From NCBI GenBank assembly GCA_963767925.1, contig CAVYGB010000004.1, positions 1 through 64,000 of the forward strand: a stretch of DNA of 64,000 nt, in the 5' to 3' direction. The position numbers and the translations under genes are program-made. The stretch comes from an uncultured delta proteobacterium. GTDB taxonomy: Bacteria > Myxococcota_A > Polyangia > Fen-1088. This document shows positions 1 through 64,000 of this stretch, one piece after another. Each line of letters starts with the position of its first letter. The stretch's first letter is position 1. The notes under the pieces are model-generated. The model was not told the DNA's origin. It ran no database searches and saw only the letters and a program-made list of their open reading frames with translations.

Positions 1-480
1 GGCCAGGTTCGGTTTCGGGTCAGTGGGAGGGGCTGCGCAGTGAACTTCCGCAAGCGACCCGCGCCAGGACGCGACGGCTAGAACGCCTCTCGCGCTGAGC
101 CGCGCTTCAAGGGTGTCACGCCTGGCGCGTCGAGCCTCACTCGCCCTGCGCGACGAGTTGGAGGCGGCGCGCCGGTTCGATTCGTTCTGCCTCCGTGGCC
201 CGTGGGTGCTCGTGCTTGAGAGAACTCTGGCACCGACCTCGCTATAGAACTATGTTTCCCGGCTCTTCGGGGTTGGTTGGAAGTGGTAGGTTTCGGCTGG
301 GGCACGTCACTCACTGACGTACCGACGTGGGTGTTTTGAACCTTGGCCGGACCGAGAGGCCACTTTGGGTGGAGAAAACGATTCGGGTCCCCCGGGCGGG
401 AACTTTTTCTAACGCGGCGGTAGGGCGGGTTGGTGTTCCAGCGCCCCTCGTGAGAACTCTCGAACACGTGAGGTAAAGAC

Positions 481-1911
481 ATGAAATCACAGAAGACCTC
501 CCCCGCGAGACTCCTCGCCCCAGCGGGTATGCTGGTGGCATTGGTGCTCGCCGCTTACGCCTGCTCGGGAGAGGGCGATGGCGCTGGAAACCCAGCGCCC
601 ACGCCGCCCCCGGTCGGCTCGACGCCCCCGCCAACCCCGGTGCCGCCAGCACCGCCGACGCCGGCGCCCTCGCCGCCCGCCATGACGCCTCCTGCGCCAA
701 CGCCCCCCGGTATGGCGACTCCGCCGGCACCAACCCCGCCGGCCCCCACCCCGCCGACGCCGACGCCGCCCACCATGATGCCCCCGAATCCGGGGAATCC
801 GCCTACGCCCCCGGAGCCCATGCCTCCGGCGCCCATGCCTCCTGCAGCGGCGAACGCCCCTTGCTCGGTCGACCCGGCCATGGCTCCCCCCGCGCTAAAG
901 CGTACGAAGACCCTGGGACCCGTCCTGGGTGCTAACAACGCTCAAGCTGGTCAGGTCATCGGGCCGCCAGGTGAGGCCAACGTCCTTTACGTCATCGGCC
1001 ACCGCAACGGCCAGGTGACGGCGATCGTGGACGAGATGGTCGCTCCCCAGCCCTTCGCCCGCGTGACGGTCGAGACTGCTGGAAACGACGGCAATGAACG
1101 CGGCCTCCTCGCCATCGCGCTCCACCCCAAGTTCGCCGAGAACCAGCTCTTCTACCTCTTCTACAACGGCGCGGGCGCTCGCTTCAAAGTGGACGAGTTC
1201 AAGCGCATGTCGCCGACCACCTCGATGTTCACCCAGAACATCTACGACGGTCAGGGGTCCGGGCGTTACCACAACGGTGGCTCGATCTACTTCAACCCCA
1301 AGGATTCCGAGCCGCTGCTCTACCACTCGGTTGGCAATGGCGGTGGAGGCGGGCCGGCGCGCGACGTCAACGGCGCCCGCGGCCGGATTCTCCGCTACAA
1401 CGTGGCCACCAAGGCAGGCGTTCCTGGCCAGGGCTTCCAGAACTTCAGCTTCGCCCACGGCCTTCGCAACCCATATCGGATGAGCATTGATCGGCTCACC
1501 GGAGATATGTGGGTTGGCGAAGTCAGTGGCCCTCCCGGCGGAACCATCTACTTCTACGCCTACCCCTACAACACCATGACGAAGGACTTCGGCAACGACA
1601 ACGGGGACGTGCGCGCCGGAATCAACGGTGGCAATACGGGCGGAAATGCCGCTATCGGTGGCGTTGTCTATCGTGGGAACAAGATTCCGGGGCTGTGCGG
1701 CCGTTACTTCTTCGGGACCAACCAGCCCGGGAACGTCCGCTCCCTGATCCAGAGGAATGGCCAGCGTGTCGGGGGCGTCGTGAGCCACCCGGAGCTGACC
1801 GTCCCGGGTAACCTCAGCTCGTTCGGCGAGGACGGCGAAGGCGAGATCTGGATGTCCAGCATGAACGGCCGTATCTACAAGATCGAAGCTGCGGGCGGCG
1901 CAGCCGAATAG
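481..1911 (+). CDS. PQQ-dependent glucose/sorbosone dehydrogenase (GSDH beta-propeller) lipoprotein with Pro-rich tether, copy 1
   Basis: Lipobox-like LAAYAC; ~90-aa Pro-rich linker; family motifs ERGLLAIALHP, HNGG, GLRNPYR, SFGEDGEGE; RBS GAGG upstream. Confidence 0.85.
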   Translation: MKSQKTSPARLLAPAGMLVALVLAAYACSGEGDGAGNPAPTPPPVGSTPPPTPVPPAPPTPAPSPPAMTPPAPTPPGMATPPAPTPPAPTPPTPTPPTMMPPNPGNPPTPPEPMPPAPMPPAAANAPCSVDPAMAPPALKRTKTLGPVLGANNAQAGQVIGPPGEANVLYVIGHRNGQVTAIVDEMVAPQPFARVTVETAGNDGNERGLLAIALHPKFAENQLFYLFYNGAGARFKVDEFKRMSPTTSMFTQNIYDGQGSGRYHNGGSIYFNPKDSEPLLYHSVGNGGGGGPARDVNGARGRILRYNVATKAGVPGQGFQNFSFAHGLRNPYRMSIDRLTGDMWVGEVSGPPGGTIYFYAYPYNTMTKDFGNDNGDVRAGINGGNTGGNAAIGGVVYRGNKIPGLCGRYFFGTNQPGNVRSLIQRNGQRVGGVVSHPELTVPGNLSSFGEDGEGEIWMSSMNGRIYKIEAAGGAAE

Positions 1912-1925
1912 TAACGTCAGGTCCC

Positions 1926-3299
1926 ATGACGAAGCGCCCTCGGCTACTTCTAGCTGCCCTTCTTCCGGTCTTCACCTTCGCGTGTACACCGGACGCAGGG
2001 AGTGGCGTAGGTCCCATGGGACCCGGAGTCTCCGGATCCGGCGGAAGCGCCGGATCCGGGGGACGTCCCGTCGGTGGTAGTGGAGGTGGCTCCGGAAGCG
2101 GCGGAGGCACCGAAGATCCGCTGCCGCCTCCAGACGCCGCTCCGCCCCCCGATGCTCCAGATGCGATGGTCCCGTCGAGCGACGCTGGACCGGCGACGGA
2201 TGGCCCGTCTCAGTTGGCCGACTGTACCGCAGCAGGTCCAGGTTCGCTCCTGTGTAATCCCCTGCGCAAGATGCCCAAAACCATCAAGGAAACTGGGCTG
2301 TTTCCGGCCGCCCCCGATTTCAGCGTTCGCCCCGCGAGCATGCACGAGTATGTGCCACGTCCGGAACTCTGGAGCGATGGCATGTCGAAGCAGCGATTCC
2401 TGCTGCTTCCGAGCGGGAAGAAGATCGACAACAGCAACCGGAAGGCGTGGATCTTTCCGGTCGGAACGATCTTTATCAAGACCTTCTTCGACGACGGCGG
2501 TGCCACGGGAAAGCCCCGTCCGATTGAGACGCGTTTCATTCGCCAAGTGGGCGTCAAGGGAGCCGCTGTCGAATACGAGTTCTACGTCTACGAGTGGGAC
2601 GAGGCGAGGACCGACGCTACGCTCTTGGTCGACGATGCGAATGGTGACATCCTCGCCGAAAAGCCGGTGATGGTGACCATTGGTCGTACCGACAACGGTC
2701 AGCCGTTCACCGTGAACAGCGGTCAGCCGTTCCCGCATGTCATTCCGTCGCGAGACGCGTGTGGCGCCTGCCACGAAGAGAACGCGAAAGTCGCGCAGAC
2801 ATTCATCGGATTCGACGAAATCCGGCTCAATACGAAGTTCGACCAGGCGTCAGCAAAGACCCAACTTCAGGAATTCTTCGAGCGAGGCGTCTTTGCGGGT
2901 GGCTTGCCGGCTAGTCCCGCGACGATCACTGACACCTCGAACGACAACGGACGTTTCTTGAGGGTGAAGCAATTTGTCTTCGGAAACTGCGTTCACTGTC
3001 ATCACGGCCAGGGATTAGTGGATTTCAGTCCGGATGTCTTCTTCGAGAATACGGTGGGTCAGGAGACTGAAGCTCAGAGCGTCGTCCCCCCCCGGGGATG
3101 GTTACGCGTCGTCCCTCGGATGCCGGAGACTAGCGTCGTCTACAAACAGGTCGAGCGGACTCGGCTGCCCCCGGCTGCCGGTGGCGGCGAGAGGGACCGT
3201 CTGCGGCCCATGCCTCCGGTCGGCGTCTCGGATCAGGCCGTGGACCAGCGTGCTCTCACCGACCTGCGCGAGTGGATCCTTTCGCTTCCCGCGCAGTAG
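1926..3299 (+). CDS. Diheme c-type cytochrome lipoprotein (SO2930-like), copy 1
   Basis: Lipobox-like VFTFAC; two CxxCH motifs (CGACH, CVHCH); LWSDG..K.R, FPVGT..KTF and ETR motifs; C-terminal MPPVG as candidate axial Met. Confidence 0.8.
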   Translation: MTKRPRLLLAALLPVFTFACTPDAGSGVGPMGPGVSGSGGSAGSGGRPVGGSGGGSGSGGGTEDPLPPPDAAPPPDAPDAMVPSSDAGPATDGPSQLADCTAAGPGSLLCNPLRKMPKTIKETGLFPAAPDFSVRPASMHEYVPRPELWSDGMSKQRFLLLPSGKKIDNSNRKAWIFPVGTIFIKTFFDDGGATGKPRPIETRFIRQVGVKGAAVEYEFYVYEWDEARTDATLLVDDANGDILAEKPVMVTIGRTDNGQPFTVNSGQPFPHVIPSRDACGACHEENAKVAQTFIGFDEIRLNTKFDQASAKTQLQEFFERGVFAGGLPASPATITDTSNDNGRFLRVKQFVFGNCVHCHHGQGLVDFSPDVFFENTVGQETEAQSVVPPRGWLRVVPRMPETSVVYKQVERTRLPPAAGGGERDRLRPMPPVGVSDQAVDQRALTDLREWILSLPAQ

Positions 3300-3371
3300 T
3301 TTGGTTCAACCGGCCTCCTGAGTCAGCGGACCCTTCCGACGATCCGGCAAGCCGATCCAGAGCTGAAGGTT

Positions 3372-4550
3372 GTGAGCGCTGAGCAGCCAACCGCCTCGGC
3401 GGCAACAATAGCTGGACTCATCGACCTTCCGCTGGATCGGTACCGCCAACATCGCGCAATTGAGCCGGTAGCCTACGACGCCGGCTTTAACACCTGGAGC
3501 GTCTATCGTTACAGCGATGCCCTGCGCATCTTGAACGATCCGGCGGGCTTTTCCTCCGAGGCCCGCGGTGGCAGTGCTGCACCTCTGCCCAGCATCGTCG
3601 GAATGGACGGCGCCCGGCATCGGAAGCTGCGCAGTCTGGTCACCCAGGCCTTTACCCCTCGAATGGTGGAGCAACTCGCCCCGCGAATCGCGGAGGTGGC
3701 GAGGGAGTTGGTTCAAGCGGGACTCGCGCGAGGCCGATTCGACGTGATGGGTGACTTTGCTTACCCGCTGCCGATTCGGATCATCGCCGAGATGCTGGGG
3801 ATCCCGATAGAGGATCAGTCCACGTTCCGTCGATGGTCCGAAACCTTGGTAGCGGGGCCCCGGACCGATGCCCGTCGTGGACGGTCTTATGCGGAGGAAC
3901 GAAACGTCACCTTGCTGGAGTTGAACGAGTATTTGGCTCACCAACTCGACCTGCGTCGGGCGTCACCTGGACGAGACCTGATCAGCAAATTGCTCGACGC
4001 GGAGGTGGACGGCGAACGGCTGCAAGCGATTGAGTTGCTCGATTTCTGCCGCTTGTTACTGATCGCGGGGTACGAAACCACGGCCTGCCAGATCGGAACA
4101 GCCATCCTTACCCTGCACCAGCAGCCTGATCTGGCGGCCCAGTTGCGCAATGACCCGGGCTTGCTTCCGGGGGCAGTCGAGGAGATCGTTCGTTGCTTTC
4201 CGTCCGTTGCCGCGACGGTGAGGGTCGCCCATGCTGACGTGGAGTTGGGCGGCCAGCGGATAAAGGAGGGACAGTCGCTCATCATCTGGACTGGCTCGGC
4301 CAACTACGATGAGACGATTTTTCCCGAATCCGAGCGGATCGATTTCTTGCGCTCACCGAATCGTCACCTGGGCTTTGGCCAAGGGCCGCACTTCTGCCTG
4401 GGCGCTCCGCTGGCGCGTCTGGAGCTTCGTGTGGCGCTGGCACTGATGCTGGAGACGCTGCCGCGGCTGCGGCCGGATGCGAGTGAAGCGCTCGAGGCGG
4501 TCGACAGTCCCTTCCTGCTAGGGGTCAAGAGATTCACGCTTATCGCGTGA
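3372..4550 (+). CDS. Cytochrome P450
   Basis: I-helix AGYETT, K-helix EIVR (ExxR), heme-thiolate motif FGQGPHFCLG. Confidence 0.95.
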   Translation: MSAEQPTASAATIAGLIDLPLDRYRQHRAIEPVAYDAGFNTWSVYRYSDALRILNDPAGFSSEARGGSAAPLPSIVGMDGARHRKLRSLVTQAFTPRMVEQLAPRIAEVARELVQAGLARGRFDVMGDFAYPLPIRIIAEMLGIPIEDQSTFRRWSETLVAGPRTDARRGRSYAEERNVTLLELNEYLAHQLDLRRASPGRDLISKLLDAEVDGERLQAIELLDFCRLLLIAGYETTACQIGTAILTLHQQPDLAAQLRNDPGLLPGAVEEIVRCFPSVAATVRVAHADVELGGQRIKEGQSLIIWTGSANYDETIFPESERIDFLRSPNRHLGFGQGPHFCLGAPLARLELRVALALMLETLPRLRPDASEALEAVDSPFLLGVKRFTLIA

Positions 4551-4948
4551 GCCGCTAGACTAGCGGTCGACGAACCTATCAGCATTGATATCGCCTTTTG
4601 TCCGCGTCGCCCATCGGGTAGCAGCCGTCGGTCCGGCTCGCCGCCGGTATGCGTGCCCGGAAATAGACATTCAGCCTGGCAGTCGGATCGTTTGAGGTTG
4701 GAGGCATAAAACGAAGTCCGACTGGGTCGGCGCATCGTTCATAGCTCGGATTGATGCGCAGTCGACCATTTCACTCACGAGGGTGGCTCAATGGTAAGAC
4801 CAAGGTGCCGCTTGGTAGGGCCTGGCGATCGGCTGCAGCTACGGGCCACTGTACATGTACGATGCCTGCGCTGGATCGGCGCATCCTAGCCGATCGCAGG
4901 GGACGGGCCGCATGGCCGCGTTCAAACCTTCCAAAGTGAGGTACCAAG

Positions 4949-6285
4949 ATGATGTTACAGACGGGACGCGCTCGCTCGCTCGCACCGAGGGGCATGCTGG
5001 TTACCTTGCTGCTCCTCGGATCTTCGTTCTGCTCGGAGCCAGTGGATGAACCTATGCCGGGTGGATCGGCTGAGCCCCAGCCGACGGCCCCTCCGGCACC
5101 GATGGCGCCTCCGAGTCCGACGCCGGTCCCCGCGCCGCCTCCCGGCAGCTCACCGCCGAGTCCTCCGCCGACCGTGGCGATGCCTCCAGCCACTCCTCCT
5201 CCGGTCGCTCCTCCTCAGACGAACCCGCCACCCGTCAGCCCCCCCCCAATCAGCCCCCGCCTTCGGCGATGCCGCCGGCATGTGCGAACCCGGAGGCCAA
5301 CATGGCCCTCCGATTCGTCACCGTCGCGACGGCCGCTCGTCCGATTCACCTGATAGGTCACCCGTCCCAGCCGGATGTGGCCTTAATTGCAGAACGCGGT
5401 GGAACCGTTCGAGAGGCCAAAGGCCTCAGCACGACTATGACCGCAGTGCAGTTGAGCGAACCTATCCTGACCGTTCAGACCACCACTGGCGGCGAACGAG
5501 GCTTACTTTCGCTCGCCCTTCATCCGGACGATCCCAGCAAGCTCTACGTGTTCTACAACGATGGCGCGTCGAGCAACGACAGCGTGGTCCAGGAGTTCTC
5601 GCGGAACCTGGAGACGGGGATGGCCACCGCCGGCAAGGTGCTCTATCGGGCGGCCCACAGCGCCTCCAACCACCAGGGCGGCAATCTCGCCTTCGGGGCC
5701 GACAAGATGCTGTACTTCTCCATCGGAGACAATGGCGGAGGCGGCCAGCCGCGCTCCACGCAGCTCAACAACAACTTCGGCAAGGTGCTTCGTATCGACC
5801 CTGCGACCGGCATGGCTCCGGAGGGGAACCACATGGGACTCATCTGGTCGTACGGGCTCCGCAATCCGTGGCGGATGTCGTTCGACCGCAAGACCGGTGA
5901 CCTCTACATCGGTGATGTCGGCGCCGGGACCGAAGAAGTAAACTTCCAGCCGGCTGGCCGCGCTGGCACCAACTACGGGTGGAGCGGCGGGGGCCAGGGA
6001 ATCGGCGCTCCGGTCTACAGCTATCCTACCGGTCAGGGGCAAAACTGCGTGGTCGGAGGCTTTGTCTATCGGGGCTCCAAGAACGGGTGCATGTTCGGCC
6101 GCTACTTCTTCAAGGATCGATCGCGGGCCGCGGGACAGTCACTCCTGGTTCAGGACGGCGACGCCGCAGCTCCTCGGACGCACACGGGTCTCGCCGGCCC
6201 TGACCTCTACTCCTTCGGCGAGGACGGAACCGGCGAGCTCTACATGCTCTTCGGTGGCGGCCGGGTCGCGCGGATCGTCGAGTAG
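4949..6285 (+). pseudogene. GSDH lipoprotein copy 2, frameshifted at a C9 tract (5239-5247); pseudogene, phase-variable gene or sequencing error
   Basis: Signal peptide and Pro linker lie in ORF 4949..5353; the catalytic domain lies in ORF 5269..6285. One extra C joins them in frame (VSPPP-NQPPPSAMPPAC). Confidence 0.75.
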
Positions 6286-6307
6286 TCAAACAGCCTGAGA
6301 GGCCCCG

Positions 6308-6345
6308 GAGGGCGCGGCAGGCCGGAGCGCCGACCTGCGCGCCCT
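6308..6345 (+). other. GC-rich stem-loop after GSDH copy 2 (no U-tract)
   Basis: gagggcgc-g-gcagg...cctgc-gcgccctc inverted repeat. Confidence 0.4.
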
Positions 6346-6417
6346 CGTTCGTCTCCCCTCGTAATTCTTCCAAAGTCGCCCCGACGTCGTTTGCTGAACA
6401 AACCCGAGGAATTGTCC

Positions 6418-7854
6418 ATGAGATCACGCAAGACCACGCGCGCGATGTTTCTAGCTCCCGGCAGCATCCTGGTAGGCCTGCTGATCGCCTCCTACTCTTG
6501 CGGCGGCGAGGCAACCGATCCTGGTCCGGAGACGCCCCCCGGAAACTCCGCTGGGCCCGGCCCGACTGCTCCGCCGGCCCCCACGACGCCCCCAAGTACG
6601 CCAATCGATCCTCGGCCGGCTCCGGTGCCGCCGCCTCCGGCCGTGACGCCGCCACCTGCTCCTCCCGCGGTGCCGCCAGCTCCGCCTGAGCCGACCGCTC
6701 CCCCGGTTTCACCTCCGCCGGCTCCCCCGGTTTCACCTCCGGCGGTCCCACCGGTTTCGCCGCCTACGGTCATGCCGCCGCCAGTGTCACCGCCTGTGGT
6801 GATGCCGCCTCCCGGAATGCCCGAGCCGCCGGCCGCAGAACCGCCGGCCTGCCAGAACCCGAACGCGCTCGGTGGTCTCCGGCTGGTGACCGTTGCGCGC
6901 GCCAATCGCCCCATGCACCTCATCGGTCACCCGTCGGACCCGGACACGGTCCTGATCGCCGAGCGTGGTGGGACGGTGCGTGTGGCCAAAGGGCTTCGAA
7001 ACGCGAACATGGTTGTCGAGCTCAGTGGCCCGATCCTGACTGTCCAGGCGAGCACGAACTTCGAGCGTGGGCTGTCGTCGCTCGCGCTGCACCCCGACGA
7101 CCCGTCGAAGCTCTACGTGTTCCACAATGACGGTCCGGGGAACTCGATCGTCACGGAGTTCAAGCGCAACCTCGAAACGGGGATGGCCACGCGCGTACGA
7201 GAGCTGTACCGCGAGGCCCACAGTGCGGCGAACCACAACGGTGGTGCCCTCGCGTTCGGCGCCGACAAGATGCTGTACTTCTCCGTTGGTGACAATGCCC
7301 AGGGGGCCGGCGCGGCGGGCAATCTGAACGGCGACTTCGGGAAGATTTTCCGGATCGATCCGGCCAACGGCATGGCTCCGTCGGGGAACCACATGGGGCT
7401 CATCTGGTCCTATGGGCTGCGCAATCCTTTCCGCATGTCGTTCGACCGCAAGACCGGCGACCTCTACATCGGCGACGTCGGCGAAGGCACGGAGGAGGTC
7501 AACTTCCAGCGTGCCGGCCGCGCCGGTATCAACTACGGCTGGAGCGGCGGCGGGGCTGGAGAGGGAAGCCCGCTGGTTCGGTACATGCGTCAAGGCGGCT
7601 TCGCCGTCATCGGTGGTTATGTCTATCGCGGTACCAAGAATGGCTGCATGTACGGTCGCTACTTCTTCGCGGACCGCGCCCGCGGCCCCGCCCGCTCCAT
7701 CGCCGTGGATAACGCCAACATGAGGGACGAGCGGACGCACGCGGCTCTGTCGAACGGCGGCATCTACTCGTTCGGCGAGGACGGTGCTGGCGAGCTCTAC
7801 ATGCTCTACGGAGACGGCGGTAACGCAGGCCGAATCGCCCGGATTGTGGAATAG
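6418..7854 (+). CDS. GSDH lipoprotein with Pro-rich tether, copy 3
   Basis: ATG 6418 after GAGGA; lipobox-like IASYSC; ERGLSSLALHP, HNGG, GLRNPFR, SFGEDG; long stretches near-identical to copy 2. Confidence 0.85.
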   Translation: MRSRKTTRAMFLAPGSILVGLLIASYSCGGEATDPGPETPPGNSAGPGPTAPPAPTTPPSTPIDPRPAPVPPPPAVTPPPAPPAVPPAPPEPTAPPVSPPPAPPVSPPAVPPVSPPTVMPPPVSPPVVMPPPGMPEPPAAEPPACQNPNALGGLRLVTVARANRPMHLIGHPSDPDTVLIAERGGTVRVAKGLRNANMVVELSGPILTVQASTNFERGLSSLALHPDDPSKLYVFHNDGPGNSIVTEFKRNLETGMATRVRELYREAHSAANHNGGALAFGADKMLYFSVGDNAQGAGAAGNLNGDFGKIFRIDPANGMAPSGNHMGLIWSYGLRNPFRMSFDRKTGDLYIGDVGEGTEEVNFQRAGRAGINYGWSGGGAGEGSPLVRYMRQGGFAVIGGYVYRGTKNGCMYGRYFFADRARGPARSIAVDNANMRDERTHAALSNGGIYSFGEDGAGELYMLYGDGGNAGRIARIVE

Positions 7855-7863
7855 TTTCTGACC

Positions 7864-9105
7864 ATGATAGGAGCGCAGCGCGGCGAGCCCGCCATCGTGT
7901 CCCGATCTCTTCGTGCTGCGCTCCTGTGCGCGTCTCTGGCGGCGGCGCAGGCTGCCTGTACCCCCAGCAGCGGGGTCCCGACCGAGCCGCCGATGCCGTC
8001 CATCGATGCCTCGCCACCACCTCCCCCGGACGGAGGAGGCGGCGGCACAATCGACGCCCCTCCGGCACCGCCCGTGGACGCTGCTCCTCCGCCCGCCGAC
8101 GCGACGCCGGCGGACACCGCACCGCCACCGCCCGATGTGGTCCCGGCGGCGGAGTGCATGCCGGCATCCTCTGTTCTCTGCATGCCGCTGGCTCCGCTTC
8201 CCGAGTCCCTCCGAGCCACCGGCTTCTTTCCAATGTTCCCTGATCTCGACGTGACCGCCCCGAATGTGCGTCCCTTTCTGCCCAGCCTTCAGCTATGGAG
8301 CGACGGCCTTCACAAGAGGCGTCAGGTCATTCTTCCGAAGGGACTGAAGATCGACGTGTCGAACCGGGAGACCTGGGTTTTCCCCTTCGGCACGATCTTC
8401 GTGAAGACCTTTCTCTCCGATGGCCCCGGCGGGATGAAGCCGGTAGAGACCCGAATCATCCGCCGGACGGACAACCCGGACATCTTCGAGCAGTACACCT
8501 TCGACGTTTACCGATGGAACGCCGCCGGCACGGAAGCGACGTTGATTAACATCGACGAGCGAACGCCGGTGGCTGTCACCGTGGCCGGTCGCAACTTTAT
8601 GCACCAGATCCCGTCCCGCGAGGACTGCCGGAAATGCCACGGAACGAACGACACCAACGTGATCGGGTTCGATGAGGTGCGTCTGAACGCCCCCCTCGCT
8701 CCCGGCGGCAAGGCCCAACTGGAGACCTTCGCCGAGGCGGGCTTCTTCGATTCGCAGCTCCCGACACCCGCAGCAACCATCTCAGACTCTGACTCCCTCA
8801 CGCAGCGGGTGAAGGCGTACGTCTACGGCAATTGCTTCCACTGCCACAACGGAAACGACTCCCAGGCATTTGACATGCGCCCCGACAACTTCGTCCAGAC
8901 GGTGGTCCGGCAAGAGACGATGGCCTCGGGCACGGCGCCCGGTATCCGAGTCGTGCCCGGGAACCCGAACATGAGCGTCCTCTACCGCCAGATGACCCGC
9001 ATGAACCTGATGATGGGCTACAACGCCATGCCCCCCGTTGGCGTCCAAGTCGCCGACCCGGAGGGCCTCGACCTGGTCCGTCAGTGGATCATGTCGCTAC
9101 AGTAA
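7864..9105 (+). CDS. Diheme c-type cytochrome lipoprotein (SO2930-like), copy 2
   Basis: Lipobox-like AQAAC; CRKCH and CFHCH; LWSDG; MPPVG; paralog of 1926..3299. Confidence 0.8.
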   Translation: MIGAQRGEPAIVSRSLRAALLCASLAAAQAACTPSSGVPTEPPMPSIDASPPPPPDGGGGGTIDAPPAPPVDAAPPPADATPADTAPPPPDVVPAAECMPASSVLCMPLAPLPESLRATGFFPMFPDLDVTAPNVRPFLPSLQLWSDGLHKRRQVILPKGLKIDVSNRETWVFPFGTIFVKTFLSDGPGGMKPVETRIIRRTDNPDIFEQYTFDVYRWNAAGTEATLINIDERTPVAVTVAGRNFMHQIPSREDCRKCHGTNDTNVIGFDEVRLNAPLAPGGKAQLETFAEAGFFDSQLPTPAATISDSDSLTQRVKAYVYGNCFHCHNGNDSQAFDMRPDNFVQTVVRQETMASGTAPGIRVVPGNPNMSVLYRQMTRMNLMMGYNAMPPVGVQVADPEGLDLVRQWIMSLQ

Positions 9106-9203
9106 CCATCAAAATTTTGCTCGATTGCGATTCGAGCTAAGGCTCACGTGTGGGCCACGCAGTCGACGAGGATAAGGAGACGCTGACCGATATCCTCAGC
9201 ACT

Positions 9204-10819
9204 GGGTGTAGGTCTCATCGTGACGGATCAGTTCGAGCGGCGTGATCGGATGTCGACGACGTTCTTGGGGAGCTGAATGTCGTGACGGTAGCTGGCCGCG
9301 AGCATTTTCCAGGCGCGGTCGAAGCGGCCGCTTTGCTCGAGAGAACGCAGGGTCAGGATCGCCTGCCCACCTTCATGGCGCCATCGCATGCCCGAGCGCT
9401 TGAGGCGTTGGGTGACCAAGGTTTTGCACGCGGCCTCGACGATCCCGGACCCGATGGGCATTTTCCGGCGGGCGAAGCTGGCGTAGCGCATGCGCTTGCG
9501 GTGGTGCCTGAAGTAGTTGAGGGCGTTGGCAATCTTTCTGCGCCGCCGATGCTGGTCGCGTAGGTAGCGCAGGTGCCGGATCACCCGCTCGACGCCATCG
9601 GTATCGTGGCGGAGGATGTGGCGGTATTTCTGGAACTCCTCGCCGCACCTGGCGCTGGCCTCGCCGTGGGCTGCCGCCATGGCGTCGTGCAAATGCTCGG
9701 CAGCGTGGAAGAAATCCAGAATCTGAGCGTCCGCCCTGCCGCATGGCAATTCGGAAAGGAACGACCAGTTATCTTGCACACCGTCGGCGATGGCGACCAC
9801 GCGCAGATCGGGCCTTTCCGCGAGCATCGCCTTGAGCTCGTCGGTGATCTGCTTCTTGAGGGTCGCTTTGCCCTTCTCAGGCATACGAGCGACGCGCACG
9901 GTGTTCAGCGGCTCGCCGTCCTGGTCGTACAGGGTCAACGTTCCACAGCTTGCTTCGCTGTACCCTGCCGGCCCCTTGGCCACGCGCCCCGTGGCGCGCG
10001 TACGGGCCAGCTTCTCTTGGCGCTGGCCGTCCTTCATCGGTACCAGGACACCGTCCAGAGACACTCCGACGGTTACGGCCGCCTTGGGCACCTTTTCCTC
10101 GGCGCGCAGGCGCTGCTCGAGCCCGGGCCGATCTTCTTCCCAGAAGGCAGACAGCGCCTTGGGCAGCCGATCCAGGCTGGACTTGGACGGGTTCATGCCG
10201 CCCAGCCGCGCGAACATCGTCTCGGTTTCCTGCGGTGTCAGGTGCGCCACCGCCCAGGCCGCGTGCTGCGCGGCCAGGGGCGTGAAGTACCCCTCGACTA
10301 CGCCGCCTCGCAGCTCCATCGCGGCGACAGCCCGTTCGCCGTCTTGCCGGGTCGAGTACAGCGAGCGCTCGACGGTCACCGGCCCCGCGGCCGTCATGTA
10401 CGCCTGCGTGCAGCGCAGAACCTGCCGGTGCGCAACGCCGTCGATCTGGACCACCGGAACGTTGACGTCGAAGCGGGCCAGTTCCTCGCCAACGAACTCG
10501 GCCTCGGCGGCCATGAAGCGCCGCCGCGCCTGGCGCTCGAACTCCTCCAGGTCCATCACCGGACCGCGGGCGTGCCGCCGCTCCTCGACGAACTCCAGCA
10601 GGGCTTCCAGGGCTGATTGGGACTTTGCGACCGAGGCCGAGATTTGAGAACCTGCCATTGGGGCATCCTCCGAGGGCTTTGTTGTTGAGCAACCTCGAAG
10701 TACTCCGGCAGGCTCTGCCCCATCAACTACGCCCACGCTCGGGCGGGCATTTTGTCACCGGGCGAGACGTCGTACGCCAAATTACTGAATGATTTCATGT
10801 AAATATGAGATCTACACCC
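9204..10819 (-). mobile_element. Complete insertion sequence, ISKra4-like (IS256/Mutator-related), 1616 bp
   Basis: TIRs GGGTGTAGGTCTCAT (9204-9218) and ATGAGATCTACACCC (10805-10819), 14/15 match; direct repeat TCAGCACT at 9196-9203 and 10820-10827. Confidence 0.9.
9228..10658 (-). CDS. ISKra4-family DDE transposase
   Basis: SLDGV, IADG, LDFFHAAEHL, GSGIVEAACKTLVTQRLKRSGMRW motifs; ATG 10658 preceded by GGAGG. Confidence 0.88.
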   Translation of the reverse strand: MAGSQISASVAKSQSALEALLEFVEERRHARGPVMDLEEFERQARRRFMAAEAEFVGEELARFDVNVPVVQIDGVAHRQVLRCTQAYMTAAGPVTVERSLYSTRQDGERAVAAMELRGGVVEGYFTPLAAQHAAWAVAHLTPQETETMFARLGGMNPSKSSLDRLPKALSAFWEEDRPGLEQRLRAEEKVPKAAVTVGVSLDGVLVPMKDGQRQEKLARTRATGRVAKGPAGYSEASCGTLTLYDQDGEPLNTVRVARMPEKGKATLKKQITDELKAMLAERPDLRVVAIADGVQDNWSFLSELPCGRADAQILDFFHAAEHLHDAMAAAHGEASARCGEEFQKYRHILRHDTDGVERVIRHLRYLRDQHRRRRKIANALNYFRHHRKRMRYASFARRKMPIGSGIVEAACKTLVTQRLKRSGMRWRHEGGQAILTLRSLEQSGRFDRAWKMLAASYRHDIQLPKNVVDIRSRRSN

Positions 10820-11111
10820 TCAGCACTGAGCCGATGACCTGGTTCACAGTGCGCGCATGCCGAGGCGACCCGCTATCTGCGCGAGTGAGGGTTTTTCCAC
10901 GCCGATTTCCCGGCCAAGATCACGTTCTGCTTGCCCTTGATCTACTTGCCGGTGGTAGCTCTCGGATTGCCGCCCTTTGCGGAGACGCTTCTGCGCTCAA
11001 GTAACCGTCTTCCCAATAACGTCGTTCCGATCCGCCTGGCGCCTTTGAGGGCCCCGAGGGGTCACGTCGGTGCCGGTCCTACTCCGTGAGTGCCGATAGA
11101 GTCGCAGTGCT

Positions 11112-13184
11112 TCAGGGAGCCACGCAACTGTTGGTTGCCTCCCCGTTCTGGGGCGGCCTGCACTCCAAGTTCCCGTTGCAGACATCCCTCTGGCCCTCCG
11201 CGCAACACTGCTGGCCCTCGGCGCCGCAACGACGACATCGATCGTCGAAGCTACAGGTTAGGCCGCGCGGGCAGCGCCGGTCGAATGGGAGGTTGAAGCA
11301 ACATGGACCACCGACCTCGCCGCACGTATCGCAGACGTCATCGAGGCATTGAAGGCTGGCGCCATTGGGGCACGTGTCGCCTGGGCAGCACTTCTGACCG
11401 CGGGCTCCGCAGTTCGGTTCGCAGCGGTTGTTGTTGCAGATTTCGCCGCCGTCGCAGTCGCTGCTAACGCAGCACTCGCGGCAGGATCCGTTGCAGCGAT
11501 TCGGGGTGCCTCCGCCGCACTCGCGGCAGCTTCCGTTCATGCAGATCCCATTGTTACCGCAGTTTTGTCCGTTCGGGCAGTTGGGTACGCAGGCTCTGCT
11601 GCCGTTGCAGGTCCCGCTTCCATTGTTGCATGCGGCGTTGGTTCGGGACTCGCATTGCCTCTGATCGGCGCTGCAGCGGTCGCATTGACCCCCGCAGGGC
11701 TCGCAGCAGCCATTTTGAGGCTGTCTGGCGTTGCAGCCCGTGAAAGTGCCGTTCACGCAGCGCTCCTGGCCGGTGCCGCAGGGGCTGTTGCAGTTTCTGA
11801 CCAGGTTTCCCTCGTCGATCTGGCCGTTGCAGTTGTCGTCGCGGCCGTTGCACTGTTCCTGGGGGACCTGGTTGTTGGGGACGCACTGATTGCCGCATTT
11901 GGTGAAGCCGCCGGCGCATTGGGTGGTGGAGCAGCGGTTGGTCTGGCAGGCGAAGTTGTCGCAGTCGCCGTTGTTGCAGCAGTTCCCCTCCACGCAGGAG
12001 TTGCCGCAGGCGCGGAGGCCGTCGGGGCAGGTGCCGTTGCAGGCTTGGGTGCGGGCGATGCAGGCGTTGCCGCAGCGGTAGAAGCCGGGGTTGCAGGTGA
12101 AGGCGCAGGTGGTGCCGTCGCAGCTGGGTGTCGAGTTGGCGGGGGTGGAGCAGCGTTCGCAGCGGTCGCCGCAGGTGTCGACGCTACGGTTGTCGCGGCA
12201 GTTTTCGCCGCACTTGTGGAAGCCGGTGCGGCAGGTGTAGGCGCAGGCGTTGTTCTCGCAGCGAACCTGGGCGTTGTCGCGGGAGCCGCAGGGGGCGCAC
12301 TCGGCGCCGCAGAAGTTGACGTCGTTGTTGGGGACGCACTGGCCGTCGCAGTCGCGCTGGCCGGAGGGGCAGACGCCGTTGCAGGCTTGGTTGTTGGCGA
12401 TGCAGGCGCCGGCGCAGAGCTTATTGCCCTGCGGGCAGGAGGAGCCGCACTTGGTGCCGTCGCAGGTGGCGGTGCCGCCGGTGGGGATGGGGCAGGCGGT
12501 GCAGGAGGTGCCGCAGCTCGTGGGTTTTGTGTCACTCAGGCAGGCGTCGCCGCACTTGTGGGAGCCGGGGTTGCACTTGAGGTCGCACTTGTCGCCGTCG
12601 CAGGTGGAGACGCCGTCGGGCGAGGAGGGGCAGGGGGAGCAGGAGGAGCCGCAGGCGCTGAGGCTGGTGGGCAGGACACAGATGCCGTTGCAGAGGTTCT
12701 TGCCGTCGGTGCAGGTGTTGTCGCAGGGGTCGTTCTCGGCGATGCACTTGTCCAGGCACGGTTTCTGGCCGGCGGGACAGGCGACGCCGCAGCGGGTGCC
12801 GTCGCAGGTGGCGGTGCCTCCCGTGATCTGTAGACAGGCCTCGCAAGAGACGCCGCAGGTTTGAGGTGACTTGTCGTCGACGCAGGCGGTGCCACAGAGG
12901 TGGAACCCGGGCGGGCAGGTCATCGTGGCCGGGTCCGGAGGAGGGGCAGGGTCCGGAGAAAGCGAGGCACCGTCGGTGGGACTGCTGGGCCCAGGCCCGG
13001 GTCCTGCTGGGCCGTCCGGCGGAGCCACGGTCGGGAGTCCGCTGGTCCCGCCGCGGACTCCGGGGAAAAGGTTTGGGTCTTGAGTGGGGTCGTACTGATT
13101 GGGCTTTGAGCAGGAGTTAGCTGTAAGTGCAGGTAGACCGAGGACGACTAACCAGATTCGGAAGGTGCGATGCTGGAGTTTCAT
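11112..13184 (-). CDS. Cys-rich repeat lipoprotein, paralog A
   Basis: Signal peptide ending LTANSC; five STIG1-like CGxxCxxC repeats; one CNGRDDNCNGQIDEG motif; C-terminal CGxxGxxCC repeats. Confidence 0.8.
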   Translation of the reverse strand: MKLQHRTFRIWLVVLGLPALTANSCSKPNQYDPTQDPNLFPGVRGGTSGLPTVAPPDGPAGPGPGPSSPTDGASLSPDPAPPPDPATMTCPPGFHLCGTACVDDKSPQTCGVSCEACLQITGGTATCDGTRCGVACPAGQKPCLDKCIAENDPCDNTCTDGKNLCNGICVLPTSLSACGSSCSPCPSSPDGVSTCDGDKCDLKCNPGSHKCGDACLSDTKPTSCGTSCTACPIPTGGTATCDGTKCGSSCPQGNKLCAGACIANNQACNGVCPSGQRDCDGQCVPNNDVNFCGAECAPCGSRDNAQVRCENNACAYTCRTGFHKCGENCRDNRSVDTCGDRCERCSTPANSTPSCDGTTCAFTCNPGFYRCGNACIARTQACNGTCPDGLRACGNSCVEGNCCNNGDCDNFACQTNRCSTTQCAGGFTKCGNQCVPNNQVPQEQCNGRDDNCNGQIDEGNLVRNCNSPCGTGQERCVNGTFTGCNARQPQNGCCEPCGGQCDRCSADQRQCESRTNAACNNGSGTCNGSRACVPNCPNGQNCGNNGICMNGSCRECGGGTPNRCNGSCRECCVSSDCDGGEICNNNRCEPNCGARGQKCCPGDTCPNGASLQCLDDVCDTCGEVGGPCCFNLPFDRRCPRGLTCSFDDRCRRCGAEGQQCCAEGQRDVCNGNLECRPPQNGEATNSCVAP
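11976..12926. repeat. ~950-bp near-identical direct repeat, copy 1 (copy 2 at ~14377-15327)
   Basis: Colinear match at offset ~2401, e.g. 12001 ttgccgcaggcgcggaggcc = 14402. Confidence 0.9.
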
Positions 13185-13230
13185 GGGTCGCTCCTGGTCT
13201 CTGCTAGAGTTTTGAGACGCGTCGTCCTGC

Positions 13231-13259
13231 TAACTACTACGTGTCACAGAGTGGGACAA
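13231..13259 (-). promoter_or_regulatory. Putative sigma70-type promoter of paralog A (TTGTCC-N17-TAGTTA)
   Basis: Same hexamers and spacing conserved upstream of paralog B despite a divergent spacer. Confidence 0.5.
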
Positions 13260-13473
13260 CGCTATTTTCTGCCTATCGAGCCCAATTGTCCTGGCCGGCC
13301 CGTTTCGCGAGCCGTAGTCGAGACTCGGTTTCGACTCCAGCGCAACTGGCGCGGTAAACATGTCGCAAGCGATCAAGGTCGAGCGTTTAAGTGGGGGTGT
13401 CGCCGGAGTCCCCTCCGTTTTCGTTGATGAACGGATCGCGCTCAACAGTTGAATTTTCAGCTCAGCCAGAATT

Positions 13474-15564
13474 CTACTGGCACCTGCTCTCGCTGCACTC
13501 AGCCGGGTCGCAGAAGAGAGCGTTGCTTACGAAGCAGCATTCGTTGCCATTCCGGAAGCAGCAGGTCTCTCCTGAGCGGCCGCACCGCTCGCAGGTAGAG
13601 GCCTGGTTGCATGTGAACCGACCTTCGCAGCCCTGGTCGCCGGCGCCCGGGCAGCAGGGCAGTCCCTCTTTTCCACAGCCTTGGCATGTCCCGTTGAAGC
13701 ACATGAGACCACCGCCGTTACATCGCTCGCCGCCACAACAGGGCTGGCCGCTTTGGCCGCACTGACGGCAGCGCCCGTCCGAGCAGACGAGATCTTCCCC
13801 CGTTGCATCGGTTCCTGGAGCAGCAGGCAGCTCCGTTGACGCCGCAGGGTGCGACTTCGCAGCGGTTGGTGTTAGGTCTGCAAGATTGGCCGCTAGGGCA
13901 CGACACTGGGCGGCACTGTCCGCCGGAGCAGGTGTTGCAGGTGCCGCAGGCTGGGAGGTTGCGGAGGCGGCCGTTTTCGCAGGCTCGGGGGTCGTGTTGT
14001 TGGCGCAATCGCGGAAGCCGGCGGCGCATTCGTTGCATCCGGAGGCGGTGCAGCCATTGTTGTTGCAGTTCGTGGCGATCTCTTCTCGGCATCCGGTGGG
14101 CGAGCAGGCGGCGCGGACCATGTTGCGGCCATCGCAGCGAACCGCCGAGCCGCAGGCCATGATCTGTTCCTGGCGGCACTCGCCGCCGGAGCAGCGTCCC
14201 TCGACGATATTGTTGTTGCTGCAGGTGCGAGGCGAGCAGGTGCCGCCCTTGCGGAGCAGGTTCCGTTCTGACGATTCGCGGCAGGTGCCGGCGCAGCCGG
14301 GGCCGTGCTGACCATTGGCGCTGGGCTGGCAGCGGTTGCTCTGGCAGGTCTTGCAGTTGCCGCAGTCAGCGTTGCTGCAGCAGTTGCCCTCCACGCAGGT
14401 GTTGCCGCAGGCGCGGAGGCCGTCGGGGCAGGTGCCGTTGCAGGCTTGGGTGCGGGCGATGCAGGCGTTGCCGCAGCGGTAGAAGCCGGGGTTGCAGGAG
14501 AAGGTGCAGTTGGTGCCGTCGCAGCCGGGGGTGGAGTTGGCGGGGGTGGGGCAGCGTTCGCAGCGGGTGCCGCAGGTGTCGACGCTGCGGTTGTCGCGGC
14601 AGTTTTCTTCGCACTTGTGGAAGCCGGTGCGGCAGTTGTAGGCGCAGGCGTTGTTTTCGCAGCGGGGTTCGGCGTTGTCGCGGGAGCCGCAGGCGCTGCA
14701 GGTGGGGCCGCAGAAGTTGACGTTGTTATTCGGGACGCACTGGCCGTCGCAGTCGCGCTGGCCGGAGGGGCAGACGCCGTTGCAGGCCTGGTTGTTGGCG
14801 ATGCAGGCGCCGGCGCAGAGCTTGTTGCCTTCGGGGCAGGAGGAGCCGCACTTGGTGCCGTCGCAGGTGGCGGTGCCGCCGGTGGGGATGGGGCAGGCGG
14901 TGCAGGAGGTGCCGCAGCTCGTGGGTTTCGTGTCGCTGAGGCAGGCGTCGCCGCACTTGTGGAAGCCGGGGTTGCACTTGAGGTCGCACTTGTCCCCGTC
15001 GCAGGTGGAGACGCCGTCGGGTGAGGAGGGGCAGGGGGAGCAGGAGGAGCCGCAGGCGCTGAGGCTGGTGGGCAGGATGCAGACGCCGTTGCAGAGGTTC
15101 TTGCCGTCGGGGCAGGTGTTGTCGCAGGGGTCATTTTCGGCGATGCACTTGTCCAGACAGGGCTTTTGACCGGCGGGACAGGCGACGCCGCAGCGGGTGC
15201 CGTCGCAGGTGGCGGTGCCTCCCGTGATCTGCAGGCAGGCTTCGCAGGCGACGCCGCAGGTCTGGGGGGACTTGTCGTCGACGCAGGCGGTGCCGCAGAG
15301 GTGGAACCCGGGGGGACAGGTCATCGTCGCAGGATCGGGGGTGGGCGCCGGGCCGTCGGTCGGTTCGAGCATCCCTGGCGGCGGTGCGGCCGGGCCATCG
15401 GCGGCCATCGGGGTCCCGCGCCCGTTGGTGCCCCCCTCGCCGGTCAGCCGGGGATCCTGGGAGGGATCGTACTGGTTCGGCTTTTCGCAGGCGCTCGAGG
15501 AGAGTGAGCACAGGAGGACGAACACGCCGCGGGAGAAGGCCGCGGATAAGGGATGGCGCTTCAT
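13474..15564 (-). CDS. Cys-rich repeat lipoprotein, paralog B (two apparent pairs of compensating frameshifts)
   Basis: Signal ending LSSSAC, then KPNQYDP as in paralog A; ~950-bp core near-identical to paralog A; Cys pattern moves to another frame at ~14273-14247 and ~13990-13797. Confidence 0.75.
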   Translation of the reverse strand: MKRHPLSAAFSRGVFVLLCSLSSSACEKPNQYDPSQDPRLTGEGGTNGRGTPMAADGPAAPPPGMLEPTDGPAPTPDPATMTCPPGFHLCGTACVDDKSPQTCGVACEACLQITGGTATCDGTRCGVACPAGQKPCLDKCIAENDPCDNTCPDGKNLCNGVCILPTSLSACGSSCSPCPSSPDGVSTCDGDKCDLKCNPGFHKCGDACLSDTKPTSCGTSCTACPIPTGGTATCDGTKCGSSCPEGNKLCAGACIANNQACNGVCPSGQRDCDGQCVPNNNVNFCGPTCSACGSRDNAEPRCENNACAYNCRTGFHKCEENCRDNRSVDTCGTRCERCPTPANSTPGCDGTNCTFSCNPGFYRCGNACIARTQACNGTCPDGLRACGNTCVEGNCCSNADCGNCKTCQSNRCQPSANGQHGPGCAGTCRESSERNLLRKGGTCSPRTCSNNNIVEGRCSGGECRQEQIMACGSAVRCDGRNMVRAACSPTGCREEIATNCNNNGCTASGCNECAAGFRDCANNTTPEPAKTAASATSQPAAPATPAPADSAAQCRALAANLADLTPTAAKSHPAASTELPAAPGTDATGEDLVCSDGRCRQCGQSGQPCCGGERCNGGGLMCFNGTCQGCGKEGLPCCPGAGDQGCEGRFTCNQASTCERCGRSGETCCFRNGNECCFVSNALFCDPAECSESRCQ

Positions 15565-15612
15565 GGGAGGCTCCTGGTCAGTGCAAAGTTCTTTTGAGAC
15601 GCGCTGCCGACA

Positions 15613-15641
15613 TGACTACACCCGTCGCTCATGTAGGACAA
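15613..15641 (-). promoter_or_regulatory. Putative sigma70-type promoter of paralog B (TTGTCC-N17-TAGTCA)
   Basis: Matches the motif at 13231-13259. Confidence 0.5.
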
Positions 15642-15861
15642 CGGAAATGTTCTCGTTTATTGCCTCGGTAACGGGCCTTTCCCGTCCAATCGTCGGACGG
15701 AGCGCCCCCCCCCGATCCATCCCCCTCTTCCGTCCCCCGTCCCCGTCCGGTGCTCGGACCCTGGAGGCTCCGCCCGTCCGCCTCGCTGCCGGTCGCCCCG
15801 ATCGTCCCACCGCGACAAAAGAGCGACATCGTGGGTGCGTGGGGGGGAGGTTTGATATAGA

Positions 15862-15882
15862 AATTGAGAGGCGTTTTCATCT
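15862..15882 (+). promoter_or_regulatory. Putative Fur box upstream of feoA
   Basis: AT-rich AATTGAGAGGCGTTTTCATCT resembles a TGA-N9-TCA Fur-type inverted repeat, directly before an iron-uptake operon. Confidence 0.55.
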
Positions 15883-15897
15883 TTGAGGCAGGAGACG

Positions 15898-16119
15898 ATG
15901 TCGTTGCTCGAGGTCCCTTTGAAGAAGGCTGTCATCGTCGAAGAAGTCGCGGGGGATCGGGCTTTTAGGCGGCGCATCATGGAGATGGGGTTGGTGCCGG
16001 GGACGGAGGTCAGGGTTGTCGCGGTGGCGCCGCTGGGGGATCCGTTGACGCTGGACCTGCGGGCGAGTCGGCTGTCGATCCGCAAGCGCGAGGCGGCGCT
16101 GGTGCGGGTCCGGAAATGA
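15898..16119 (+). CDS. feoA: Ferrous iron transport protein A
   Basis: RRIMEMGLVPGTEV..APLGDP..LSIRK; RBS AGGAG; ATGA overlap with feoB. Confidence 0.92.
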   Translation: MSLLEVPLKKAVIVEEVAGDRAFRRRIMEMGLVPGTEVRVVAVAPLGDPLTLDLRASRLSIRKREAALVRVRK

Positions 16120-18299
16120 CGACCGCGATGGGGGAGGGCTCCGCGGCGGACGGGTCCAAGACTGTCGCGGGGAGGCGGGGGTTGGTGGCGCTGGGGGGGA
16201 ATCCCAATGCGGGGAAGACGACGCTCTTCAATGCGCTGACGGGGAGTCGGTCGCGGGTGGGCAACTACCCGGGGATAACCGTCGAGAAGCGGGTCGGGGA
16301 GATGCGGTTGCCCGGGGGCGGCGTGGTCGACGTGCTCGATGTGCCGGGGACCTACTCATTGGTGGCGCGGTCGGCGGAGGAGCAGCTCGCGCTGCTGGCC
16401 ATGGTGGGGCTCGGGGGGGAGCGGCGGCCTGATGTCGTGGTCCTCTGTGTCGATGCCAGTCAGCTCGTGCGGGGGCTGTACATCGTCCTGCAGGTGCTGG
16501 AGCTGGGGCTGCCGGTTGTCGTGGCGCTCACGATGATCGACGAGGCGGGGGAGGCGGCGCCGGATCCCGAGGCGCTGGCCCGCAAGCTGGGCTGCCCGGT
16601 GGTGCCGGTGGTGGCGCCGAAGGGCATCGGGCTCGACCGGCTGCAGGCGGCGATCGCGGCCCGCCTCGGCGCGGGGGAGGCCAAGGAGATCTGGCACTGG
16701 CGGCCGAGTCGGCCGCTCGAGGGGGCGGTGGCGCGGGCCCGGGCGACGTTGCCGCCGGGCTGGCCGCCCAGCGACGCGATGGCGCTGTGGGCGCTGATGA
16801 GCCTCGACAGCGGCGACGAGCTCACCGGGATCCCCGATGACCTGCGGGCGGCTGCCCTGCTCGAGCCGGCGCTGGCGCTGGCGGTCGACGACGAGGCGAT
16901 CCGGGGGCGCTACGGCTGGCTGGACCGGGAGGTCGGGCCGCTGGTGCGCAAGGCGCCCGATCGCCGCCGGACCGAGCGGGTCGACCGCGTCCTGATCCAC
17001 CCCCTGGGGGGCCTGTTCTTCTTCTTCCTCATCATGTTCGTGGTGTTCCAGGCGCTGTTCGCCTGGGCCGAGCCGGTGATGGGGCTCATCGATGTGGTGT
17101 TCGCGGGGGCGGCGGACGGGACCCGGCGCTTCTTGCCCGAGGGGCTGCTGGCCGACTTCGTCGCCGAGGCGCTCATCGGCGGGGTCGGGCAGGTGGTTGT
17201 GTTCCTGCCCCAGATCCTGATGCTGTTCTTCTTCCTCGGGCTGCTCGAGGACAGCGGCTACATGGCCCGCGTCGCTTACCTCATGGACCGGATCATGCGC
17301 AGCATGAACCTGCACGGGCGGGCCTTCGTGCCGATCCTCTCCGGCTTCGCCTGTGCCGTCCCGGCCATCATGGCCACCCGCACGATGGAGCGCCGCCGCG
17401 ACAGGTTGTTGACGATGATGGTCATTCCGCTGACGACCTGCTCGGCGCGGCTGCCGGTCTACACCTTGATCATCGCCTCTCTCTTCCCGGCGGGTTACCT
17501 GCTGGGGGTCCTGCCGGTGCGTGGGCTGCTGATGGTGTTCATGTACGCCTTCGGGCTGACGACGGCGCTGCTGGCGGCGATCGTGCTGTCACGGGCGATC
17601 AAGCCGCTGCGGGCCCGCAAGCTCCCCTTCGTCATCGAGCTGCCGCCTTACCGGCTGCCGCGCCTGCGCGATGTGCTCCACATGATGTGGGAGCGCGCGC
17701 GCATGTTTCTCACCGAGGCGGGGACCGTCATCCTCGTCTGCTCGGTGGTCATCTGGGGGCTGCTGACCTTCCCGCGCGAGCCGGCGCAGCCGTCCCGGGA
17801 CTACGCGGCGGCGGCGGCCGGCGCGGGCAGCGATGAGGAGCGGCTACACATCGAGCAGGCCCGGGAGGGCGAGCGCATCCAGCAAAGCTTCGGCGGGCGG
17901 CTGGGCCACGCCATCGAGCCGGCCATCGCGCCGCTCGGCTTCGACTGGAAGATCGGGGTGGGGCTGATCGGGGCCTTCGCCGCGCGCGAGGTGTTCATCT
18001 CTACGATGGGGATCATCTACGGCATGGGGGCGGACGTCAGCGCGGAGGACGCTGGCTTGCGCGAGCGGATGAAGGCGGAACGCCACCCGGATGGCTCGCC
18101 GGTCTACACGCCGCTGGTCGGGCTGACCCTCATGATCTTCTTCTCCCTCTGTTGCCAGTGCATGGGCACGCTGGCCGTGGTGCGCCGAGAGACCGCGTCG
18201 TGGCGCTGGCCGGCCTTTCTTTTCGGGTACATGACGGCGCTGGCCTGGCTGGTGGGGACGGCGGTGTACCAGACGGGCCGGGCGCTCGGGCTGGGGTGA
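16116..18299 (+). CDS. feoB: Ferrous iron transport protein B
   Basis: G1 GNPNAGKTT, G2 NYPGITVE, G3 DVPGTYSL; membrane domain with EDSGYMAR and GFACAVPA. Confidence 0.97.
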   Translation: MTTAMGEGSAADGSKTVAGRRGLVALGGNPNAGKTTLFNALTGSRSRVGNYPGITVEKRVGEMRLPGGGVVDVLDVPGTYSLVARSAEEQLALLAMVGLGGERRPDVVVLCVDASQLVRGLYIVLQVLELGLPVVVALTMIDEAGEAAPDPEALARKLGCPVVPVVAPKGIGLDRLQAAIAARLGAGEAKEIWHWRPSRPLEGAVARARATLPPGWPPSDAMALWALMSLDSGDELTGIPDDLRAAALLEPALALAVDDEAIRGRYGWLDREVGPLVRKAPDRRRTERVDRVLIHPLGGLFFFFLIMFVVFQALFAWAEPVMGLIDVVFAGAADGTRRFLPEGLLADFVAEALIGGVGQVVVFLPQILMLFFFLGLLEDSGYMARVAYLMDRIMRSMNLHGRAFVPILSGFACAVPAIMATRTMERRRDRLLTMMVIPLTTCSARLPVYTLIIASLFPAGYLLGVLPVRGLLMVFMYAFGLTTALLAAIVLSRAIKPLRARKLPFVIELPPYRLPRLRDVLHMMWERARMFLTEAGTVILVCSVVIWGLLTFPREPAQPSRDYAAAAAGAGSDEERLHIEQAREGERIQQSFGGRLGHAIEPAIAPLGFDWKIGVGLIGAFAAREVFISTMGIIYGMGADVSAEDAGLRERMKAERHPDGSPVYTPLVGLTLMIFFSLCCQCMGTLAVVRRETASWRWPAFLFGYMTALAWLVGTAVYQTGRALGLG

Positions 18300-18340
18300 G
18301 CCCGGCGCGGCCTGGCGGTGCGGGCGGCGGGCTTTTTCTT
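18299..18340 (+). terminator. Probable intrinsic terminator after feoB
   Basis: agcccg...cgggct stem followed by tttttctt. Confidence 0.55.
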
Positions 18341-18418
18341 GCGCATGCTGCGACGAGACTTCACTTTTTCTGACAATTGACTGGCCTTCGAGGGCACGCG
18401 CCGGTGAAATCGGGCTCG

Positions 18419-19537
18419 ATGTCCAGGGCCCCCGCTGCAGAAATCGGGTTCGGCGTCATCGGCGCCGGGAACATCGCCGGGATTCACGGCAAGGCGCTGG
18501 CCGCGCTGTCGGGCTCGGGGATCCGGCTGCGGGCCTTCCTGGGGCGCAACCCGGGGCGGGTCCAGAAGCTGGCGGCCCAGTTCGAGGCGGAGGCGCTCAC
18601 CGATGCGGGGCAGTTCTTCGCCCGGCCCGACATCCAGGCGGTCACCATCTGCACGCCCAGCGGGACCCACGCCGACCTCGGCCGGCTGGCGGCGGCGGCG
18701 GGCAAACACGTCCTGGTCGAGAAGCCGATCGACGTGAACATGCGCCAGGCGCGCTCGCTGATCGCGGCCTGTCAGAGCCACCGGGTCCGGCTGGGGGTGA
18801 TCCTCCAGAGCCGGTTCCTGCCGGCGGTGCAGCTCATCAAGCGGGCGGTGACGCGCGGGCGGCTGGGACGCCTGCACGTGGTGGACGCCTACGTGAAGTG
18901 GCACCGCTCGCGCGACTACTACACGGCGGCGCCCTGGCGGGGGACCAAGTCGCTCGATGGCGGCGGGGCGCTGATCAACCAGGCCATCCACACGGTCGAT
19001 CTGGTGCAGCACTTCGCCGGCCCGGCCACCTGGGTCTCGGGGCTGACCGCGCGCAAGCAACATCCCCAGATCGAGGCCGAGGACACGGCGCTGGCCCTGG
19101 TTCGCTACGACAGCGGGGCGGCGGGGGTGATCGAGGCGACGACCTCCCTCTATCCGGGCTTCTCCCGCCGGGTTGAGCTGCACGGCGAGCGGGGCAGCAT
19201 CATCCTCGATGGCAACGACATCAGCTTCTGGAAGCTCATCGACTCGGGCGAGGAGGAGGCGGAGCTGGAGGTGTTGCGCGCGCGCGGGCGGGACGACTCC
19301 AACGCCGCCTCCGATCCGCTGGCCCTCGACGTGAGCGCGCACCAGCGGCAGATCGAGGACTTCGTGGCGGCGATCCGGGAGGGCCGCGCGCCGGTTGTCG
19401 ACGGGCCCGAGTCGCTCAAGGCGCTGGAGATCGTGCTGGCGGTGTACCGCTCGGCGGAGCTGGGGCGGCCGGTGGACCTGCCCGCTCCGGACGGGGTGGC
19501 GGCGCGCGGGGCCGCGCAGGCCCACGACGAGGCCTGA
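18419..19537 (+). CDS. Gfo/Idh/MocA family oxidoreductase
   Basis: GAGNIA Rossmann motif, CTPSGTH, HVLVEKP, GGGALINQAIH. Confidence 0.92.
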   Translation: MSRAPAAEIGFGVIGAGNIAGIHGKALAALSGSGIRLRAFLGRNPGRVQKLAAQFEAEALTDAGQFFARPDIQAVTICTPSGTHADLGRLAAAAGKHVLVEKPIDVNMRQARSLIAACQSHRVRLGVILQSRFLPAVQLIKRAVTRGRLGRLHVVDAYVKWHRSRDYYTAAPWRGTKSLDGGGALINQAIHTVDLVQHFAGPATWVSGLTARKQHPQIEAEDTALALVRYDSGAAGVIEATTSLYPGFSRRVELHGERGSIILDGNDISFWKLIDSGEEEAELEVLRARGRDDSNAASDPLALDVSAHQRQIEDFVAAIREGRAPVVDGPESLKALEIVLAVYRSAELGRPVDLPAPDGVAARGAAQAHDEA

Positions 19538-19682
19538 CCGGCCCGCGGCTCCCGTGCCCCTCCCCTCCCGCTCTCGAGAACTGTCCAGGGGTGGCCAACG
19601 GGCCCGTTCGCCTGCGCCGGGGGCAACGCCGGGCGCGCCGCGGGGCGTGGGCGGCGGGGGGGAATCGTGATAAACGTGCGGC

Positions 19683-20564
19683 ATGCGTACGCTGTCGGTT
19701 CGTTGCGTTCTGGGCTGGGGGCTGGCTCTGGGGCTCGGAGCGGGTGCTTGCAACAAGAAGAGCGAGGCGCCGGCCCCGAGCGCGGCGCCTTCTCCGGCGG
19801 CCCAGGCTCCCGCCGAGCCGGCCAAGCCCCCCCCTGATCCGAACGCGCCCCCGGACGTGGCGGCGGCTCCGGCTGACGCCGAGAAGACGGCCAGCGGGCT
19901 CGCCTCCAAGGTGATCAAGCCGGGGACCGGCAAGCGCAAGCCGGCCCTGCAAGACACGGTCAAGGTCCACTACACGGGCTGGACGACCGATGGCCGCAAG
20001 TTCGACAGCTCGGTGGGCGGTCCGCCGGCCAGCTTCGAGCTGGGGGGCGTGATCAAGGGGTGGGGCGAGGGGCTGCAGCTCATGGTCGAGGGGGAGACGC
20101 GCCGGTTCTGGATCCCGGCCGCCCTGGCCTACGGTGAGACGCCGTCCCGCCCGGGCGCGCCCGCCGGCATGCTGGTGTTCGACGTGGAGCTGCTGGGGCT
20201 GCCGCCGGCGCCGCCCGAAGACGTGGCGGCTCCCCCCAAGGCGGCCAAGAAGACCAAGTCCGGGCTGGCCTACCGGGTGCTGCAGAAGGGCACCGGCGGC
20301 AAGCGTCCCACCGTCGACAGCACCGTCGAGGTCCACTACAGCGGCTGGACGGTGGACGGCAAGATGTTCGACAGCTCGGTGGCCCGCGACCAGACCGCCA
20401 CCTTCCCCCTCAAGGGGGTCATCCCCGGCTGGACCGAGGGGGTGCAGCTCATGACGGTCGGCGAGAAGACCCGCTTCTGGATCCCGGCCAACCTGGCCTA
20501 CGGCGAAAACGGCCAGCCGGCCGGCATGCTGGTCTTCGACATCGAGCTCGTCGGCATCAAGTAG
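19683..20564 (+). CDS. Tandem two-domain FKBP-type peptidyl-prolyl isomerase lipoprotein
   Basis: Lipobox GAGAC; two copies of VHY.GW..DG..FDSS...VI.GW.EG.QLM...RFWIP..LAYG. Confidence 0.95.
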   Translation: MRTLSVRCVLGWGLALGLGAGACNKKSEAPAPSAAPSPAAQAPAEPAKPPPDPNAPPDVAAAPADAEKTASGLASKVIKPGTGKRKPALQDTVKVHYTGWTTDGRKFDSSVGGPPASFELGGVIKGWGEGLQLMVEGETRRFWIPAALAYGETPSRPGAPAGMLVFDVELLGLPPAPPEDVAAPPKAAKKTKSGLAYRVLQKGTGGKRPTVDSTVEVHYSGWTVDGKMFDSSVARDQTATFPLKGVIPGWTEGVQLMTVGEKTRFWIPANLAYGENGQPAGMLVFDIELVGIK

Positions 20565-20739
20565 CCCGCCTCCCTGGCCGCGCCAGCGCCCCGCAGGTCG
20601 CCTCGACCTCCGGGGCGGCGGCCGGCGCGGCCCCGCCCACCGGCGGGTGCGGGCTTCGACCTGGGCGGGGCCGGCGAGCATCAGCAGGCACCCGTCCCGG
20701 GACAGGCCGTTCGGGGGGGCGCCCTCCCGGCGCGGGGGA

Positions 20740-21903
20740 TCACTCGCCCGAGGGGAGGCCGGCGCGCAGCTTCTTCTTGGCTTGCGCTTCGATCTGCCGG
20801 ATGCGCTCGCGGGTCAGGGAGAACTCCCGGCCGACCTGCTCGAGCGTCATCTCGTCCTCGACCCCGATTCCGTGGCGCATCTTCAGGATGCGCTGCTCGC
20901 GCGGGGTCAGCCGGCTGAGCGCTCGATCCGCGTCGCGGACGTTCTGGGCGGAGACCACGGAGGCGAAGGGGGACTCCAGCCGGTCGTCGACGACGAGGTC
21001 GCCCAGGGTGGGACCCTCATCGTCGCCGAGCGGGGCCTCGAAGGAGAGCGGCGGTCGGGCCACCGCCAGGAGCTGTTCTATGCGCTGCGCGCTCATGCCC
21101 ATCTGGGCGGCCAGCTCGTCCACGTCGGGTGGGCGGCCCAGTCGGGGGGTCAGGTAGGCCCGCGTCCGGTGGAGGCTGAGCACCTCCTCGTTGACGTGGT
21201 TGGGCAGCCGGATCGTCCGCGAGGTGTCGGCGATGGCGCGAGAGATGTTCTGGCGGATCCACCAGACGGCGTAGGTGGAGAACTTGAAGCCCCGCCGGTA
21301 GTCGAACTTGTCAACGGCCCGCATCAGGCCGAGGTTCCCCTCCTGCACGAGGTCGAGGAAGGCCAGGCCGCGGTTGAGGTACTTCTTGGCCACGGCGGCG
21401 ACGAGGCGCAAGTTGGCGCGCACCAGCTCGTCGCGGGCAGCGGCGCGGACCCGTTCGCCGGAGGCGACCTGCTTGGCGGCGCGCACCAGCACGGTGGCGG
21501 TGCAGCCCGTCTGCTTGCTGAGCGCCGTCCTGGCCGTCCGGGTGGCGGCGGCGCTGCGCTCGGCGAGCTCGCGCAGGCGGGAGATCATCTCGGGGACCAG
21601 ATCGGCGGCCTCTCCGCTCGGACGCAACATCGCCAGCAGCTCCGCGGTCGAAGCGGCGGCGGGCGTGGCGGGCTGGGTCTCCCGGCAGACCTGGCCCACT
21701 TCCTTGCGAAACAGGGGGACCGTCAGCAGCGCCTGGAGGACGCGCCGGGTTCCATCTTCGATGCGCTTGGCGAGGGTGACCTCGGCCTGTCGATCGAGCA
21801 GCCCGCTGGCGCCGATCTGACGGAAATACAGCCGTTCCGAGCGGAGACCATCGGCTTCGTCCGCGGTCTCCGCCCGCCGCGCGGGGGTGGCTCTTGTTAC
21901 CAG
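20740..21903 (-). CDS. RpoD/SigA-like sigma70 factor (start uncertain: CTG 21903, or GTG 21699 which lacks region 1.2)
   Basis: Region 2 [49 protein letters not shown]; region 4 [17 protein letters not shown]; region 1.2-like [23 protein letters not shown] in frame upstream of 21699. Confidence 0.85.
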
Positions 21904-22262
21904 CGTCCGCCCGCCCGGCTGCGAGCGCCCCCGCCCCCGCCGCCACCGCTCCAGCCGCCACCGCCGCCGCCGCCGCTCCGGCCGCCACCACCACCGCCAC
22001 CACCCCCGCCGGCGGACCGCTCCAGGGCCTCCTTGACCGCCAGGGGTCGGCCGCCGAGCTCGCGCCCGTTGAGGGCGTTGATGGCCTGCGCTGCGGCACC
22101 GTCGTCTCCCATCTCGACGAAGGCGAAGCCACGTGGGCGCCCGGACTCACGGTCCAGCATGACCTTGACCTCGGCGACTTCGCCGGCTTCGCTGAAGAGC
22201 TCCCGCAGCTCCAGCTCGGTCACGCTCCAGGCCACGTTGCCCACGAACAACCTCTTTGCCAT
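21897..22262 (-). CDS. RRM-domain RNA-binding protein with Gly-rich tail
   Basis: RNP2 LFVGNV, RNP1 RGFAFVEM; tail ends GGRW; RBS AGGAG. Confidence 0.95.
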
Positions 22263-22596
22263 CGACGCTCTCCTGTCCCGTCGCTCGTGCACGTTCACCG
22301 AGATTCCTGGGAGTCGCGCACGATTACGAAACCACCAAAGGGACCGGACGATACGAAACGGGACCCGCAGTTTAGGCGAATGCGCCCGCAGGTGTCTACC
22401 GACTTCAGAGTCGGACGCCTACGGGTCATTAGACAGGGGCGAGCGCCAGATGCCGGCGGGGAAGGGACCTGCCGACGGGTGGCAGCCTGGGGGAGCCATG
22501 TCGCCGGCACCCTCGGGAGCGGCGTCTACATTTCGTTACGTCGGCGGCAACGTGGTGGCGAACGTGGCGCCAAACGCGGGGCTGCCAGAGCAGCGG

Positions 22597-23583
22597 CTAG
22601 CTGGTACGGAAGCCGTCGGGGTGGCCCGATTGCCACTTCCAGGCGGAGGCGACGATCTCCTCGAGGCCGAAGCGGGGGCTCCAGCCGAGCCCCTCCCGGG
22701 CCTTGCGGTTCTCGGCCCAGACCGACACGGGGTCGCCGGGGCGGCGGGCCACCATCTTCGTCGGGATGTCGGCGTCGGCGGCCCGGCGGGCGGCCTTGAG
22801 CACCTCCAGCACCGAGGCGCCCTTGCCGGTGCCGAGGTTGAAGATGTCGCTCTTGCCCCCGCCGCTCAGGTGGTCGAGCGCACGCAGGTGCGCGTCAGCC
22901 AGGTCGAGCACGTGGATGTAGTCGCGCACGCAGGTGCCGTCGGGCGTCGGGTAGTCGGTGCCGAACACCTGGATGGCCGGGGCCCGGCCGGTGGCCGCCT
23001 TCATCACGAGCGGGATCAGGTTCTGGGCGACGCGGGGGTCCTCCCCGTTGCTGCCGTCGAGGGCGGCGCCGGCGGCGTTGAAGTAGCGCAGGGCCACCGA
23101 GCGCAGGCGGTAGGCCCCGTCGTACCAGGGCAACATGCGCTCCACGGCGAGCTTGCTCTCGCCGTAGGGGCTCTCCGGCCGCAGCTCGGCGCTCTCGATG
23201 ACCGGCAGCACCGAGGGGTTGCCGTAGACCGCCGCGGTCGAGGAGAAGACCAGGATGCGCACGTTCTCTTCCCGCATCGCCTCGAGGAGCTGGAAGGAGC
23301 CGTGGACGTTGTTGTCGAAATATTTGCCCGGGTTGGCCACCGACTCGCCCGCCGCCTTGTAGGCCGCGAAGTGGATGACCGCCTCGATCTTGTGCTCGCG
23401 CAGCACGCCCCGCACGAAGGCCCGGTCGGCGGTGTTGCCCACCACCAGGGTGGTGTCCCCGATCGAGGCCCGGTGCCCGAGCTCGAGGGAATCGAGGACG
23501 ACGACCTCGTCGCCGCGGGCCCGCAGCAGGGCGACCGTGTGTGAGCCGATGTAGCCAGCTCCTCCTGTGACCAGCACGCGCAT
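22597..23583 (-). CDS. galE: UDP-glucose 4-epimerase
   Basis: TGGAGYIGSH, HFAA.KAAGES, YGESK, LRYFN, GTCVRDYIHV. Confidence 0.95.
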   Translation of the reverse strand: MRVLVTGGAGYIGSHTVALLRARGDEVVVLDSLELGHRASIGDTTLVVGNTADRAFVRGVLREHKIEAVIHFAAYKAAGESVANPGKYFDNNVHGSFQLLEAMREENVRILVFSSTAAVYGNPSVLPVIESAELRPESPYGESKLAVERMLPWYDGAYRLRSVALRYFNAAGAALDGSNGEDPRVAQNLIPLVMKAATGRAPAIQVFGTDYPTPDGTCVRDYIHVLDLADAHLRALDHLSGGGKSDIFNLGTGKGASVLEVLKAARRAADADIPTKMVARRPGDPVSVWAENRKAREGLGWSPRFGLEEIVASAWKWQSGHPDGFRTS

Positions 23584-23605
23584 GGCGGACCCCTTCGTCA
23601 GCTCT

Positions 23606-25021
23606 TCAGCGATTCTGGATGTGGATGGCTTCGCCCAGGCTGGCCTTGCAGGCCTCCATGATCGCCTCGGGCAGGGTGGGGTGGGCGTGGACGGTGAGGG
23701 CCACGTCGTCGGCGAGGGCCCCCATCTCGATGGCCAGGGCCGCCTCGGCGATGATGTCGGAGGCCCCGTTGCCCACGGCGTGGATGCCGAGGACCTCGGT
23801 GCTCTCGGCGTCGATCACCACCTTCACGAAGCCGTCGGTGTCGGCGTTGGCGATGGCCCGCCCCAGGGCGGCGAAGGGGAACTTTCCGACCTTGATCTTG
23901 CGGCCTTGTTGCTCGGCCTCGGGGGCGCTGATGCCGGCGGTGGCGATCTCGGGATCGCTGAAGATGACGGCGGGGATGCAGCGGACGTCCATCTCCGCCT
24001 TGCGCCCGGCGATCACCTCGGCCACCACCTCCGCCTCCTTGGAGGCCTTGTGGGCCAGCATCGGCTGCCCGGCCAGGTCGCCGATGGCGTAGATCCCGGG
24101 GATGTTGGTGCGCAGGCGGCGGTCGACGACGACGAAGCCCTTCTCGGTCTTCACCCCGACGGCCTCCAGGCCCAGGTTCTCCGAGTTGGGGCGGCGTCCG
24201 ACGGAGATCAGCACCCGGTCGGCGTCGAGCTGGACGTCGCCGCCGGCGGTCTCGATCGTCACCACCGCCCGGTCGCCCTTGTCGACCCAGCCCTTGGCCT
24301 TGGCCCCGGTCATCACCTCGACGCCCGACTTCTTGAGCTTGCGGGCCACCACCTGGGCCAGCTCGGGGTCGGTGCCGGGGAGGATGCCGGTGAGGGCCTC
24401 GACCACCGTGACCTTGGCCCCCAGCTTGGCGTAGAGGGTGCCGATCTCGAGGCCGATGTAGCCGCCGCCCACCACCAGCAGCCGCCCGGGGACCTCCCGG
24501 AAGGCGAGGGCGCCGGTGGAGTCGACGATCCGCTGGCCGTCGAAGGGGAAGCCGGGGATCTCGATGGGGCGCGAGCCGGTGGCGAGCACGATGTTGCCCG
24601 CCTCGATGACGTACTTCTTGCCCGCGTCGCTGCCCTGGCCCTCCACCTCGACGGTGTTGCGGCTGGTGAGCCGGCCGACGCCGGCCCGGTACTCGCAGCC
24701 GTTGGCCTTGAGCAGGCTGCGCACGCCGCCGGTCAGCTTGCCGACGACGTCTTCTTTCCAGGTCTGCATGCGGCCCATGTCGACCCGCAGGTTGTCGGCC
24801 AGGATGCCGATGTCGCCGCCGTGTCGGATCTTGTCGTACAGCTTGGAGGCGTTGATGAGCGCCTTGGACGGGATGCAGCCCACGTTGAGGCAGATGCCGC
24901 CCACCTTGTCCTTCTCGAGGACGATGGCCTTCTTGCCGAGCTGGCCCAGGCGGATGCCCGCCACATAGCCGCCGGGTCCTGCGCCAATGACCAGGGTGTC
25001 CGTGCGAATCGTTTCCGGCAC
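23606..25021 (-). CDS. lpdA: Dihydrolipoamide dehydrogenase (E3)
   Basis: GAGPGGY, redox disulfide GGICLNVGCIPSK, HAHPTLPE. Confidence 0.96.
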   Translation of the reverse strand: MPETIRTDTLVIGAGPGGYVAGIRLGQLGKKAIVLEKDKVGGICLNVGCIPSKALINASKLYDKIRHGGDIGILADNLRVDMGRMQTWKEDVVGKLTGGVRSLLKANGCEYRAGVGRLTSRNTVEVEGQGSDAGKKYVIEAGNIVLATGSRPIEIPGFPFDGQRIVDSTGALAFREVPGRLLVVGGGYIGLEIGTLYAKLGAKVTVVEALTGILPGTDPELAQVVARKLKKSGVEVMTGAKAKGWVDKGDRAVVTIETAGGDVQLDADRVLISVGRRPNSENLGLEAVGVKTEKGFVVVDRRLRTNIPGIYAIGDLAGQPMLAHKASKEAEVVAEVIAGRKAEMDVRCIPAVIFSDPEIATAGISAPEAEQQGRKIKVGKFPFAALGRAIANADTDGFVKVVIDAESTEVLGIHAVGNGASDIIAEAALAIEMGALADDVALTVHAHPTLPEAIMEACKASLGEAIHIQNR

Positions 25022-25044
25022 GGGCAGCTTATACCACGGGGTCT

Positions 25045-26328
25045 TCAGCCCTGCCCGTCGCCGCCGCCAGGTTCGCGACCAGGTTCGCGACCAGATTCGC
25101 GGCTACGCCCACGCACCCGTTCCAGGTCGGCGAGCTGCTCGCGCAGGTTCCAGGTGGGGCTGGTGTAGACGTCCTCGATGAGGGTCGACAGGGCGGGCGG
25201 CGCGACCGTCTCCTCGAGGGCGATGGCCTCGCGGATCTCGCGGTCGAGCTCGTCGACGAGGGCGGTCTCGCTCTCGGGGGTGAAGACGCCGCTGGCCAGG
25301 AGCCAGATCTTGAAGCGGGTGAGGGGGTCCTTCTTGCGCCAGATCTCGGGCTCGGCGTCGTCGCGGTAACGGGTGGGATCATCGGACGAGCTGTGGGCGC
25401 CCAGGCGATAGGTGAGGGCCTCCACGAAGGTGGGGCCCCCGCCGGCGCGGGCCCGATCGACCGCCTCGCGGATGGTGGCGTACAGGGCGAACACGTCGTT
25501 GCCGTCGACCCGGATGGCGGGCAGGCCATAGCTGAGGCCCTTCAAGGCGATGGTCTCGGCGGCGGTCTGCAGGGCGATGGGGGTGGAGATGGCCCACTGG
25601 TTGTTCTGGCAGACGAAGACAACCGGGGCCTTGTAGACGGCGGCGAAGTTGAGGGCGACGTGGAAGTCCTCGGTGCTGGTGCCACCGTCGCCGCAGTAGC
25701 CGAGGGTGACGACCTTGTCCCCCCGGATGCGGGCGGCCATCGCCATGCCGGTGGCGTGGGGGAGCTGGCTCGACACGCAGGAGGACATCACGACGTGGTG
25801 GCTGGCCCGCGAGCCGGAATGGCAGGGCATCTGCCGGCCCCGGGTCAGGTCGTTCACGTTGCCGAAGATCTGGGCCAGGTAGCTGCGCAGGGGGAAGCCC
25901 CGGTACAGGGCGGCGGCGCCCTCGCGCAGCCCGGGCACGAACCAGTCCTCGGGGCCGATGGCGTGGGCCCCGGCGATGACGCCGGCCTCCTGGCCGGTCG
26001 AGCCGATGTGAAAGCCGATGCGGCCCTGGCGCTGCAGGGGCAAGAGCCGCTGGTCGAGCAGGCGGCTGCGGACCATCCCGGTGTAGAGCTGGCGCAGCTC
26101 CTCGGGCGAGAGGCGGGGGAGGTGCGCGGGATCGGCCTTGCCGCTCTCGTCGAGGATCTGGCGCAGGCCGGTGGCCCGGGCCTCCTCCTCGTCGCTCCAG
26201 ACCTGGTCGCTGGCGCGGTCGTCGAGCCCCGAGCGCGTCCTGGCCGACGGATCGGTGGGTGCGTTCCGGCTGGGGCCGAGCACCACCTGGCGCGCCGGTT
26301 CTTCGCGGGCTGCCTTGCGAGCGGACAG
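25045..26328 (-). CDS. 2-oxoacid (pyruvate or branched-chain) dehydrogenase E1 alpha; probable CTG start at 26328, otherwise GTG 26286
   Basis: QRQGRIGF, TPP motif GDGGT...NNQWAIS, YRLGAHSSSDDP. Confidence 0.92.
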   Translation of the reverse strand: MSARKAAREEPARQVVLGPSRNAPTDPSARTRSGLDDRASDQVWSDEEEARATGLRQILDESGKADPAHLPRLSPEELRQLYTGMVRSRLLDQRLLPLQRQGRIGFHIGSTGQEAGVIAGAHAIGPEDWFVPGLREGAAALYRGFPLRSYLAQIFGNVNDLTRGRQMPCHSGSRASHHVVMSSCVSSQLPHATGMAMAARIRGDKVVTLGYCGDGGTSTEDFHVALNFAAVYKAPVVFVCQNNQWAISTPIALQTAAETIALKGLSYGLPAIRVDGNDVFALYATIREAVDRARAGGGPTFVEALTYRLGAHSSSDDPTRYRDDAEPEIWRKKDPLTRFKIWLLASGVFTPESETALVDELDREIREAIALEETVAPPALSTLIEDVYTSPTWNLREQLADLERVRGRSRESGREPGREPGGGDGQG

Positions 26329-26339
26329 GGTGTATCTCC

Positions 26340-27731
26340 TCAGATCGATTCCAGAAAGAGCAGGCCCGGGGCTTCGAGGGAGTCCTTGATGTGGGCCACG
26401 AAGCGGGCGGCCTCGTGGCCATCGACAAGCCGATGGTCCACGGAGATCGAGAGGTTCATCAGATCCTTGATCACGATCTTATCGCCCACCGCGGCCGGGC
26501 GCCTGGCGATCTTGTGGACGCCCAGGATGCCCACCTCGGGGTAGTTCAGTATGGGAGTGGCGAGCACCCCACCGAGCGCCCCCAGGCTGGTGATGGTGAA
26601 GGTCGACCCGCTGAGGTCCTCGCGGGTGGCCTTGCCTGATTTGGTGAGGCGGGCCAGGCGATCGATGTCCCGCGCCAGCTCGAGGATCGACTTGCGATCC
26701 GCGTCGCGGACCACCGGGACGATGAGGCCGTCGTCGGTGGCGGTGGCCAGGCCGATGTGGTACTGGCGGCGCTGCACGATCTCGCCGGCGGCCTCGTCGA
26801 GGTAGGCGTTCATCGCCGGGAACCGGCGCAGGGCCTCTACGGTGGCCCGCACGATGAAGGGCAGGTACGACAGCTTGAGCGGCGCGCCCTGGCTGCCGGG
26901 GTCGGCCCCGCCCGACAGGCGGGCGTTGGCCTTGGCCCGCAGGTCGACGAGCTGGGTGCAATCCACCTCCTCGACGTAGGTGAAGTGGGCGGCCTCGCGG
27001 CGCGAGCGCACCATGGCCTCGGCGATGCGCCGGCGCAGGCCGCGAAAGGGGATGCGCACGTCGGCGGTCTGCACGCCCGGCGGGGGGGCGAAGCGGGGCT
27101 CGCCGCTCGGCCGGGGGCCGCCGTTGGGGCCCTTGCCGATTTTGCGCACGTCGTCCGAGGTGACGCGGCCACCGGGGCCGGTGCCGTCGACGCGGGCGAT
27201 CTCGACGCCGAGCTCGCGGGCCAGCTTGCGGGTGGCGGGGGTGGCCAGCACGGTGGCGCCGCGGGAGCCGCTGGCGGGCGAGGGTGCGGGCGCGCCCCGG
27301 GCCTGGGCCGGTCCGTCCACCAGCGCGCGCGCCACGTCCCAGCCGCTGTCGGACGCCCGGGTCGGCGCCGGGGCGGGCGCGGAGGGCGGAGCGGCGGACG
27401 GCCGGGCGGGGGCCGGGCTGGTGGGGGCCGGGCTGGTGGGGGTCGGGTGGGAAGCGGGGGCCGCGGTCGCGGTCGCGGTCGCGGCGCCGCCGGACTCGTC
27501 GATGCGCACGAGGACCTTGCCCACCGGGCAGATCTGGCCCTCGGCGTACATCCGCTGCAGCACGCGGCCGGCGCGCGGCGAGGGGATCTCCACCGTGGCC
27601 TTGTCGGTCATCACCTCGACCATGGGCTGGTCGCTGCGGATGTCCTCGCCGTCCTTGACCAGCCAGCGCACGATCTCTCCCTCGACGACGCCTTCGCCGA
27701 TGTCGGGGAGCTTGAATTCGTAAACGGCCAT
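26340..27731 (-). CDS. Dihydrolipoamide acyltransferase (E2)
   Basis: Lipoyl domain MTDKA; E3-binding ATPATRKLARELG..GTGPGGRV; catalytic DHRLVDG. Confidence 0.95.
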   Translation of the reverse strand: MAVYEFKLPDIGEGVVEGEIVRWLVKDGEDIRSDQPMVEVMTDKATVEIPSPRAGRVLQRMYAEGQICPVGKVLVRIDESGGAATATATAAPASHPTPTSPAPTSPAPARPSAAPPSAPAPAPTRASDSGWDVARALVDGPAQARGAPAPSPASGSRGATVLATPATRKLARELGVEIARVDGTGPGGRVTSDDVRKIGKGPNGGPRPSGEPRFAPPPGVQTADVRIPFRGLRRRIAEAMVRSRREAAHFTYVEEVDCTQLVDLRAKANARLSGGADPGSQGAPLKLSYLPFIVRATVEALRRFPAMNAYLDEAAGEIVQRRQYHIGLATATDDGLIVPVVRDADRKSILELARDIDRLARLTKSGKATREDLSGSTFTITSLGALGGVLATPILNYPEVGILGVHKIARRPAAVGDKIVIKDLMNLSISVDHRLVDGHEAARFVAHIKDSLEAPGLLFLESI

Positions 27732-27739
27732 GGGGTCGA

Positions 27740-28729
27740 TCAGAAGTTCACGACACGCTCGATCGCGTCGAGGATGCGGTCGGCGTCGGGCAGGTAATCA
27801 TGCTCGAGGGTGTAGGGAAAGGGGGTGTCGAAGCCGGTGACCCGCAAGATGGGCGCCTCGAGGTGCAACATGGCCCGCTCCTGGATGCTGGCGGCGATCT
27901 CCGCCCCGAAGCCGCAGGTGCGGGGCGCCTCGTGGGCCACCACCGCCCGTCCGGTCTTCTGCACCGAGGTGATGATGGCCTCGATGTCGAAGGGCATCAG
28001 CGTGCGCAGGTCGATGAGCTCGATGTCGTAGCCCTGGCTGGTCCCCTTCTCCACCGCCTCGAGCGCGGTGTGGACCATGGCGCTCCAGGCGATCAGGGTG
28101 ACCGAGCGGGGACCCCGCCCGGCCGCCTCGCGCAGCACCTTGGCCTCGCCGAGCGGCAGGGTGTATTCGCCGGTGGGGACGTCGGCCTTGGAGGCGCGGT
28201 AGACCCGCTTGGGCTCCATGAAGATGACCGGGTCCTCGCCGCGGATCGACGAGGCGAGCAGGCCCTTGGCGTCGATCGGGTTGGAGGGGGCCACAACCTT
28301 GAGGCCGGGGGTGTGGATGAAGAGGGCCTCGGGCGACTGGGAGTGGTAGTGGCCGCCCCGGATGCCGCCGCCCACCGGCGTGCGGATGACGACCGGGGCC
28401 GGATACTCCCCGCCCGAGCGGTAGCGCAGCTTGGCCAGCTCGCTCACGATCTGATCGAAGGCCGGGAAGATGAAGTCGGCGAACTGGATCTCGGCCACCG
28501 GCTTCAAGCCGTAGAGGGCCATGCCGATGGCGCTGCCGACGATGCCCGCCTCGGCCAGGGGGGTGTCGAAGCAGCGGTCGGCGCCGAACTCCTCCTGCAG
28601 ACCGGTGGTGGCCCGGAAGACGCCGCCGAAGCGGCCCACGTCTTCGCCCAGCACCACGACCCGGGAGTCCCGGCGCATCTCCAGTCGCAGGCAGTCGTTG
28701 ACGGCCTGAATGATGTTCAATTCCGGCAT
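27740..28729 (-). CDS. 2-oxoacid dehydrogenase E1 beta
   Basis: GEDVG..GGVFRAT, DTPLAE, EIQFADF, HSQSPE. Confidence 0.95.
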   Translation of the reverse strand: MPELNIIQAVNDCLRLEMRRDSRVVVLGEDVGRFGGVFRATTGLQEEFGADRCFDTPLAEAGIVGSAIGMALYGLKPVAEIQFADFIFPAFDQIVSELAKLRYRSGGEYPAPVVIRTPVGGGIRGGHYHSQSPEALFIHTPGLKVVAPSNPIDAKGLLASSIRGEDPVIFMEPKRVYRASKADVPTGEYTLPLGEAKVLREAAGRGPRSVTLIAWSAMVHTALEAVEKGTSQGYDIELIDLRTLMPFDIEAIITSVQKTGRAVVAHEAPRTCGFGAEIAASIQERAMLHLEAPILRVTGFDTPFPYTLEHDYLPDADRILDAIERVVNF

Positions 28730-28874
28730 GGGGTGCTCGGGCCTCGGCGGCCTCCGGTGAGGGGGTTAGCTTGCACGGGATCGCTCCGGCTGGAAAGGGG
28801 TGCCCGAAGGCGGTCGAGGTGGTTGCAGGTCGGTGGCCCGGTCGGGTGGACCTCGACGACACGGGCGGGCGCGA

Positions 28875-29240
28875 TCACTTGATCGAGACGCTGAAGTAGT
28901 GGACGGGCTTGCTTCCGTTGTTGACCAGGGTGGGGGCGATCTCCCCCTTCTTGTGCCACACCACCGCGCCGGGGAGGCGATGGCGGGGCTCGGTCTTGCC
29001 CTCGGGCGTGACCGCCTGGTAGCGCGACTCCGCGTAGAACAGCACCAGCTCGTCGGTGTCGCGCGTGCGGGTCGGGCGGGAGGCGCCGGGGGCCAGGGTG
29101 ATCTCCTTGACCGCCACCCGCGCGTTCTCGAACGTGACCCTGGTGGCGGGATCGGCGGGCTTTTCAGCCAGCGCCAGACCGGTCAGGGTCCCGCTGCCGA
29201 AGAGCACGGCCGCCAGCATCGGGCGATATATCGGCTTCAT
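28875..29240 (-). CDS. Secreted cupin-like small protein
   Basis: Signal peptide; FENARV.V....L.PG...PG.V.W...G....L.N pattern; canonical metal-binding His residues not evident. Confidence 0.6.
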   Translation of the reverse strand: MKPIYRPMLAAVLFGSGTLTGLALAEKPADPATRVTFENARVAVKEITLAPGASRPTRTRDTDELVLFYAESRYQAVTPEGKTEPRHRLPGAVVWHKKGEIAPTLVNNGSKPVHYFSVSIK

Positions 29241-29291
29241 CGGGGGCAACCTTAGCACCGCGCTGCCCCCGGACGAGCCAGGCCGGCGCGG

Positions 29292-29903
29292 TCAGGGCCG
29301 GGGTGCGGGCGCGGGGGCGGCAGGGGGCGGCGGATACTGGGGATAGCTTGCCGGCGCGACCGGCGGCGCGCCCTGACCCTGGTAGGGCGCCGGGGCGGGA
29401 GCCGGGTAGGGCTGCTGCGGATACGGTTGCGCAGGGTAGGGTTGCGGGGGGTAAGGCTGCTGGGGGTAGGGCTGCTGCGGCGGATAGCCGGGCGGCGGCG
29501 CCTGCGGAGGCCCGTAGGGCTGGGCGGGCGGGGCGAAGGCGGCGGGAGTCGGGCCTGCGGCGCCGGGGCCGGTGCACTGATAGTGGAGGCGCCACTCGGT
29601 CATGTTGGTGGTCTTGCTGCCACCATCTTTCACCACGGTGCCCTGCTTGGTCTTGCGGATCTCGTCGGACTCCTGGGTCTGCGAGCCGACCACGGTCTCG
29701 CCCTCCTGGAAGATCGTGTACGCGCCCGGCCCACAGTGGGACGCCATGTTGACGTGGGCGTTTTGCATGGCCTTTTGCCGGTCGAAGCCGACCAGGGCGA
29801 GCACACCGCCGTACTGGTTGCGCTCGACCAGCCGGGACGTGCCGCATGCGCCGGCGCCGAGCACGCCGAGCAGGAGGAGGCACAGGGGGTTTGGTCGTGG
29901 CAT
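29292..29903 (-). CDS. Hypothetical lipoprotein with Pro/Gln/Tyr-rich C-terminal tail
   Basis: Lipobox GAGAC; tandem QQPYP-type repeats. Confidence 0.7.
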   Translation of the reverse strand: MPRPNPLCLLLLGVLGAGACGTSRLVERNQYGGVLALVGFDRQKAMQNAHVNMASHCGPGAYTIFQEGETVVGSQTQESDEIRKTKQGTVVKDGGSKTTNMTEWRLHYQCTGPGAAGPTPAAFAPPAQPYGPPQAPPPGYPPQQPYPQQPYPPQPYPAQPYPQQPYPAPAPAPYQGQGAPPVAPASYPQYPPPPAAPAPAPRP

Positions 29904-30086
29904 CGGCAAGCCTTTCGTGAAGGGAGGCGGGTGGCGGAGGCGGGAAGGTGAACGCGGGGACATTAGCCCGGGTCTCCCGGACGCGGCAATATGTCTCGTC
30001 CCGGGCCGCCCCGGCACCTGGCTGCGCTGTGCGCCCGGCTGCACGGCGCGCCGGCCCCCCGCGGAGGGGGGCCCAGACCCCGGTGA

Positions 30087-31991
30087 TCAGGGAGACGGAG
30101 CGACGGGGCGGAGGCGGAGGGTGAAGGAGAGGGGGCGGCCCGGTTGCAGCGTGACCTCCTTGCTGGTCGCGAGTCGGACCAGCAGGGGGATGCCGCCGCG
30201 GGCGCCGCGGCCGAGGGGGCCGTTGCCGGTCGCCTCGAGCGAGACGGCGAGGGGGACGCTCGCCCGATCCAGGGACACCTCGAGCACGCCGTCGGGACCC
30301 TCGAAGCGGTCGATGCGCCGGCCGCCCTGCAGGCGGGTGGTCACCTGGCCGCCGGTGCTGGGGACGAACAGGCGCAGGGCGCGCAGGGGGGTGGGGCGGG
30401 CGGCCTGGATGGTCTCGCTGCGCACGAGGGCGTCCCCCTCCACCGTCCAGCGGACCTCGCTGATCAGCCCGGCGTCGATCGGGCGCGCCGGCTCGCCCCC
30501 GACCAGGGCGTGGCGCCGCCACACGGCGCGCAGGCGGCGGCCTCCGGGGTCGGGGTGGATCTCGTCGGCGCCGTCGCTGGCCACCAGCACGCGCCCGTCG
30601 CCGAGCTCGAGGTGTGGCACCAGGGCGGGGGCGAGCTGCTCGACCGGGACTGCGAATCCGGGCAGGGCGTGGGGGGCGGCCAGGTAGTCGGCGATGCCGC
30701 CGCGCGGACCGGTTGTGAAGGGCAGGGCGAAGCGCAGGGCGCCCTGCCGGTAGAGCCACACCCCGGCGGGCCGGGCGCCGCGCCGGAACCACTCGAAGCG
30801 GGCCACCGCCGGCAAGGTCGGCTGCGCGGGGAAGGTCGTCACCTTCTCGGTGCGCAGCGCTGCCGCGAGCAGCCCGAGCGAGTGGGCCGCCTTGCCGAGG
30901 TAAGAGGTGGTCTGCTGCCACTGGCGGGCAGGGGTCATGTAGTTGTAATTGCCCCGGCCGAAGCCGAACATGTCGAGCAGGTGGCGGTCGCGCTGGTAGT
31001 CCTTCTGCAGCCAGGTCCAGGCCGCCTGGTACAGCGCCGCGAGCTGGGCCAGGGGGGCCGGGCGGAACTGGGGGTGGCGGGCTAGAAAGGCCACGATCTC
31101 CAGGCTGTCCATGTAGCTGATGGCGCCGATGGTGCGGCCCCAGGGGTAGCCGCAGCCGTCGGGCGAGGCCAGATCCCACCAGGTGCGGAACACCGCCCGC
31201 AAGCTGGGCTCGACGGCCTTCTGGATGTCCTGGCGCCCGAGGATCTGCGCCGCCTCGTACACGAACCGGGCGTACTCCTGCGAGTAGCGGTCGTAGCGGC
31301 CGGTGGGCAGCGAGTCGTCGGTGTAGAGCTCACCGCGCAGGAACTGGCCGGCCGCCCGCTCGAGCAGGTCGTCGACGAAGGCCCGCTCGGTGATGAGGCC
31401 CATCTCGTGGTCGAGGGCGACGATGCGGGCGGCCACCCCGAAGTAGTTCTCGGGCAGGTTGATCACCTGGCGCTTCTCGCGGTCGTAAAAGCGCCCCGGG
31501 TCGAGCAGCGATCGCCAGGCGGTCTGCTCGGCGGGGGCGAGGCTCTGCCAGAGGGCGTTCTTGCTCAGATCGGCCCCGAACCGGCGCAGCGACAGGGCGG
31601 CCCCGAGCTGGGCGAAGGTCTTGCCGCCGAGGCGCGCCTCGATCAGCCCGAGCTTGCCGAGCAGGCGGGCGACGTCCTGGCCGGCCAGGGTGCGCTGGTT
31701 CGACAGGGCGCTGACGTCGGTGATGGCCCGCATGAACGAGCCCCAGGTGAAGTCGCCGCCGGTCGGCACGCCGAGCACGGTGGGCTGGGGTGGGTCGAGG
31801 GTCTTGACCGCCTGGATGTGGGCCGCGATCTCCCCCTCGAGAAAGCGGGTCGACTCGGTCACGAAGCGCTCGGCCGGGATCTCCGCCGCGCGGGCTGTCC
31901 CGCCGGCGAGCAGCGACGACAGCGCCAGCGCGACGGGCAGCAGGCGGGCGAGCTTTTTCGGCGCGGGGGCCAGGCCGCGGTTCGTTGTCAT
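30087..31991 (-). CDS. Secreted hypothetical protein (634 aa)
   Basis: Signal peptide ending ARA; long ORF with natural, aromatic-rich composition; no family recognised. Confidence 0.7.
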   Translation of the reverse strand: MTTNRGLAPAPKKLARLLPVALALSSLLAGGTARAAEIPAERFVTESTRFLEGEIAAHIQAVKTLDPPQPTVLGVPTGGDFTWGSFMRAITDVSALSNQRTLAGQDVARLLGKLGLIEARLGGKTFAQLGAALSLRRFGADLSKNALWQSLAPAEQTAWRSLLDPGRFYDREKRQVINLPENYFGVAARIVALDHEMGLITERAFVDDLLERAAGQFLRGELYTDDSLPTGRYDRYSQEYARFVYEAAQILGRQDIQKAVEPSLRAVFRTWWDLASPDGCGYPWGRTIGAISYMDSLEIVAFLARHPQFRPAPLAQLAALYQAAWTWLQKDYQRDRHLLDMFGFGRGNYNYMTPARQWQQTTSYLGKAAHSLGLLAAALRTEKVTTFPAQPTLPAVARFEWFRRGARPAGVWLYRQGALRFALPFTTGPRGGIADYLAAPHALPGFAVPVEQLAPALVPHLELGDGRVLVASDGADEIHPDPGGRRLRAVWRRHALVGGEPARPIDAGLISEVRWTVEGDALVRSETIQAARPTPLRALRLFVPSTGGQVTTRLQGGRRIDRFEGPDGVLEVSLDRASVPLAVSLEATGNGPLGRGARGGIPLLVRLATSKEVTLQPGRPLSFTLRLRPVAPSP

Positions 31992-32019
31992 GGGCCTTCG
32001 CTATCATGAGCCCCGGGCC

Positions 32020-32607
32020 ATGCCCCGCCTTTTCGTCGCCCTCGACCTGGCTCCCTCGCCCCGCGCGGCGCTCGCCGCCCTGTGCGCGGGGATCCCTGCT
32101 GCGCGCTGGGTGCCGCCCGAGCAGCTCCACGTCACCTTGCGCTTCCTCGGCCAGGTCGCCGACGATCGGGTGGCCGGCTTGCAGGCGGCGCTCGCCGGGG
32201 TGGGGGCGGCCGGCTTTCAGGTGGAGGTGCGCGGCGTGGGCCTGTTTCCGCCCGCTCCCACGCGGCGCAAGCCGGCGCGCGTCCTGTGGGCGGGCCTCGA
32301 CCCGACCGCGCCGGTCGCCGCGCTGAAGGTCGCGGTCGACGCCGCCCTCGCGCCGGTGGTGGGGCCCGATCCCGAGGCGGCGGAGCGCGCGTTTTCGCCG
32401 CACGTGACGCTGGCCCGCTTCAAGGATCCGCCCGAGCCGACCGCGCTGGCCGACTTTCTCGCCCGGCACCGCGCCCTGGCGAGCGCGGCCTTCGCCGTCG
32501 CGGCGTTCACTCTGTACCAGAGCCGCACTTCGCCCGCGGGCTCGGTCTACACCGCTCTGGCGCGCTACCCGCTGGCCGGTGCGAGCGGGGCAGGCGGGCG
32601 CGGATGA
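32020..32607 (+). CDS. thpR: RNA 2',3'-cyclic phosphodiesterase (2H phosphoesterase)
   Basis: RLFVAL start; two HxT motifs (HVTLRFLG, PHVTLAR); ARVLWAG. Confidence 0.92.
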   Translation: MPRLFVALDLAPSPRAALAALCAGIPAARWVPPEQLHVTLRFLGQVADDRVAGLQAALAGVGAAGFQVEVRGVGLFPPAPTRRKPARVLWAGLDPTAPVAALKVAVDAALAPVVGPDPEAAERAFSPHVTLARFKDPPEPTALADFLARHRALASAAFAVAAFTLYQSRTSPAGSVYTALARYPLAGASGAGGRG

Positions 32608-33148
32608 GCTGGCGGGCGCGCAGCAGGCGGGTGCCGACGGTGCCGAGGGGGATGCCCAGGCGCGCGCTGATCTGCTGGTAGGGCAGCTTCTCGATGGCCC
32701 ACAGCCAGAAGGTCTCGCCGAGGGCGGGGGGCAGCTCGCCGGCGATCTGGCGCAGGTCGCGCCGGTCGAGATCGGGCGGGGCCGGCTCCTCGTCGCCGGG
32801 GGGCGGCACCGCGGCGGGGCCGAGGGCGGCGTAGGCCTCGTGCAGGTCGCGTCGGCGGCGGTGGCGGCGGGTCTCGTCCACCGCCAGCCGGTAGAGCACG
32901 GTGCGCATCCAGGCGGTGGCGCTGCCCCCGGAGGGGAAGCGCTCGCAGGCGGTCATCGCCCGCAGCGCCGCCTCCTGCAGGAGGTCGTCGGCGCCGGCCT
33001 GGTCGCGCGACCAGCGCCGGGCCACCGCCCGCAAGGCGGTCATCGCCTCGGCCACCTCGGCCCCTCTCCCCTTCTCTGCCCGCGGCGCGAGCCGCATCGA
33101 ACATGCGTTGGACATGACACCACTCCCGCTTGCCGGTCCTGATTCCAC
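32507..33148 (-). CDS. ECF sigma factor 2 (start uncertain; 3' end overlaps thpR convergently)
   Basis: Region 2 ADDLLQEAALRA...AWMRTVLYRLAVD; region 4 LPYQQISARLGIPLGTVGTRLLRAR. Confidence 0.85.
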   Translation of the reverse strand: MESGPASGSGVMSNACSMRLAPRAEKGRGAEVAEAMTALRAVARRWSRDQAGADDLLQEAALRAMTACERFPSGGSATAWMRTVLYRLAVDETRRHRRRRDLHEAYAALGPAAVPPPGDEEPAPPDLDRRDLRQIAGELPPALGETFWLWAIEKLPYQQISARLGIPLGTVGTRLLRARQLIRARLPRSHRPAGSAPERCRPSPRAKCGSGTE

Positions 33149-33161
33149 GACGGCGTTACGG

Positions 33162-33196
33162 GGAGGAGGTGCGCGGGAGCGGTCGACCGTTACAGC
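33162..33196 (-). promoter_or_regulatory. Putative ECF promoter GCTGTAACG-N16-CACCTCCTCC upstream of ECF sigma 2
   Basis: Both boxes and the spacing are identical to the site at 37388-37422. Confidence 0.7.
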
Positions 33197-33212
33197 GAAA
33201 TCGACAGGCCCG

Positions 33213-35765
33213 TCACAGCGAGCTGCGCAGGCGCGGCTCGCCGGTGGCGCCGGGGCCGAGGTAGGCCTGGAAGGCGGCCCAGTGGTAGGGCGTGCGCCAG
33301 GGGCCGGTCGATCGCAGCAGGCCGAGCTGGGCGGTGCGCAGGGCGACGGCGGGGTCGGCGCCGCGGGCGATCTCGGCGTACATGTGGTCCATCAGCGCGG
33401 CGGTCGAGGGGTCGGCCACGTCCCACAGGCCGGCCACCACCTGGCGGGCGCCCGCGCTGAGAAAACCCCAGGCGAAGCCGACCAGCCCCTCGCCCGAATA
33501 GGCCCGGGCCCCCGCGCCCCGGCAGGCCGAGACGGTGACCAGGTCGGCGGCCAGCGGGACGCGGAGCACGTCGCGCACCGAGAGGCGGTGGCCGCTGACT
33601 CCCCGGGACAGCACGATGGTCGAGTCGAGCGGGCTGGCCGGGTTGGCCACCGCGTGGGCGGCGAAGTGCACGATGGAGAAGCGGTGGGGATCGCTCTCCC
33701 GGTAGGCCTCGGGGCGGGCCTGGCTGCCGGCGAGGGTGGTGACCGCGGCGGCGCCGAAGTGCTGGCGGAGGGCGGCGAGCTCGCGGCCGGCGTGGGGCAG
33801 GCGGGGAAACTCCGGGCCCGAAGCCTCGGGATCGCCGATGGCCAGCAGGCTGGGGGCGCCGGCGGGGCGGGCGCTGGCCTGGGCGCCGCTGTCTTGGTCG
33901 CCGCTGTGGCCGGCGATGGCGGTCAGCGAGGGGGCCAGCAGCAGGCTCACCTCCTCGATCCAGAAGCGGGGCGGGTCGCCCGGGACAACGAGGGCGCCGA
34001 AGGGGACGGCGTGCAGGGGGCCGTCGGCGGCGATCACGACCTTCGATCCGGGCGGAACCTGCGCGGCCAGCGGGCGCACCACGAGATCGTAGAGGGCCTG
34101 GGCGGGGGAGCGGGCGAGGGTGCGGGGGTCGCGCAGGCTCTGCTCGATGAAGGTGCGGTAGGCCTCGACGGCGCGGGTCAGCTCCCGCTCGGGCGGCAGG
34201 TGGTGCAGGTGCGCGCCGCGGGGGTCGACCACCCAGGCGTAGGAGCGTTCGGGCCCCACCCAGTAGGAGATGAAGACCTCGCCCCGGCGGCGGGAGCGCA
34301 GCCGGGGCTCGGCGGCGCCGGGGCGGGCCGGACGGTCGGGCTTGCCCAGCCGCTCGGACAGGACGCGGGCCCGCGCCAGCTCCACCGCGGCGAGGGCCTC
34401 GTCGATGCGGCCGCGCTGGATCAACCACTCGACGTGGGCCCGGTGCAGGCCGATCAGGCGGTGCAGGAAGGTGAGCCGGTGCTCGACGCCGCCGAGGTCG
34501 GCGCGCGCCTCCTCGATGTCGGCCAGCGCCTGGCCGAAGGCGCGTTCGGCCTCGGCGTGACGGCCCTGGGCGGCATAGATCCCGGCCAGCTCGGCCCGGG
34601 CCACCCAGCGGATGCCCTTGCGGTCGGCCACCTGGGCCAGCAGATGGAGGAACAGGCGCTCGGCCCGGGCCAGATCGCCCCGGCCGCGAGCGATGGCCGC
34701 GTCGTTGAGCGCGACGTAGTGGAGCTGATCGGCCCGGCCGTCTTGCCGCCAGAGCTGGCCGGCCTCGCCGTTGAAGCGGCTGGCCGCCTCCCAGCTCTCG
34801 AGGGCCACGTGGGCCGAGGCGAGGTTGCTGGCCCAGCGGGCGGCAGCGCGGGGCTCGTGTTGCCGGGCCAGGGCCAGCGCCCGCTCGAAGTGGGCGGCGG
34901 CCTGCTGCCAGTCGCCGGCGAGGTAGTAGCTGTTGCCCAGCGATCCCAGGGTGTCGGGCAGGCTGGCGTGAAGGGGCAGCCGCTGCTGGATGGCGGCGGC
35001 CTCCTCCAGCAGGCGGCGCGAGCGCTCGAAGTCGCCCAGGCGGTAGTGGCAGATGCCGGCGTTGAGCAGGGCGCGCGCGGTGAGGGCCTCGGCCCCCAGG
35101 CGGCGCGCGTCGGCCAGCGCGGGCTCGAGGAAGGTGAGGGCCTCCACCCAGCGCTCGCGCTTGAGGGCGAGAAAGCCGAGGGTGATCAGCGCGGCCGCCC
35201 GCCAGCGGGCGCCCTCGGGGGCTGCCGTCTCCATGTCGATGACCGCCCGGCTGCGGGCCTCGGCCTCGGGGTAGCGCCCCTGCTCGGCCAGCAGGGTGGC
35301 CTGGCGGTAGGTGATCTCGATGGGCAGGGCGGGGGCGGTGGCGGCCCGGGCCAGCCGGGCGGCGCTCTGGTAGCGGCGGTCGGCCTCGGCCCGATCGCGC
35401 AGGCGGGCGGCGGTCTGCCCCAGGACCTTCTCTCGCCGGGCCTCCAGCTCCCCGCCGGTCAGCGGGGCGGGCAGCGGCTCGGCCAGGGCCTGGCGGGCGG
35501 CCGGGGCCTGGCCCAGCTCGACGAGGACCTCGGCCTCCAGCAGGCGCAGGCGCCAGCCGCGGGCGTCGAGGGGGTCGACCTGCTTGCGGTCGAGGGCCTG
35601 GCGCACGTGGGCCCGGGCGGCGACAACGCGGCCGCTCTGAGCCAGCGCCTCGGCCTCGACGTATGCCTTGTCGAGGTCGACCCCGCCGCAGGCGGCGGTC
35701 AGGGCGGCGGCGAGCGCCAGCAGCACGTGGGCGGAGAGCGCCCCGATCGGGCTGCGGGGCCGCAT
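33213..35765 (-). CDS. TPR-CHAT (caspase-like, clan CD) protease, possible lipoprotein
   Basis: Hydrophobic N-terminus ending LTAAC; multiple TPR-like helices; CHAT motifs ADGPLHAVPF.AL, IVHFAAH (His), LVTVSAC (Cys), GLWDV.D, WAAF. Confidence 0.9.
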   Translation of the reverse strand: MRPRSPIGALSAHVLLALAAALTAACGGVDLDKAYVEAEALAQSGRVVAARAHVRQALDRKQVDPLDARGWRLRLLEAEVLVELGQAPAARQALAEPLPAPLTGGELEARREKVLGQTAARLRDRAEADRRYQSAARLARAATAPALPIEITYRQATLLAEQGRYPEAEARSRAVIDMETAAPEGARWRAAALITLGFLALKRERWVEALTFLEPALADARRLGAEALTARALLNAGICHYRLGDFERSRRLLEEAAAIQQRLPLHASLPDTLGSLGNSYYLAGDWQQAAAHFERALALARQHEPRAAARWASNLASAHVALESWEAASRFNGEAGQLWRQDGRADQLHYVALNDAAIARGRGDLARAERLFLHLLAQVADRKGIRWVARAELAGIYAAQGRHAEAERAFGQALADIEEARADLGGVEHRLTFLHRLIGLHRAHVEWLIQRGRIDEALAAVELARARVLSERLGKPDRPARPGAAEPRLRSRRRGEVFISYWVGPERSYAWVVDPRGAHLHHLPPERELTRAVEAYRTFIEQSLRDPRTLARSPAQALYDLVVRPLAAQVPPGSKVVIAADGPLHAVPFGALVVPGDPPRFWIEEVSLLLAPSLTAIAGHSGDQDSGAQASARPAGAPSLLAIGDPEASGPEFPRLPHAGRELAALRQHFGAAAVTTLAGSQARPEAYRESDPHRFSIVHFAAHAVANPASPLDSTIVLSRGVSGHRLSVRDVLRVPLAADLVTVSACRGAGARAYSGEGLVGFAWGFLSAGARQVVAGLWDVADPSTAALMDHMYAEIARGADPAVALRTAQLGLLRSTGPWRTPYHWAAFQAYLGPGATGEPRLRSSL

Positions 35766-35769
35766 CGTT

Positions 35770-36636
35770 TCAGACTCCGTCTGAGCCGCCGAACACTGGC
35801 TGTCCGTTGTCGTCGACGTCGCCCATCACGGCGCTGCCGTCGGCGGGGCAGCCGAGCTGGATCCGGATCAGCGTCAGGCGGCGCGAGTCGGGATCGATCA
35901 GCATCTCGCCGAAGTAGACCTGACCGATCTCCGGGAGGTACGCCCCGTTGGAGCGCCGCTTGCCGCCGCGCTGCTCGACGATGGTGTGGCCGCCCCACTT
36001 CAGGCTTCTGACGATGTGCAGGGCGATCCGCTTGCCGGCCGCGGCGGAGTCGCCCTTCTGCAGGCGGGAGTGGGGCAGGAGGTACGACTCTCCCTCGCCG
36101 CTGTTCACGAAGTCGACGACCTGCTCGTAGGTGTCGTCCTTGCGGAACAGGTCGGGCGCGAGCTCGAGCTCGAGCGGCTCGTCCTGGAAGGCCACGCCCT
36201 CGAGCACCGGGCGCGCGAGGGTGAAGCGTTCGGGGGCGCTGGGGGTGGTGCGCGAGGCGAGGGAGGTGATCTCGGCCGAGCACTGCTGGATCGAGAGCTT
36301 CTCGAACAGCCCGAGGTAGACGTCGGCCGTGCTGGCGGCGGCGCGGGTGGTGACCTGCTCGTCGGCGAGGCGGAGGCTCACCTCGGCCCGGGCCCAGGCG
36401 CAGGAGGCGAGGGACTGGCCCCGGTACATCGTGTTGAGCCGGGTGCGGGTCGTGGAGGCGCGGCCTCCGTTGAGGGGCAGCGAGCAGGAGACCCCATCGA
36501 GGGGGACGTTCACGGGCAGGTGGGCGTCGCGGCCGGGGCGATCGGCCACCCGGTCGACGTGGCCGGCGAGGGCGACGGCGCTGGCGTGGCCGAGGTACGG
36601 CGGCGAGGCGTACTGCCGGGGATTCTTCTTGCTCAC
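35770..36636 (-). CDS. Hypothetical protein (288 aa) between anti-sigma and CHAT protease
   Basis: Co-oriented; 4-bp gap to CHAT; protein-like composition; no signal peptide. Confidence 0.8.
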   Translation of the reverse strand: MSKKNPRQYASPPYLGHASAVALAGHVDRVADRPGRDAHLPVNVPLDGVSCSLPLNGGRASTTRTRLNTMYRGQSLASCAWARAEVSLRLADEQVTTRAAASTADVYLGLFEKLSIQQCSAEITSLASRTTPSAPERFTLARPVLEGVAFQDEPLELELAPDLFRKDDTYEQVVDFVNSGEGESYLLPHSRLQKGDSAAAGKRIALHIVRSLKWGGHTIVEQRGGKRRSNGAYLPEIGQVYFGEMLIDPDSRRLTLIRIQLGCPADGSAVMGDVDDNGQPVFGGSDGV

Positions 36637-36669
36637 GGGGCACCCCTTCGTTCAGGTCGGGGTTCGCGC

Positions 36670-37377
36670 TCAGGGTCGGGTGAGCGCGAACGGGTAGGCC
36701 ACTTGCTCGAACGTCCGACCGGTGGTTTGTTCCATCGTCGGGACGGAAATCACGAGGTGGTACCGACCCGGGGCCAGCCTCGCGACAGGGAGCTGGATCA
36801 GGAGCGGCTCGCCCGCGCCGGGCGGCGCGAGGTCGAAGGGCGCGAGCACCGCGTGACCCGCGCCATCGCGCAGCTCGCCCCGAAGGGTCGACGCGTCCGG
36901 CTGGTCGGGCGGCAGCTCGAGGGCCAGGGTCAGCGTGCGGTCGTGAGGGCCGAGGGCGATGAGACGGCCCTCGCCGCGGGTGAGCGGGCGCAGGACGAAG
37001 GGGGAGACGGTGCGCGGCGACTCCAGGCCGGCGATCTCCTGGCGCAGCTCGGGGATCACCCCGAAGCGCTGGTGGGCGGCGAGCGCGATGAGGGGCAGCG
37101 CGGCCAGCGCGGCCGCGCGCACCGCGAAGCCGCGCAGGCTGGCGGGCAACCTGCGTCGCCGCGCCGGCGCCGCGACGCTCGGACCGGGGGCGGGGCGTCC
37201 GGCTCCAGCGAGGATCGCGCGCGCGCCGTCGACGAAGGCCGACGCGGCGAGCACGTCCTCGGCGCAGGTGGGGCACTCGAAGTAGTGGACCTCGAAGTCA
37301 GCGCGCTCGGCCTCGGTCAGCTCGCCGAGGACGTAACGCTCGGCCAGCGCGGGGTGGGCGGCGGGGTCGTGCGACAT
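36670..37377 (-). CDS. zf-HC2 anti-sigma factor with transmembrane helix and extracytoplasmic domain
   Basis: YVLGEL...FEVHYFECPTC (HxxxCxxC); TM AAALAALPLIALAA; ATG 37377 preferred because the promoter motif overlaps ATG 37413. Confidence 0.88.
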   Translation of the reverse strand: MSHDPAAHPALAERYVLGELTEAERADFEVHYFECPTCAEDVLAASAFVDGARAILAGAGRPAPGPSVAAPARRRRLPASLRGFAVRAAALAALPLIALAAHQRFGVIPELRQEIAGLESPRTVSPFVLRPLTRGEGRLIALGPHDRTLTLALELPPDQPDASTLRGELRDGAGHAVLAPFDLAPPGAGEPLLIQLPVARLAPGRYHLVISVPTMEQTTGRTFEQVAYPFALTRP

Positions 37378-37387
37378 GGGTGCCGCT

Positions 37388-37422
37388 GGAGGAGGTGTTC
37401 CGTCACCCGGCATCGTTACAGC
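37388..37422 (-). promoter_or_regulatory. Putative ECF promoter GCTGTAACG-N16-CACCTCCTCC upstream of the anti-sigma
   Basis: Identical boxes and spacing to 33162-33196; -35 contains the AAC typical of ECF promoters. Confidence 0.7.
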
Positions 37423-37507
37423 CCTCGCATAAAATGGCGCCGGGCACCGGGGGTCACCCGGTTGCCCGCGGTCGGATTCGCACCCATCGCGCTTCCATCC
37501 AGCTCCC

Positions 37508-38089
37508 TCACCGCGGCTCCTCGACCTGAGCGCCGCCGGCCAGCAGCTTGCCGAAGCGGCGCCGGGCCCGGTGCAGCAGCACCCGCAGATGATCGCGGGT
37601 GACGCCGAAGCGCCGGCAGACGGCGTCCTTGTCCGAGTCGAGCAGCAGCACCAGCTCGAGGATCTCCCGGTCGCGGGCGGGCAGGGCGTCGAGCACCACC
37701 CGGGCGGCCTCCAGCGACCGGCGGGCGCCGGCCCGGGCCTCGGGGTCGTCGGGGGAGCGCTGCTCGAGGCGGGCCGCCTCGACCGGTTGCAGGCGGGCGG
37801 CGCTGCGGGTGGTCTCGCGCAGCACGTTTTCGCACACCCCGATCACGAAGGCGCTGAAGCGGTCGCTCTCACGCAGGCTGCCAGAGCGGACGGCCGTCAG
37901 GACGCGGGTGAAGGTCTCCTGCACGACGTCCCGCACGCGATCCTCGGGGAAGCTGCGCCGGCGGGTGCGCACCAGGGCGCTCAGCAGTCGGCCGTAGTGC
38001 TCGCCGAAGTGGCGTTCGGTGGCGGCGTCACGTTCGGCCAGGCGTTGCAGGTAGTCGCCGCCGCTGTTGCTGTTGGCCTCCGGGGTCAC
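37508..38089 (-). CDS. ECF sigma factor 1
   Basis: RDVVQETFTRV...AFVIGVCENVLRE; region 4 LPARDREIL...HLRVLLHRARRRF. Confidence 0.9.
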   Translation of the reverse strand: MTPEANSNSGGDYLQRLAERDAATERHFGEHYGRLLSALVRTRRRSFPEDRVRDVVQETFTRVLTAVRSGSLRESDRFSAFVIGVCENVLRETTRSAARLQPVEAARLEQRSPDDPEARAGARRSLEAARVVLDALPARDREILELVLLLDSDKDAVCRRFGVTRDHLRVLLHRARRRFGKLLAGGAQVEEPR

Positions 38090-38100
38090 CGAGCGGCGGC

Positions 38101-38129
38101 ATCATCCGGGGGCGCGGCGCACCTGTCAA
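38101..38129 (-). promoter_or_regulatory. Putative housekeeping promoter of ECF sigma 1 (TTGACA-N17-GATGAT)
   Basis: Perfect -35, 17-nt spacer, -10 ends 11 nt before the GTG start, so the mRNA would be nearly leaderless. Confidence 0.55.
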
Positions 38130-38183
38130 TCGACGGTGGGCCTCGGTCTGGCGGCGGGGCGGCGGGGCGCCGGGCGGGCGCCG

Positions 38184-38220
38184 AAAAAAGCAAAACCCCC
38201 GCGGCTTGCGACCGCGAGGG
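38184..38220 (-). terminator. Intrinsic terminator of pilA
   Basis: Minus strand ccctcgcgg-tcgcaag-ccgcggggg followed by ttttgctttttt. Confidence 0.8.
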
Positions 38221-38253
38221 CTAGCTGCTCACCCGGTGGTGAGCGTCGCTCGA

Positions 38254-38793
38254 TTACTCGAGCTCGTTGGTGACCGTCGGGGCGGTGCCGCCGGTGACGT
38301 CGCCGCTGGTGGCGTTGATGAAGCCCAGGCGGACGAAGGTCGAGCGGGTGTCGTCGCAGTCGAGGTCGCCGGTGGCGCCCGCGGTGAAGTCCGAGGCCGA
38401 GTTCGTGCCGGTCGAGATGTAGGTAGGGTAGTAGTTGTACGGATCGGGCAGAGAGAAGTTCAGGGCGATGAAGCCGGCGTGGTTGTAGCGGGCGTCGTTG
38501 CCGGCGCACTTGGCGGCGGCGCCGGTGCAGCAGTCCGTGGTGCCCTCTACCACGCCGTCCGCGGTCGGGAACTGGCGAGCGGTCGTGCCGGCGCCCTGGT
38601 CACCTTCGTAGTAGGCGACCGATCCCTGCCACAGCTTGTTCAGGTGGCCGGCGGCCTCCGCCGTACGGGACTTCTTCACGTAGCGTGAGAAGGCCGGGAT
38701 GGCGATGGCGGCCAGGATGCCGATGATGGCGACGACAATCATCAACTCGACGAGCGTGAAACCTGCGTTCTTCTTGCGTGCTTGTTTGGTCAT
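38254..38793 (-). CDS. pilA: Type IVa major pilin
   Basis: Class III signal [33 protein letters not shown] motif. Confidence 0.92.
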
Positions 38794-38846
38794 TTTGTCC
38801 GTTCCCCCTTGATTCGGGGGCTCTTCGTCCCCCTGACCCGGAGAGT

Positions 38847-38862
38847 TGCAGCGGATGTGCCA
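38847..38862 (-). promoter_or_regulatory. Sigma54 -24/-12 promoter of pilA
   Basis: TGGCAC-ATCCG-CTGCA, i.e. GG-N10-GC. Confidence 0.8.
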
Positions 38863-38956
38863 GGTCGAGCGGGCCGCAGCGACGGTGCCCCGACGGCCAC
38901 CTCCGCCGCGGCGGTGCTCTTTGCGCTGCCGGCCGGCTCCACGGCCCGGCCGAGAA

Positions 38957-38974
38957 TTGTCATTTCCACGACAA
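38957..38974. promoter_or_regulatory. Putative enhancer-binding-protein (PilR-type) site
   Basis: Palindrome TTGTC-N8-GACAA ~100 bp upstream of the sigma54 promoter. Confidence 0.5.
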
Positions 38975-39157
38975 CTTTTGGGTCGGGCGAGCTTCTTTCC
39001 GTCAGGACATGCTCCGTCTGAGGGGGAACCTGGGCGGCGCGGGCCCCTTCCCTCCCCGGTGTGGCCGCTGCGCCGGCGGGGGCCTACATCGCGTCCGGCG
39101 ATTGCTCGGGCGCCGACATTGTCAGGGTGGGGCAGCACCTGAGATATTGGAGGGGCG

Positions 39158-40828
39158 ATGGCTGAACGGATCTGGGTCAAGCGTTATCCCAAGGGCGTGT
39201 CGGCGGAGATCGACCCCGACAAGTACCGGTCCATCGTCCAGGTGTTCCGGGAAGCGTGCGACCGCTTCGCCAAGCGGCCCTGTTACACGAACCTGGGGGT
39301 GACGCTCACCTTCGCCGAGGTCGACGAGCTGAGCGCCGCGTTCGCCGCGTTCCTCAGCAAAGACCTGGGGCTGGTCAAGGGGGATCGCATCGGCCTGCAG
39401 ATGCCCAACCTCCTGCAGTATCCAGTGGCGCTGTTCGGGGCGCTGCGCGCGGGGCTGGTGGTGGTCAACACGAACCCGCTCTACACCCCGCGGGAGATGG
39501 AGCACCAGTACCGCGACTCCGGGGTCAAGGCGATCGTCATCCTGGCCAACTTCGCCCGCAACCTGCAGGAGGTGCTGCCGGGCCTGCGCCAGTCTGCGGG
39601 CGTGCAGCACGTGATCGTCACCCAGGTGGGAGACCTGTTCCCGGCTGCCAAGCGGATGCTGGTCAACGCCGCGGTCCGCTACATCAAGAAGATGGTCCCG
39701 GCCTACGACCTGCCGGGCGCGATCGACTTCCGCGACGCGCTGGCGCGCGGGCGGCGGCAGGGCGCCCAGCCCGACGTGGAGACCAGTGGGCAGGACGTCG
39801 CCTTCTTGCAATACACCGGCGGCACCACCGGCGTGTCCAAGGGGGCCATCCTCACCCACCGCAACGTCATCGCCAACATGGAGCAGTCGTCGGCCTGGAT
39901 GATCCCCCGCCTCAACCTGGGCGAGGAGGTCATCGTCACGCCGCTGCCGCTCTATCACATCTTCTCGCTGACCGTGAACTGCCTGCTGTTCCTGAAGATC
40001 GGCGCGGAGAACGTGCTCATCACCAACCCCCGGGACTACAAGGCGTTCATCGCCCTGCTGCGCAGCCAGCCCTTCACCGTGATGACAGTGGTGAGCACGC
40101 TGCTCAACGCGCTGATGAACCACCCCGACTTCGCCGGGATCGACCTGAGCCGGGCCAAGCTGATCGTGGCCGGGGCCATGGCCCTGCAGAAGCCGGTGGC
40201 CGAGCGCTGGCGCGAGCTGACCCGCACGACGGTGATCGAGGGCTACGGCTTGACCGAGGCCTCTCCGGTGCTGTGCTGCAACCCGGTCGACGGCAGCGAT
40301 CGCCTGGGGACCATCGGGCTGCCCTTCCCCTCGACCGACATCAAGCTGATGGGCGACGACGGGGTCGAGGCGCCGACCGGCCAGCCGGGCGAGCTCTGCG
40401 CGCGCGGCCCCCAGGTCATGCAGGGCTACTGGAACCGCCCCGAGGAGACCGCCCAGGTGCTGCGCGACGGCTGGCTGTGGACCGGCGACGTCGCCGTGAT
40501 GGAGCCCGACGGCTTCATGCGGATCGTCGACCGCAAGAAGGACATGATCCTCGTCTCGGGCTTCAACGTCTACCCCACCGAGGTGGAGGAGGTGGTGGCC
40601 CAGCACCCCAAGGTCGCCGAGTCCGGCGTCATCGGCGTGCCCGACGAGAAGTCCGGGGAGGCGGTCAAGGTGGTGGTCGTCCGCAAGCAGGACGACCTCA
40701 CCGCCGAGGAGCTGATCGCGTTCTGTCGCACGCGCCTGGCGGCCTACAAGGTCCCCCGCCACGTCGAGTTCCGCACCGAGCTGCCGAAGACCAACGTCGG
40801 CAAGGTCCTCCGCCGCGCTTTGCGCTAG
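39158..40828 (+). CDS. fadD: Long-chain fatty acid-CoA ligase
   Basis: [51 protein letters not shown]. Confidence 0.93.
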
Positions 40829-41114
40829 TAGACGTTCCCGAAAGTAGACGGGTTCGCTCGCTGCGGTCGGGCCCGGCTTGCGTGCCGATCACTTGCCGGC
40901 GGTACCCCGCCTCGAACAGTCCCCCCGTCCCCGTCCTCCCGGCGACCGGCGTGCATCTGGCCCCCTCCCACAACTCGGGATCTCTCGAAGCCCCGACCGC
41001 CCCCCCTCGCCTACATCCGCCGCTCGCCGAACACCCTGACGACGTTGCACCCTCGCTTGAATCAGGGGTTCGGCCTCCCGGCCCCCCGGCGCGCCGGGCT
41101 GTTAAAATGCACGC

Positions 41115-42599
41115 GTGGCGGGCGTGACCGGGCTCCTCGATCGGGTTCGTAGCTCGCCTCGCTTCCGGATCTTTGGTGCCTACGTCGTTGCCACCGGCCT
41201 CCAGCGGGTCTCCGGCGTGATCTTGATTCCGATCGCGACCCGGTACATCTCGCCGGTCGAATACGGAATCCTGGCGACCAGCCAGGCCGTCGCCAGTCTC
41301 TTCTTTCTCCTGTGTTTCATGAGCCTGCAGGACCCGCTGTACCTGGAGGCCGTCAAGCATCGGGACAGCGTCGATCGCTTTGCCGCCACGGCCGTCACGT
41401 TACAGCTCCTCCTGCTTGGAACGAGCGTGGCCCTCGCCCTGGCGGTCGGGGCTTTCGTTGGCTCCGAAGCGTTCTTCGGGGTCCCTTTCATGCCGAACCA
41501 GTTCACGGCCCTGCTGGGGACTCTCGTCGGCATCTTTCCGCTGACCTACTTGCAGTTCCTGCAGGCTCGTGACCGGGTCCGGGAGTTCGTGCTCCTCAGC
41601 CTCGGCATGTCCGTGTTGCCCATCGCCCTGACGATCCTGTTCCTGACCGTCTACCGGATGCAGTCGATGGGCTTTCTTCTCGCGACGCTGGCCGGGAATG
41701 CATTGGCGGCCGTGTACGTGATCGCGGTGCTCCTTCGTCCCTGCGGTCTGATCCTCGACCGCACCCTGGCGATACAGATGCTTCGGACCTCGATTCCCCT
41801 GGTGCCGCACAACCTCGCGTACTGGATCCGGACCGCGGTGAACCGATTGCTCCTGGCCAAATACATGGGAACCGCGGAGGCCGGCCTCTTCCATGTCGCC
41901 AACCAGCTCGCCAGCGTTCTGCTCCTGGGTATCGAACCGTTTCGGAGCGCGAACAATCCACGCTTCTTCCGGCTCGTCGGCATGGGAGCCGACCCACAAC
42001 GAATTACCGGAATCTTGCCGGTTTCCCTCGGGGTGTTCGCCTTGCTAGGGCTTGGGCTGAGCCTGTGGGCCAGGGAGGCCTTTCTGCTGGTGGCAGGGGC
42101 CAACTTCCAGGCGGCGCACGTTCTCATTCCCTTCCATTGCACCGCCTTCCTCCTGGTTCTCTTCTACTACAACCTCGTGAACGTCCTTTATCTGCACAAG
42201 CGAGGCTGGCTGCTCTCGATCTCCTCGATCTCGGCCGGCGCCCTCTCGATCCTCGCGAGCTTCTTGCTGGTGAAGACGATGGGCCTCTGGGGGGCTTGCG
42301 TGGCGTTCGTGGTGGCCAATGGCGTCACGACGGGGGCCATCCTGGTCAGCAGCCAGCGCACCCAACCGTTGCCGTGGGCGGTCGGCAAGAGCTTCATCCT
42401 CACCCTCCTCCCGCTGTCCACCTATGCGGTGGAGCGCGGCACGACCCTCGCTCCTTTCGCGATCAGAGGTCTGTTCTTCCTGGGAGGTGTTCTGACCGTG
42501 GCGATCCTTGTGGCGAGGGAGCTGCGGCAGCAACTCTCTCCACCCGTGCCGGTTGCTGAACCTCCTCCGCCCAGCGGGAACGACCCTTCCTCCAGATGA
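41115..42599 (+). CDS. Polysaccharide flippase (Wzx/MOP family)
   Basis: Multi-TM; LIPIATRYISPVEYG; .R.LL.KY.G..EAGLF..A motif. Confidence 0.8.
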   Translation: MAGVTGLLDRVRSSPRFRIFGAYVVATGLQRVSGVILIPIATRYISPVEYGILATSQAVASLFFLLCFMSLQDPLYLEAVKHRDSVDRFAATAVTLQLLLLGTSVALALAVGAFVGSEAFFGVPFMPNQFTALLGTLVGIFPLTYLQFLQARDRVREFVLLSLGMSVLPIALTILFLTVYRMQSMGFLLATLAGNALAAVYVIAVLLRPCGLILDRTLAIQMLRTSIPLVPHNLAYWIRTAVNRLLLAKYMGTAEAGLFHVANQLASVLLLGIEPFRSANNPRFFRLVGMGADPQRITGILPVSLGVFALLGLGLSLWAREAFLLVAGANFQAAHVLIPFHCTAFLLVLFYYNLVNVLYLHKRGWLLSISSISAGALSILASFLLVKTMGLWGACVAFVVANGVTTGAILVSSQRTQPLPWAVGKSFILTLLPLSTYAVERGTTLAPFAIRGLFFLGGVLTVAILVARELRQQLSPPVPVAEPPPPSGNDPSSR

Positions 42600-44601
42600 G
42601 GTATTCGACGGCGCCCGCGCCATAGACGACCGGAAAGCGGCTGACGAGCTGCAGGTCATGCCCGCGGCTGAAATCCTCGAGCAGGCTGGCTGGCAGCGAG
42701 ACGAGGAAACGATGGGGTCCGGCGAGCCAGGCCTGCGCGGCCCGCCAGGTCAGGGACGTGTCGGGGCAGTAGTCGAAGACGATGTGACCCCCTTGGCGAC
42801 AGACTCGAACGGCCTCCTCGAGGTACTCGAGCGTCTGCAGGACGGGCAGGTAGACGAAGACGCCATGGGCATGCACGAGATTGCACGAACCACTCGGCGT
42901 CGGTCGCAACGTCCGTCCGTCGGCGTCGTGACAGACGAGGGAGCTATCGGGCAGGGAGCCATAGGTGGAGCGGAGGTGCCGGATCCAGCCCCTGTTGGTT
43001 TCGTAGACTTCGTAAGATTGCGGACGAGCGCTCACCACGACCTTCTCCAGATACCGCCCGGTGCCCGCGCCGACCTCGCAGACCGAGCGCACCCCTCGAA
43101 ACACCCCCGCCCCCTCCATCGCCTTGATGATGGCGTCGCGCCGGCCCTTCTTGGAGGCGTCGTCCTCCTGGGATTCGAGGTAGTCGCAGACGCTGAGTCC
43201 CCTGCGCTGAGCCGCCTTGACCGTCGAGCGCGCGTCGATGAACCCCAATCCGGCAAATCCCAGGCCACCGGACAGCCTCACGGCGACCGACCGTGCCTTC
43301 TTCTTCGCGGCTCGCCAGAGCCGCGGGCCCAGGGAGCCGAGCACCGTGAGCTCTCTCAGAATCCGGTCCCCTTGATCGCCGGGACGGGTGGAGCGTACCC
43401 CCGAGTCGAGAATGCGACCGATCTCTGCCACGCCTACCTCGGCGGCGCGTCCTGGATTGTAGAGGAGACAGCCAGGGAGCTCGGAGCGACGGCGAGGGTA
43501 CGCCTCGGGATGTGCCAGAATCTCTTCGACCGCGGTCGAGAGCTCCCGGGGACTGGAGACCACGACCCCGAATTCCCGTCCGCCGTTGATGGTGGCCCGA
43601 TTCATTAGCTCCCCCAGGTTCTTCCCCGGGAAGAGCCGCGGCAGCATGTGCTCGTAGTACCTGGGCGTGTCGATGAAGACGACCGGCCGTCCCAGGGCGA
43701 GGAACTCGAAGCTGACGCTGGAGATGCAGGTGACCAGGACGTCTGCGCTGGCCAGAAAGGGGTCGACCTCCAACCCCCTGACCAGCCGGAAGTTCCTGTG
43801 ATCACGCTCGAGCCGGCCAATGACCTCGAACCAATCGATCCCCCCGGTCGCCGCCAGATCGGTGGTCGGCCGCGTGCAGTCGATCGGGAGCTTGGCCAGG
43901 ACGTTGTGATCGGGATTCGAGCACAGAGTGGCGAGAATCTGGACGCCGTATTCGCGCATGGAGGCGCCTTCGTTGAAGGCGGGGGCGTACAGAATCGTCG
44001 GTCTGGTCGGGTCCAGACCGAGCTGGAGGAGGATCTGCTTCCGGTCGAAACGTCCGGAGAGCAGGTCGTCTGACTTCGCATACCCGATCTCGAAGAGCCG
44101 GAGGTGCGGCGGCAGCTCCCGACCGCTGTCGGCGAGGTGCTCGTCGAGCGCGCGCCGTTGCAGCGGGCCGTACAGGAAGAGGGCGTCGTTGGCGACCAGC
44201 GGGTCATATCCGGGCAGCCGAAACGTGAGGCCCTTGGAGGGCTGGCCGTGAAAGAGCGTCAACGTGTAGACCGTGCCCGGACCGGGTACGAACTGCTCAC
44301 TCGTGATGTAGAGGTCGAGCCGGCGAAAGACCGACCAGTGGAGCACCCGGAAGCTGACCGGCAGGATGCGTCCCCGCAGCTCCTCCGGAAAGAGCGCCTC
44401 GAGCTGGCGGGTGGGAACTTCGCGGTGGAAAAGAAGGATCAAGTCGGCGGGTCGGGTGCGGGCGTGGCGAAGGAGCACCGGGCGGATGAACTGCCATTCG
44501 CCGAGGGACGCCAGGTCGTAGCCGATCGCGCGCCGCCCTCCCTTGCCAGGCAGGCACCGCGCAGCCGCGAGAGCCTGGTTCGCGAGCTCCAGGGGGTTCA
44601 T
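42463..44601 (-). CDS. CDP-glycerol glycerophosphotransferase-like (TagB/TagF) domain fused to a class I SAM methyltransferase
   Basis: FHGQPSKG, IGYAKSD.L, ILYAPAF, ADVLVTCISSVSFEFLALGRPVVF; C-terminal VCEVGAGTGRY. Confidence 0.78.
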   Translation of the reverse strand: MNPLELANQALAAARCLPGKGGRRAIGYDLASLGEWQFIRPVLLRHARTRPADLILLFHREVPTRQLEALFPEELRGRILPVSFRVLHWSVFRRLDLYITSEQFVPGPGTVYTLTLFHGQPSKGLTFRLPGYDPLVANDALFLYGPLQRRALDEHLADSGRELPPHLRLFEIGYAKSDDLLSGRFDRKQILLQLGLDPTRPTILYAPAFNEGASMREYGVQILATLCSNPDHNVLAKLPIDCTRPTTDLAATGGIDWFEVIGRLERDHRNFRLVRGLEVDPFLASADVLVTCISSVSFEFLALGRPVVFIDTPRYYEHMLPRLFPGKNLGELMNRATINGGREFGVVVSSPRELSTAVEEILAHPEAYPRRRSELPGCLLYNPGRAAEVGVAEIGRILDSGVRSTRPGDQGDRILRELTVLGSLGPRLWRAAKKKARSVAVRLSGGLGFAGLGFIDARSTVKAAQRRGLSVCDYLESQEDDASKKGRRDAIIKAMEGAGVFRGVRSVCEVGAGTGRYLEKVVVSARPQSYEVYETNRGWIRHLRSTYGSLPDSSLVCHDADGRTLRPTPSGSCNLVHAHGVFVYLPVLQTLEYLEEAVRVCRQGGHIVFDYCPDTSLTWRAAQAWLAGPHRFLVSLPASLLEDFSRGHDLQLVSRFPVVYGAGAVEYLIWRKGRSRWAEEVQQPARVERVAAAAPSPQGSPRSEHLPGRTDL

Positions 44602-45305
44602 TGAACGGGCGCCTCACCTCGGAGGGCCAGGTCGACGGCGTACCGGGCCAGCTCCGCGCTGGAATCCACCATCGGGAGGAGGGTGTCGAGCTGAGGCAAA
44701 CATGCGAACTCGGTGCAGGCCAGGAGCACCGCCTGGGCGCCCTTGTCGCGCGCCGCCTGCGCGCAGACTTCGGTCATGGTATGGACCGCCGCGCTGGTAA
44801 CCTCGCCCAGCTTGAGGCTCTCGATCACCCGTTCGACCTCACGCTGGACGTCGGCGCCATGATCGACGAGGGCCTTCCCCTGCGCTTCCAGGGCAGCGGC
44901 GTACGTCCGACGTGAATACGTGACGTGTCCACCGAAGACAGCGACCCTGCTGGCTTCGGGAGATCTTTGGGCGAGGGCCGCCGCCGCGATGTCACGGATG
45001 TCGAGCAGCCGGACGCGAAGCTGCGGCTGGATCTCCGGTAGGAAGATGACCGCGCTGTTGCAGGGCACAGCGATGAAGTCCACCGGGTACGCCTCCAGCT
45101 TGCGACAGCTCTCGAGCATGGCCGGAGCAGGAGAGGCCTCGCCGAACAGGACGTGCCGGGTACGGCTCGGGATGTGAGGGTTGTCGTCGATGATGATCCG
45201 GACATGCTCCCAGTCCTTCCTGGCGGGCGTTGCCTGCAAGAGGCTGCGGAAGAAGGCCAGGGTCGCATACGGGCCCATGCCGCCGAGGACGCCGATCGTC
45301 CGCAT
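44598..45305 (-). CDS. Asp/Glu-family PLP-independent amino acid racemase
   Basis: IGVLGGMGPYAT; catalytic Cys pair PCNSA and LACTE. Confidence 0.9.
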   Translation of the reverse strand: MRTIGVLGGMGPYATLAFFRSLLQATPARKDWEHVRIIIDDNPHIPSRTRHVLFGEASPAPAMLESCRKLEAYPVDFIAVPCNSAVIFLPEIQPQLRVRLLDIRDIAAAALAQRSPEASRVAVFGGHVTYSRRTYAAALEAQGKALVDHGADVQREVERVIESLKLGEVTSAAVHTMTEVCAQAARDKGAQAVLLACTEFACLPQLDTLLPMVDSSAELARYAVDLALRGEAPVQ

Positions 45306-45315
45306 CGGTCGCCTG

Positions 45316-46113
45316 TCATGAAAGGTGGAAGCGGAGGAAGTCATGGCTAAAGTCCAGGGTTTCGCCGCTGGGACGAAACACGCTCGAAGAAAGTCCCGTG
45401 AGGACCCGCAGGAGGGCAAATGAGCCGGGCGACGTGGCTTTCACACACCACCTGGCCAGGCGGGAGCGGAGGAGGAGCTGAACAGGCCAGGGGAAGACCA
45501 GGAATCGATAGCTCGGGCGCTGATAGTCGCACTTCAGGCCAGCCCGTTCGAACAGCCGGATCAGCTCCGGTCCGGTCCGATAGATCGAGAAGTAGTGGGC
45601 TGTATCCGTGACGGTGCGGGCCCGTCTGTGCAGGGTGCTTCGATCGACCACCAGGGCCCCGGGCGACAGCCTGCGAACCAGGCCCTGCAGGGCCGCGACG
45701 AGCTCTTCATCGCGAAGATACTGGGTCACGCCGCTCAGATAGAGAATGTCGACGGGAACCGCCGGCGCGTATTCGGTGGCGGATGCCTCGACGAGGGTCA
45801 CGTTCAGGAGTTCCAGCTCACGCGCTCTCTGGCGCGCGACTTCGAGAGCTTCGTGGGAGAAATCGACGCCGATATACTGCTTCACGAGCCCGGCGAGGGA
45901 CGCCACCCATCGCCCGGTACCGCAACCAAGCTCGACGACCGTCGCCTGGTCGTGGAAGGGAATGATCCGGAGCAGATGCGCGAGCTCTTCGTGATGTCGG
46001 TAGAGAACCTCTGTCTGTCCTGCTCCGCCAATCCCGGCGACGCCAGCGATCTCGGGCTGCCGGCTCGTCTCGCTGGCCCAGAAGGCCAGGTTCACGCGCC
46101 CCGGCGCCGTCAT
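45316..46113 (-). CDS. Class I SAM-dependent methyltransferase
   Basis: VVELGCGTGRW, GVDFS; ATGA coupling to the upstream gene. Confidence 0.88.
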   Translation of the reverse strand: MTAPGRVNLAFWASETSRQPEIAGVAGIGGAGQTEVLYRHHEELAHLLRIIPFHDQATVVELGCGTGRWVASLAGLVKQYIGVDFSHEALEVARQRARELELLNVTLVEASATEYAPAVPVDILYLSGVTQYLRDEELVAALQGLVRRLSPGALVVDRSTLHRRARTVTDTAHYFSIYRTGPELIRLFERAGLKCDYQRPSYRFLVFPWPVQLLLRSRLARWCVKATSPGSFALLRVLTGLSSSVFRPSGETLDFSHDFLRFHLS

Positions 46114-47324
46114 GCTGCGCCGTCCGGGGAGCCGAGAATCAAACGGGGGACCACCTCCAACGACGAGATGGGTGGGGTCGCCAGACACGATGGCTCCGTG
46201 AAGGGGTGGCCGCTGGCGGTGTTCAACCCGGCGCCATGAGCGGCGTAGGGGACGAGATCGCCCGTGTGTTTGCCGTCGCGGCACCGGGTGTTGTGGTCGC
46301 CACAGACCACCAGGCGGTAGTTGCCCTTGTGGGCGCTCTCCAGCTCTCGCAGGATCGGGCCGAGGATGAGCGCGTCCGCCTTCTCGATGGCCGTGACCTT
46401 TCCTCTGAAGCTCCGCTGATGCGCCTCCTCGTCGGTGGCATTGAGGTGCGTGAGCACCAGATCGAAATCACGCAGGTACCGCAGCGTGTATTCCGCCTTC
46501 GCCTGATAGTTCGTGTCGATGTAACCGGTCGCGCCGGGGATGACATCGAAGTGGATGCCGGCGGCCATCGAGATACCGTGCAGGAAATCGAGGCCGCCCA
46601 CGCAGGCCGCGCGGAGCCCGGTGCGACTCTTGAATGTGGGCCAGACCGGTTTTCGGGAGGGGCTCCAGACCCAGAGCATGTTCGCCTCGATACCTTCCGG
46701 CAGATCCATGCCGGCGATCTGGCGCTGCGAATCCAGCAAGAACCTCCGCAAGTCCTCACATAGGTTGCGCGTCTTGCCCTCATCCGTGGTGGGCAGGTTG
46801 GCGCCGACCGGCTCTCCGATCCGCATATGGGGTTCCCCGCACCTGAGCGTCATCGGATCGACGCCCGTCCGGCGGATGATGAGGAGGTTTCGATAGCTTT
46901 GCCCGGGATACAGCTCCCAGTCGTCGAACGGGAGCTTGACCTTCGAAATCAGGGTGCGCGCGTCGCTGTCGCTGATCAGGCCGGCGGTGAAGTCGGTGAG
47001 GATCTGCTGTTCCAGGTCGACCGTGATCGTGTTGCAGCGGAGGATCAAGTCCTGGGGGTCGAGGGGGATCCCCTTCGCCATCGCCTCGAAGCCGGCCCGC
47101 CCGCCCGGGTAGTAGGCGCTCGGCTCGTACCCGAGCAGGCCCATGATGCACACCATGCTCTCGATCGGGTAGCCCGGAAACGTCGTTTGCAGGCAACCGA
47201 TCCGGCCCCGGCTGGCGATGTAATGCAGGTTGGGAGCAAAGGCCGCTTCCAGTGGGGTTCGGTGTCCCAGTTCGGGAATGGGATCGTCACCGAGCCCATC
47301 CAGAATCACGAGGACCGTCTTCAT
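46110..47324 (-). CDS. Cofactor-independent phosphoglycerate mutase family (ApgM-like) metalloenzyme
   Basis: ILDGLGD..TPLEAA..PNL; ATDEEAH; CGDH.T....KHT.D.VP. Confidence 0.85.
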   Translation of the reverse strand: MKTVLVILDGLGDDPIPELGHRTPLEAAFAPNLHYIASRGRIGCLQTTFPGYPIESMVCIMGLLGYEPSAYYPGGRAGFEAMAKGIPLDPQDLILRCNTITVDLEQQILTDFTAGLISDSDARTLISKVKLPFDDWELYPGQSYRNLLIIRRTGVDPMTLRCGEPHMRIGEPVGANLPTTDEGKTRNLCEDLRRFLLDSQRQIAGMDLPEGIEANMLWVWSPSRKPVWPTFKSRTGLRAACVGGLDFLHGISMAAGIHFDVIPGATGYIDTNYQAKAEYTLRYLRDFDLVLTHLNATDEEAHQRSFRGKVTAIEKADALILGPILRELESAHKGNYRLVVCGDHNTRCRDGKHTGDLVPYAAHGAGLNTASGHPFTEPSCLATPPISSLEVVPRLILGSPDGAA

Positions 47325-48067
47325 GAGAACAGGCGCTCCGCGACCTCGAGATCGGCTGGCGTATCGATCTCTGCCCAGCGGCAGCCCGCGACATCGACTG
47401 CCTGGACCTCCCCCTCGGCGAGGTGGTCGCGGAGGATCAGGTCGTAGTAGTCGCCGCTGCGCTGGGCTTCCATGCCGAGCCGCAGCCAGCCACGGACCTT
47501 GTTGACCCCCTCGCGGGTCAGGCGAAGGACGCCGATCGATTTGCTCTGACCCGACCGCAGCAGGCTGAGGTCCCGCACGATCTCCACCGAGACCGCTCGT
47601 CCATCGCGGCTGGCTTCCACATAGGAGCCATCGAGGTGGCGAAGCGAGGAATCCACGTACCAGAGAATGCCCCCCGGCCTCGCCAGGCTCAGGAGCGCGT
47701 GGTCGAAGAAGACATCCCCCTCCAGCACCCAGGTCGCTTCTTTCTGATGTTCCAGCCCGAGGGCGAGGCTATACATGCTGTTGGTGGTTCGATACTGCGG
47801 GTTCTCGATGTAGCGAACCGACATCCCCAGAAAGCGATTCGAGATCAGCGTTCGAACCATGTCGGCCAGGTGACCGACAACGATCGTGACGGACGTGCAG
47901 CCGTGGGCCGACAGACCTCGCAAGGTGTTCTCGAGGATCCGACGCCCTCTGACCTCGGCGAAACACTTGGGGTGGGAGTCGGTGAAGGGGCGAAGACGCT
48001 TTCCCTCACCGGCGACGAGAACGATCGCCTGCCGGGGAGGGCTGCCGGTCTCCGCCGGGTGGTTCAT
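47321..48067 (-). CDS. Nucleotidyltransferase, LicC/phosphocholine cytidylyltransferase-like
   Basis: VAGEGKRLRPFT..HPKC; NPQYRTTNSMYSL; EGDVFFD; WAEIDTPADL. Confidence 0.85.
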   Translation of the reverse strand: MNHPAETGSPPRQAIVLVAGEGKRLRPFTDSHPKCFAEVRGRRILENTLRGLSAHGCTSVTIVVGHLADMVRTLISNRFLGMSVRYIENPQYRTTNSMYSLALGLEHQKEATWVLEGDVFFDHALLSLARPGGILWYVDSSLRHLDGSYVEASRDGRAVSVEIVRDLSLLRSGQSKSIGVLRLTREGVNKVRGWLRLGMEAQRSGDYYDLILRDHLAEGEVQAVDVAGCRWAEIDTPADLEVAERLFS

Positions 48068-48242
48068 ACGCCCACCGATGTCGCGATCCGAAAACCTCGC
48101 CCCCTGCACGCCACCACCATCTGGAGATCGTACACGATTCAGCGATCGTCCGCCGGGGCGGCCCGACGCCATACATCTCCGTCTGTGTAGGAGCCCAGAC
48201 CGCTGGAGCGCAGGCTGATGGTCCCCTTCGCGTTCAGCAAGA

Positions 48243-50075
48243 CTAGGGCCGGGGCCGGGGAACGATCTCCCAGATCGGCCGGTCGCTCTCGAGTGCGACG
48301 CGGATGTCGTGGCCGGCGCTGATGCGTTTGGCGAGCGGAGCGGGGACCAGGGCCAGATCGAGGAAGACCCGGCGGCCGCTGGCCAGGAGCTCGGCGGCGA
48401 CGCGGGGGGCGGACTGGCCCCCGTCGAGCCAGGGATCCATCAGCAGCAGGTCGCGGCCGAGGTGCAGGGGGGCAGAGGCGTCCCGGCCCGCGAAGTGGAC
48501 GAAGAGGGCCGCCCGCGCGGGCAAGACGGCGTCCCAGCGTTCGGCGAGGGCGGCAGCGCCGAGCCGGCGGCGGTAGGCGGCGGGCAGGTCGTCGCCCAGG
48601 TGGACGGCAGCGGCCCAGCCCAGGCAGGCGCCGGTGAGGACCGCCATCGCCGCCACCAGCGCCCGCAGGTGATCGAGGCCCAGGCGCAGGGCCAGCAGCA
48701 CGAGCACGCTCGTGCCGGCGAGCAGCAGGGGGATCAGCAGCAGCCCCCGCACGCGCAGGCGCGGATCCAGGTCGGGCCACAACACGAACACCGCGGTGGC
48801 GCTGGCCGCCAGGGCGCCGGCCAGCAGGGCGGGACGGGGGAGCTCGAGGCGATCGAGGCCCAGGCCCAGGGCGAGCGCGCCAGCGGGGACCAGCTCGAGC
48901 AGGTAGCGCTGGTTCGCGCACAGCCCGTCCTGGCGGCTGAAGCCGGAGAGGGCAAACAGCAGCAGCAGGGCCGCCACCGGGATCGACAGCGCGCGCGCCT
49001 CGTCGGCGAGGCCGGGGGGGGCCTGGGCGCGCGGGCGCCATGCGAGCAGGAGCACCACGAGGGCCATCGCCAGCCAGGGGGCCGACTGCAGCAGAGCCTT
49101 CTTGACCGCCCCGTGCACGAGGTACGCGCCCAGCGCGGGGTCGGGCTCCCAGCGCCAGCGATCGGCGCCCGAGCTGCTGGCGCCGCCACCCATGGGCGGG
49201 TGGCTGGAGAAGTCGATCAGCTTGGCATAGAGGACCCGCACGCCCTCGGTGAGGCGGCCGCTCTGCCCCTCGGCCGGGGGGGCGAAGCTGACGTAGCCGG
49301 GGCCCTTGCTGACCGGGTTCCACCAGCCGAGCCGGGCGCGGTTGAGGGCCGAGGCGGCCAGCAGCGGCAGAGCCACGCCGAGGGTGAAGAGGGCGGCGCT
49401 GGGCAGGCGGCGGCGGCCGAACAGGAGCAGGCCCAGCCCGACGGCGACGGCGAAGACGATGTTCTGGTAGCGGATGCCGGTGGCCAGGCCCAGGGCCAGT
49501 CCGGCGGCCAGGGCGGGCCCGAGTCGCTCGCGCTGGCGCGCGCGGGCGGCGAGCACGAGGCTGGCGGCGGCCAGGGCCATGGTCAGGCTGTGGGGCCACA
49601 CGCCCTGGGCGTATTCGATCGAGAAGCCGCCGAGCAGGACGGCGGCGGCGGCGATCCAGGGAGTGGTCCGACGCTGCGAGAAGGCCCGCGACTGCCGCTG
49701 CACCATCCAGATGGTGGCGGCGAAGGCCAGGGCGTTGAGCGCGACAAGGCCGAACCAGCCGAAGGGGGAGAAGGGCCAGGCCAGAAACGCCCAGAGGGGC
49801 GGGGCGGTCGAGACCACCGGCGTCCGGGGTGTGCGGCTCTTGGCCAGCGGATCGAACCAGTACAGCTCGGCGCTGGGGGTGAGGCCGTCGGTGCCGGGCA
49901 GCGAGAGGCGCCCGGCGCGCAGCGACAGCAGGGTCGCCAGGTAGTTGTTCTCGTCGACGATGTAGGCGCCGCGGACGGCGGTCCCCACCAGGAGGACGAC
50001 GAGCAGGGCCAGGGCGCCGGGCAGCAGCAGCCGGCGCGCGCCTGGCAGGGGGCGATTCCAGATCGGGCTACTCAT
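48243..50075 (-). CDS. Polytopic membrane protein, probable GT-C fold glycosyltransferase
   Basis: DE motif (VDENNY) after TM1; many TMs; coupled to the WecB/TagA gene. Confidence 0.6.
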   Translation of the reverse strand: MSSPIWNRPLPGARRLLLPGALALLVVLLVGTAVRGAYIVDENNYLATLLSLRAGRLSLPGTDGLTPSAELYWFDPLAKSRTPRTPVVSTAPPLWAFLAWPFSPFGWFGLVALNALAFAATIWMVQRQSRAFSQRRTTPWIAAAAVLLGGFSIEYAQGVWPHSLTMALAAASLVLAARARQRERLGPALAAGLALGLATGIRYQNIVFAVAVGLGLLLFGRRRLPSAALFTLGVALPLLAASALNRARLGWWNPVSKGPGYVSFAPPAEGQSGRLTEGVRVLYAKLIDFSSHPPMGGGASSSGADRWRWEPDPALGAYLVHGAVKKALLQSAPWLAMALVVLLLAWRPRAQAPPGLADEARALSIPVAALLLLFALSGFSRQDGLCANQRYLLELVPAGALALGLGLDRLELPRPALLAGALAASATAVFVLWPDLDPRLRVRGLLLIPLLLAGTSVLVLLALRLGLDHLRALVAAMAVLTGACLGWAAAVHLGDDLPAAYRRRLGAAALAERWDAVLPARAALFVHFAGRDASAPLHLGRDLLLMDPWLDGGQSAPRVAAELLASGRRVFLDLALVPAPLAKRISAGHDIRVALESDRPIWEIVPRPRP

Positions 50076-50839
50076 TCATACCGTCGCAGGCGGGTGAGCT
50101 GCAGGGCGAGGGCGGCGGTGAACTTCGGGTTGTAGAGCAGGTAGCGGCGCCAGAGCCGCCGGGGCTCGGCGGCCAGCCGGAACAGCCACTCCAGACCGTT
50201 GGCCCGCACCCAGGCGGGGGCCTGCCTCTGCCGGTCGGTGAGAAAGTCGAAGGCCGCCCCCACGCCGACCAGCAGGGGCGCGGTCAGGCGCGGGCGGTTG
50301 CGGGCCATCCAGAGGTCCTGCTTGGGCGAGCCGAGCCCCACCCAGACCACGCGCGCGCCCGAGGCGTTGACCTCGTCGATCGAGGTGGCCTCCTCGGCGG
50401 TTGTGAGATCGCGGAACGGCGGGCAGCTCGTCCCCGCCACCGGCAGGCCGGGGAAGCGGGCTCGCAGCCGGTCGGCCAGATCGCGCGCCACCCCGGGCGC
50501 CCCGCCCAGGTAGTACTGGGAGAAACCGCGGCGCGCGCAGACCGCGCTGAGCGCCAGCAGGAGGTCGGGGCCGTACACCCGCTCCACCTGGCGGGCTCCC
50601 AGGGCGCGCAGCGCCCAGACCACCGGCATGCCGTCGGGGGTGACCCAGTCGGCGCCGTTGAGCGCCGCGTGCACGTCCTGCCGCTCGTGGCCCTGCATGA
50701 GCGTGTAGACCGGGCAGCAGCAGGCGTAGGAGCGGCGCCCCTCGGCGATGGCCGCCTCCATCTCCCCGACCGCGGCCGGGAGATTGAAGGCGCTGACCCG
50801 CACCCCCAGGAGGTTGAACCGCCTCGCCACCGCCGTCAC
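50072..50839 (-). CDS. WecB/TagA/CpsF family glycosyltransferase
   Basis: PDGMPVVW, RVYGPDL, VGLGSPKQD, VGAAFDF, GLEWLFRL..EPRRLWRRY. Confidence 0.93.
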   Translation of the reverse strand: MTAVARRFNLLGVRVSAFNLPAAVGEMEAAIAEGRRSYACCCPVYTLMQGHERQDVHAALNGADWVTPDGMPVVWALRALGARQVERVYGPDLLLALSAVCARRGFSQYYLGGAPGVARDLADRLRARFPGLPVAGTSCPPFRDLTTAEEATSIDEVNASGARVVWVGLGSPKQDLWMARNRPRLTAPLLVGVGAAFDFLTDRQRQAPAWVRANGLEWLFRLAAEPRRLWRRYLLYNPKFTAALALQLTRLRRYE

Positions 50840-50920
50840 CCGTCCCTAGTATGACGGCGCCGTCGTCGGGTTTGTAGGCATATGCCCCCGCTCCGGCAAC
50901 AGGCGAGGAGGCTCGAGGGC

Positions 50921-52123
50921 TCAGGCCTTGCGCTTGGCGGCCTGGGGTGGCACGAGCACCTTCATCGGCTCGTGAATCCCCACGTTACGGGCCACGTTCC
51001 AGAGGCGCTCGATGAGGCTGTCGGTGATCTCGTGGCCCCGGGCCACCAGCAGGCCGCCCCCCTTGCTGCGCACGTCTTCGAGGAAGACCATCGTCGGGCG
51101 GAGCTGGGCCAGCAGCAGGTCCTGCTCCTGGGCCGAGGTCAGGCGGTTGCCGAGCAGGGTGGCGAAGGCGGCCAGCAGATCGGGATCGTAGATGCCCCGG
51201 CGGGCGCCCATGGTCTCCAGCGCCGCCGCCGCGTTGAGGTTCTGGGTCTCGAGCACGTCGTAGTCGAGGAGGATGCGCAACATCCTCGCGCCGACCGGCA
51301 GATCGGTCCCCTTGCGGTTGCCCCCCTCGCCGTCGAAGCGGCTCTGCAGCTGGTTGAGGATCTCGCGCACCGGCTCGAGGCGGGGGATGCTGGCCAGCAG
51401 GCGTTCGGTCACTTCGGGCACCCGCTTGACCATGTCCTGCTCGACCGAGGTCAGCGGCTTGCCCTCGGCCACCTTCTCCGCTGTCTCGTGGGGCAAGGTG
51501 ATGGTCCCGATGGGAAACAACATGGCCGCCATCTCGATGGCCCAGCGGCCCGGGATCTCGAGCTGGGTGATCAGGGCGGCCGCCCGGGTCTTGGCCCGGG
51601 TGGCCCGGCCGAAGGCGACCGGGTTCTGCAGCGACAGGATCTCGATCAGCGTCTTGATGCTGCCGTGAAGCGTCTGCTCCAGCAGCACCCGCTCGCTGGT
51701 CACCAGCCGGTATTGCTCGACGGCCGCCTGGACCGCCCCGATCAGGGTGTCGGGCGAGCAGGGCTTGGTGAGGAACCGGAAGATCTGCCCTTCGTTGATG
51801 GCGGCGATGGCGGCGTCGATCTCCGAGTACCCGGTGAGCAACATGCGGACGGTGTCCGGGCTCTTGCGGCGCACCTGGGCCAAAAACTCTGCCCCGTCCA
51901 TGCCCGGCATGCGCATGTCGGAGATGACGGCGGCGACCCCCCCGAGCTGGGCCAGCTTGTCGAGGCCCTCCGCCCCGCCGCCGGCGGTGTGCACCTCGAA
52001 GTGACGCCGGAGGTTCAGGGTGAGGGCCGACAGGACCTGCGCCTCGTCGTCCACACACAGGATGCGCGGCTTCGTCGAGGGCTTGGCCCCCGCTTCGCTG
52101 GATGTCTGGGGTGCGACGCTCAT
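50921..52123 (-). CDS. Response regulator: receiver plus degenerate HD-GYP-like domain
   Basis: LCVDDE, SDMRMPGMDG, LTKP; MLFPIG replaces LHDIG and no GYP is present. Confidence 0.85.
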   Translation of the reverse strand: MSVAPQTSSEAGAKPSTKPRILCVDDEAQVLSALTLNLRRHFEVHTAGGGAEGLDKLAQLGGVAAVISDMRMPGMDGAEFLAQVRRKSPDTVRMLLTGYSEIDAAIAAINEGQIFRFLTKPCSPDTLIGAVQAAVEQYRLVTSERVLLEQTLHGSIKTLIEILSLQNPVAFGRATRAKTRAAALITQLEIPGRWAIEMAAMLFPIGTITLPHETAEKVAEGKPLTSVEQDMVKRVPEVTERLLASIPRLEPVREILNQLQSRFDGEGGNRKGTDLPVGARMLRILLDYDVLETQNLNAAAALETMGARRGIYDPDLLAAFATLLGNRLTSAQEQDLLLAQLRPTMVFLEDVRSKGGGLLVARGHEITDSLIERLWNVARNVGIHEPMKVLVPPQAAKRKA

Positions 52124-53534
52124 GGTGGGGGGGATCCTCTCCGGGCAGGATGGGCAGCTTCACCCAGAACGTCGACCCTCGACCCACTTCGGTGTCGAAC
52201 GTCAGGGTGCCGCCGTGCTTCTCGGTGACCAGCGTGCGGGCGATGGTCAACCCGAGGCCGGTCCCCTTGCCGACCGGCTTGGTGGTGAAGAAGGGATTGA
52301 AGATCCGGTCGCGGGCCTCGACCGGGATGCCGACCCCGGTGTCGCTGATGCCGATCACCATCTGGCCGTCGGCCTGGGAGGTGCGGACGGTGATCACCCC
52401 CGGGGCGCCCGTGCTGTCGGCCGCCTGGATGGCCTGGGCGGCGTTGACCAGGAGGTTGAGGAACACCTGGTTGAGGTCGCCGCTGTGGCACAGAAACATC
52501 GGCAGCTCCTCGAACTCGGTCTTGAGCTCGGCGAAGAGGCGGTATTCGGGCCGGGCCACCACCGCCGCGGTCTGCACCAGCTTGTTGAGGTCGGCCAGGC
52601 CCTTCTCCCGTTTCTCGGGGCGGCTGAAGGCCTTGACCGCCTGCACGATCTCGCCGACCCGGTTGATGCCGTCCAGGCAGCGGTCGAGGGCCTTCGGCAT
52701 CTCGGCGGTGAGGAAGTCGACCTCGATCTGCTTCTCGACCACGCGGATCTCCTCGAGCAGCGCGACCGCCGTCGGCTCACCCCGGGAGACGGCGTCCCCG
52801 AGCGCCTTGTATTGCCCGAGCAGGCGGTGCAGATCCAGCAAGGCCGAGCGCACGAAGTAGACGCTGTCCCCCACGAACTGCACCGGCGTGTTGATCTCGT
52901 GGGCGATGCCCGCCGCGAGCTGGCCCACCGCCGCCAGCTTCTCCGAGACCACCGTCTGGCGGTGCAAGCGGGTGTTCTCCAGGGCGAGCACGATCTGGGA
53001 GGCCAGGACCGAGGCCGACTCCAGGCTATCCTCCCCGAAGGGCGGATATTGCTCGGCCCGGTTGTAGGTGACGAGGCCGAGCAGCCGGCCTCCCGAGACC
53101 AGCGGGTAGATGATCGAGGTGCGCGAGCGGCCGTGGCCGTTGGCCACCGCGCCGTTGAGGACCAGCGGTCGGCGCGACTCGGCCACCTTCCCGGCGATCC
53201 CTTCGCCCACCTTGATCCGGACCTTCTCCGCCACCCCCGGGGGCAGACCCGAGGCGTGGGCCACCCCCAGCAGCCCATCCGGGCGGGGCAACAGCAGGGT
53301 GACCGCCTCGGAGCCCATCGCCGTCATGGCCGCCTCCACGATCGCGGCCGGGAGCCGCTCCGGGTCGCGGGTCTCGAAGATGATGCGAGTCGCCTCCAGA
53401 AAAGGGAGAGAGGCGTTGATCGGCGCGGGCTCGGGAGGCACACCCGCCGCGTCCGGCTGGGCGGGAGGGCCCGGCACGCTGGCGGGCTCGGAACCGGGCC
53501 CTCCATCCGGCCCGGTCGTTTTCTGGGCAATCAT
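52120..53534 (-). CDS. GAF-domain sensor histidine kinase (3' end disrupted at a homopolymer, 52127-52133)
   Basis: H-box GIAHEINTP; N-box QVFLNLLVNA; SDTGVGI; FNPFFTTK; GTGLGL. As sequenced, the frame runs on to 50985. Confidence 0.88.
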
Positions 53535-53669
53535 CCAACCGATCTTTCGTCTGCCAGAAGCCGACCCTTGAGCCGACCCCTGACATCACCCACATCGACG
53601 ACGGGCATCAAGCTCCGAGCGGCGCCGGTCGATGTTCAAGGCCACTCGTTTCCCCGCTGCACTGCCTCG

Positions 53670-54896
53670 ATGTCCTTTGTGAATGTCTTCGTGGCCCGAC
53701 AGCCGGTTTTCGACCGCGACCTGTCGGTGATCGGCTACGAGCTCCTGTTTCGCTCGGGGCTCGAGAACGCCTTTCCGGCGAGCTTCGACCCCAGCCAGGC
53801 CTCGACCCGCGTCATCCAGGACGCCTTGCTGGTGTTCGGCTTCGACGTCCTCACCGCTGGCCGCCTGACCTTCGTGAACGTCACCGAGGAGGTGCTGGCC
53901 CAGCGCCTGTACCGGGCCCTGCCACCCGGGCGCACCGTGCTCGAGATCGTCGAGACCGTCGAGGTGTCCCCCGCCCTGGTGGAGCACGTCCGTCAGGCCC
54001 GGCTGGCCGGCTTCCGGATCGCCCTCGACGACTTCGTCCTCACCCAGGCGATCAAGCCCCTTGTCGCGCTCGCCGACATCATCAAGATCGACGTCCAGCT
54101 CAGTACGCCCGCCGAGCAGGCCGAGATCCTGAAGGTCTGCGCCGGCGGCACCCGCATGTTCCTGGCGGAGAAGGTGGAGACGCGCGAGCAGTTCGCCGCC
54201 TCCGTCGCCGCCGGCTGCACCTACTTCCAGGGCTACTTCTTCTCCCGCCCGGAGATGATGTCGCGGGTCGATCTCCCGCCCAGCAAGACCACCCACCTGC
54301 GCTTCATGGGTGAGGTGATGCGCGAGGACCTCGACTTCGAGCGGCTCGAGGAGATCCTCAAGCTCGACCTGGCCCTGTCGGTCAAGCTGCTGCGCTACCT
54401 CAACTCGGCCGCCTTCGGCTGGCGCAGCCAGGTGCAGTCGCTGAAGAAGGCGATGGTGCTGCTCGGCGAGCGCCACTTCCGGCAGTGGGCCGCCATGATG
54501 GCGGTGGTGGCCCTGTCGGAGGGGCCCGAGGAGCTCACCCTGGCCTGCCTGGCCCGGGCCCGCCTGTGCGAGCGCATGGCCGACGTGACGAGCAGCTCGG
54601 TCTCGGCCTTCGACGCCTTCCTGGTGGGGCTGCTGAGCCTGGTCGACTCGATGCTGGACCGGCCCCTGTTCGAGATCCTGCGCGAGCTCGGGGTGGGCGG
54701 CGAGGTGGAGAAGGCCCTGCTGGGCAAGGAGACCTGCCCGCTGGCCGACCTGCTCCGGCTCTCGATGGCCTACGAGATCGCCGCCTGGGACGAGGTCGAC
54801 CACCTCATGAAACACCTCGGCATCCCCGAGGATAAGCTGCAGGAGGAGTACCTCGAGTCCCTGCAGTGGGCCCGCCAGACCCTGGCGCTGGTCTGA
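53670..54896 (+). CDS. EAL plus HDOD domain protein (YuxH/PdeH-like)
   Basis: FVARQP, GYELLFR, LEIVE, ALDDF, LAEKVET, FQGYFF; HDOD-like KLLRYLNSA. Confidence 0.9.
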   Translation: MSFVNVFVARQPVFDRDLSVIGYELLFRSGLENAFPASFDPSQASTRVIQDALLVFGFDVLTAGRLTFVNVTEEVLAQRLYRALPPGRTVLEIVETVEVSPALVEHVRQARLAGFRIALDDFVLTQAIKPLVALADIIKIDVQLSTPAEQAEILKVCAGGTRMFLAEKVETREQFAASVAAGCTYFQGYFFSRPEMMSRVDLPPSKTTHLRFMGEVMREDLDFERLEEILKLDLALSVKLLRYLNSAAFGWRSQVQSLKKAMVLLGERHFRQWAAMMAVVALSEGPEELTLACLARARLCERMADVTSSSVSAFDAFLVGLLSLVDSMLDRPLFEILRELGVGGEVEKALLGKETCPLADLLRLSMAYEIAAWDEVDHLMKHLGIPEDKLQEEYLESLQWARQTLALV

Positions 54897-54959
54897 GCGA
54901 GGCCGCGGTCGAGCTGGCCGCAGCCGCGACACCATCGACGGGCTGGTAGCCAGAGACCG

Positions 54960-56165
54960 TCATCGATGACGCAGGGTCGTCGCGGCGGTCAGCACGCTGG
55001 CGAGCCTGCCGGCGAAGTCCCGCGGTGTCCAGGCGGCCAGGCGGGCCCGTCCCCGTTCCGCGAGCTGGGCCCGTAGCTCCGCTTCGAGGACGACCCTCGT
55101 GATGGCGTCGGCCAGATGCCGGGCGTTCCTGGGATCGACGAGGAGGCCGGCGTCGCCGACCTGCTCGCGGATCCCGGGCAGGTCAGAGGTGATCACCGAG
55201 CAGCCGTGGGCCCACGCTTCCAGCACGGGGATGTTGGTGGGGCCAAACCAGGTCGGCATCACGAGCGCAGAGGCCAGGCGGTACAGCGCGGGCATGTCCT
55301 CGTCGGGCACGTAGCCCAGGAACCGAACCTGATGTTGCAGGCCCAGGCGGTACGTCAGGTCGAGTATCCGGGCGTACTCCCGGTTCTTGCTCCCGGCGAG
55401 CAACAGCGGAGGACGGAGAGCCTTTCGCTCGGCGAGGTGGGCCAGCGCCCGGAGCAGCACCTCGTGGTTCTTGTGGGGCCAGAAGGCCGCGGGATAAAAC
55501 AGGAACCCGTCCTGCGGGCGGTATCGCTCGCGAACGCGTCGGAGATCGGCCTCTGCTGGCGGCGCGGTCGTCGCGGGTGAGGCCAGGTAGGGGAGGCTGT
55601 GAACGCGTTCGGGCGGCACGTCGTAGGCGGTCAGCACCTGCTGCTTGCCCACCTCCGAATCGGTAAGCACGGCGGCCGCGCGGGGCAGGGCGTTGCGGTA
55701 GACGAACTCTCTTCGGCGGCCCTCGCCGTGGGCCGAGACCTCGGGGAAGTGGGGTTGCAGCAGTTGCTGCAGGTCGTGGACCGGAAAGACGGCCGGGTAG
55801 GGCCAGAGGAAGCTGTGGACGGTCGGCTTCACGTACAGCATCACCTCCGGCGGATCGGCGGTGATGGCGGGCGGGGGGGGGATGAGCGGCAGGGGGTGGA
55901 GGTTGCCCAGGCGGGCCAGTCCCATCAGCACCGCCTCGCCGGCCAGGGCCAGGGCCAGCCGCTCGGCGGGGAGCTCGAGGACGCGCCAGTGGGCGGGCAC
56001 CGCCACCGGCAGCGGATCGAACCAGGCGTTGTAGACCGTGTAGCGGTGCTGGGGCTCGTGTTGGCCGAGGGTGGCCAGCAAGGTGGTGGCGTACTGGAAC
56101 AGCCCTCCCTGACTGCGGCGGGCGTTGAAGTAGATGCCGACCCTCACACGGCCCGCAGGACCCAT
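54960..56165 (-). CDS. GT4 family glycosyltransferase
   Basis: VHDLQ, YPAAFWPHKNH, LGYVPDEDM, IPVLEAWA.G. Confidence 0.88.
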   Translation of the reverse strand: MGPAGRVRVGIYFNARRSQGGLFQYATTLLATLGQHEPQHRYTVYNAWFDPLPVAVPAHWRVLELPAERLALALAGEAVLMGLARLGNLHPLPLIPPPPAITADPPEVMLYVKPTVHSFLWPYPAVFPVHDLQQLLQPHFPEVSAHGEGRRREFVYRNALPRAAAVLTDSEVGKQQVLTAYDVPPERVHSLPYLASPATTAPPAEADLRRVRERYRPQDGFLFYPAAFWPHKNHEVLLRALAHLAERKALRPPLLLAGSKNREYARILDLTYRLGLQHQVRFLGYVPDEDMPALYRLASALVMPTWFGPTNIPVLEAWAHGCSVITSDLPGIREQVGDAGLLVDPRNARHLADAITRVVLEAELRAQLAERGRARLAAWTPRDFAGRLASVLTAATTLRHR

Positions 56166-56938
56166 GTGGCGTTCCAGTCGCGGGGGGTGGGGGGGCGGTG
56201 GGGGTCGAGGAAGGGGCAGACCTGGGCGACCTGGAAGCGGGCGGCGGCGGCGAGCAGCTCCACTTCGCCGGGGAAGAGGAAGCGGAGCAGGTGGGACTCC
56301 TCGACGGGGTCGGGGCCCTCGACGCCGTTGGCGGTGGCGGCGCCGTTGGCGGCGGCGGGGGCGGGGCGGCGGGTGAGGCGGTAGTCGACCCGCACGGTCT
56401 GGGCCAGCAGGTCGAGGGTGGGGCGGGCCGAGCGGGTCACCTCCTCGCCGTCGAGCACGGTGGTCTTGCTGCGCGCGCTGGGGGGATCGAGCAGCACGCC
56501 GGGGCCGAACCAGGCGTCGAACACGAACAGGCCGCCGGGCTGCAAGTGGCGGCGGGCGGTGGCGAAGGCCTGGCCGATGTCGCCCACCGTGGCCTGGTAG
56601 GAGATGACCGCGAACATGGCGATGACCGCGTCGAAGGTCCGGCCCAGGGCGACCGCGCGCAGATCGGCCTGCACCAGCTCGACCGGCGTCCGGGCGGCGC
56701 GGAGCTTCTCGCGGGCCAGCGCCAGCATCGGCTCGGACCTGTCGATGGCCGTCACCCGGTAGCCCCGCTGGGACAGCGGGCCGGCGTGGCCCCCGGTGCC
56801 GCAGCCGAGCTCCAGCAGCCGCCGCACCGGGCCGGCGGCGTGGCGGTGGAAGAGCTGCTCGACGAAGTCGACCTCGGCGGCGTAGTCCTTGTCCCGGTAC
56901 AGGCCGTCGTAATAGGGGGCGTACTGCTCGAACACCAT
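56144..56938 (-). CDS. Class I SAM methyltransferase (sugar N/O-methyltransferase-like)
   Basis: YYDGLYRDKDY..E; LELGCGTGGH; C-terminal part of ORF 56144..58069. Confidence 0.88.
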   Translation of the reverse strand: MVFEQYAPYYDGLYRDKDYAAEVDFVEQLFHRHAAGPVRRLLELGCGTGGHAGPLSQRGYRVTAIDRSEPMLALAREKLRAARTPVELVQADLRAVALGRTFDAVIAMFAVISYQATVGDIGQAFATARRHLQPGGLFVFDAWFGPGVLLDPPSARSKTTVLDGEEVTRSARPTLDLLAQTVRVDYRLTRRPAPAAANGAATANGVEGPDPVEESHLLRFLFPGEVELLAAAARFQVAQVCPFLDPHRPPTPRDWNATWVLRAV

Positions 56939-58041
56939 CACAGCGCCCGGCCGAGGGCGGTGCACACCTCGTCCATCTGAGTTTCGCTGAGCGTGAGCCC
57001 CGAGGGGAGGTAGAGGCCCCGGCGGGCGATCCGCTCGGCCACCGGGTGCCGGTCCTCGGCGAACAGGCCCCGCTTCCGGAAGGCGGGCTGCTCGTGCATG
57101 CCCAGGAAAAACGGGCGCGTCTCGACCCCCATCACCCGCAGGCGGTGGGCCAGCTCGGCGGCGTCGAGGCCGGCGTCGTCGCGCAGGACCACCCCGTACA
57201 CCCAGTAGACGTTGCGGGCCCAGGGCTCCTCGACCGGCAGCTCGAGCTGGGTGAAGCGGGCCAGGCGCTCGTTGTAGCCCCGTCCGAGGCGGCGCTTGCG
57301 CTCGATCCGATCTTCCACGTTGTCGAGCTGGGCGCAGCCGATGGCGGCCTGCAGGTTGGTGAGGCGGTAGTTGTGCCCGATCTCCTCGTGCAGGAAGCGC
57401 CGTTCGGGCAAGAAGGCCAGGTTGCGCTCGGCGCGCAGGCGGGCGGCCAGGCGGTCGTCGCGGGTCAGGACCATGCCGCCTTCGCCGGTGGTGATGATCT
57501 TGTTGGCGTAGAAGCTGAAGCAGCTCATGTCGCCCAGGCCCCCGCAGCGCCGCCCGCGGTATTCGGCGCCGTGGGCCTCGGCGGCGTCCTCGATGATCGG
57601 CAGCTTGTGGCGCCAGGCCAGGTCGGCCAGAGGGTCCATGTCGACCGGGTGCCCGTAGATGTGGACCGCCATGATGGCCCGGGTGCGGGGGCCGATGCGG
57701 GCCGCCACCTGGCGCACGTCCATGGTGAAGGTGCGGGGGTCGGCGTCGACCAGCACCGGGACGGCGCCCGCGTCGATCACCGCCACCGCGCAGGAGACGA
57801 TGGTGAAGGTCGGGAGGATGACCTCGTCGCCGGGCTGCAGGTCGAGGCAGGCCACCGCGGCCGAGAGGGCGGCGCTGCCGTTGCACACGGCCACGCCGTG
57901 GGGCATCCCGCAGAAGGCCGCCCAGCGGCGCTCGAACTCGTCGAGGTATTTGCCCGACGACGACACCCAGCCCGAGCGCAGGCACTCGTCGGCGTATTGC
58001 CGTTCGCGCGGGCCGATGTCGGGCTCGCTGACCGGGATCAC
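56938..58041 (-). CDS. DegT/DnrJ/EryC1/StrS aminotransferase (perosamine synthase-like)
   Basis: EDAAEAHG; FSFYANKIITTGEGGM; YRLTNLQAAIG. Confidence 0.93.
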   Translation of the reverse strand: MIPVSEPDIGPRERQYADECLRSGWVSSSGKYLDEFERRWAAFCGMPHGVAVCNGSAALSAAVACLDLQPGDEVILPTFTIVSCAVAVIDAGAVPVLVDADPRTFTMDVRQVAARIGPRTRAIMAVHIYGHPVDMDPLADLAWRHKLPIIEDAAEAHGAEYRGRRCGGLGDMSCFSFYANKIITTGEGGMVLTRDDRLAARLRAERNLAFLPERRFLHEEIGHNYRLTNLQAAIGCAQLDNVEDRIERKRRLGRGYNERLARFTQLELPVEEPWARNVYWVYGVVLRDDAGLDAAELAHRLRVMGVETRPFFLGMHEQPAFRKRGLFAEDRHPVAERIARRGLYLPSGLTLSETQMDEVCTALGRAL

Positions 58042-58487
58042 GGGAAGCGCTCCTTCTCGTCGAGGCCACCGTAGGGCCCCTGCTTGATCTCGAGCAACAC
58101 CGTGTCCTCGAGCATGCGGAAGCCGTGCCCCCCCGCCACCAGCAGGATGACGTCCCCCGTGTCGAGCAGGGGCTCGGCCACCAGGTGGCGGTCGGCGTCG
58201 AAGATGCGGGCCTCGACCTGCCCCCGCCGCACCAGCAACATCTCGGGCGTGCCGGTCAGCCGCCGCTCGACGGGGCGGTGGCTGTGGTCGGGGCAGCGCC
58301 CGCCGGCGGGGTAGACCACGAAGCCGGCCTGCTGGGGCAGGTGCCCGGGGGTCACGAAGGTGGTCCGGTCCGGGACGAACCAGGAGCGGATCACGATGGC
58401 CAGCAGCTCTCCGGTCTGCGTGCGGATCTCCTCGAGACCCCCGCTGCCGGCCGCCACCACCTGCCCGGACCGTGCTACTCCCTGCAT
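58038..58487 (-). CDS. Cupin-fold protein of polysaccharide loci (WbuC-like)
   Basis: H.H....E.L....G...GD.ILL..GGHGF....EIKQGPY. Confidence 0.75.
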   Translation of the reverse strand: MQGVARSGQVVAAGSGGLEEIRTQTGELLAIVIRSWFVPDRTTFVTPGHLPQQAGFVVYPAGGRCPDHSHRPVERRLTGTPEMLLVRRGQVEARIFDADRHLVAEPLLDTGDVILLVAGGHGFRMLEDTVLLEIKQGPYGGLDEKERFP

Positions 58488-58595
58488 CCGCCCTCCATCA
58501 CCTCGGCGCTGCGCTGGCCCACCCTCGCGCTGCGCCCACCCGCGCCGGACGTCCCTGTACCCGCGCCCATCGTATCACCTCCTCGCCGGTCACGC

Positions 58596-59951
58596 CTAGC
58601 GGGCGCCCCGGGCGGTGAAGACCGCGGGGATGGTGCGCAGCAGGATGGCCAGGTCGAGGGCCACGCTCCAGCTGTCCACGTATTGCAGGTCGAGGCGCAT
58701 CCAGTCCTGAAAGCCGATGTCGCTGCGCCCGCTGACCTGCCACAGGCCGGTGATGCCTGGCTTCATGCTGAGGCGGCGGCGATGTGCGCCGGTCAGCTCC
58801 TCGGTCTCCGACACGGGCAGCGGGCGGGGGCCGACCAGGCTCATGTCGCCCAGCAGGACGTTGAGGAGCTGGGGCAGCTCGTCGATGCTGGTGCGGCGGA
58901 GGAAGCGCCCCATCGGGACCAGGCGCGGGTCGTCGCGCAGCTTGAACACGGGGCCCTCCGCCTCGTTGCGGGACTGCAGGGCCGCCCGCTGCGCCTCGGC
59001 GTTCTCGACCATGGTGCGGAACTTGAACATCCGGAAGGCCCGACCGCGCAGGCCGCCCCGCTTCTGCACGAACAGGGCCGGCCCGGGCGAGCTCGTCTTC
59101 ACCAGCGCGGCCACCGCCAGCAGCAGCGGCAGCAACAGCAGCAGCAGCAGGGCCGCCCCCAGGCGATCGAGGAGGCCCTTCACCAGCAGGGCGGGCCGGT
59201 CGCGCGCGTGGGGGTGGTAGGTGAGATAGAGGTAACGTCCGACAACCTGGGCCCGCGGCGGTACCAGCGCGAGATCGACCTCGTCGATCGGGACGAAGAC
59301 CGGGACGCCCACCAGCTCGCAGGTCGCCACCAGCTCGCGCACCCGCTCGGGCGGCAGGCGCGGCGGCAAGAAGACCTCGTCGATGCCGCCCTTCTGGAGC
59401 TGCCGGCGCAGGTCGTCGGGCTCGCCGCTCGCCAGCAGCTCGACCTGGGTGTCGCGCAGGCGGGCCAGCCGGATGGGATCGTCGGCCACCTCGGCGATGG
59501 GAGGCCGCAGCAGCAGGCTGAGCGACTGCCGCTTGTGGCGCAGGGCCCAGCGCCGCTGCCCCAGCTTCATGACGATCAGAGACACCGTCGACAGCGTCAG
59601 ATAAAGCGCGATGAACGAGCGGTTCATCCGCACCTGGGCCAGCGTGACGATGAGGGCCAGCGCCAGCCCGCCCCAGGCCTGCGTCCAGAGCAAGGTGCGC
59701 AGCAGGACCACCGGCGACCCGGTGAGCACCCGCATGCGGTGCAGCTCGAGCCGCTGCGCGCACAGGGTCCAGGTGGGCAGAAAGGCGAGCACCAGCAGGA
59801 CGTATTCCCGATCGGGCGAAGCGGCCAGCAGCAGATCCGGCAGGGCGGCCGCCAGGTGATCGCGGGCCACCCGGGCCAGGACCACCGCCAGCAGCACCAC
59901 CAGCACGTCCTGCAGCAGCGCCGCGCGCTCGATGGCCTTGCTGCGATTCAC
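58596..59951 (-). CDS. Polyisoprenyl-phosphate hexose-1-phosphate (priming) transferase
   Basis: N-terminal TMs; [38 protein letters not shown] after GGAGG. Confidence 0.92.
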
Positions 59952-60033
59952 GGGACCTCCCCCGATCCATCGGCCGCCGGGGAGCCGCCCTAAACCCGCG
60001 CCGCGCCCCGGCCGATGCGTCCAGGTGGCGCGC

Positions 60034-60987
60034 GTGAGGTCCAAACGCATCCTGGTCACCGGTGGCGCAGGCTTCCTCGGGTCGCACCTGTGCGATCGCC
60101 TGATCGCCGACGGCCACGAGGTCGTGTGCCTCGACAACTTCTTCACCGGCACCCGGGCCAACATCGAGCACCTGCTGCCCCACCGGCACTTCGAGCTGCT
60201 CCGCCACGACGTCGAGCATCCGCTGACGATGGAGGTCGACGAGATCTACCACCTGGCCTGCCCGGCCTCGCCCGTGCACTACCAGCGCAACCCCGTGCGC
60301 ACCATCCGTTCGTCGGTGCTCGGCACGCTGCACCTGCTCGAGGTGGCGCGCGAGTCGCACGCCCGCATCTTGCTGGCCTCGACCTCCGAGGTGTACGGCG
60401 ATCCCGCCGAGCACCCCCAGCGCGAGTCGTACTGGGGACACGTCAACCCCATCGGCCCCCGGGCCTGTTACGACGAGGGGAAGCGCTGCGCCGAGTCCCT
60501 CGCCGTCGCCTACACCGCGCAGCACGACGTGCAGGTGCGCATCGCCCGCATCTTCAACACCTTCGGGCCGCGCCTGCACCCCCACGACGGGCGGGTTGTC
60601 TCCAACTTCATCGTGCAGGCCCTGCGCGGCGAGCCGGTCACGGTGGCGGGCGACGGCACCCAGACCCGCTCGTTCTGCTACGTCGCCGACCTCATCGAGG
60701 GGCTGGTGCGGCTGATGGCCAGCGAACACGGCTGCGACCCGGTCAACCTGGGCAACCCCCGCGAGAGCACCATGCTCGAGCTGGCCCGCATCGTCCTGCG
60801 CCTGAGCGGATCGCCGTCGACCCTCGTGCACCGCCCGCTGCCGGAGAACGACCCCGTGCGCCGCTGCCCCGACATCAGCCGGGCCCAGCAGCTCCTGGGG
60901 GGCTGGACCCCCCGGGTCTCGATGGAGGAGGGGCTCACCACCACGATCGACTACTTTCGCGGCAAGCTCGAGCGCCTGGCGGGCTGA
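60034..60987 (+). CDS. uxs: UDP-glucuronate decarboxylase (UDP-xylose synthase)
   Basis: [44 protein letters not shown]. Confidence 0.92.
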
Positions 60988-60989
60988 GC

Positions 60990-62393
60990 ATGCGGCTGAC
61001 CTACCTGGCCCACGCCTGTTACCTCGTCGAGTCCGGCGGCCGCCGCCTGGTCACCGATCCCTGGCTCGACGGGCCGACCTACCTGTCGGCCTGGTGGCAC
61101 TTCCCCGCGCCCGCCGCCCGGGGCAGCGATCTCGTCGGCGTCGACTATGTCTATCTCACCCACGAGCACGTCGACCACTTCCACCAGCCCACCTTGCGGC
61201 GGCTGCCCCGCTCCACCCCCATCCTGATCGGGCGGTTCCTCACGCCCCGCTTCCGCCGTCAGCTCGAGGCCCTCGGCTTTTACGACGTGCGCGAGCTGCC
61301 CCACGGGCAGGAGGTCGACCTCGGCGGCGGCCTGCACGCCACCAGCTACCAGTACCGGGCCGACGACACCGCGCTCGTGCTGCGCGACCACGAGGCCACC
61401 GTGCTCAACATGAACGACTGCCTGCTGCGGGCGGCGTCGCTCGAGCACCTCCTGGCCCGCCACCGCCGCATCGACCTGCTGGCGATGTCCTTCGCCAACG
61501 CCGAGGCCTATCCCATCGTCTACGACTTCGAGGACCCCGGCGAGCGGGTCGACTGGGACGACCGCTCGCGCTTCGACGCCTTCCTCGAGAAGGTGCGCCA
61601 GGTCGGCCCCCGGGCCTTCGTCCCCTTCGCCAGCATGTTCGGCTTTCTGGATCCCGAGCTGGCGGCGATAAACGACCGCATCGTCTCGCCCGGCGAGCTG
61701 ATCCACCGGGCCGACCGGGGCGAGGTGGCGGCCCGCGGGCTGGCCATGAACCCCGGCGACCTCTGGACGCCCGAGGGTGGCCACCAGGTGCGCAACGCCG
61801 TCGACTGGAGCAACAAGTCCGCCCTCCTCGCCGCCTACGCCGAGCAGCGCCGCGACGATCTGCAGGCGATCCGGGCGGCCGAGACCGTCCCGGGCGGAGC
61901 GGCCGCCCTGCGCGGGCACTTCGCGACCTCCTTTCGCGATTTCGCCGAGGGGATCCCCCTGCCCCTGCGCCACCGCCTCGACCTGGCCATCCGCTTCGAC
62001 GTGCGGGGCCCGGCCGGCGGCGTGTTCTGGGCCCGCTTTCACCGGGGCAAGCTCGACCTGCTCCCGCCGGCGCGCGACGACGCCTGGGACATGCGCCTCG
62101 AGCTCGACGACTGGCCCCTCTGGCGGGTGGTGACGGGGGGCGATAGCTGGCAGACCCTCAGCGTCTCCTGCCGCTACCGGGCCCACCTCCGGCGCCAGGT
62201 GCGCGACCGCGAGGTCTACTTCTGGTTCCTGCTCTACCTGCACGACTTCGGCTACCTCAACCCCTGGGGCCTGGCCACCCCCCGCGCCCTCGGCGTCCTG
62301 CTGCAGCGCCGCCGCGAGCTGAACGAATATCTGCAGGCGCTGGTCGGGAGGCGCTTCGTGCAGAGCAAGCTGCGGGGCAAGTTCGCGGCCTGA
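60990..62393 (+). CDS. Metallo-beta-lactamase-fold protein, CMP-Neu5Ac hydroxylase-like without a Rieske domain
   Basis: HAC, TDPWL.GP.Y..AWW.FP, THEHVDH, NMND, VPFAS. Confidence 0.7.
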   Translation: MRLTYLAHACYLVESGGRRLVTDPWLDGPTYLSAWWHFPAPAARGSDLVGVDYVYLTHEHVDHFHQPTLRRLPRSTPILIGRFLTPRFRRQLEALGFYDVRELPHGQEVDLGGGLHATSYQYRADDTALVLRDHEATVLNMNDCLLRAASLEHLLARHRRIDLLAMSFANAEAYPIVYDFEDPGERVDWDDRSRFDAFLEKVRQVGPRAFVPFASMFGFLDPELAAINDRIVSPGELIHRADRGEVAARGLAMNPGDLWTPEGGHQVRNAVDWSNKSALLAAYAEQRRDDLQAIRAAETVPGGAAALRGHFATSFRDFAEGIPLPLRHRLDLAIRFDVRGPAGGVFWARFHRGKLDLLPPARDDAWDMRLELDDWPLWRVVTGGDSWQTLSVSCRYRAHLRRQVRDREVYFWFLLYLHDFGYLNPWGLATPRALGVLLQRRRELNEYLQALVGRRFVQSKLRGKFAA

Positions 62394-62467
62394 GATGAAG
62401 CGGCCCGGGCACGGGCAGGCCCGCCGCACCCTCGAGCAGCTCGGGCGGGCGGGGGATCAGATTCCCC

Positions 62468-63694
62468 CTAGCGGCAGCCGCTCTCGCTGGCGGTGTCGCG
62501 GAAGGCCCCGTCTCCGATGGTCCACCAGTGGGTGGTGGCGGCTGCGGTCTGGCCGGTGATGTCGAAGGCGAGGGGTCCCGACAGCGCCCGGTATCTGATC
62601 TCCTGTCCGTCGCGCAGCAGCGCCAGGCCGCGGCCGAGCTCGTCCCACCCCACCTCGACGCCGTCCGCCCCCGTCACGGCGACCAGGTGGGCCGCCAGCC
62701 CGGTGCCCTCCGGGATCGCCCCCTCGCGGGCCAGCGCCCGTTGCAGGGCGAACGCCGTCAGGGCGCCGGCGTCGTAGAAGGCGGTGGCGTCGTCGAGCGG
62801 CTGGTCCTGCCAGCGGCTCATGAACTGCGCCCGGAAGGCGTCGACCCCGCCGAACGTGCCGGTGGCAACTCCGCGCGCGCCCTCGAGCATGCCCTCGGGG
62901 ATGGTCTCCAGCAGGGCCGGTGTGTGCAAGGTGGGCGAGAGGTAAAAGCGCCCGGGATCCTGCAGGGCGCCCACCGCGGCCAGGGCGTACACCAGCGAGG
63001 AGGCCGACGGGGGCAGGGCGGCCAGCACATAGGCGTCGGCCTGGGCTGCGAGGATGGGCTGCACCGTGATTTCGTTGGAGGGTTCGCCGCTGGGCAGGAA
63101 GATCCAGGGCATGGCGAAGGTCTTCGTCAGCTCGAAGGCCAGCAGGCTGTTGTACCCGTTGGGATCGGCCACCACCAGCGGGCGCAGGCGGCCGTCGGCC
63201 AGGATCTGGGCGTGCAGCTCGCAGGCCACCCGGGCCGCCGAGGGCCCCATGACGAACCAGGCGTGCGGCTTGGAGAAGTTCGAGGAGGTGGCAAAGCTCG
63301 GCAGGATCATCGTGTGCTCGCCGAGCAGCGGCTTGAGGGGGACCGCGAGGTCGGGGGTGTCGGGCCCGATGAAGAGGGCGGGGCGGGCGGCGAGCAGCTC
63401 CTGGGCGGGGGCCAGCACCTTGCTGGCCTCGCTGCCGGTGTCGCGCGCCAGGATGGTCAGCTCGCGCCCGCCCACGCCGCCCGCGGCGTTGGCCGCCGCG
63501 AAGGCCATCAGCAGGGCCCGCTCGGAGTTGATGCTGTTGGCGGCGAGCGACCCGGAGTACGAGAGCAACACGCCCACCGCGAGGGGATCGCCGCCCGCCT
63601 CCTCGCGGCAGGCCGGGCCCGCCGCCAGCAACACCAGCAACAGCAGCGCGAGCGCCCCGCCGCGCCGCCCGCCCCCGCCGCCCGAGCCGCCCAC
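62468..63694 (-). CDS. Type 1 periplasmic-binding (LivJ-like) ABC substrate-binding lipoprotein
   Basis: Lipobox-like AGPAC; VGVLLSYSG; ANAAGGVGGREL...RDT. Confidence 0.8.
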   Translation of the reverse strand: MGGSGGGGGRRGGALALLLLVLLAAGPACREEAGGDPLAVGVLLSYSGSLAANSINSERALLMAFAAANAAGGVGGRELTILARDTGSEASKVLAPAQELLAARPALFIGPDTPDLAVPLKPLLGEHTMILPSFATSSNFSKPHAWFVMGPSAARVACELHAQILADGRLRPLVVADPNGYNSLLAFELTKTFAMPWIFLPSGEPSNEITVQPILAAQADAYVLAALPPSASSLVYALAAVGALQDPGRFYLSPTLHTPALLETIPEGMLEGARGVATGTFGGVDAFRAQFMSRWQDQPLDDATAFYDAGALTAFALQRALAREGAIPEGTGLAAHLVAVTGADGVEVGWDELGRGLALLRDGQEIRYRALSGPLAFDITGQTAAATTHWWTIGDGAFRDTASESGCR

Positions 63695-63695
63695 T

Positions 63696-64000
63696 TCAGC
63701 TCCCTCCGTGTTGCCGGATCGCCTCGTTGGCCGTCTGCTGCATGTCCTGGAGGGCCTGGGGGATGGTCTTGTTGCCGGCCACCGCCGCCCAGAAGTTCGT
63801 GACGAACGCGCCCGACACCGTCTCGAAGGCCCCCACCGGGATGTAGCCCACCCACTGCCCGTGCTCGAGCAGGGGCCGCACCTTGGCCAGCATGGGGTTC
63901 TCGTTTTCGCTGATGGCGGTCACGCTGGCCCGCAGCGCCGGGATGGCCCCGGTGACCGCGGTCCAGCGCCGGACCGCCTCCGCCGACAGCGCCAGGGCCG
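63696..64000 (-). CDS. C-terminal part of an extracellular solute-binding protein (runs off the window)
   Basis: Open frame to the window edge, ending AVAGNKTIPQALQDMQQTANEAI, typical of sugar SBP C-termini. Confidence 0.6.
   Translation of the reverse strand, partial: ALALSAEAVRRWTAVTGAIPALRASVTAISENENPMLAKVRPLLEHGQWVGYIPVGAFETVSGAFVTNFWAAVAGNKTIPQALQDMQQTANEAIRQHGGS

Follow-up and report, generated by a model that had tools for sequence, protein, structure and literature searches.

We identified, on the minus strand of the window (the whole 64,000-nucleotide stretch of DNA that was analyzed), a five-gene cassette that resembles the DdvA/DdvS switch of Myxococcus in split form and has apparently not been studied before. 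The genes encode, in this order, an ECF sigma factor (sigma1), a zf-HC2 (ZAS) anti-sigma factor with a predicted transmembrane helix, a 288-aa protein, a TPR-CHAT protein with a caspase-like His-Cys dyad and a second ECF sigma factor (sigma2). To our knowledge, DdvA/DdvS is the only anti-sigma system with a caspase-like domain that has been studied. We tentatively propose, with somewhat less than even confidence, that the cassette constitutes a self-contained ECF sigma signaling unit, namely, a split switch of the DdvA/DdvS type whose output is a second sigma factor.

Gene content and boundaries of the cassette

ORF calls and domain searches over the region 32507..38129 confirmed the five co-oriented genes listed in a preliminary description of this DNA (Table 1). 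Position 38129, given there as the end of the region, does not correspond to a gene start: it is the first base of the TTGACA box of a sigma-70-type promoter-like site, and sigma1 begins at the GTG at 38089, behind an in-frame TGA at 38104-38102. Sites of this type occurred twice in 9.5 kb, against 0.1 expected from shuffled sequences, and a TTGACT-18-CATGAT site takes the equivalent position in G012, a second genome of the same family.

Further upstream, a terminator-like hairpin marks the predicted boundary of the unit. It ends a pilin-like gene that had been named pilA, a common phage receptor, and tentatively linked to the cassette by its position. The 177-aa ORF carries an N-terminal methylation motif alone. 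The link was not sustained, since the hairpin and a separate promoter-like site lie between this gene and the cassette, and another gene is the neighbor in G012. At the other end, a convergent LigT-type gene that lies outside the module marks the putative downstream boundary. No anti-sigma gene follows sigma2, in line with what had been stated.

Table 1. Features of the cassette and its borders, in order of position in the window
Feature	Coordinates	Strand	Remarks
LigT/2H-phosphoesterase gene, convergent	32020..32607	+	LigT_PEase 1.7e-24
sigma2, ECF, 202 aa from ATG 33115	32507..33115	-	r2 2.3e-12, r4_2 6.5e-10; ORF open to GTG 33148
Motif copy 2	33167..33194	-	TGTAACG-N16-CACCT(CCTCC); between CHAT stop and sigma2
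TPR-CHAT, 850 aa	33213..35765	-	CHAT 1.5e-56; lipoprotein-type N-terminus (Cys26); His704/Cys748 dyad
DUF8256 (PF26784) protein, 288 aa	35770..36636	-	All-beta model; no signal peptide or TM segment
zf-HC2 (ZAS) transmembrane anti-sigma, 235 aa from M13	36670..37377	-	zf-HC2 1.8e-5; ORF open to 37413
Motif copy 1	37393..37420	-	TGTAACG-N16-CACCT(CCTCC); about 20 nt ahead of anti-sigma M13 start
sigma1, ECF, 193 aa, GTG start	37508..38089	-	Sigma70_r2 and r4_2 above Pfam cut-offs; TIGR02937 56 bits
Sigma-70-type promoter-like site	38101..38129	-	TTGACA-17-GATGAT directly before sigma1; 10/12 matches
Terminator-like hairpin and T-run	38194..38222	-	12-pair stem, 8 GC pairs, then TTGCTTTTTT; 3' of upstream pilin-like gene

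The gene order is conserved

A search for conserved synteny, which had been suggested as a check, was carried out on 22 public loci encoding a DUF8256 relative. A TPR or TPR-CHAT gene lies directly 3' of the DUF8256 gene in 21 of them, with a CHAT match in 18 and a cut by the contig end in the other 3, and a sigma/anti-sigma pair precedes DUF8256 in 19/22. An ORF with the HxxxCxxC motif is found directly upstream of DUF8256 in 19/22 loci, and at our threshold a hydrophobic segment was detected in 17 of these 19 (not in L008 and L009). In the two loci L004 and L005, no sigma/anti-sigma pair adjoins DUF8256 and CHAT. By their labels, 21 loci belong to Acidobacteriota and 1 to Myxococcales, and sigma2 is present in the Myxococcales contig only. 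G012 carries all five genes in identical order. Thus, the view that the five genes make up a single module was upheld, with both the arrangement and the His-Cys dyad conserved. The version wired to sigma2 is rare; among the 441 genomes of the phylum that were sampled, 2 carry it.

Sigma and anti-sigma factors

Both sigma factors matched r2, r4_2 and TIGR02937 above the cut-offs and gave no r3 match, consistent with the layout of ECF (group 4) proteins, which have regions 2 and 4 only and about 200 aa. The N-terminal DYxxRL...ERHF of sigma1 was also recognized by eye in most of 17 translated upstream sigma ORFs. For sigma2, the most likely start is the ATG at 33115, with GGGAG ahead of it; the protein is 43% identical to the product of the fifth gene of G012. 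Sequence comparison revealed no close paralogy between sigma1 and sigma2.

The second gene product had been described as a membrane zf-HC2 anti-sigma factor, and its zf-HC2 match, HxxxCxxC motif and single hydrophobic helix bear this out. According to the predicted topology, the HxxxCxxC part is cytoplasmic, and roughly 130 aa beyond the helix form a periplasmic domain. M13 (ATG 37377) is the most likely start because this Met is invariant in 19/19 orthologues. The residues H43, C47 and C50 are invariant in 19/19 orthologues, and a juxtamembrane periplasmic motif (P121, P138, L141, R146 and G147 in the numbering of the 247-aa ORF) is likewise invariant. Moreover, the ZAS part matches 3HUG_B (E 3.5e-4).

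The TPR-CHAT protein is probably periplasmic

The TPR-CHAT protein contains the motifs IVHFAAH and VSAC, and the intact His and Cys of the CHAT domain that had been noticed before are retained in the orthologues (H704 in 17/17, C748 in 16/17). In all 21 orthologues whose N-termini were inspected by eye and with a hydropathy scan, a short hydrophobic stretch ends in Cys. This lipoprotein-type N-terminus suggests that TPR-CHAT is exported, lipidated and probably located in the periplasm, in contrast to the cytoplasmic Csx29.

When the CHAT domain was searched against PDB as a single sequence, no match below E 0.6 was obtained, and a profile of the whole protein was swamped by TPR matches. The profile of the domain alone worked: DdvA was its best solved match (8ROT, E 4.4e-4), and the His and Cys residues were aligned. 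By Foldseek, the CHAT fold matched Csx29 (8EEY, 1e-9, TMq 0.56, 329 columns) and DdvA (8ROT, 1.5e-9, TMq 0.46, 217 columns). Given the fewer columns shared with DdvA (217/310, versus 301-331 with Csx29), the domain may retain parts that are missing from DdvA.

The preliminary description had cast the cassette as a CRISPR-independent analogue of the Csx29/Csx30 system, which would correspond to a cytoplasmic counterpart of Csx29/Csx30/CASP-sigma. The CHAT fold is indeed as near to Csx29 as to DdvA by the Foldseek values, and an ECF sigma factor is common to both systems. We nevertheless consider such an analogue highly improbable, since the lipoprotein-type signal in 21/21 orthologues places the expected action of CHAT outside the cytoplasm, the anti-sigma factor is an ordinary membrane ZAS protein and not Csx30-like, and the NCBIfam Csx29 model NF041237 reached 11.6 bits (E 0.088) on TPR-CHAT against a cut-off of 300.

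A promoter-like motif precedes the anti-sigma and sigma2 genes

The strict motif TGTAACG-N16-CACCTCCTCC has two sites in the 9.3-Mb genome, one before the anti-sigma gene and one before sigma2, and both copies lie just ahead of gene starts; the reversed control pattern had no genome match. The two copies in the window compare with 0.02 expected. In G012, the strict motif occurs once genome-wide, before sigma2 and between the CHAT stop and sigma2 as here, and a near-copy, GGTAACG-N16-CAC, is found 41 nt ahead of its anti-sigma gene. A looser pattern, G[TA]AACN-N15-17-CAC, lies at most 90 nt ahead of the anti-sigma start in 7/20 cassettes and ahead of sigma1 in at least 5 further ones, and most cassettes with this looser motif are without sigma2. 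The relaxed pattern TGTAACG-N16-CAC by itself is at chance level genome-wide, with 3 sites versus 5 for the reversed control, and it is position and the longer shared sequence that carry the weight of the motif. Since a similar motif is present in acidobacterial cassettes that have sigma1 but not sigma2, sigma1 is its likely reader. The restriction of the motif to the fronts of the anti-sigma and sigma2 genes thus supports a sigma1-to-sigma2 cascade and fits the earlier suggestion that sigma1 amplifies its own module and activates sigma2. Predicted transcript starts lie close to 38093, 37386 and 33160 on the minus strand.

The same promoters are compatible with a different arrangement, in which the sigma1/anti-sigma pair would sense alone or via another protease, and DUF8256, the CHAT lipoprotein and sigma2 would be mere outputs of the sigma1 regulon, with CHAT as an induced periplasmic protease that has other targets. 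With the motif before anti-sigma-DUF8256-CHAT and before sigma2, all of these genes are predicted sigma1 targets, and a CHAT gene behind a sigma1-type promoter might be an output rather than the trigger. Furthermore, the motif is also located 3' of CHAT in related clades, where it stands before unrelated genes that encode a rhodanese (L022) or CarboxypepD_reg proteins (L016 and L025, in the latter 359 nt past the CHAT stop). The two loci with DUF8256-CHAT but no adjacent pair also fit this arrangement; they count against our main reading in that the pair may have a separate role of its own. We regard the arrangement as rather unlikely, because anti-sigma and CHAT lipoprotein occur together in 19/22 loci, because the juxtamembrane periplasmic motif of the anti-sigma factor is invariant, and because the sole studied relative, DdvA, unites anti-sigma and TPR-CHAT in one chain (PMC11506125).

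The 288-aa protein belongs to DUF8256

The third gene had been listed as encoding a 288-aa unknown. A third-position GC of 0.95 indicates that it is a real coding gene, and its family can now be named: by its sequence matches, the product is a divergent member of DUF8256 (PF26784). No match was obtained in the Pfam and NCBIfam copies searched, the former being without the PF26784 HMM, and all 12 non-self matches of the protein (E 1.4e-11 to 1.8e-6) have a precomputed PF26784 assignment. The nearest Atlas clusters are DUF8256 as well (score 0.97). The family has about 1,560 cluster representatives in 1.84 billion. A metagenome scan with a two-sequence myxobacterial alignment gave 187 pattern matches, of which 0 were confirmed, and our literature search found no paper naming DUF8256 or PF26784. 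The cassette gives this family a defined genetic context.

The predicted structure of the DUF8256 protein is confident and all-beta; when the sequence was read against the model, the strands appeared polar and not membrane-like. Foldseek against PDB and a comparison with BFVD returned no match with an E value of 0.001 or lower, and a profile search of PDB sequences returned none below E 0.9. The best match of a VIA wide search, at Z 5.6, was a part of BtuB, which is under the level that the tool treats as meaningful. It counts against the split-switch reading that it does not account for what DUF8256 does, and no other partner is as tightly linked.

Alternatively, DUF8256 could be the substrate of CHAT or its partner effector, for instance, a pro-toxin or pore former, in a defense or cell-death module regulated by the sigma/anti-sigma pair. 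Bacterial gasdermins adjoin caspase-like proteases, DUF8256-CHAT is the tightest link of the cassette (21/22 loci, with TPR-CHAT starting 4 nt past the DUF8256 stop here) and persists in 2 loci without sigma genes, and the confident all-beta model has no clear known fold. We find this alternative quite unlikely. The DUF8256 gene has an in-frame stop 5 codons ahead of its start, its product has no hydrophobic segment, and the N-termini of the family are short and polar (21/21). This leaves no room for an N-terminal signal peptide, whereas the protease carries a signal for export, so that the two proteins are expected in different compartments and the 288-aa protein, earlier put forward as a cleavage substrate, is an unlikely one for an exported protease. 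Gasdermins were absent among the listed fold matches (Foldseek and VIA wide), an absence that does not exclude the fold, and the polar strands argue in the same direction. Moreover, no PADLOC defense model matched any of the 7 proteins tested apart from a generic TPR model, which speaks against the defense role that had been considered.

A proposed model for anti-sigma cleavage

According to our split-switch proposal, sigma1 would be expressed from the housekeeping-type promoter and kept inactive by the membrane ZAS anti-sigma factor. TPR-CHAT, exported and lipid-anchored, would sense a periplasmic or envelope cue with its TPR array and cut the periplasmic part of the anti-sigma factor with the His704-Cys748 site of the CHAT domain (site-1 cleavage); the predicted cut region is the conserved juxtamembrane stretch around R146-G147. 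An RseP-type protease would then complete the breakdown of the anti-sigma factor and free sigma1; M50 site-2 proteases are encoded in the genome. Free sigma1 would act at the two TGTAACG-N16-CAC promoters, raising anti-sigma, DUF8256 and CHAT in a feedback loop and also inducing sigma2, which would carry the response onward to its putative regulon. DUF8256 would be a cytoplasmic partner.

Complexes of mature TPR-CHAT (residues 27-850) with the periplasmic domain of the anti-sigma factor (117-247) were predicted using purpose-built alignments. In the calibration of the complex score, the mark was reached by 116/157 solved complexes and 2/215 mismatched pairs, and at scores of 0.60 or less by 18 of the 157 solved complexes and both mismatches. 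The CHAT/anti-sigma pair had a median score of 0.33 (runs 0.23, 0.33 and 0.36), without an interface assigned, versus 0.00 for the best of 3 controls, in a range (up to 0.60) where a pass is wrong in more cases than it is right, unless the pairing already seemed likely on other grounds. The partner pLDDT was at least 70, and contacts agreed by at least 91% between runs. This structure check, which had been suggested for CHAT and the C-terminal domain of the anti-sigma factor, lends weak support to the idea that CHAT may cut the anti-sigma factor.

Comparison with known systems

In the RseA/DegS/RseP pathway of sigma-E, a single-pass anti-sigma factor first receives a site-1 cut in the periplasm and is then processed by an M50 site-2 protease (PMC11506125). 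The same logic is proposed here, but unlike DegS, which is a serine protease, the candidate site-1 protease is an operon-encoded caspase-like CHAT lipoprotein.

DdvA of Myxococcus xanthus is an anti-sigma factor fused to a periplasmic TPR-CHAT, and its partner sigma factor is DdvS (PMC11506125; PDB 8ROT, 8RW5). Similarly to DdvS/DdvA, the cassette places an ECF sigma factor under a single-pass ZAS anti-sigma factor and has a TPR-CHAT with a His-Cys dyad, here predicted to lie on the periplasmic side, both residues of which align with the dyad region of DdvA. A CHAT-mediated site-1 cut followed by RseP is proposed in both cases (PMC11506125). In contrast to DdvA, TPR-CHAT is encoded here by a separate, putative lipoprotein gene (33213-35765, the anti-sigma gene ending at 36670), the DUF8256 gene lies between the two, and the output is a second sigma factor. 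Nor do the sequences of sigma1 and the anti-sigma factor specifically match DdvS or DdvA: a phmmer search of PDB sequences with sigma1 listed no 8ROT chain (DdvS) at E up to 1, and the anti-sigma profile did not match DdvA at E up to 1. Neither the protease activity nor the signal of DdvA has been proven so far, in part because the enzyme and its substrate form a single chain, and mutation of the dyad caused no phenotype in unperturbed cells (PMC11506125).

Craspase of type III-E CRISPR comprises the TPR-CHAT protein Csx29, Csx30 and CASP-sigma (PMC10028731). It shares with the cassette a matching CHAT fold and a TPR-CHAT protease that frees, here presumably, an ECF-type sigma response. Craspase is cytoplasmic, RNA-guided and Cas7-11-bound, whereas the protease here has an export signal, the anti-sigma factor is an ordinary membrane protein, and the neighbors are sigma, anti-sigma and DUF8256 genes; no CBASS or CRISPR genes were seen next to the cassette. 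DdvA/DdvS is the better analogue (PMC11506125), with proteolysis as a predicted step in the cassette.

ECF54 of Actinobacteria is also regularly encoded near a TPR-CHAT protein. According to the accessible part of its description (PMC7826278 supplement), this group is 100% actinobacterial, has no anti-sigma factor and is accompanied by a subtilase and a carboxypeptidase-regulatory-like protein. In contrast, the unit described here has an anti-sigma factor and DUF8256 and no subtilase, and its relatives are labeled Acidobacteriota or Myxococcales. Searches of the literature for a periplasmic TPR-CHAT with a sigma factor found the DdvA paper alone (PMC11506125), and those for a CHAT domain with ECF and anti-sigma factors found no split form in the portions of the sources available.

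Wider reading

A broader and, in our view, doubtful reading is that DUF8256/TPR-CHAT and the sigma/anti-sigma pair form a new kind of trans-envelope switch. The caspase-like protease, anchored by its lipid, would cut the anti-sigma factor, a separate protein, at the conserved juxtamembrane motif and so report a protein signal that stems from the envelope or an invader. DUF8256, whose fold is without a solved relative, would serve as a new cytoplasmic gate or relay of sigma1. In the myxobacterial version found here, the switch would fire a hard-wired two-step cascade from sigma1 to sigma2, possibly with a third ECF sigma factor on contig 10. In the split form, protease, substrate and the extra partner each have their own gene, and the target promoters are readable from the sequence, which would make clean tests possible. 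The window contributes to this a version of the cassette that is wired to a second sigma factor, together with the layout of its motif promoters.

Five genes in one bounded unit

The region from 32507 to 38089 holds five tandem minus-strand ORFs, all of them present and co-oriented as the preliminary description had claimed. Their identities were matched by Pfam and NCBIfam, and the 288-aa frame is coding by its third-position GC content (0.95, the same as for genuine genes of this DNA). The two sigma factors are not close paralogues. With the gene starts that we preferred, on which these lengths rest, the intergenic gaps are 130, 33, 4, and 97 nt in gene order. The cassette had also been placed right behind pilA; however, the upstream pilin-like ORF, which has an N_methyl motif only, ends in a terminator-like hairpin that is followed by a sigma-70-type promoter-like site (TTGACA-17-GATGAT; 2 sites in the 9.5 kb scanned versus 0.1 expected). 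Given these two elements upstream and a convergent LigT-type gene downstream, we consider that the five genes make up a single bounded unit, of which the pilin-like gene is no part.

Features of the cassette and of the loci compared with it (window positions unless a locus is named)
Feature	Position	Strand	Remarks
Sigma1 (ECF sigma)	37508-38089	-	r2 and r4_2 over cut-off; TIGR02937 56 bits
zf-HC2 anti-sigma (ORF)	36670-37413	-	zf-HC2 1.8e-5
288-aa protein	35770-36636	-	No match in local Pfam/NCBIfam libraries
TPR-CHAT, 850 aa	33213-35765	-	CHAT 1.5e-56; TPR_12 1.4e-31
Sigma2 (ECF sigma)	32507-33148	-	r2 2.3e-12
LigT/2H-phosphoesterase gene	32020-32607	+	3' ends overlap with sigma2 by ~100 nt (32507-32607)
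Terminator-like hairpin	38222-38194		End of pilin-like ORF
Promoter-like site	38129-38101		After hairpin
Motif copy 1	37420-37393	-	~20 nt ahead of conserved anti-sigma start M13
Motif copy 2	33194-33167	-	Between CHAT stop and sigma2
Juxtamembrane motif of anti-sigma	36976-37053		Residues 121-147
634-aa protein	30087-31991	-	Signal-peptide-like N-terminus; no Pfam match
250-aa protein	29292-30044	-	Lipoprotein-like start; C-terminal PQQPYP-type repeats
2-oxoacid dehydrogenase operon	23606-28765
468-aa sigma-70 family protein	20740-22146	-	Regions 1.2, 2, 3, 4
L039 (G000:C2:1756000-1766000), sigma/CHAT module	~1400-5807	+	Without DUF8256
L038 (G000:C2:626000-636000), CHAT protein, 1040 aa	4604-7726	-	CHAT 6e-28
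L038, subtilase-like gene	7748-9748	+	Peptidase_S8 7e-8
L043 (G000:C10:174500-178500), motif site	3014-3039	-	TGTAACG-N16-CAC
L004, broken CHAT gene	7812-9998		Frameshift before dyad
L009, broken CHAT gene	8217-10365		Separate TPR and CHAT pieces
L016, CarboxypepD_reg-domain gene	10008-10748		Behind post-CHAT motif copy
L022, rhodanese gene	9806-10549		Behind post-CHAT motif copy
L025, CarboxypepD_reg ORF	9903-10364		By motif site past CHAT stop

The GC content is 62-68% at 1-12000 and 38000-48000 versus 70-76% in between, with the maximum (76%) in the cassette. An acyl-CoA-ligase-type gene and polysaccharide-synthesis-type genes occupy 39-45 kb. The 634-aa gene is adjoined by the 250-aa gene, and the dehydrogenase operon precedes the gene for the 468-aa sigma factor (housekeeping or group-2 type), 10 kb from the cassette.

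The 288-aa protein belongs to DUF8256

A phmmer search with the 288-aa protein recovered 12 relatives besides itself (E 1.4e-11 to 1.8e-6), all with a precomputed PF26784 (DUF8256) assignment, and the ESM Atlas grouped it with DUF8256 clusters (score 0.97). A 26-row profile of the family matched 1,560 cluster representatives at E <= 0.001 and 1,057 at 1e-10, out of 1.84 billion. AlphaFold2 gave a confident all-beta model (pLDDT 84, pTM 0.84) with strands of 13-18 residues; we observed no clear match of this model to solved and viral structures or of the protein to PDB sequences. Residues P41, G57, G58, L155, V209, G238, F242, E244, I247, and R258 are invariant in the family and, in our reading, give no impression of a catalytic set. 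We found no paper naming DUF8256.

Conservation of the gene neighborhood

With one genome taken per species, a pattern scan yielded 22 confirmed DUF8256 loci, many of them from related MAGs and thus not independent. Of these, 21 are labelled Acidobacteriota; the remaining one (L011) lies on a Myxococcales MAG contig, which also appears as L003 of G012, a second genome from the window's family. Neighbors were counted by Pfam on 129 adjoining ORFs together with an HxxxCxxC/TM scan. This neighborhood search, proposed in the preliminary description, revealed a TPR or TPR-CHAT gene directly 3' of DUF8256 in 21 of the 22 loci (CHAT match in 18) and an HxxxCxxC ORF directly upstream in 19 (exceptions L004, L005, and L023). 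The gene after DUF8256 is cut by the contig end in L005, L013, and L018, and an outer-membrane barrel gene takes its place in L023. A hydrophobic segment reached the threshold used in 17/19 HxxxCxxC ORFs, those of L008 and L009 falling below it. The N-terminal motif of sigma1 was recognized by eye in the ORF before the anti-sigma in most of 17 translated cases, and sigma Pfam matches at 1e-4 were obtained in 11 ORFs upstream of the anti-sigma. L011 is the only one of the public loci with a sigma gene right behind CHAT (43% identical to sigma2).

The family is rare within the window's own phylum: a single-protein search detected it in 1 of 40 related genomes (G012), the profile had no match in 400 further genomes of the phylum, and metagenomes scanned for the myxobacterial subtype yielded nothing. 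Frameshifted MAG genes occur, and the broken CHAT genes of L004 and L009 could reflect decay or assembly error.

The CHAT protease and the anti-sigma

The CHAT His and Cys, described as intact from the sequence, are indeed conserved: H700 and H704 are invariant in 17/17 orthologues and C748 in 16/17, the exception being the frameshifted L004. The best match of a CHAT-domain profile was DdvA, a Myxococcus xanthus anti-sigma (8ROT, confirmed as DdvA-DdvS; E 4.4e-4), and the alignment paired the His and Cys regions of the two; separase (0.02) and Csx29, the type III-E CRISPR TPR-CHAT (0.027), came next. We modelled the domain with AlphaFold2 (pLDDT 75), and Foldseek matched the model to Csx29 (8EEY; E 1e-9, TMq 0.56, 329 aligned columns, 16% identity) and DdvA (E 1.5e-9, TMq 0.46, 217 aligned columns, 22% identity), and then separase, SAVED-CHAT, gingipain, and caspases. 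DdvA was reported to be devoid of three helices that other CHAT domains have (PMC11506125), and the shorter overlap would fit this absence. Sigma1 and the anti-sigma showed no specific sequence match to DdvS and DdvA; the ZAS part of the anti-sigma matched 3HUG_B.

The anti-sigma carries HxxxCxxC, one hydrophobic helix, and ~130 periplasmic residues. In its family, P121, P138, L141, R146, and G147 (numbering of the 247-aa ORF) are invariant amid a variable periplasmic juxtamembrane region, making this motif a candidate recognition, docking, or cleavage site. M50 site-2 proteases, present in nearly all bacteria, are also encoded in the window's genome.

Two other places in that genome encode CHAT proteins. 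L039 comprises an ECF sigma, a zf-HC2 anti-sigma with SPVL repeats and a periplasmic TPR part, and a TM-anchored TPR running into CHAT in another frame, which may reflect a frameshift or two genes. In L038, the CHAT gene is divergent from a subtilase-like gene, a pair resembling the ECF54-type CHAT/subtilase neighborhood.

Predicted membrane topology

The TPR-CHAT N-terminus, MRPRSPIGALSAHVLLALAAALTAAC, runs from a short charged head through a hydrophobic stretch to a Cys, a pattern found in all 21 readable orthologous N-termini; in 19 of them, a possible start codon stands 13-26 residues ahead of the Cys. We read it as a probable lipoprotein signal. The 288-aa protein is without a hydrophobic window (maximum KD19 0.88) and has an in-frame stop 5 codons ahead of its start, and in the 21 full-length DUF8256 members from the loci no more than ~10 residues precede the first of the conserved strands. 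Since the one has a lipoprotein-type N-terminus and the other neither a hydrophobic window nor N-terminal room, the two should lie on different sides of the cytoplasmic membrane, with the 288-aa protein on the inner side and the protease on the outer. This predicted placement is the main departure from the Csx29-like picture in the preliminary description.

A promoter-like motif within the cassette

The window has two identical 17-position motif copies, TGTAACG-N16-CACCTCCTCC, both on the coding strand of the cassette. The pattern GTAACG-N15-17-CACCT matched twice in the window versus 0.02 expected and, with a leading T, nowhere else in the 9.34-Mb genome (reversed control pattern, 0), whereas the relaxed TGTAACG-N16-CAC was at chance level genome-wide (3 sites versus 5 for the control). 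In G012, the only strict site of the genome precedes sigma2, and a near-copy, GGTAACG-N16-CAC, stands 41 nt ahead of the anti-sigma.

We then applied a looser expression, G[TA]AACN-N15-17-CAC (background ~1 site per 12 kb per strand), to the coding strand of 20 cassettes. In 7/20 (window, L011, L013, L016, L017, L022, and L025), a site lay <=90 nt ahead of the start of the anti-sigma; sites lay before sigma1 in L007, L008, L009, L012, and L015, and further upstream, at 216-341 nt, in L010, L018, L019, and L020. Shortly after CHAT, sites were present in the window, L011, L016, and L022, and past the CHAT stop at 217 nt in L010 and 359 nt in L025. L006, L021, and L024 had no site, and L014 had one at -493 only. 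Over all 22 loci, 37 matches fell on the cassette strand versus 22 on the other.

Sigma1 would be the parsimonious reader of the motif because it is the sole sigma common to all these cassettes; its predicted targets in the window would be anti-sigma-DUF8256-CHAT and, as a separate unit, sigma2. Its own gene has a housekeeping-type promoter-like site, likewise in G012. The proposal that sigma1 amplifies the module and switches on sigma2 agrees, if sigma1 is the reader, with the copies before the anti-sigma and sigma2. This promoter layout also fits the main alternative, that CHAT and DUF8256 are outputs only, which we regard as less likely; so do two loci in which DUF8256 and CHAT stand by themselves. 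The best-supported reading, which we hold tentatively, is that of a switch resembling DdvA but divided into two proteins, consistent with the observed anatomy, synteny, conserved dyad, export-type N-terminus, and motif copies; export, cleavage, the signal, the motif reader, and the role of sigma2 would be its presumptive parts.

The actinobacterial ECF54 neighborhood is described as having CHAT and no anti-sigma (PMC7826278) and differs in this from the window cassette with its zf-HC2 anti-sigma. The window version adds three things: it comes from a myxobacterial lineage, its conserved fifth gene is sigma2, preceded by a motif copy of its own, and no motif copy stands before sigma1.

The third relaxed site of the window's genome, L043, with a tandem GTAACGATTTC in an AT-richer stretch, lies ~190 nt ahead of another ECF sigma ORF (contig 10; 24% identical to sigma1), which may be a further cascade member or a sigma of like specificity. 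In the Solibacter-type loci L006, L010, L012, L014, L015, L018, L020, and L024, a perfect extended -10 box (TGTATAAT) stands ~10 nt before the likely sigma1 GTG, and this spacing suggests nearly leaderless sigma1 mRNAs. Judging from L016, L022, and L025, all of one acidobacterial clade, the cassette seems to use the position of its variable fifth gene as an output slot.
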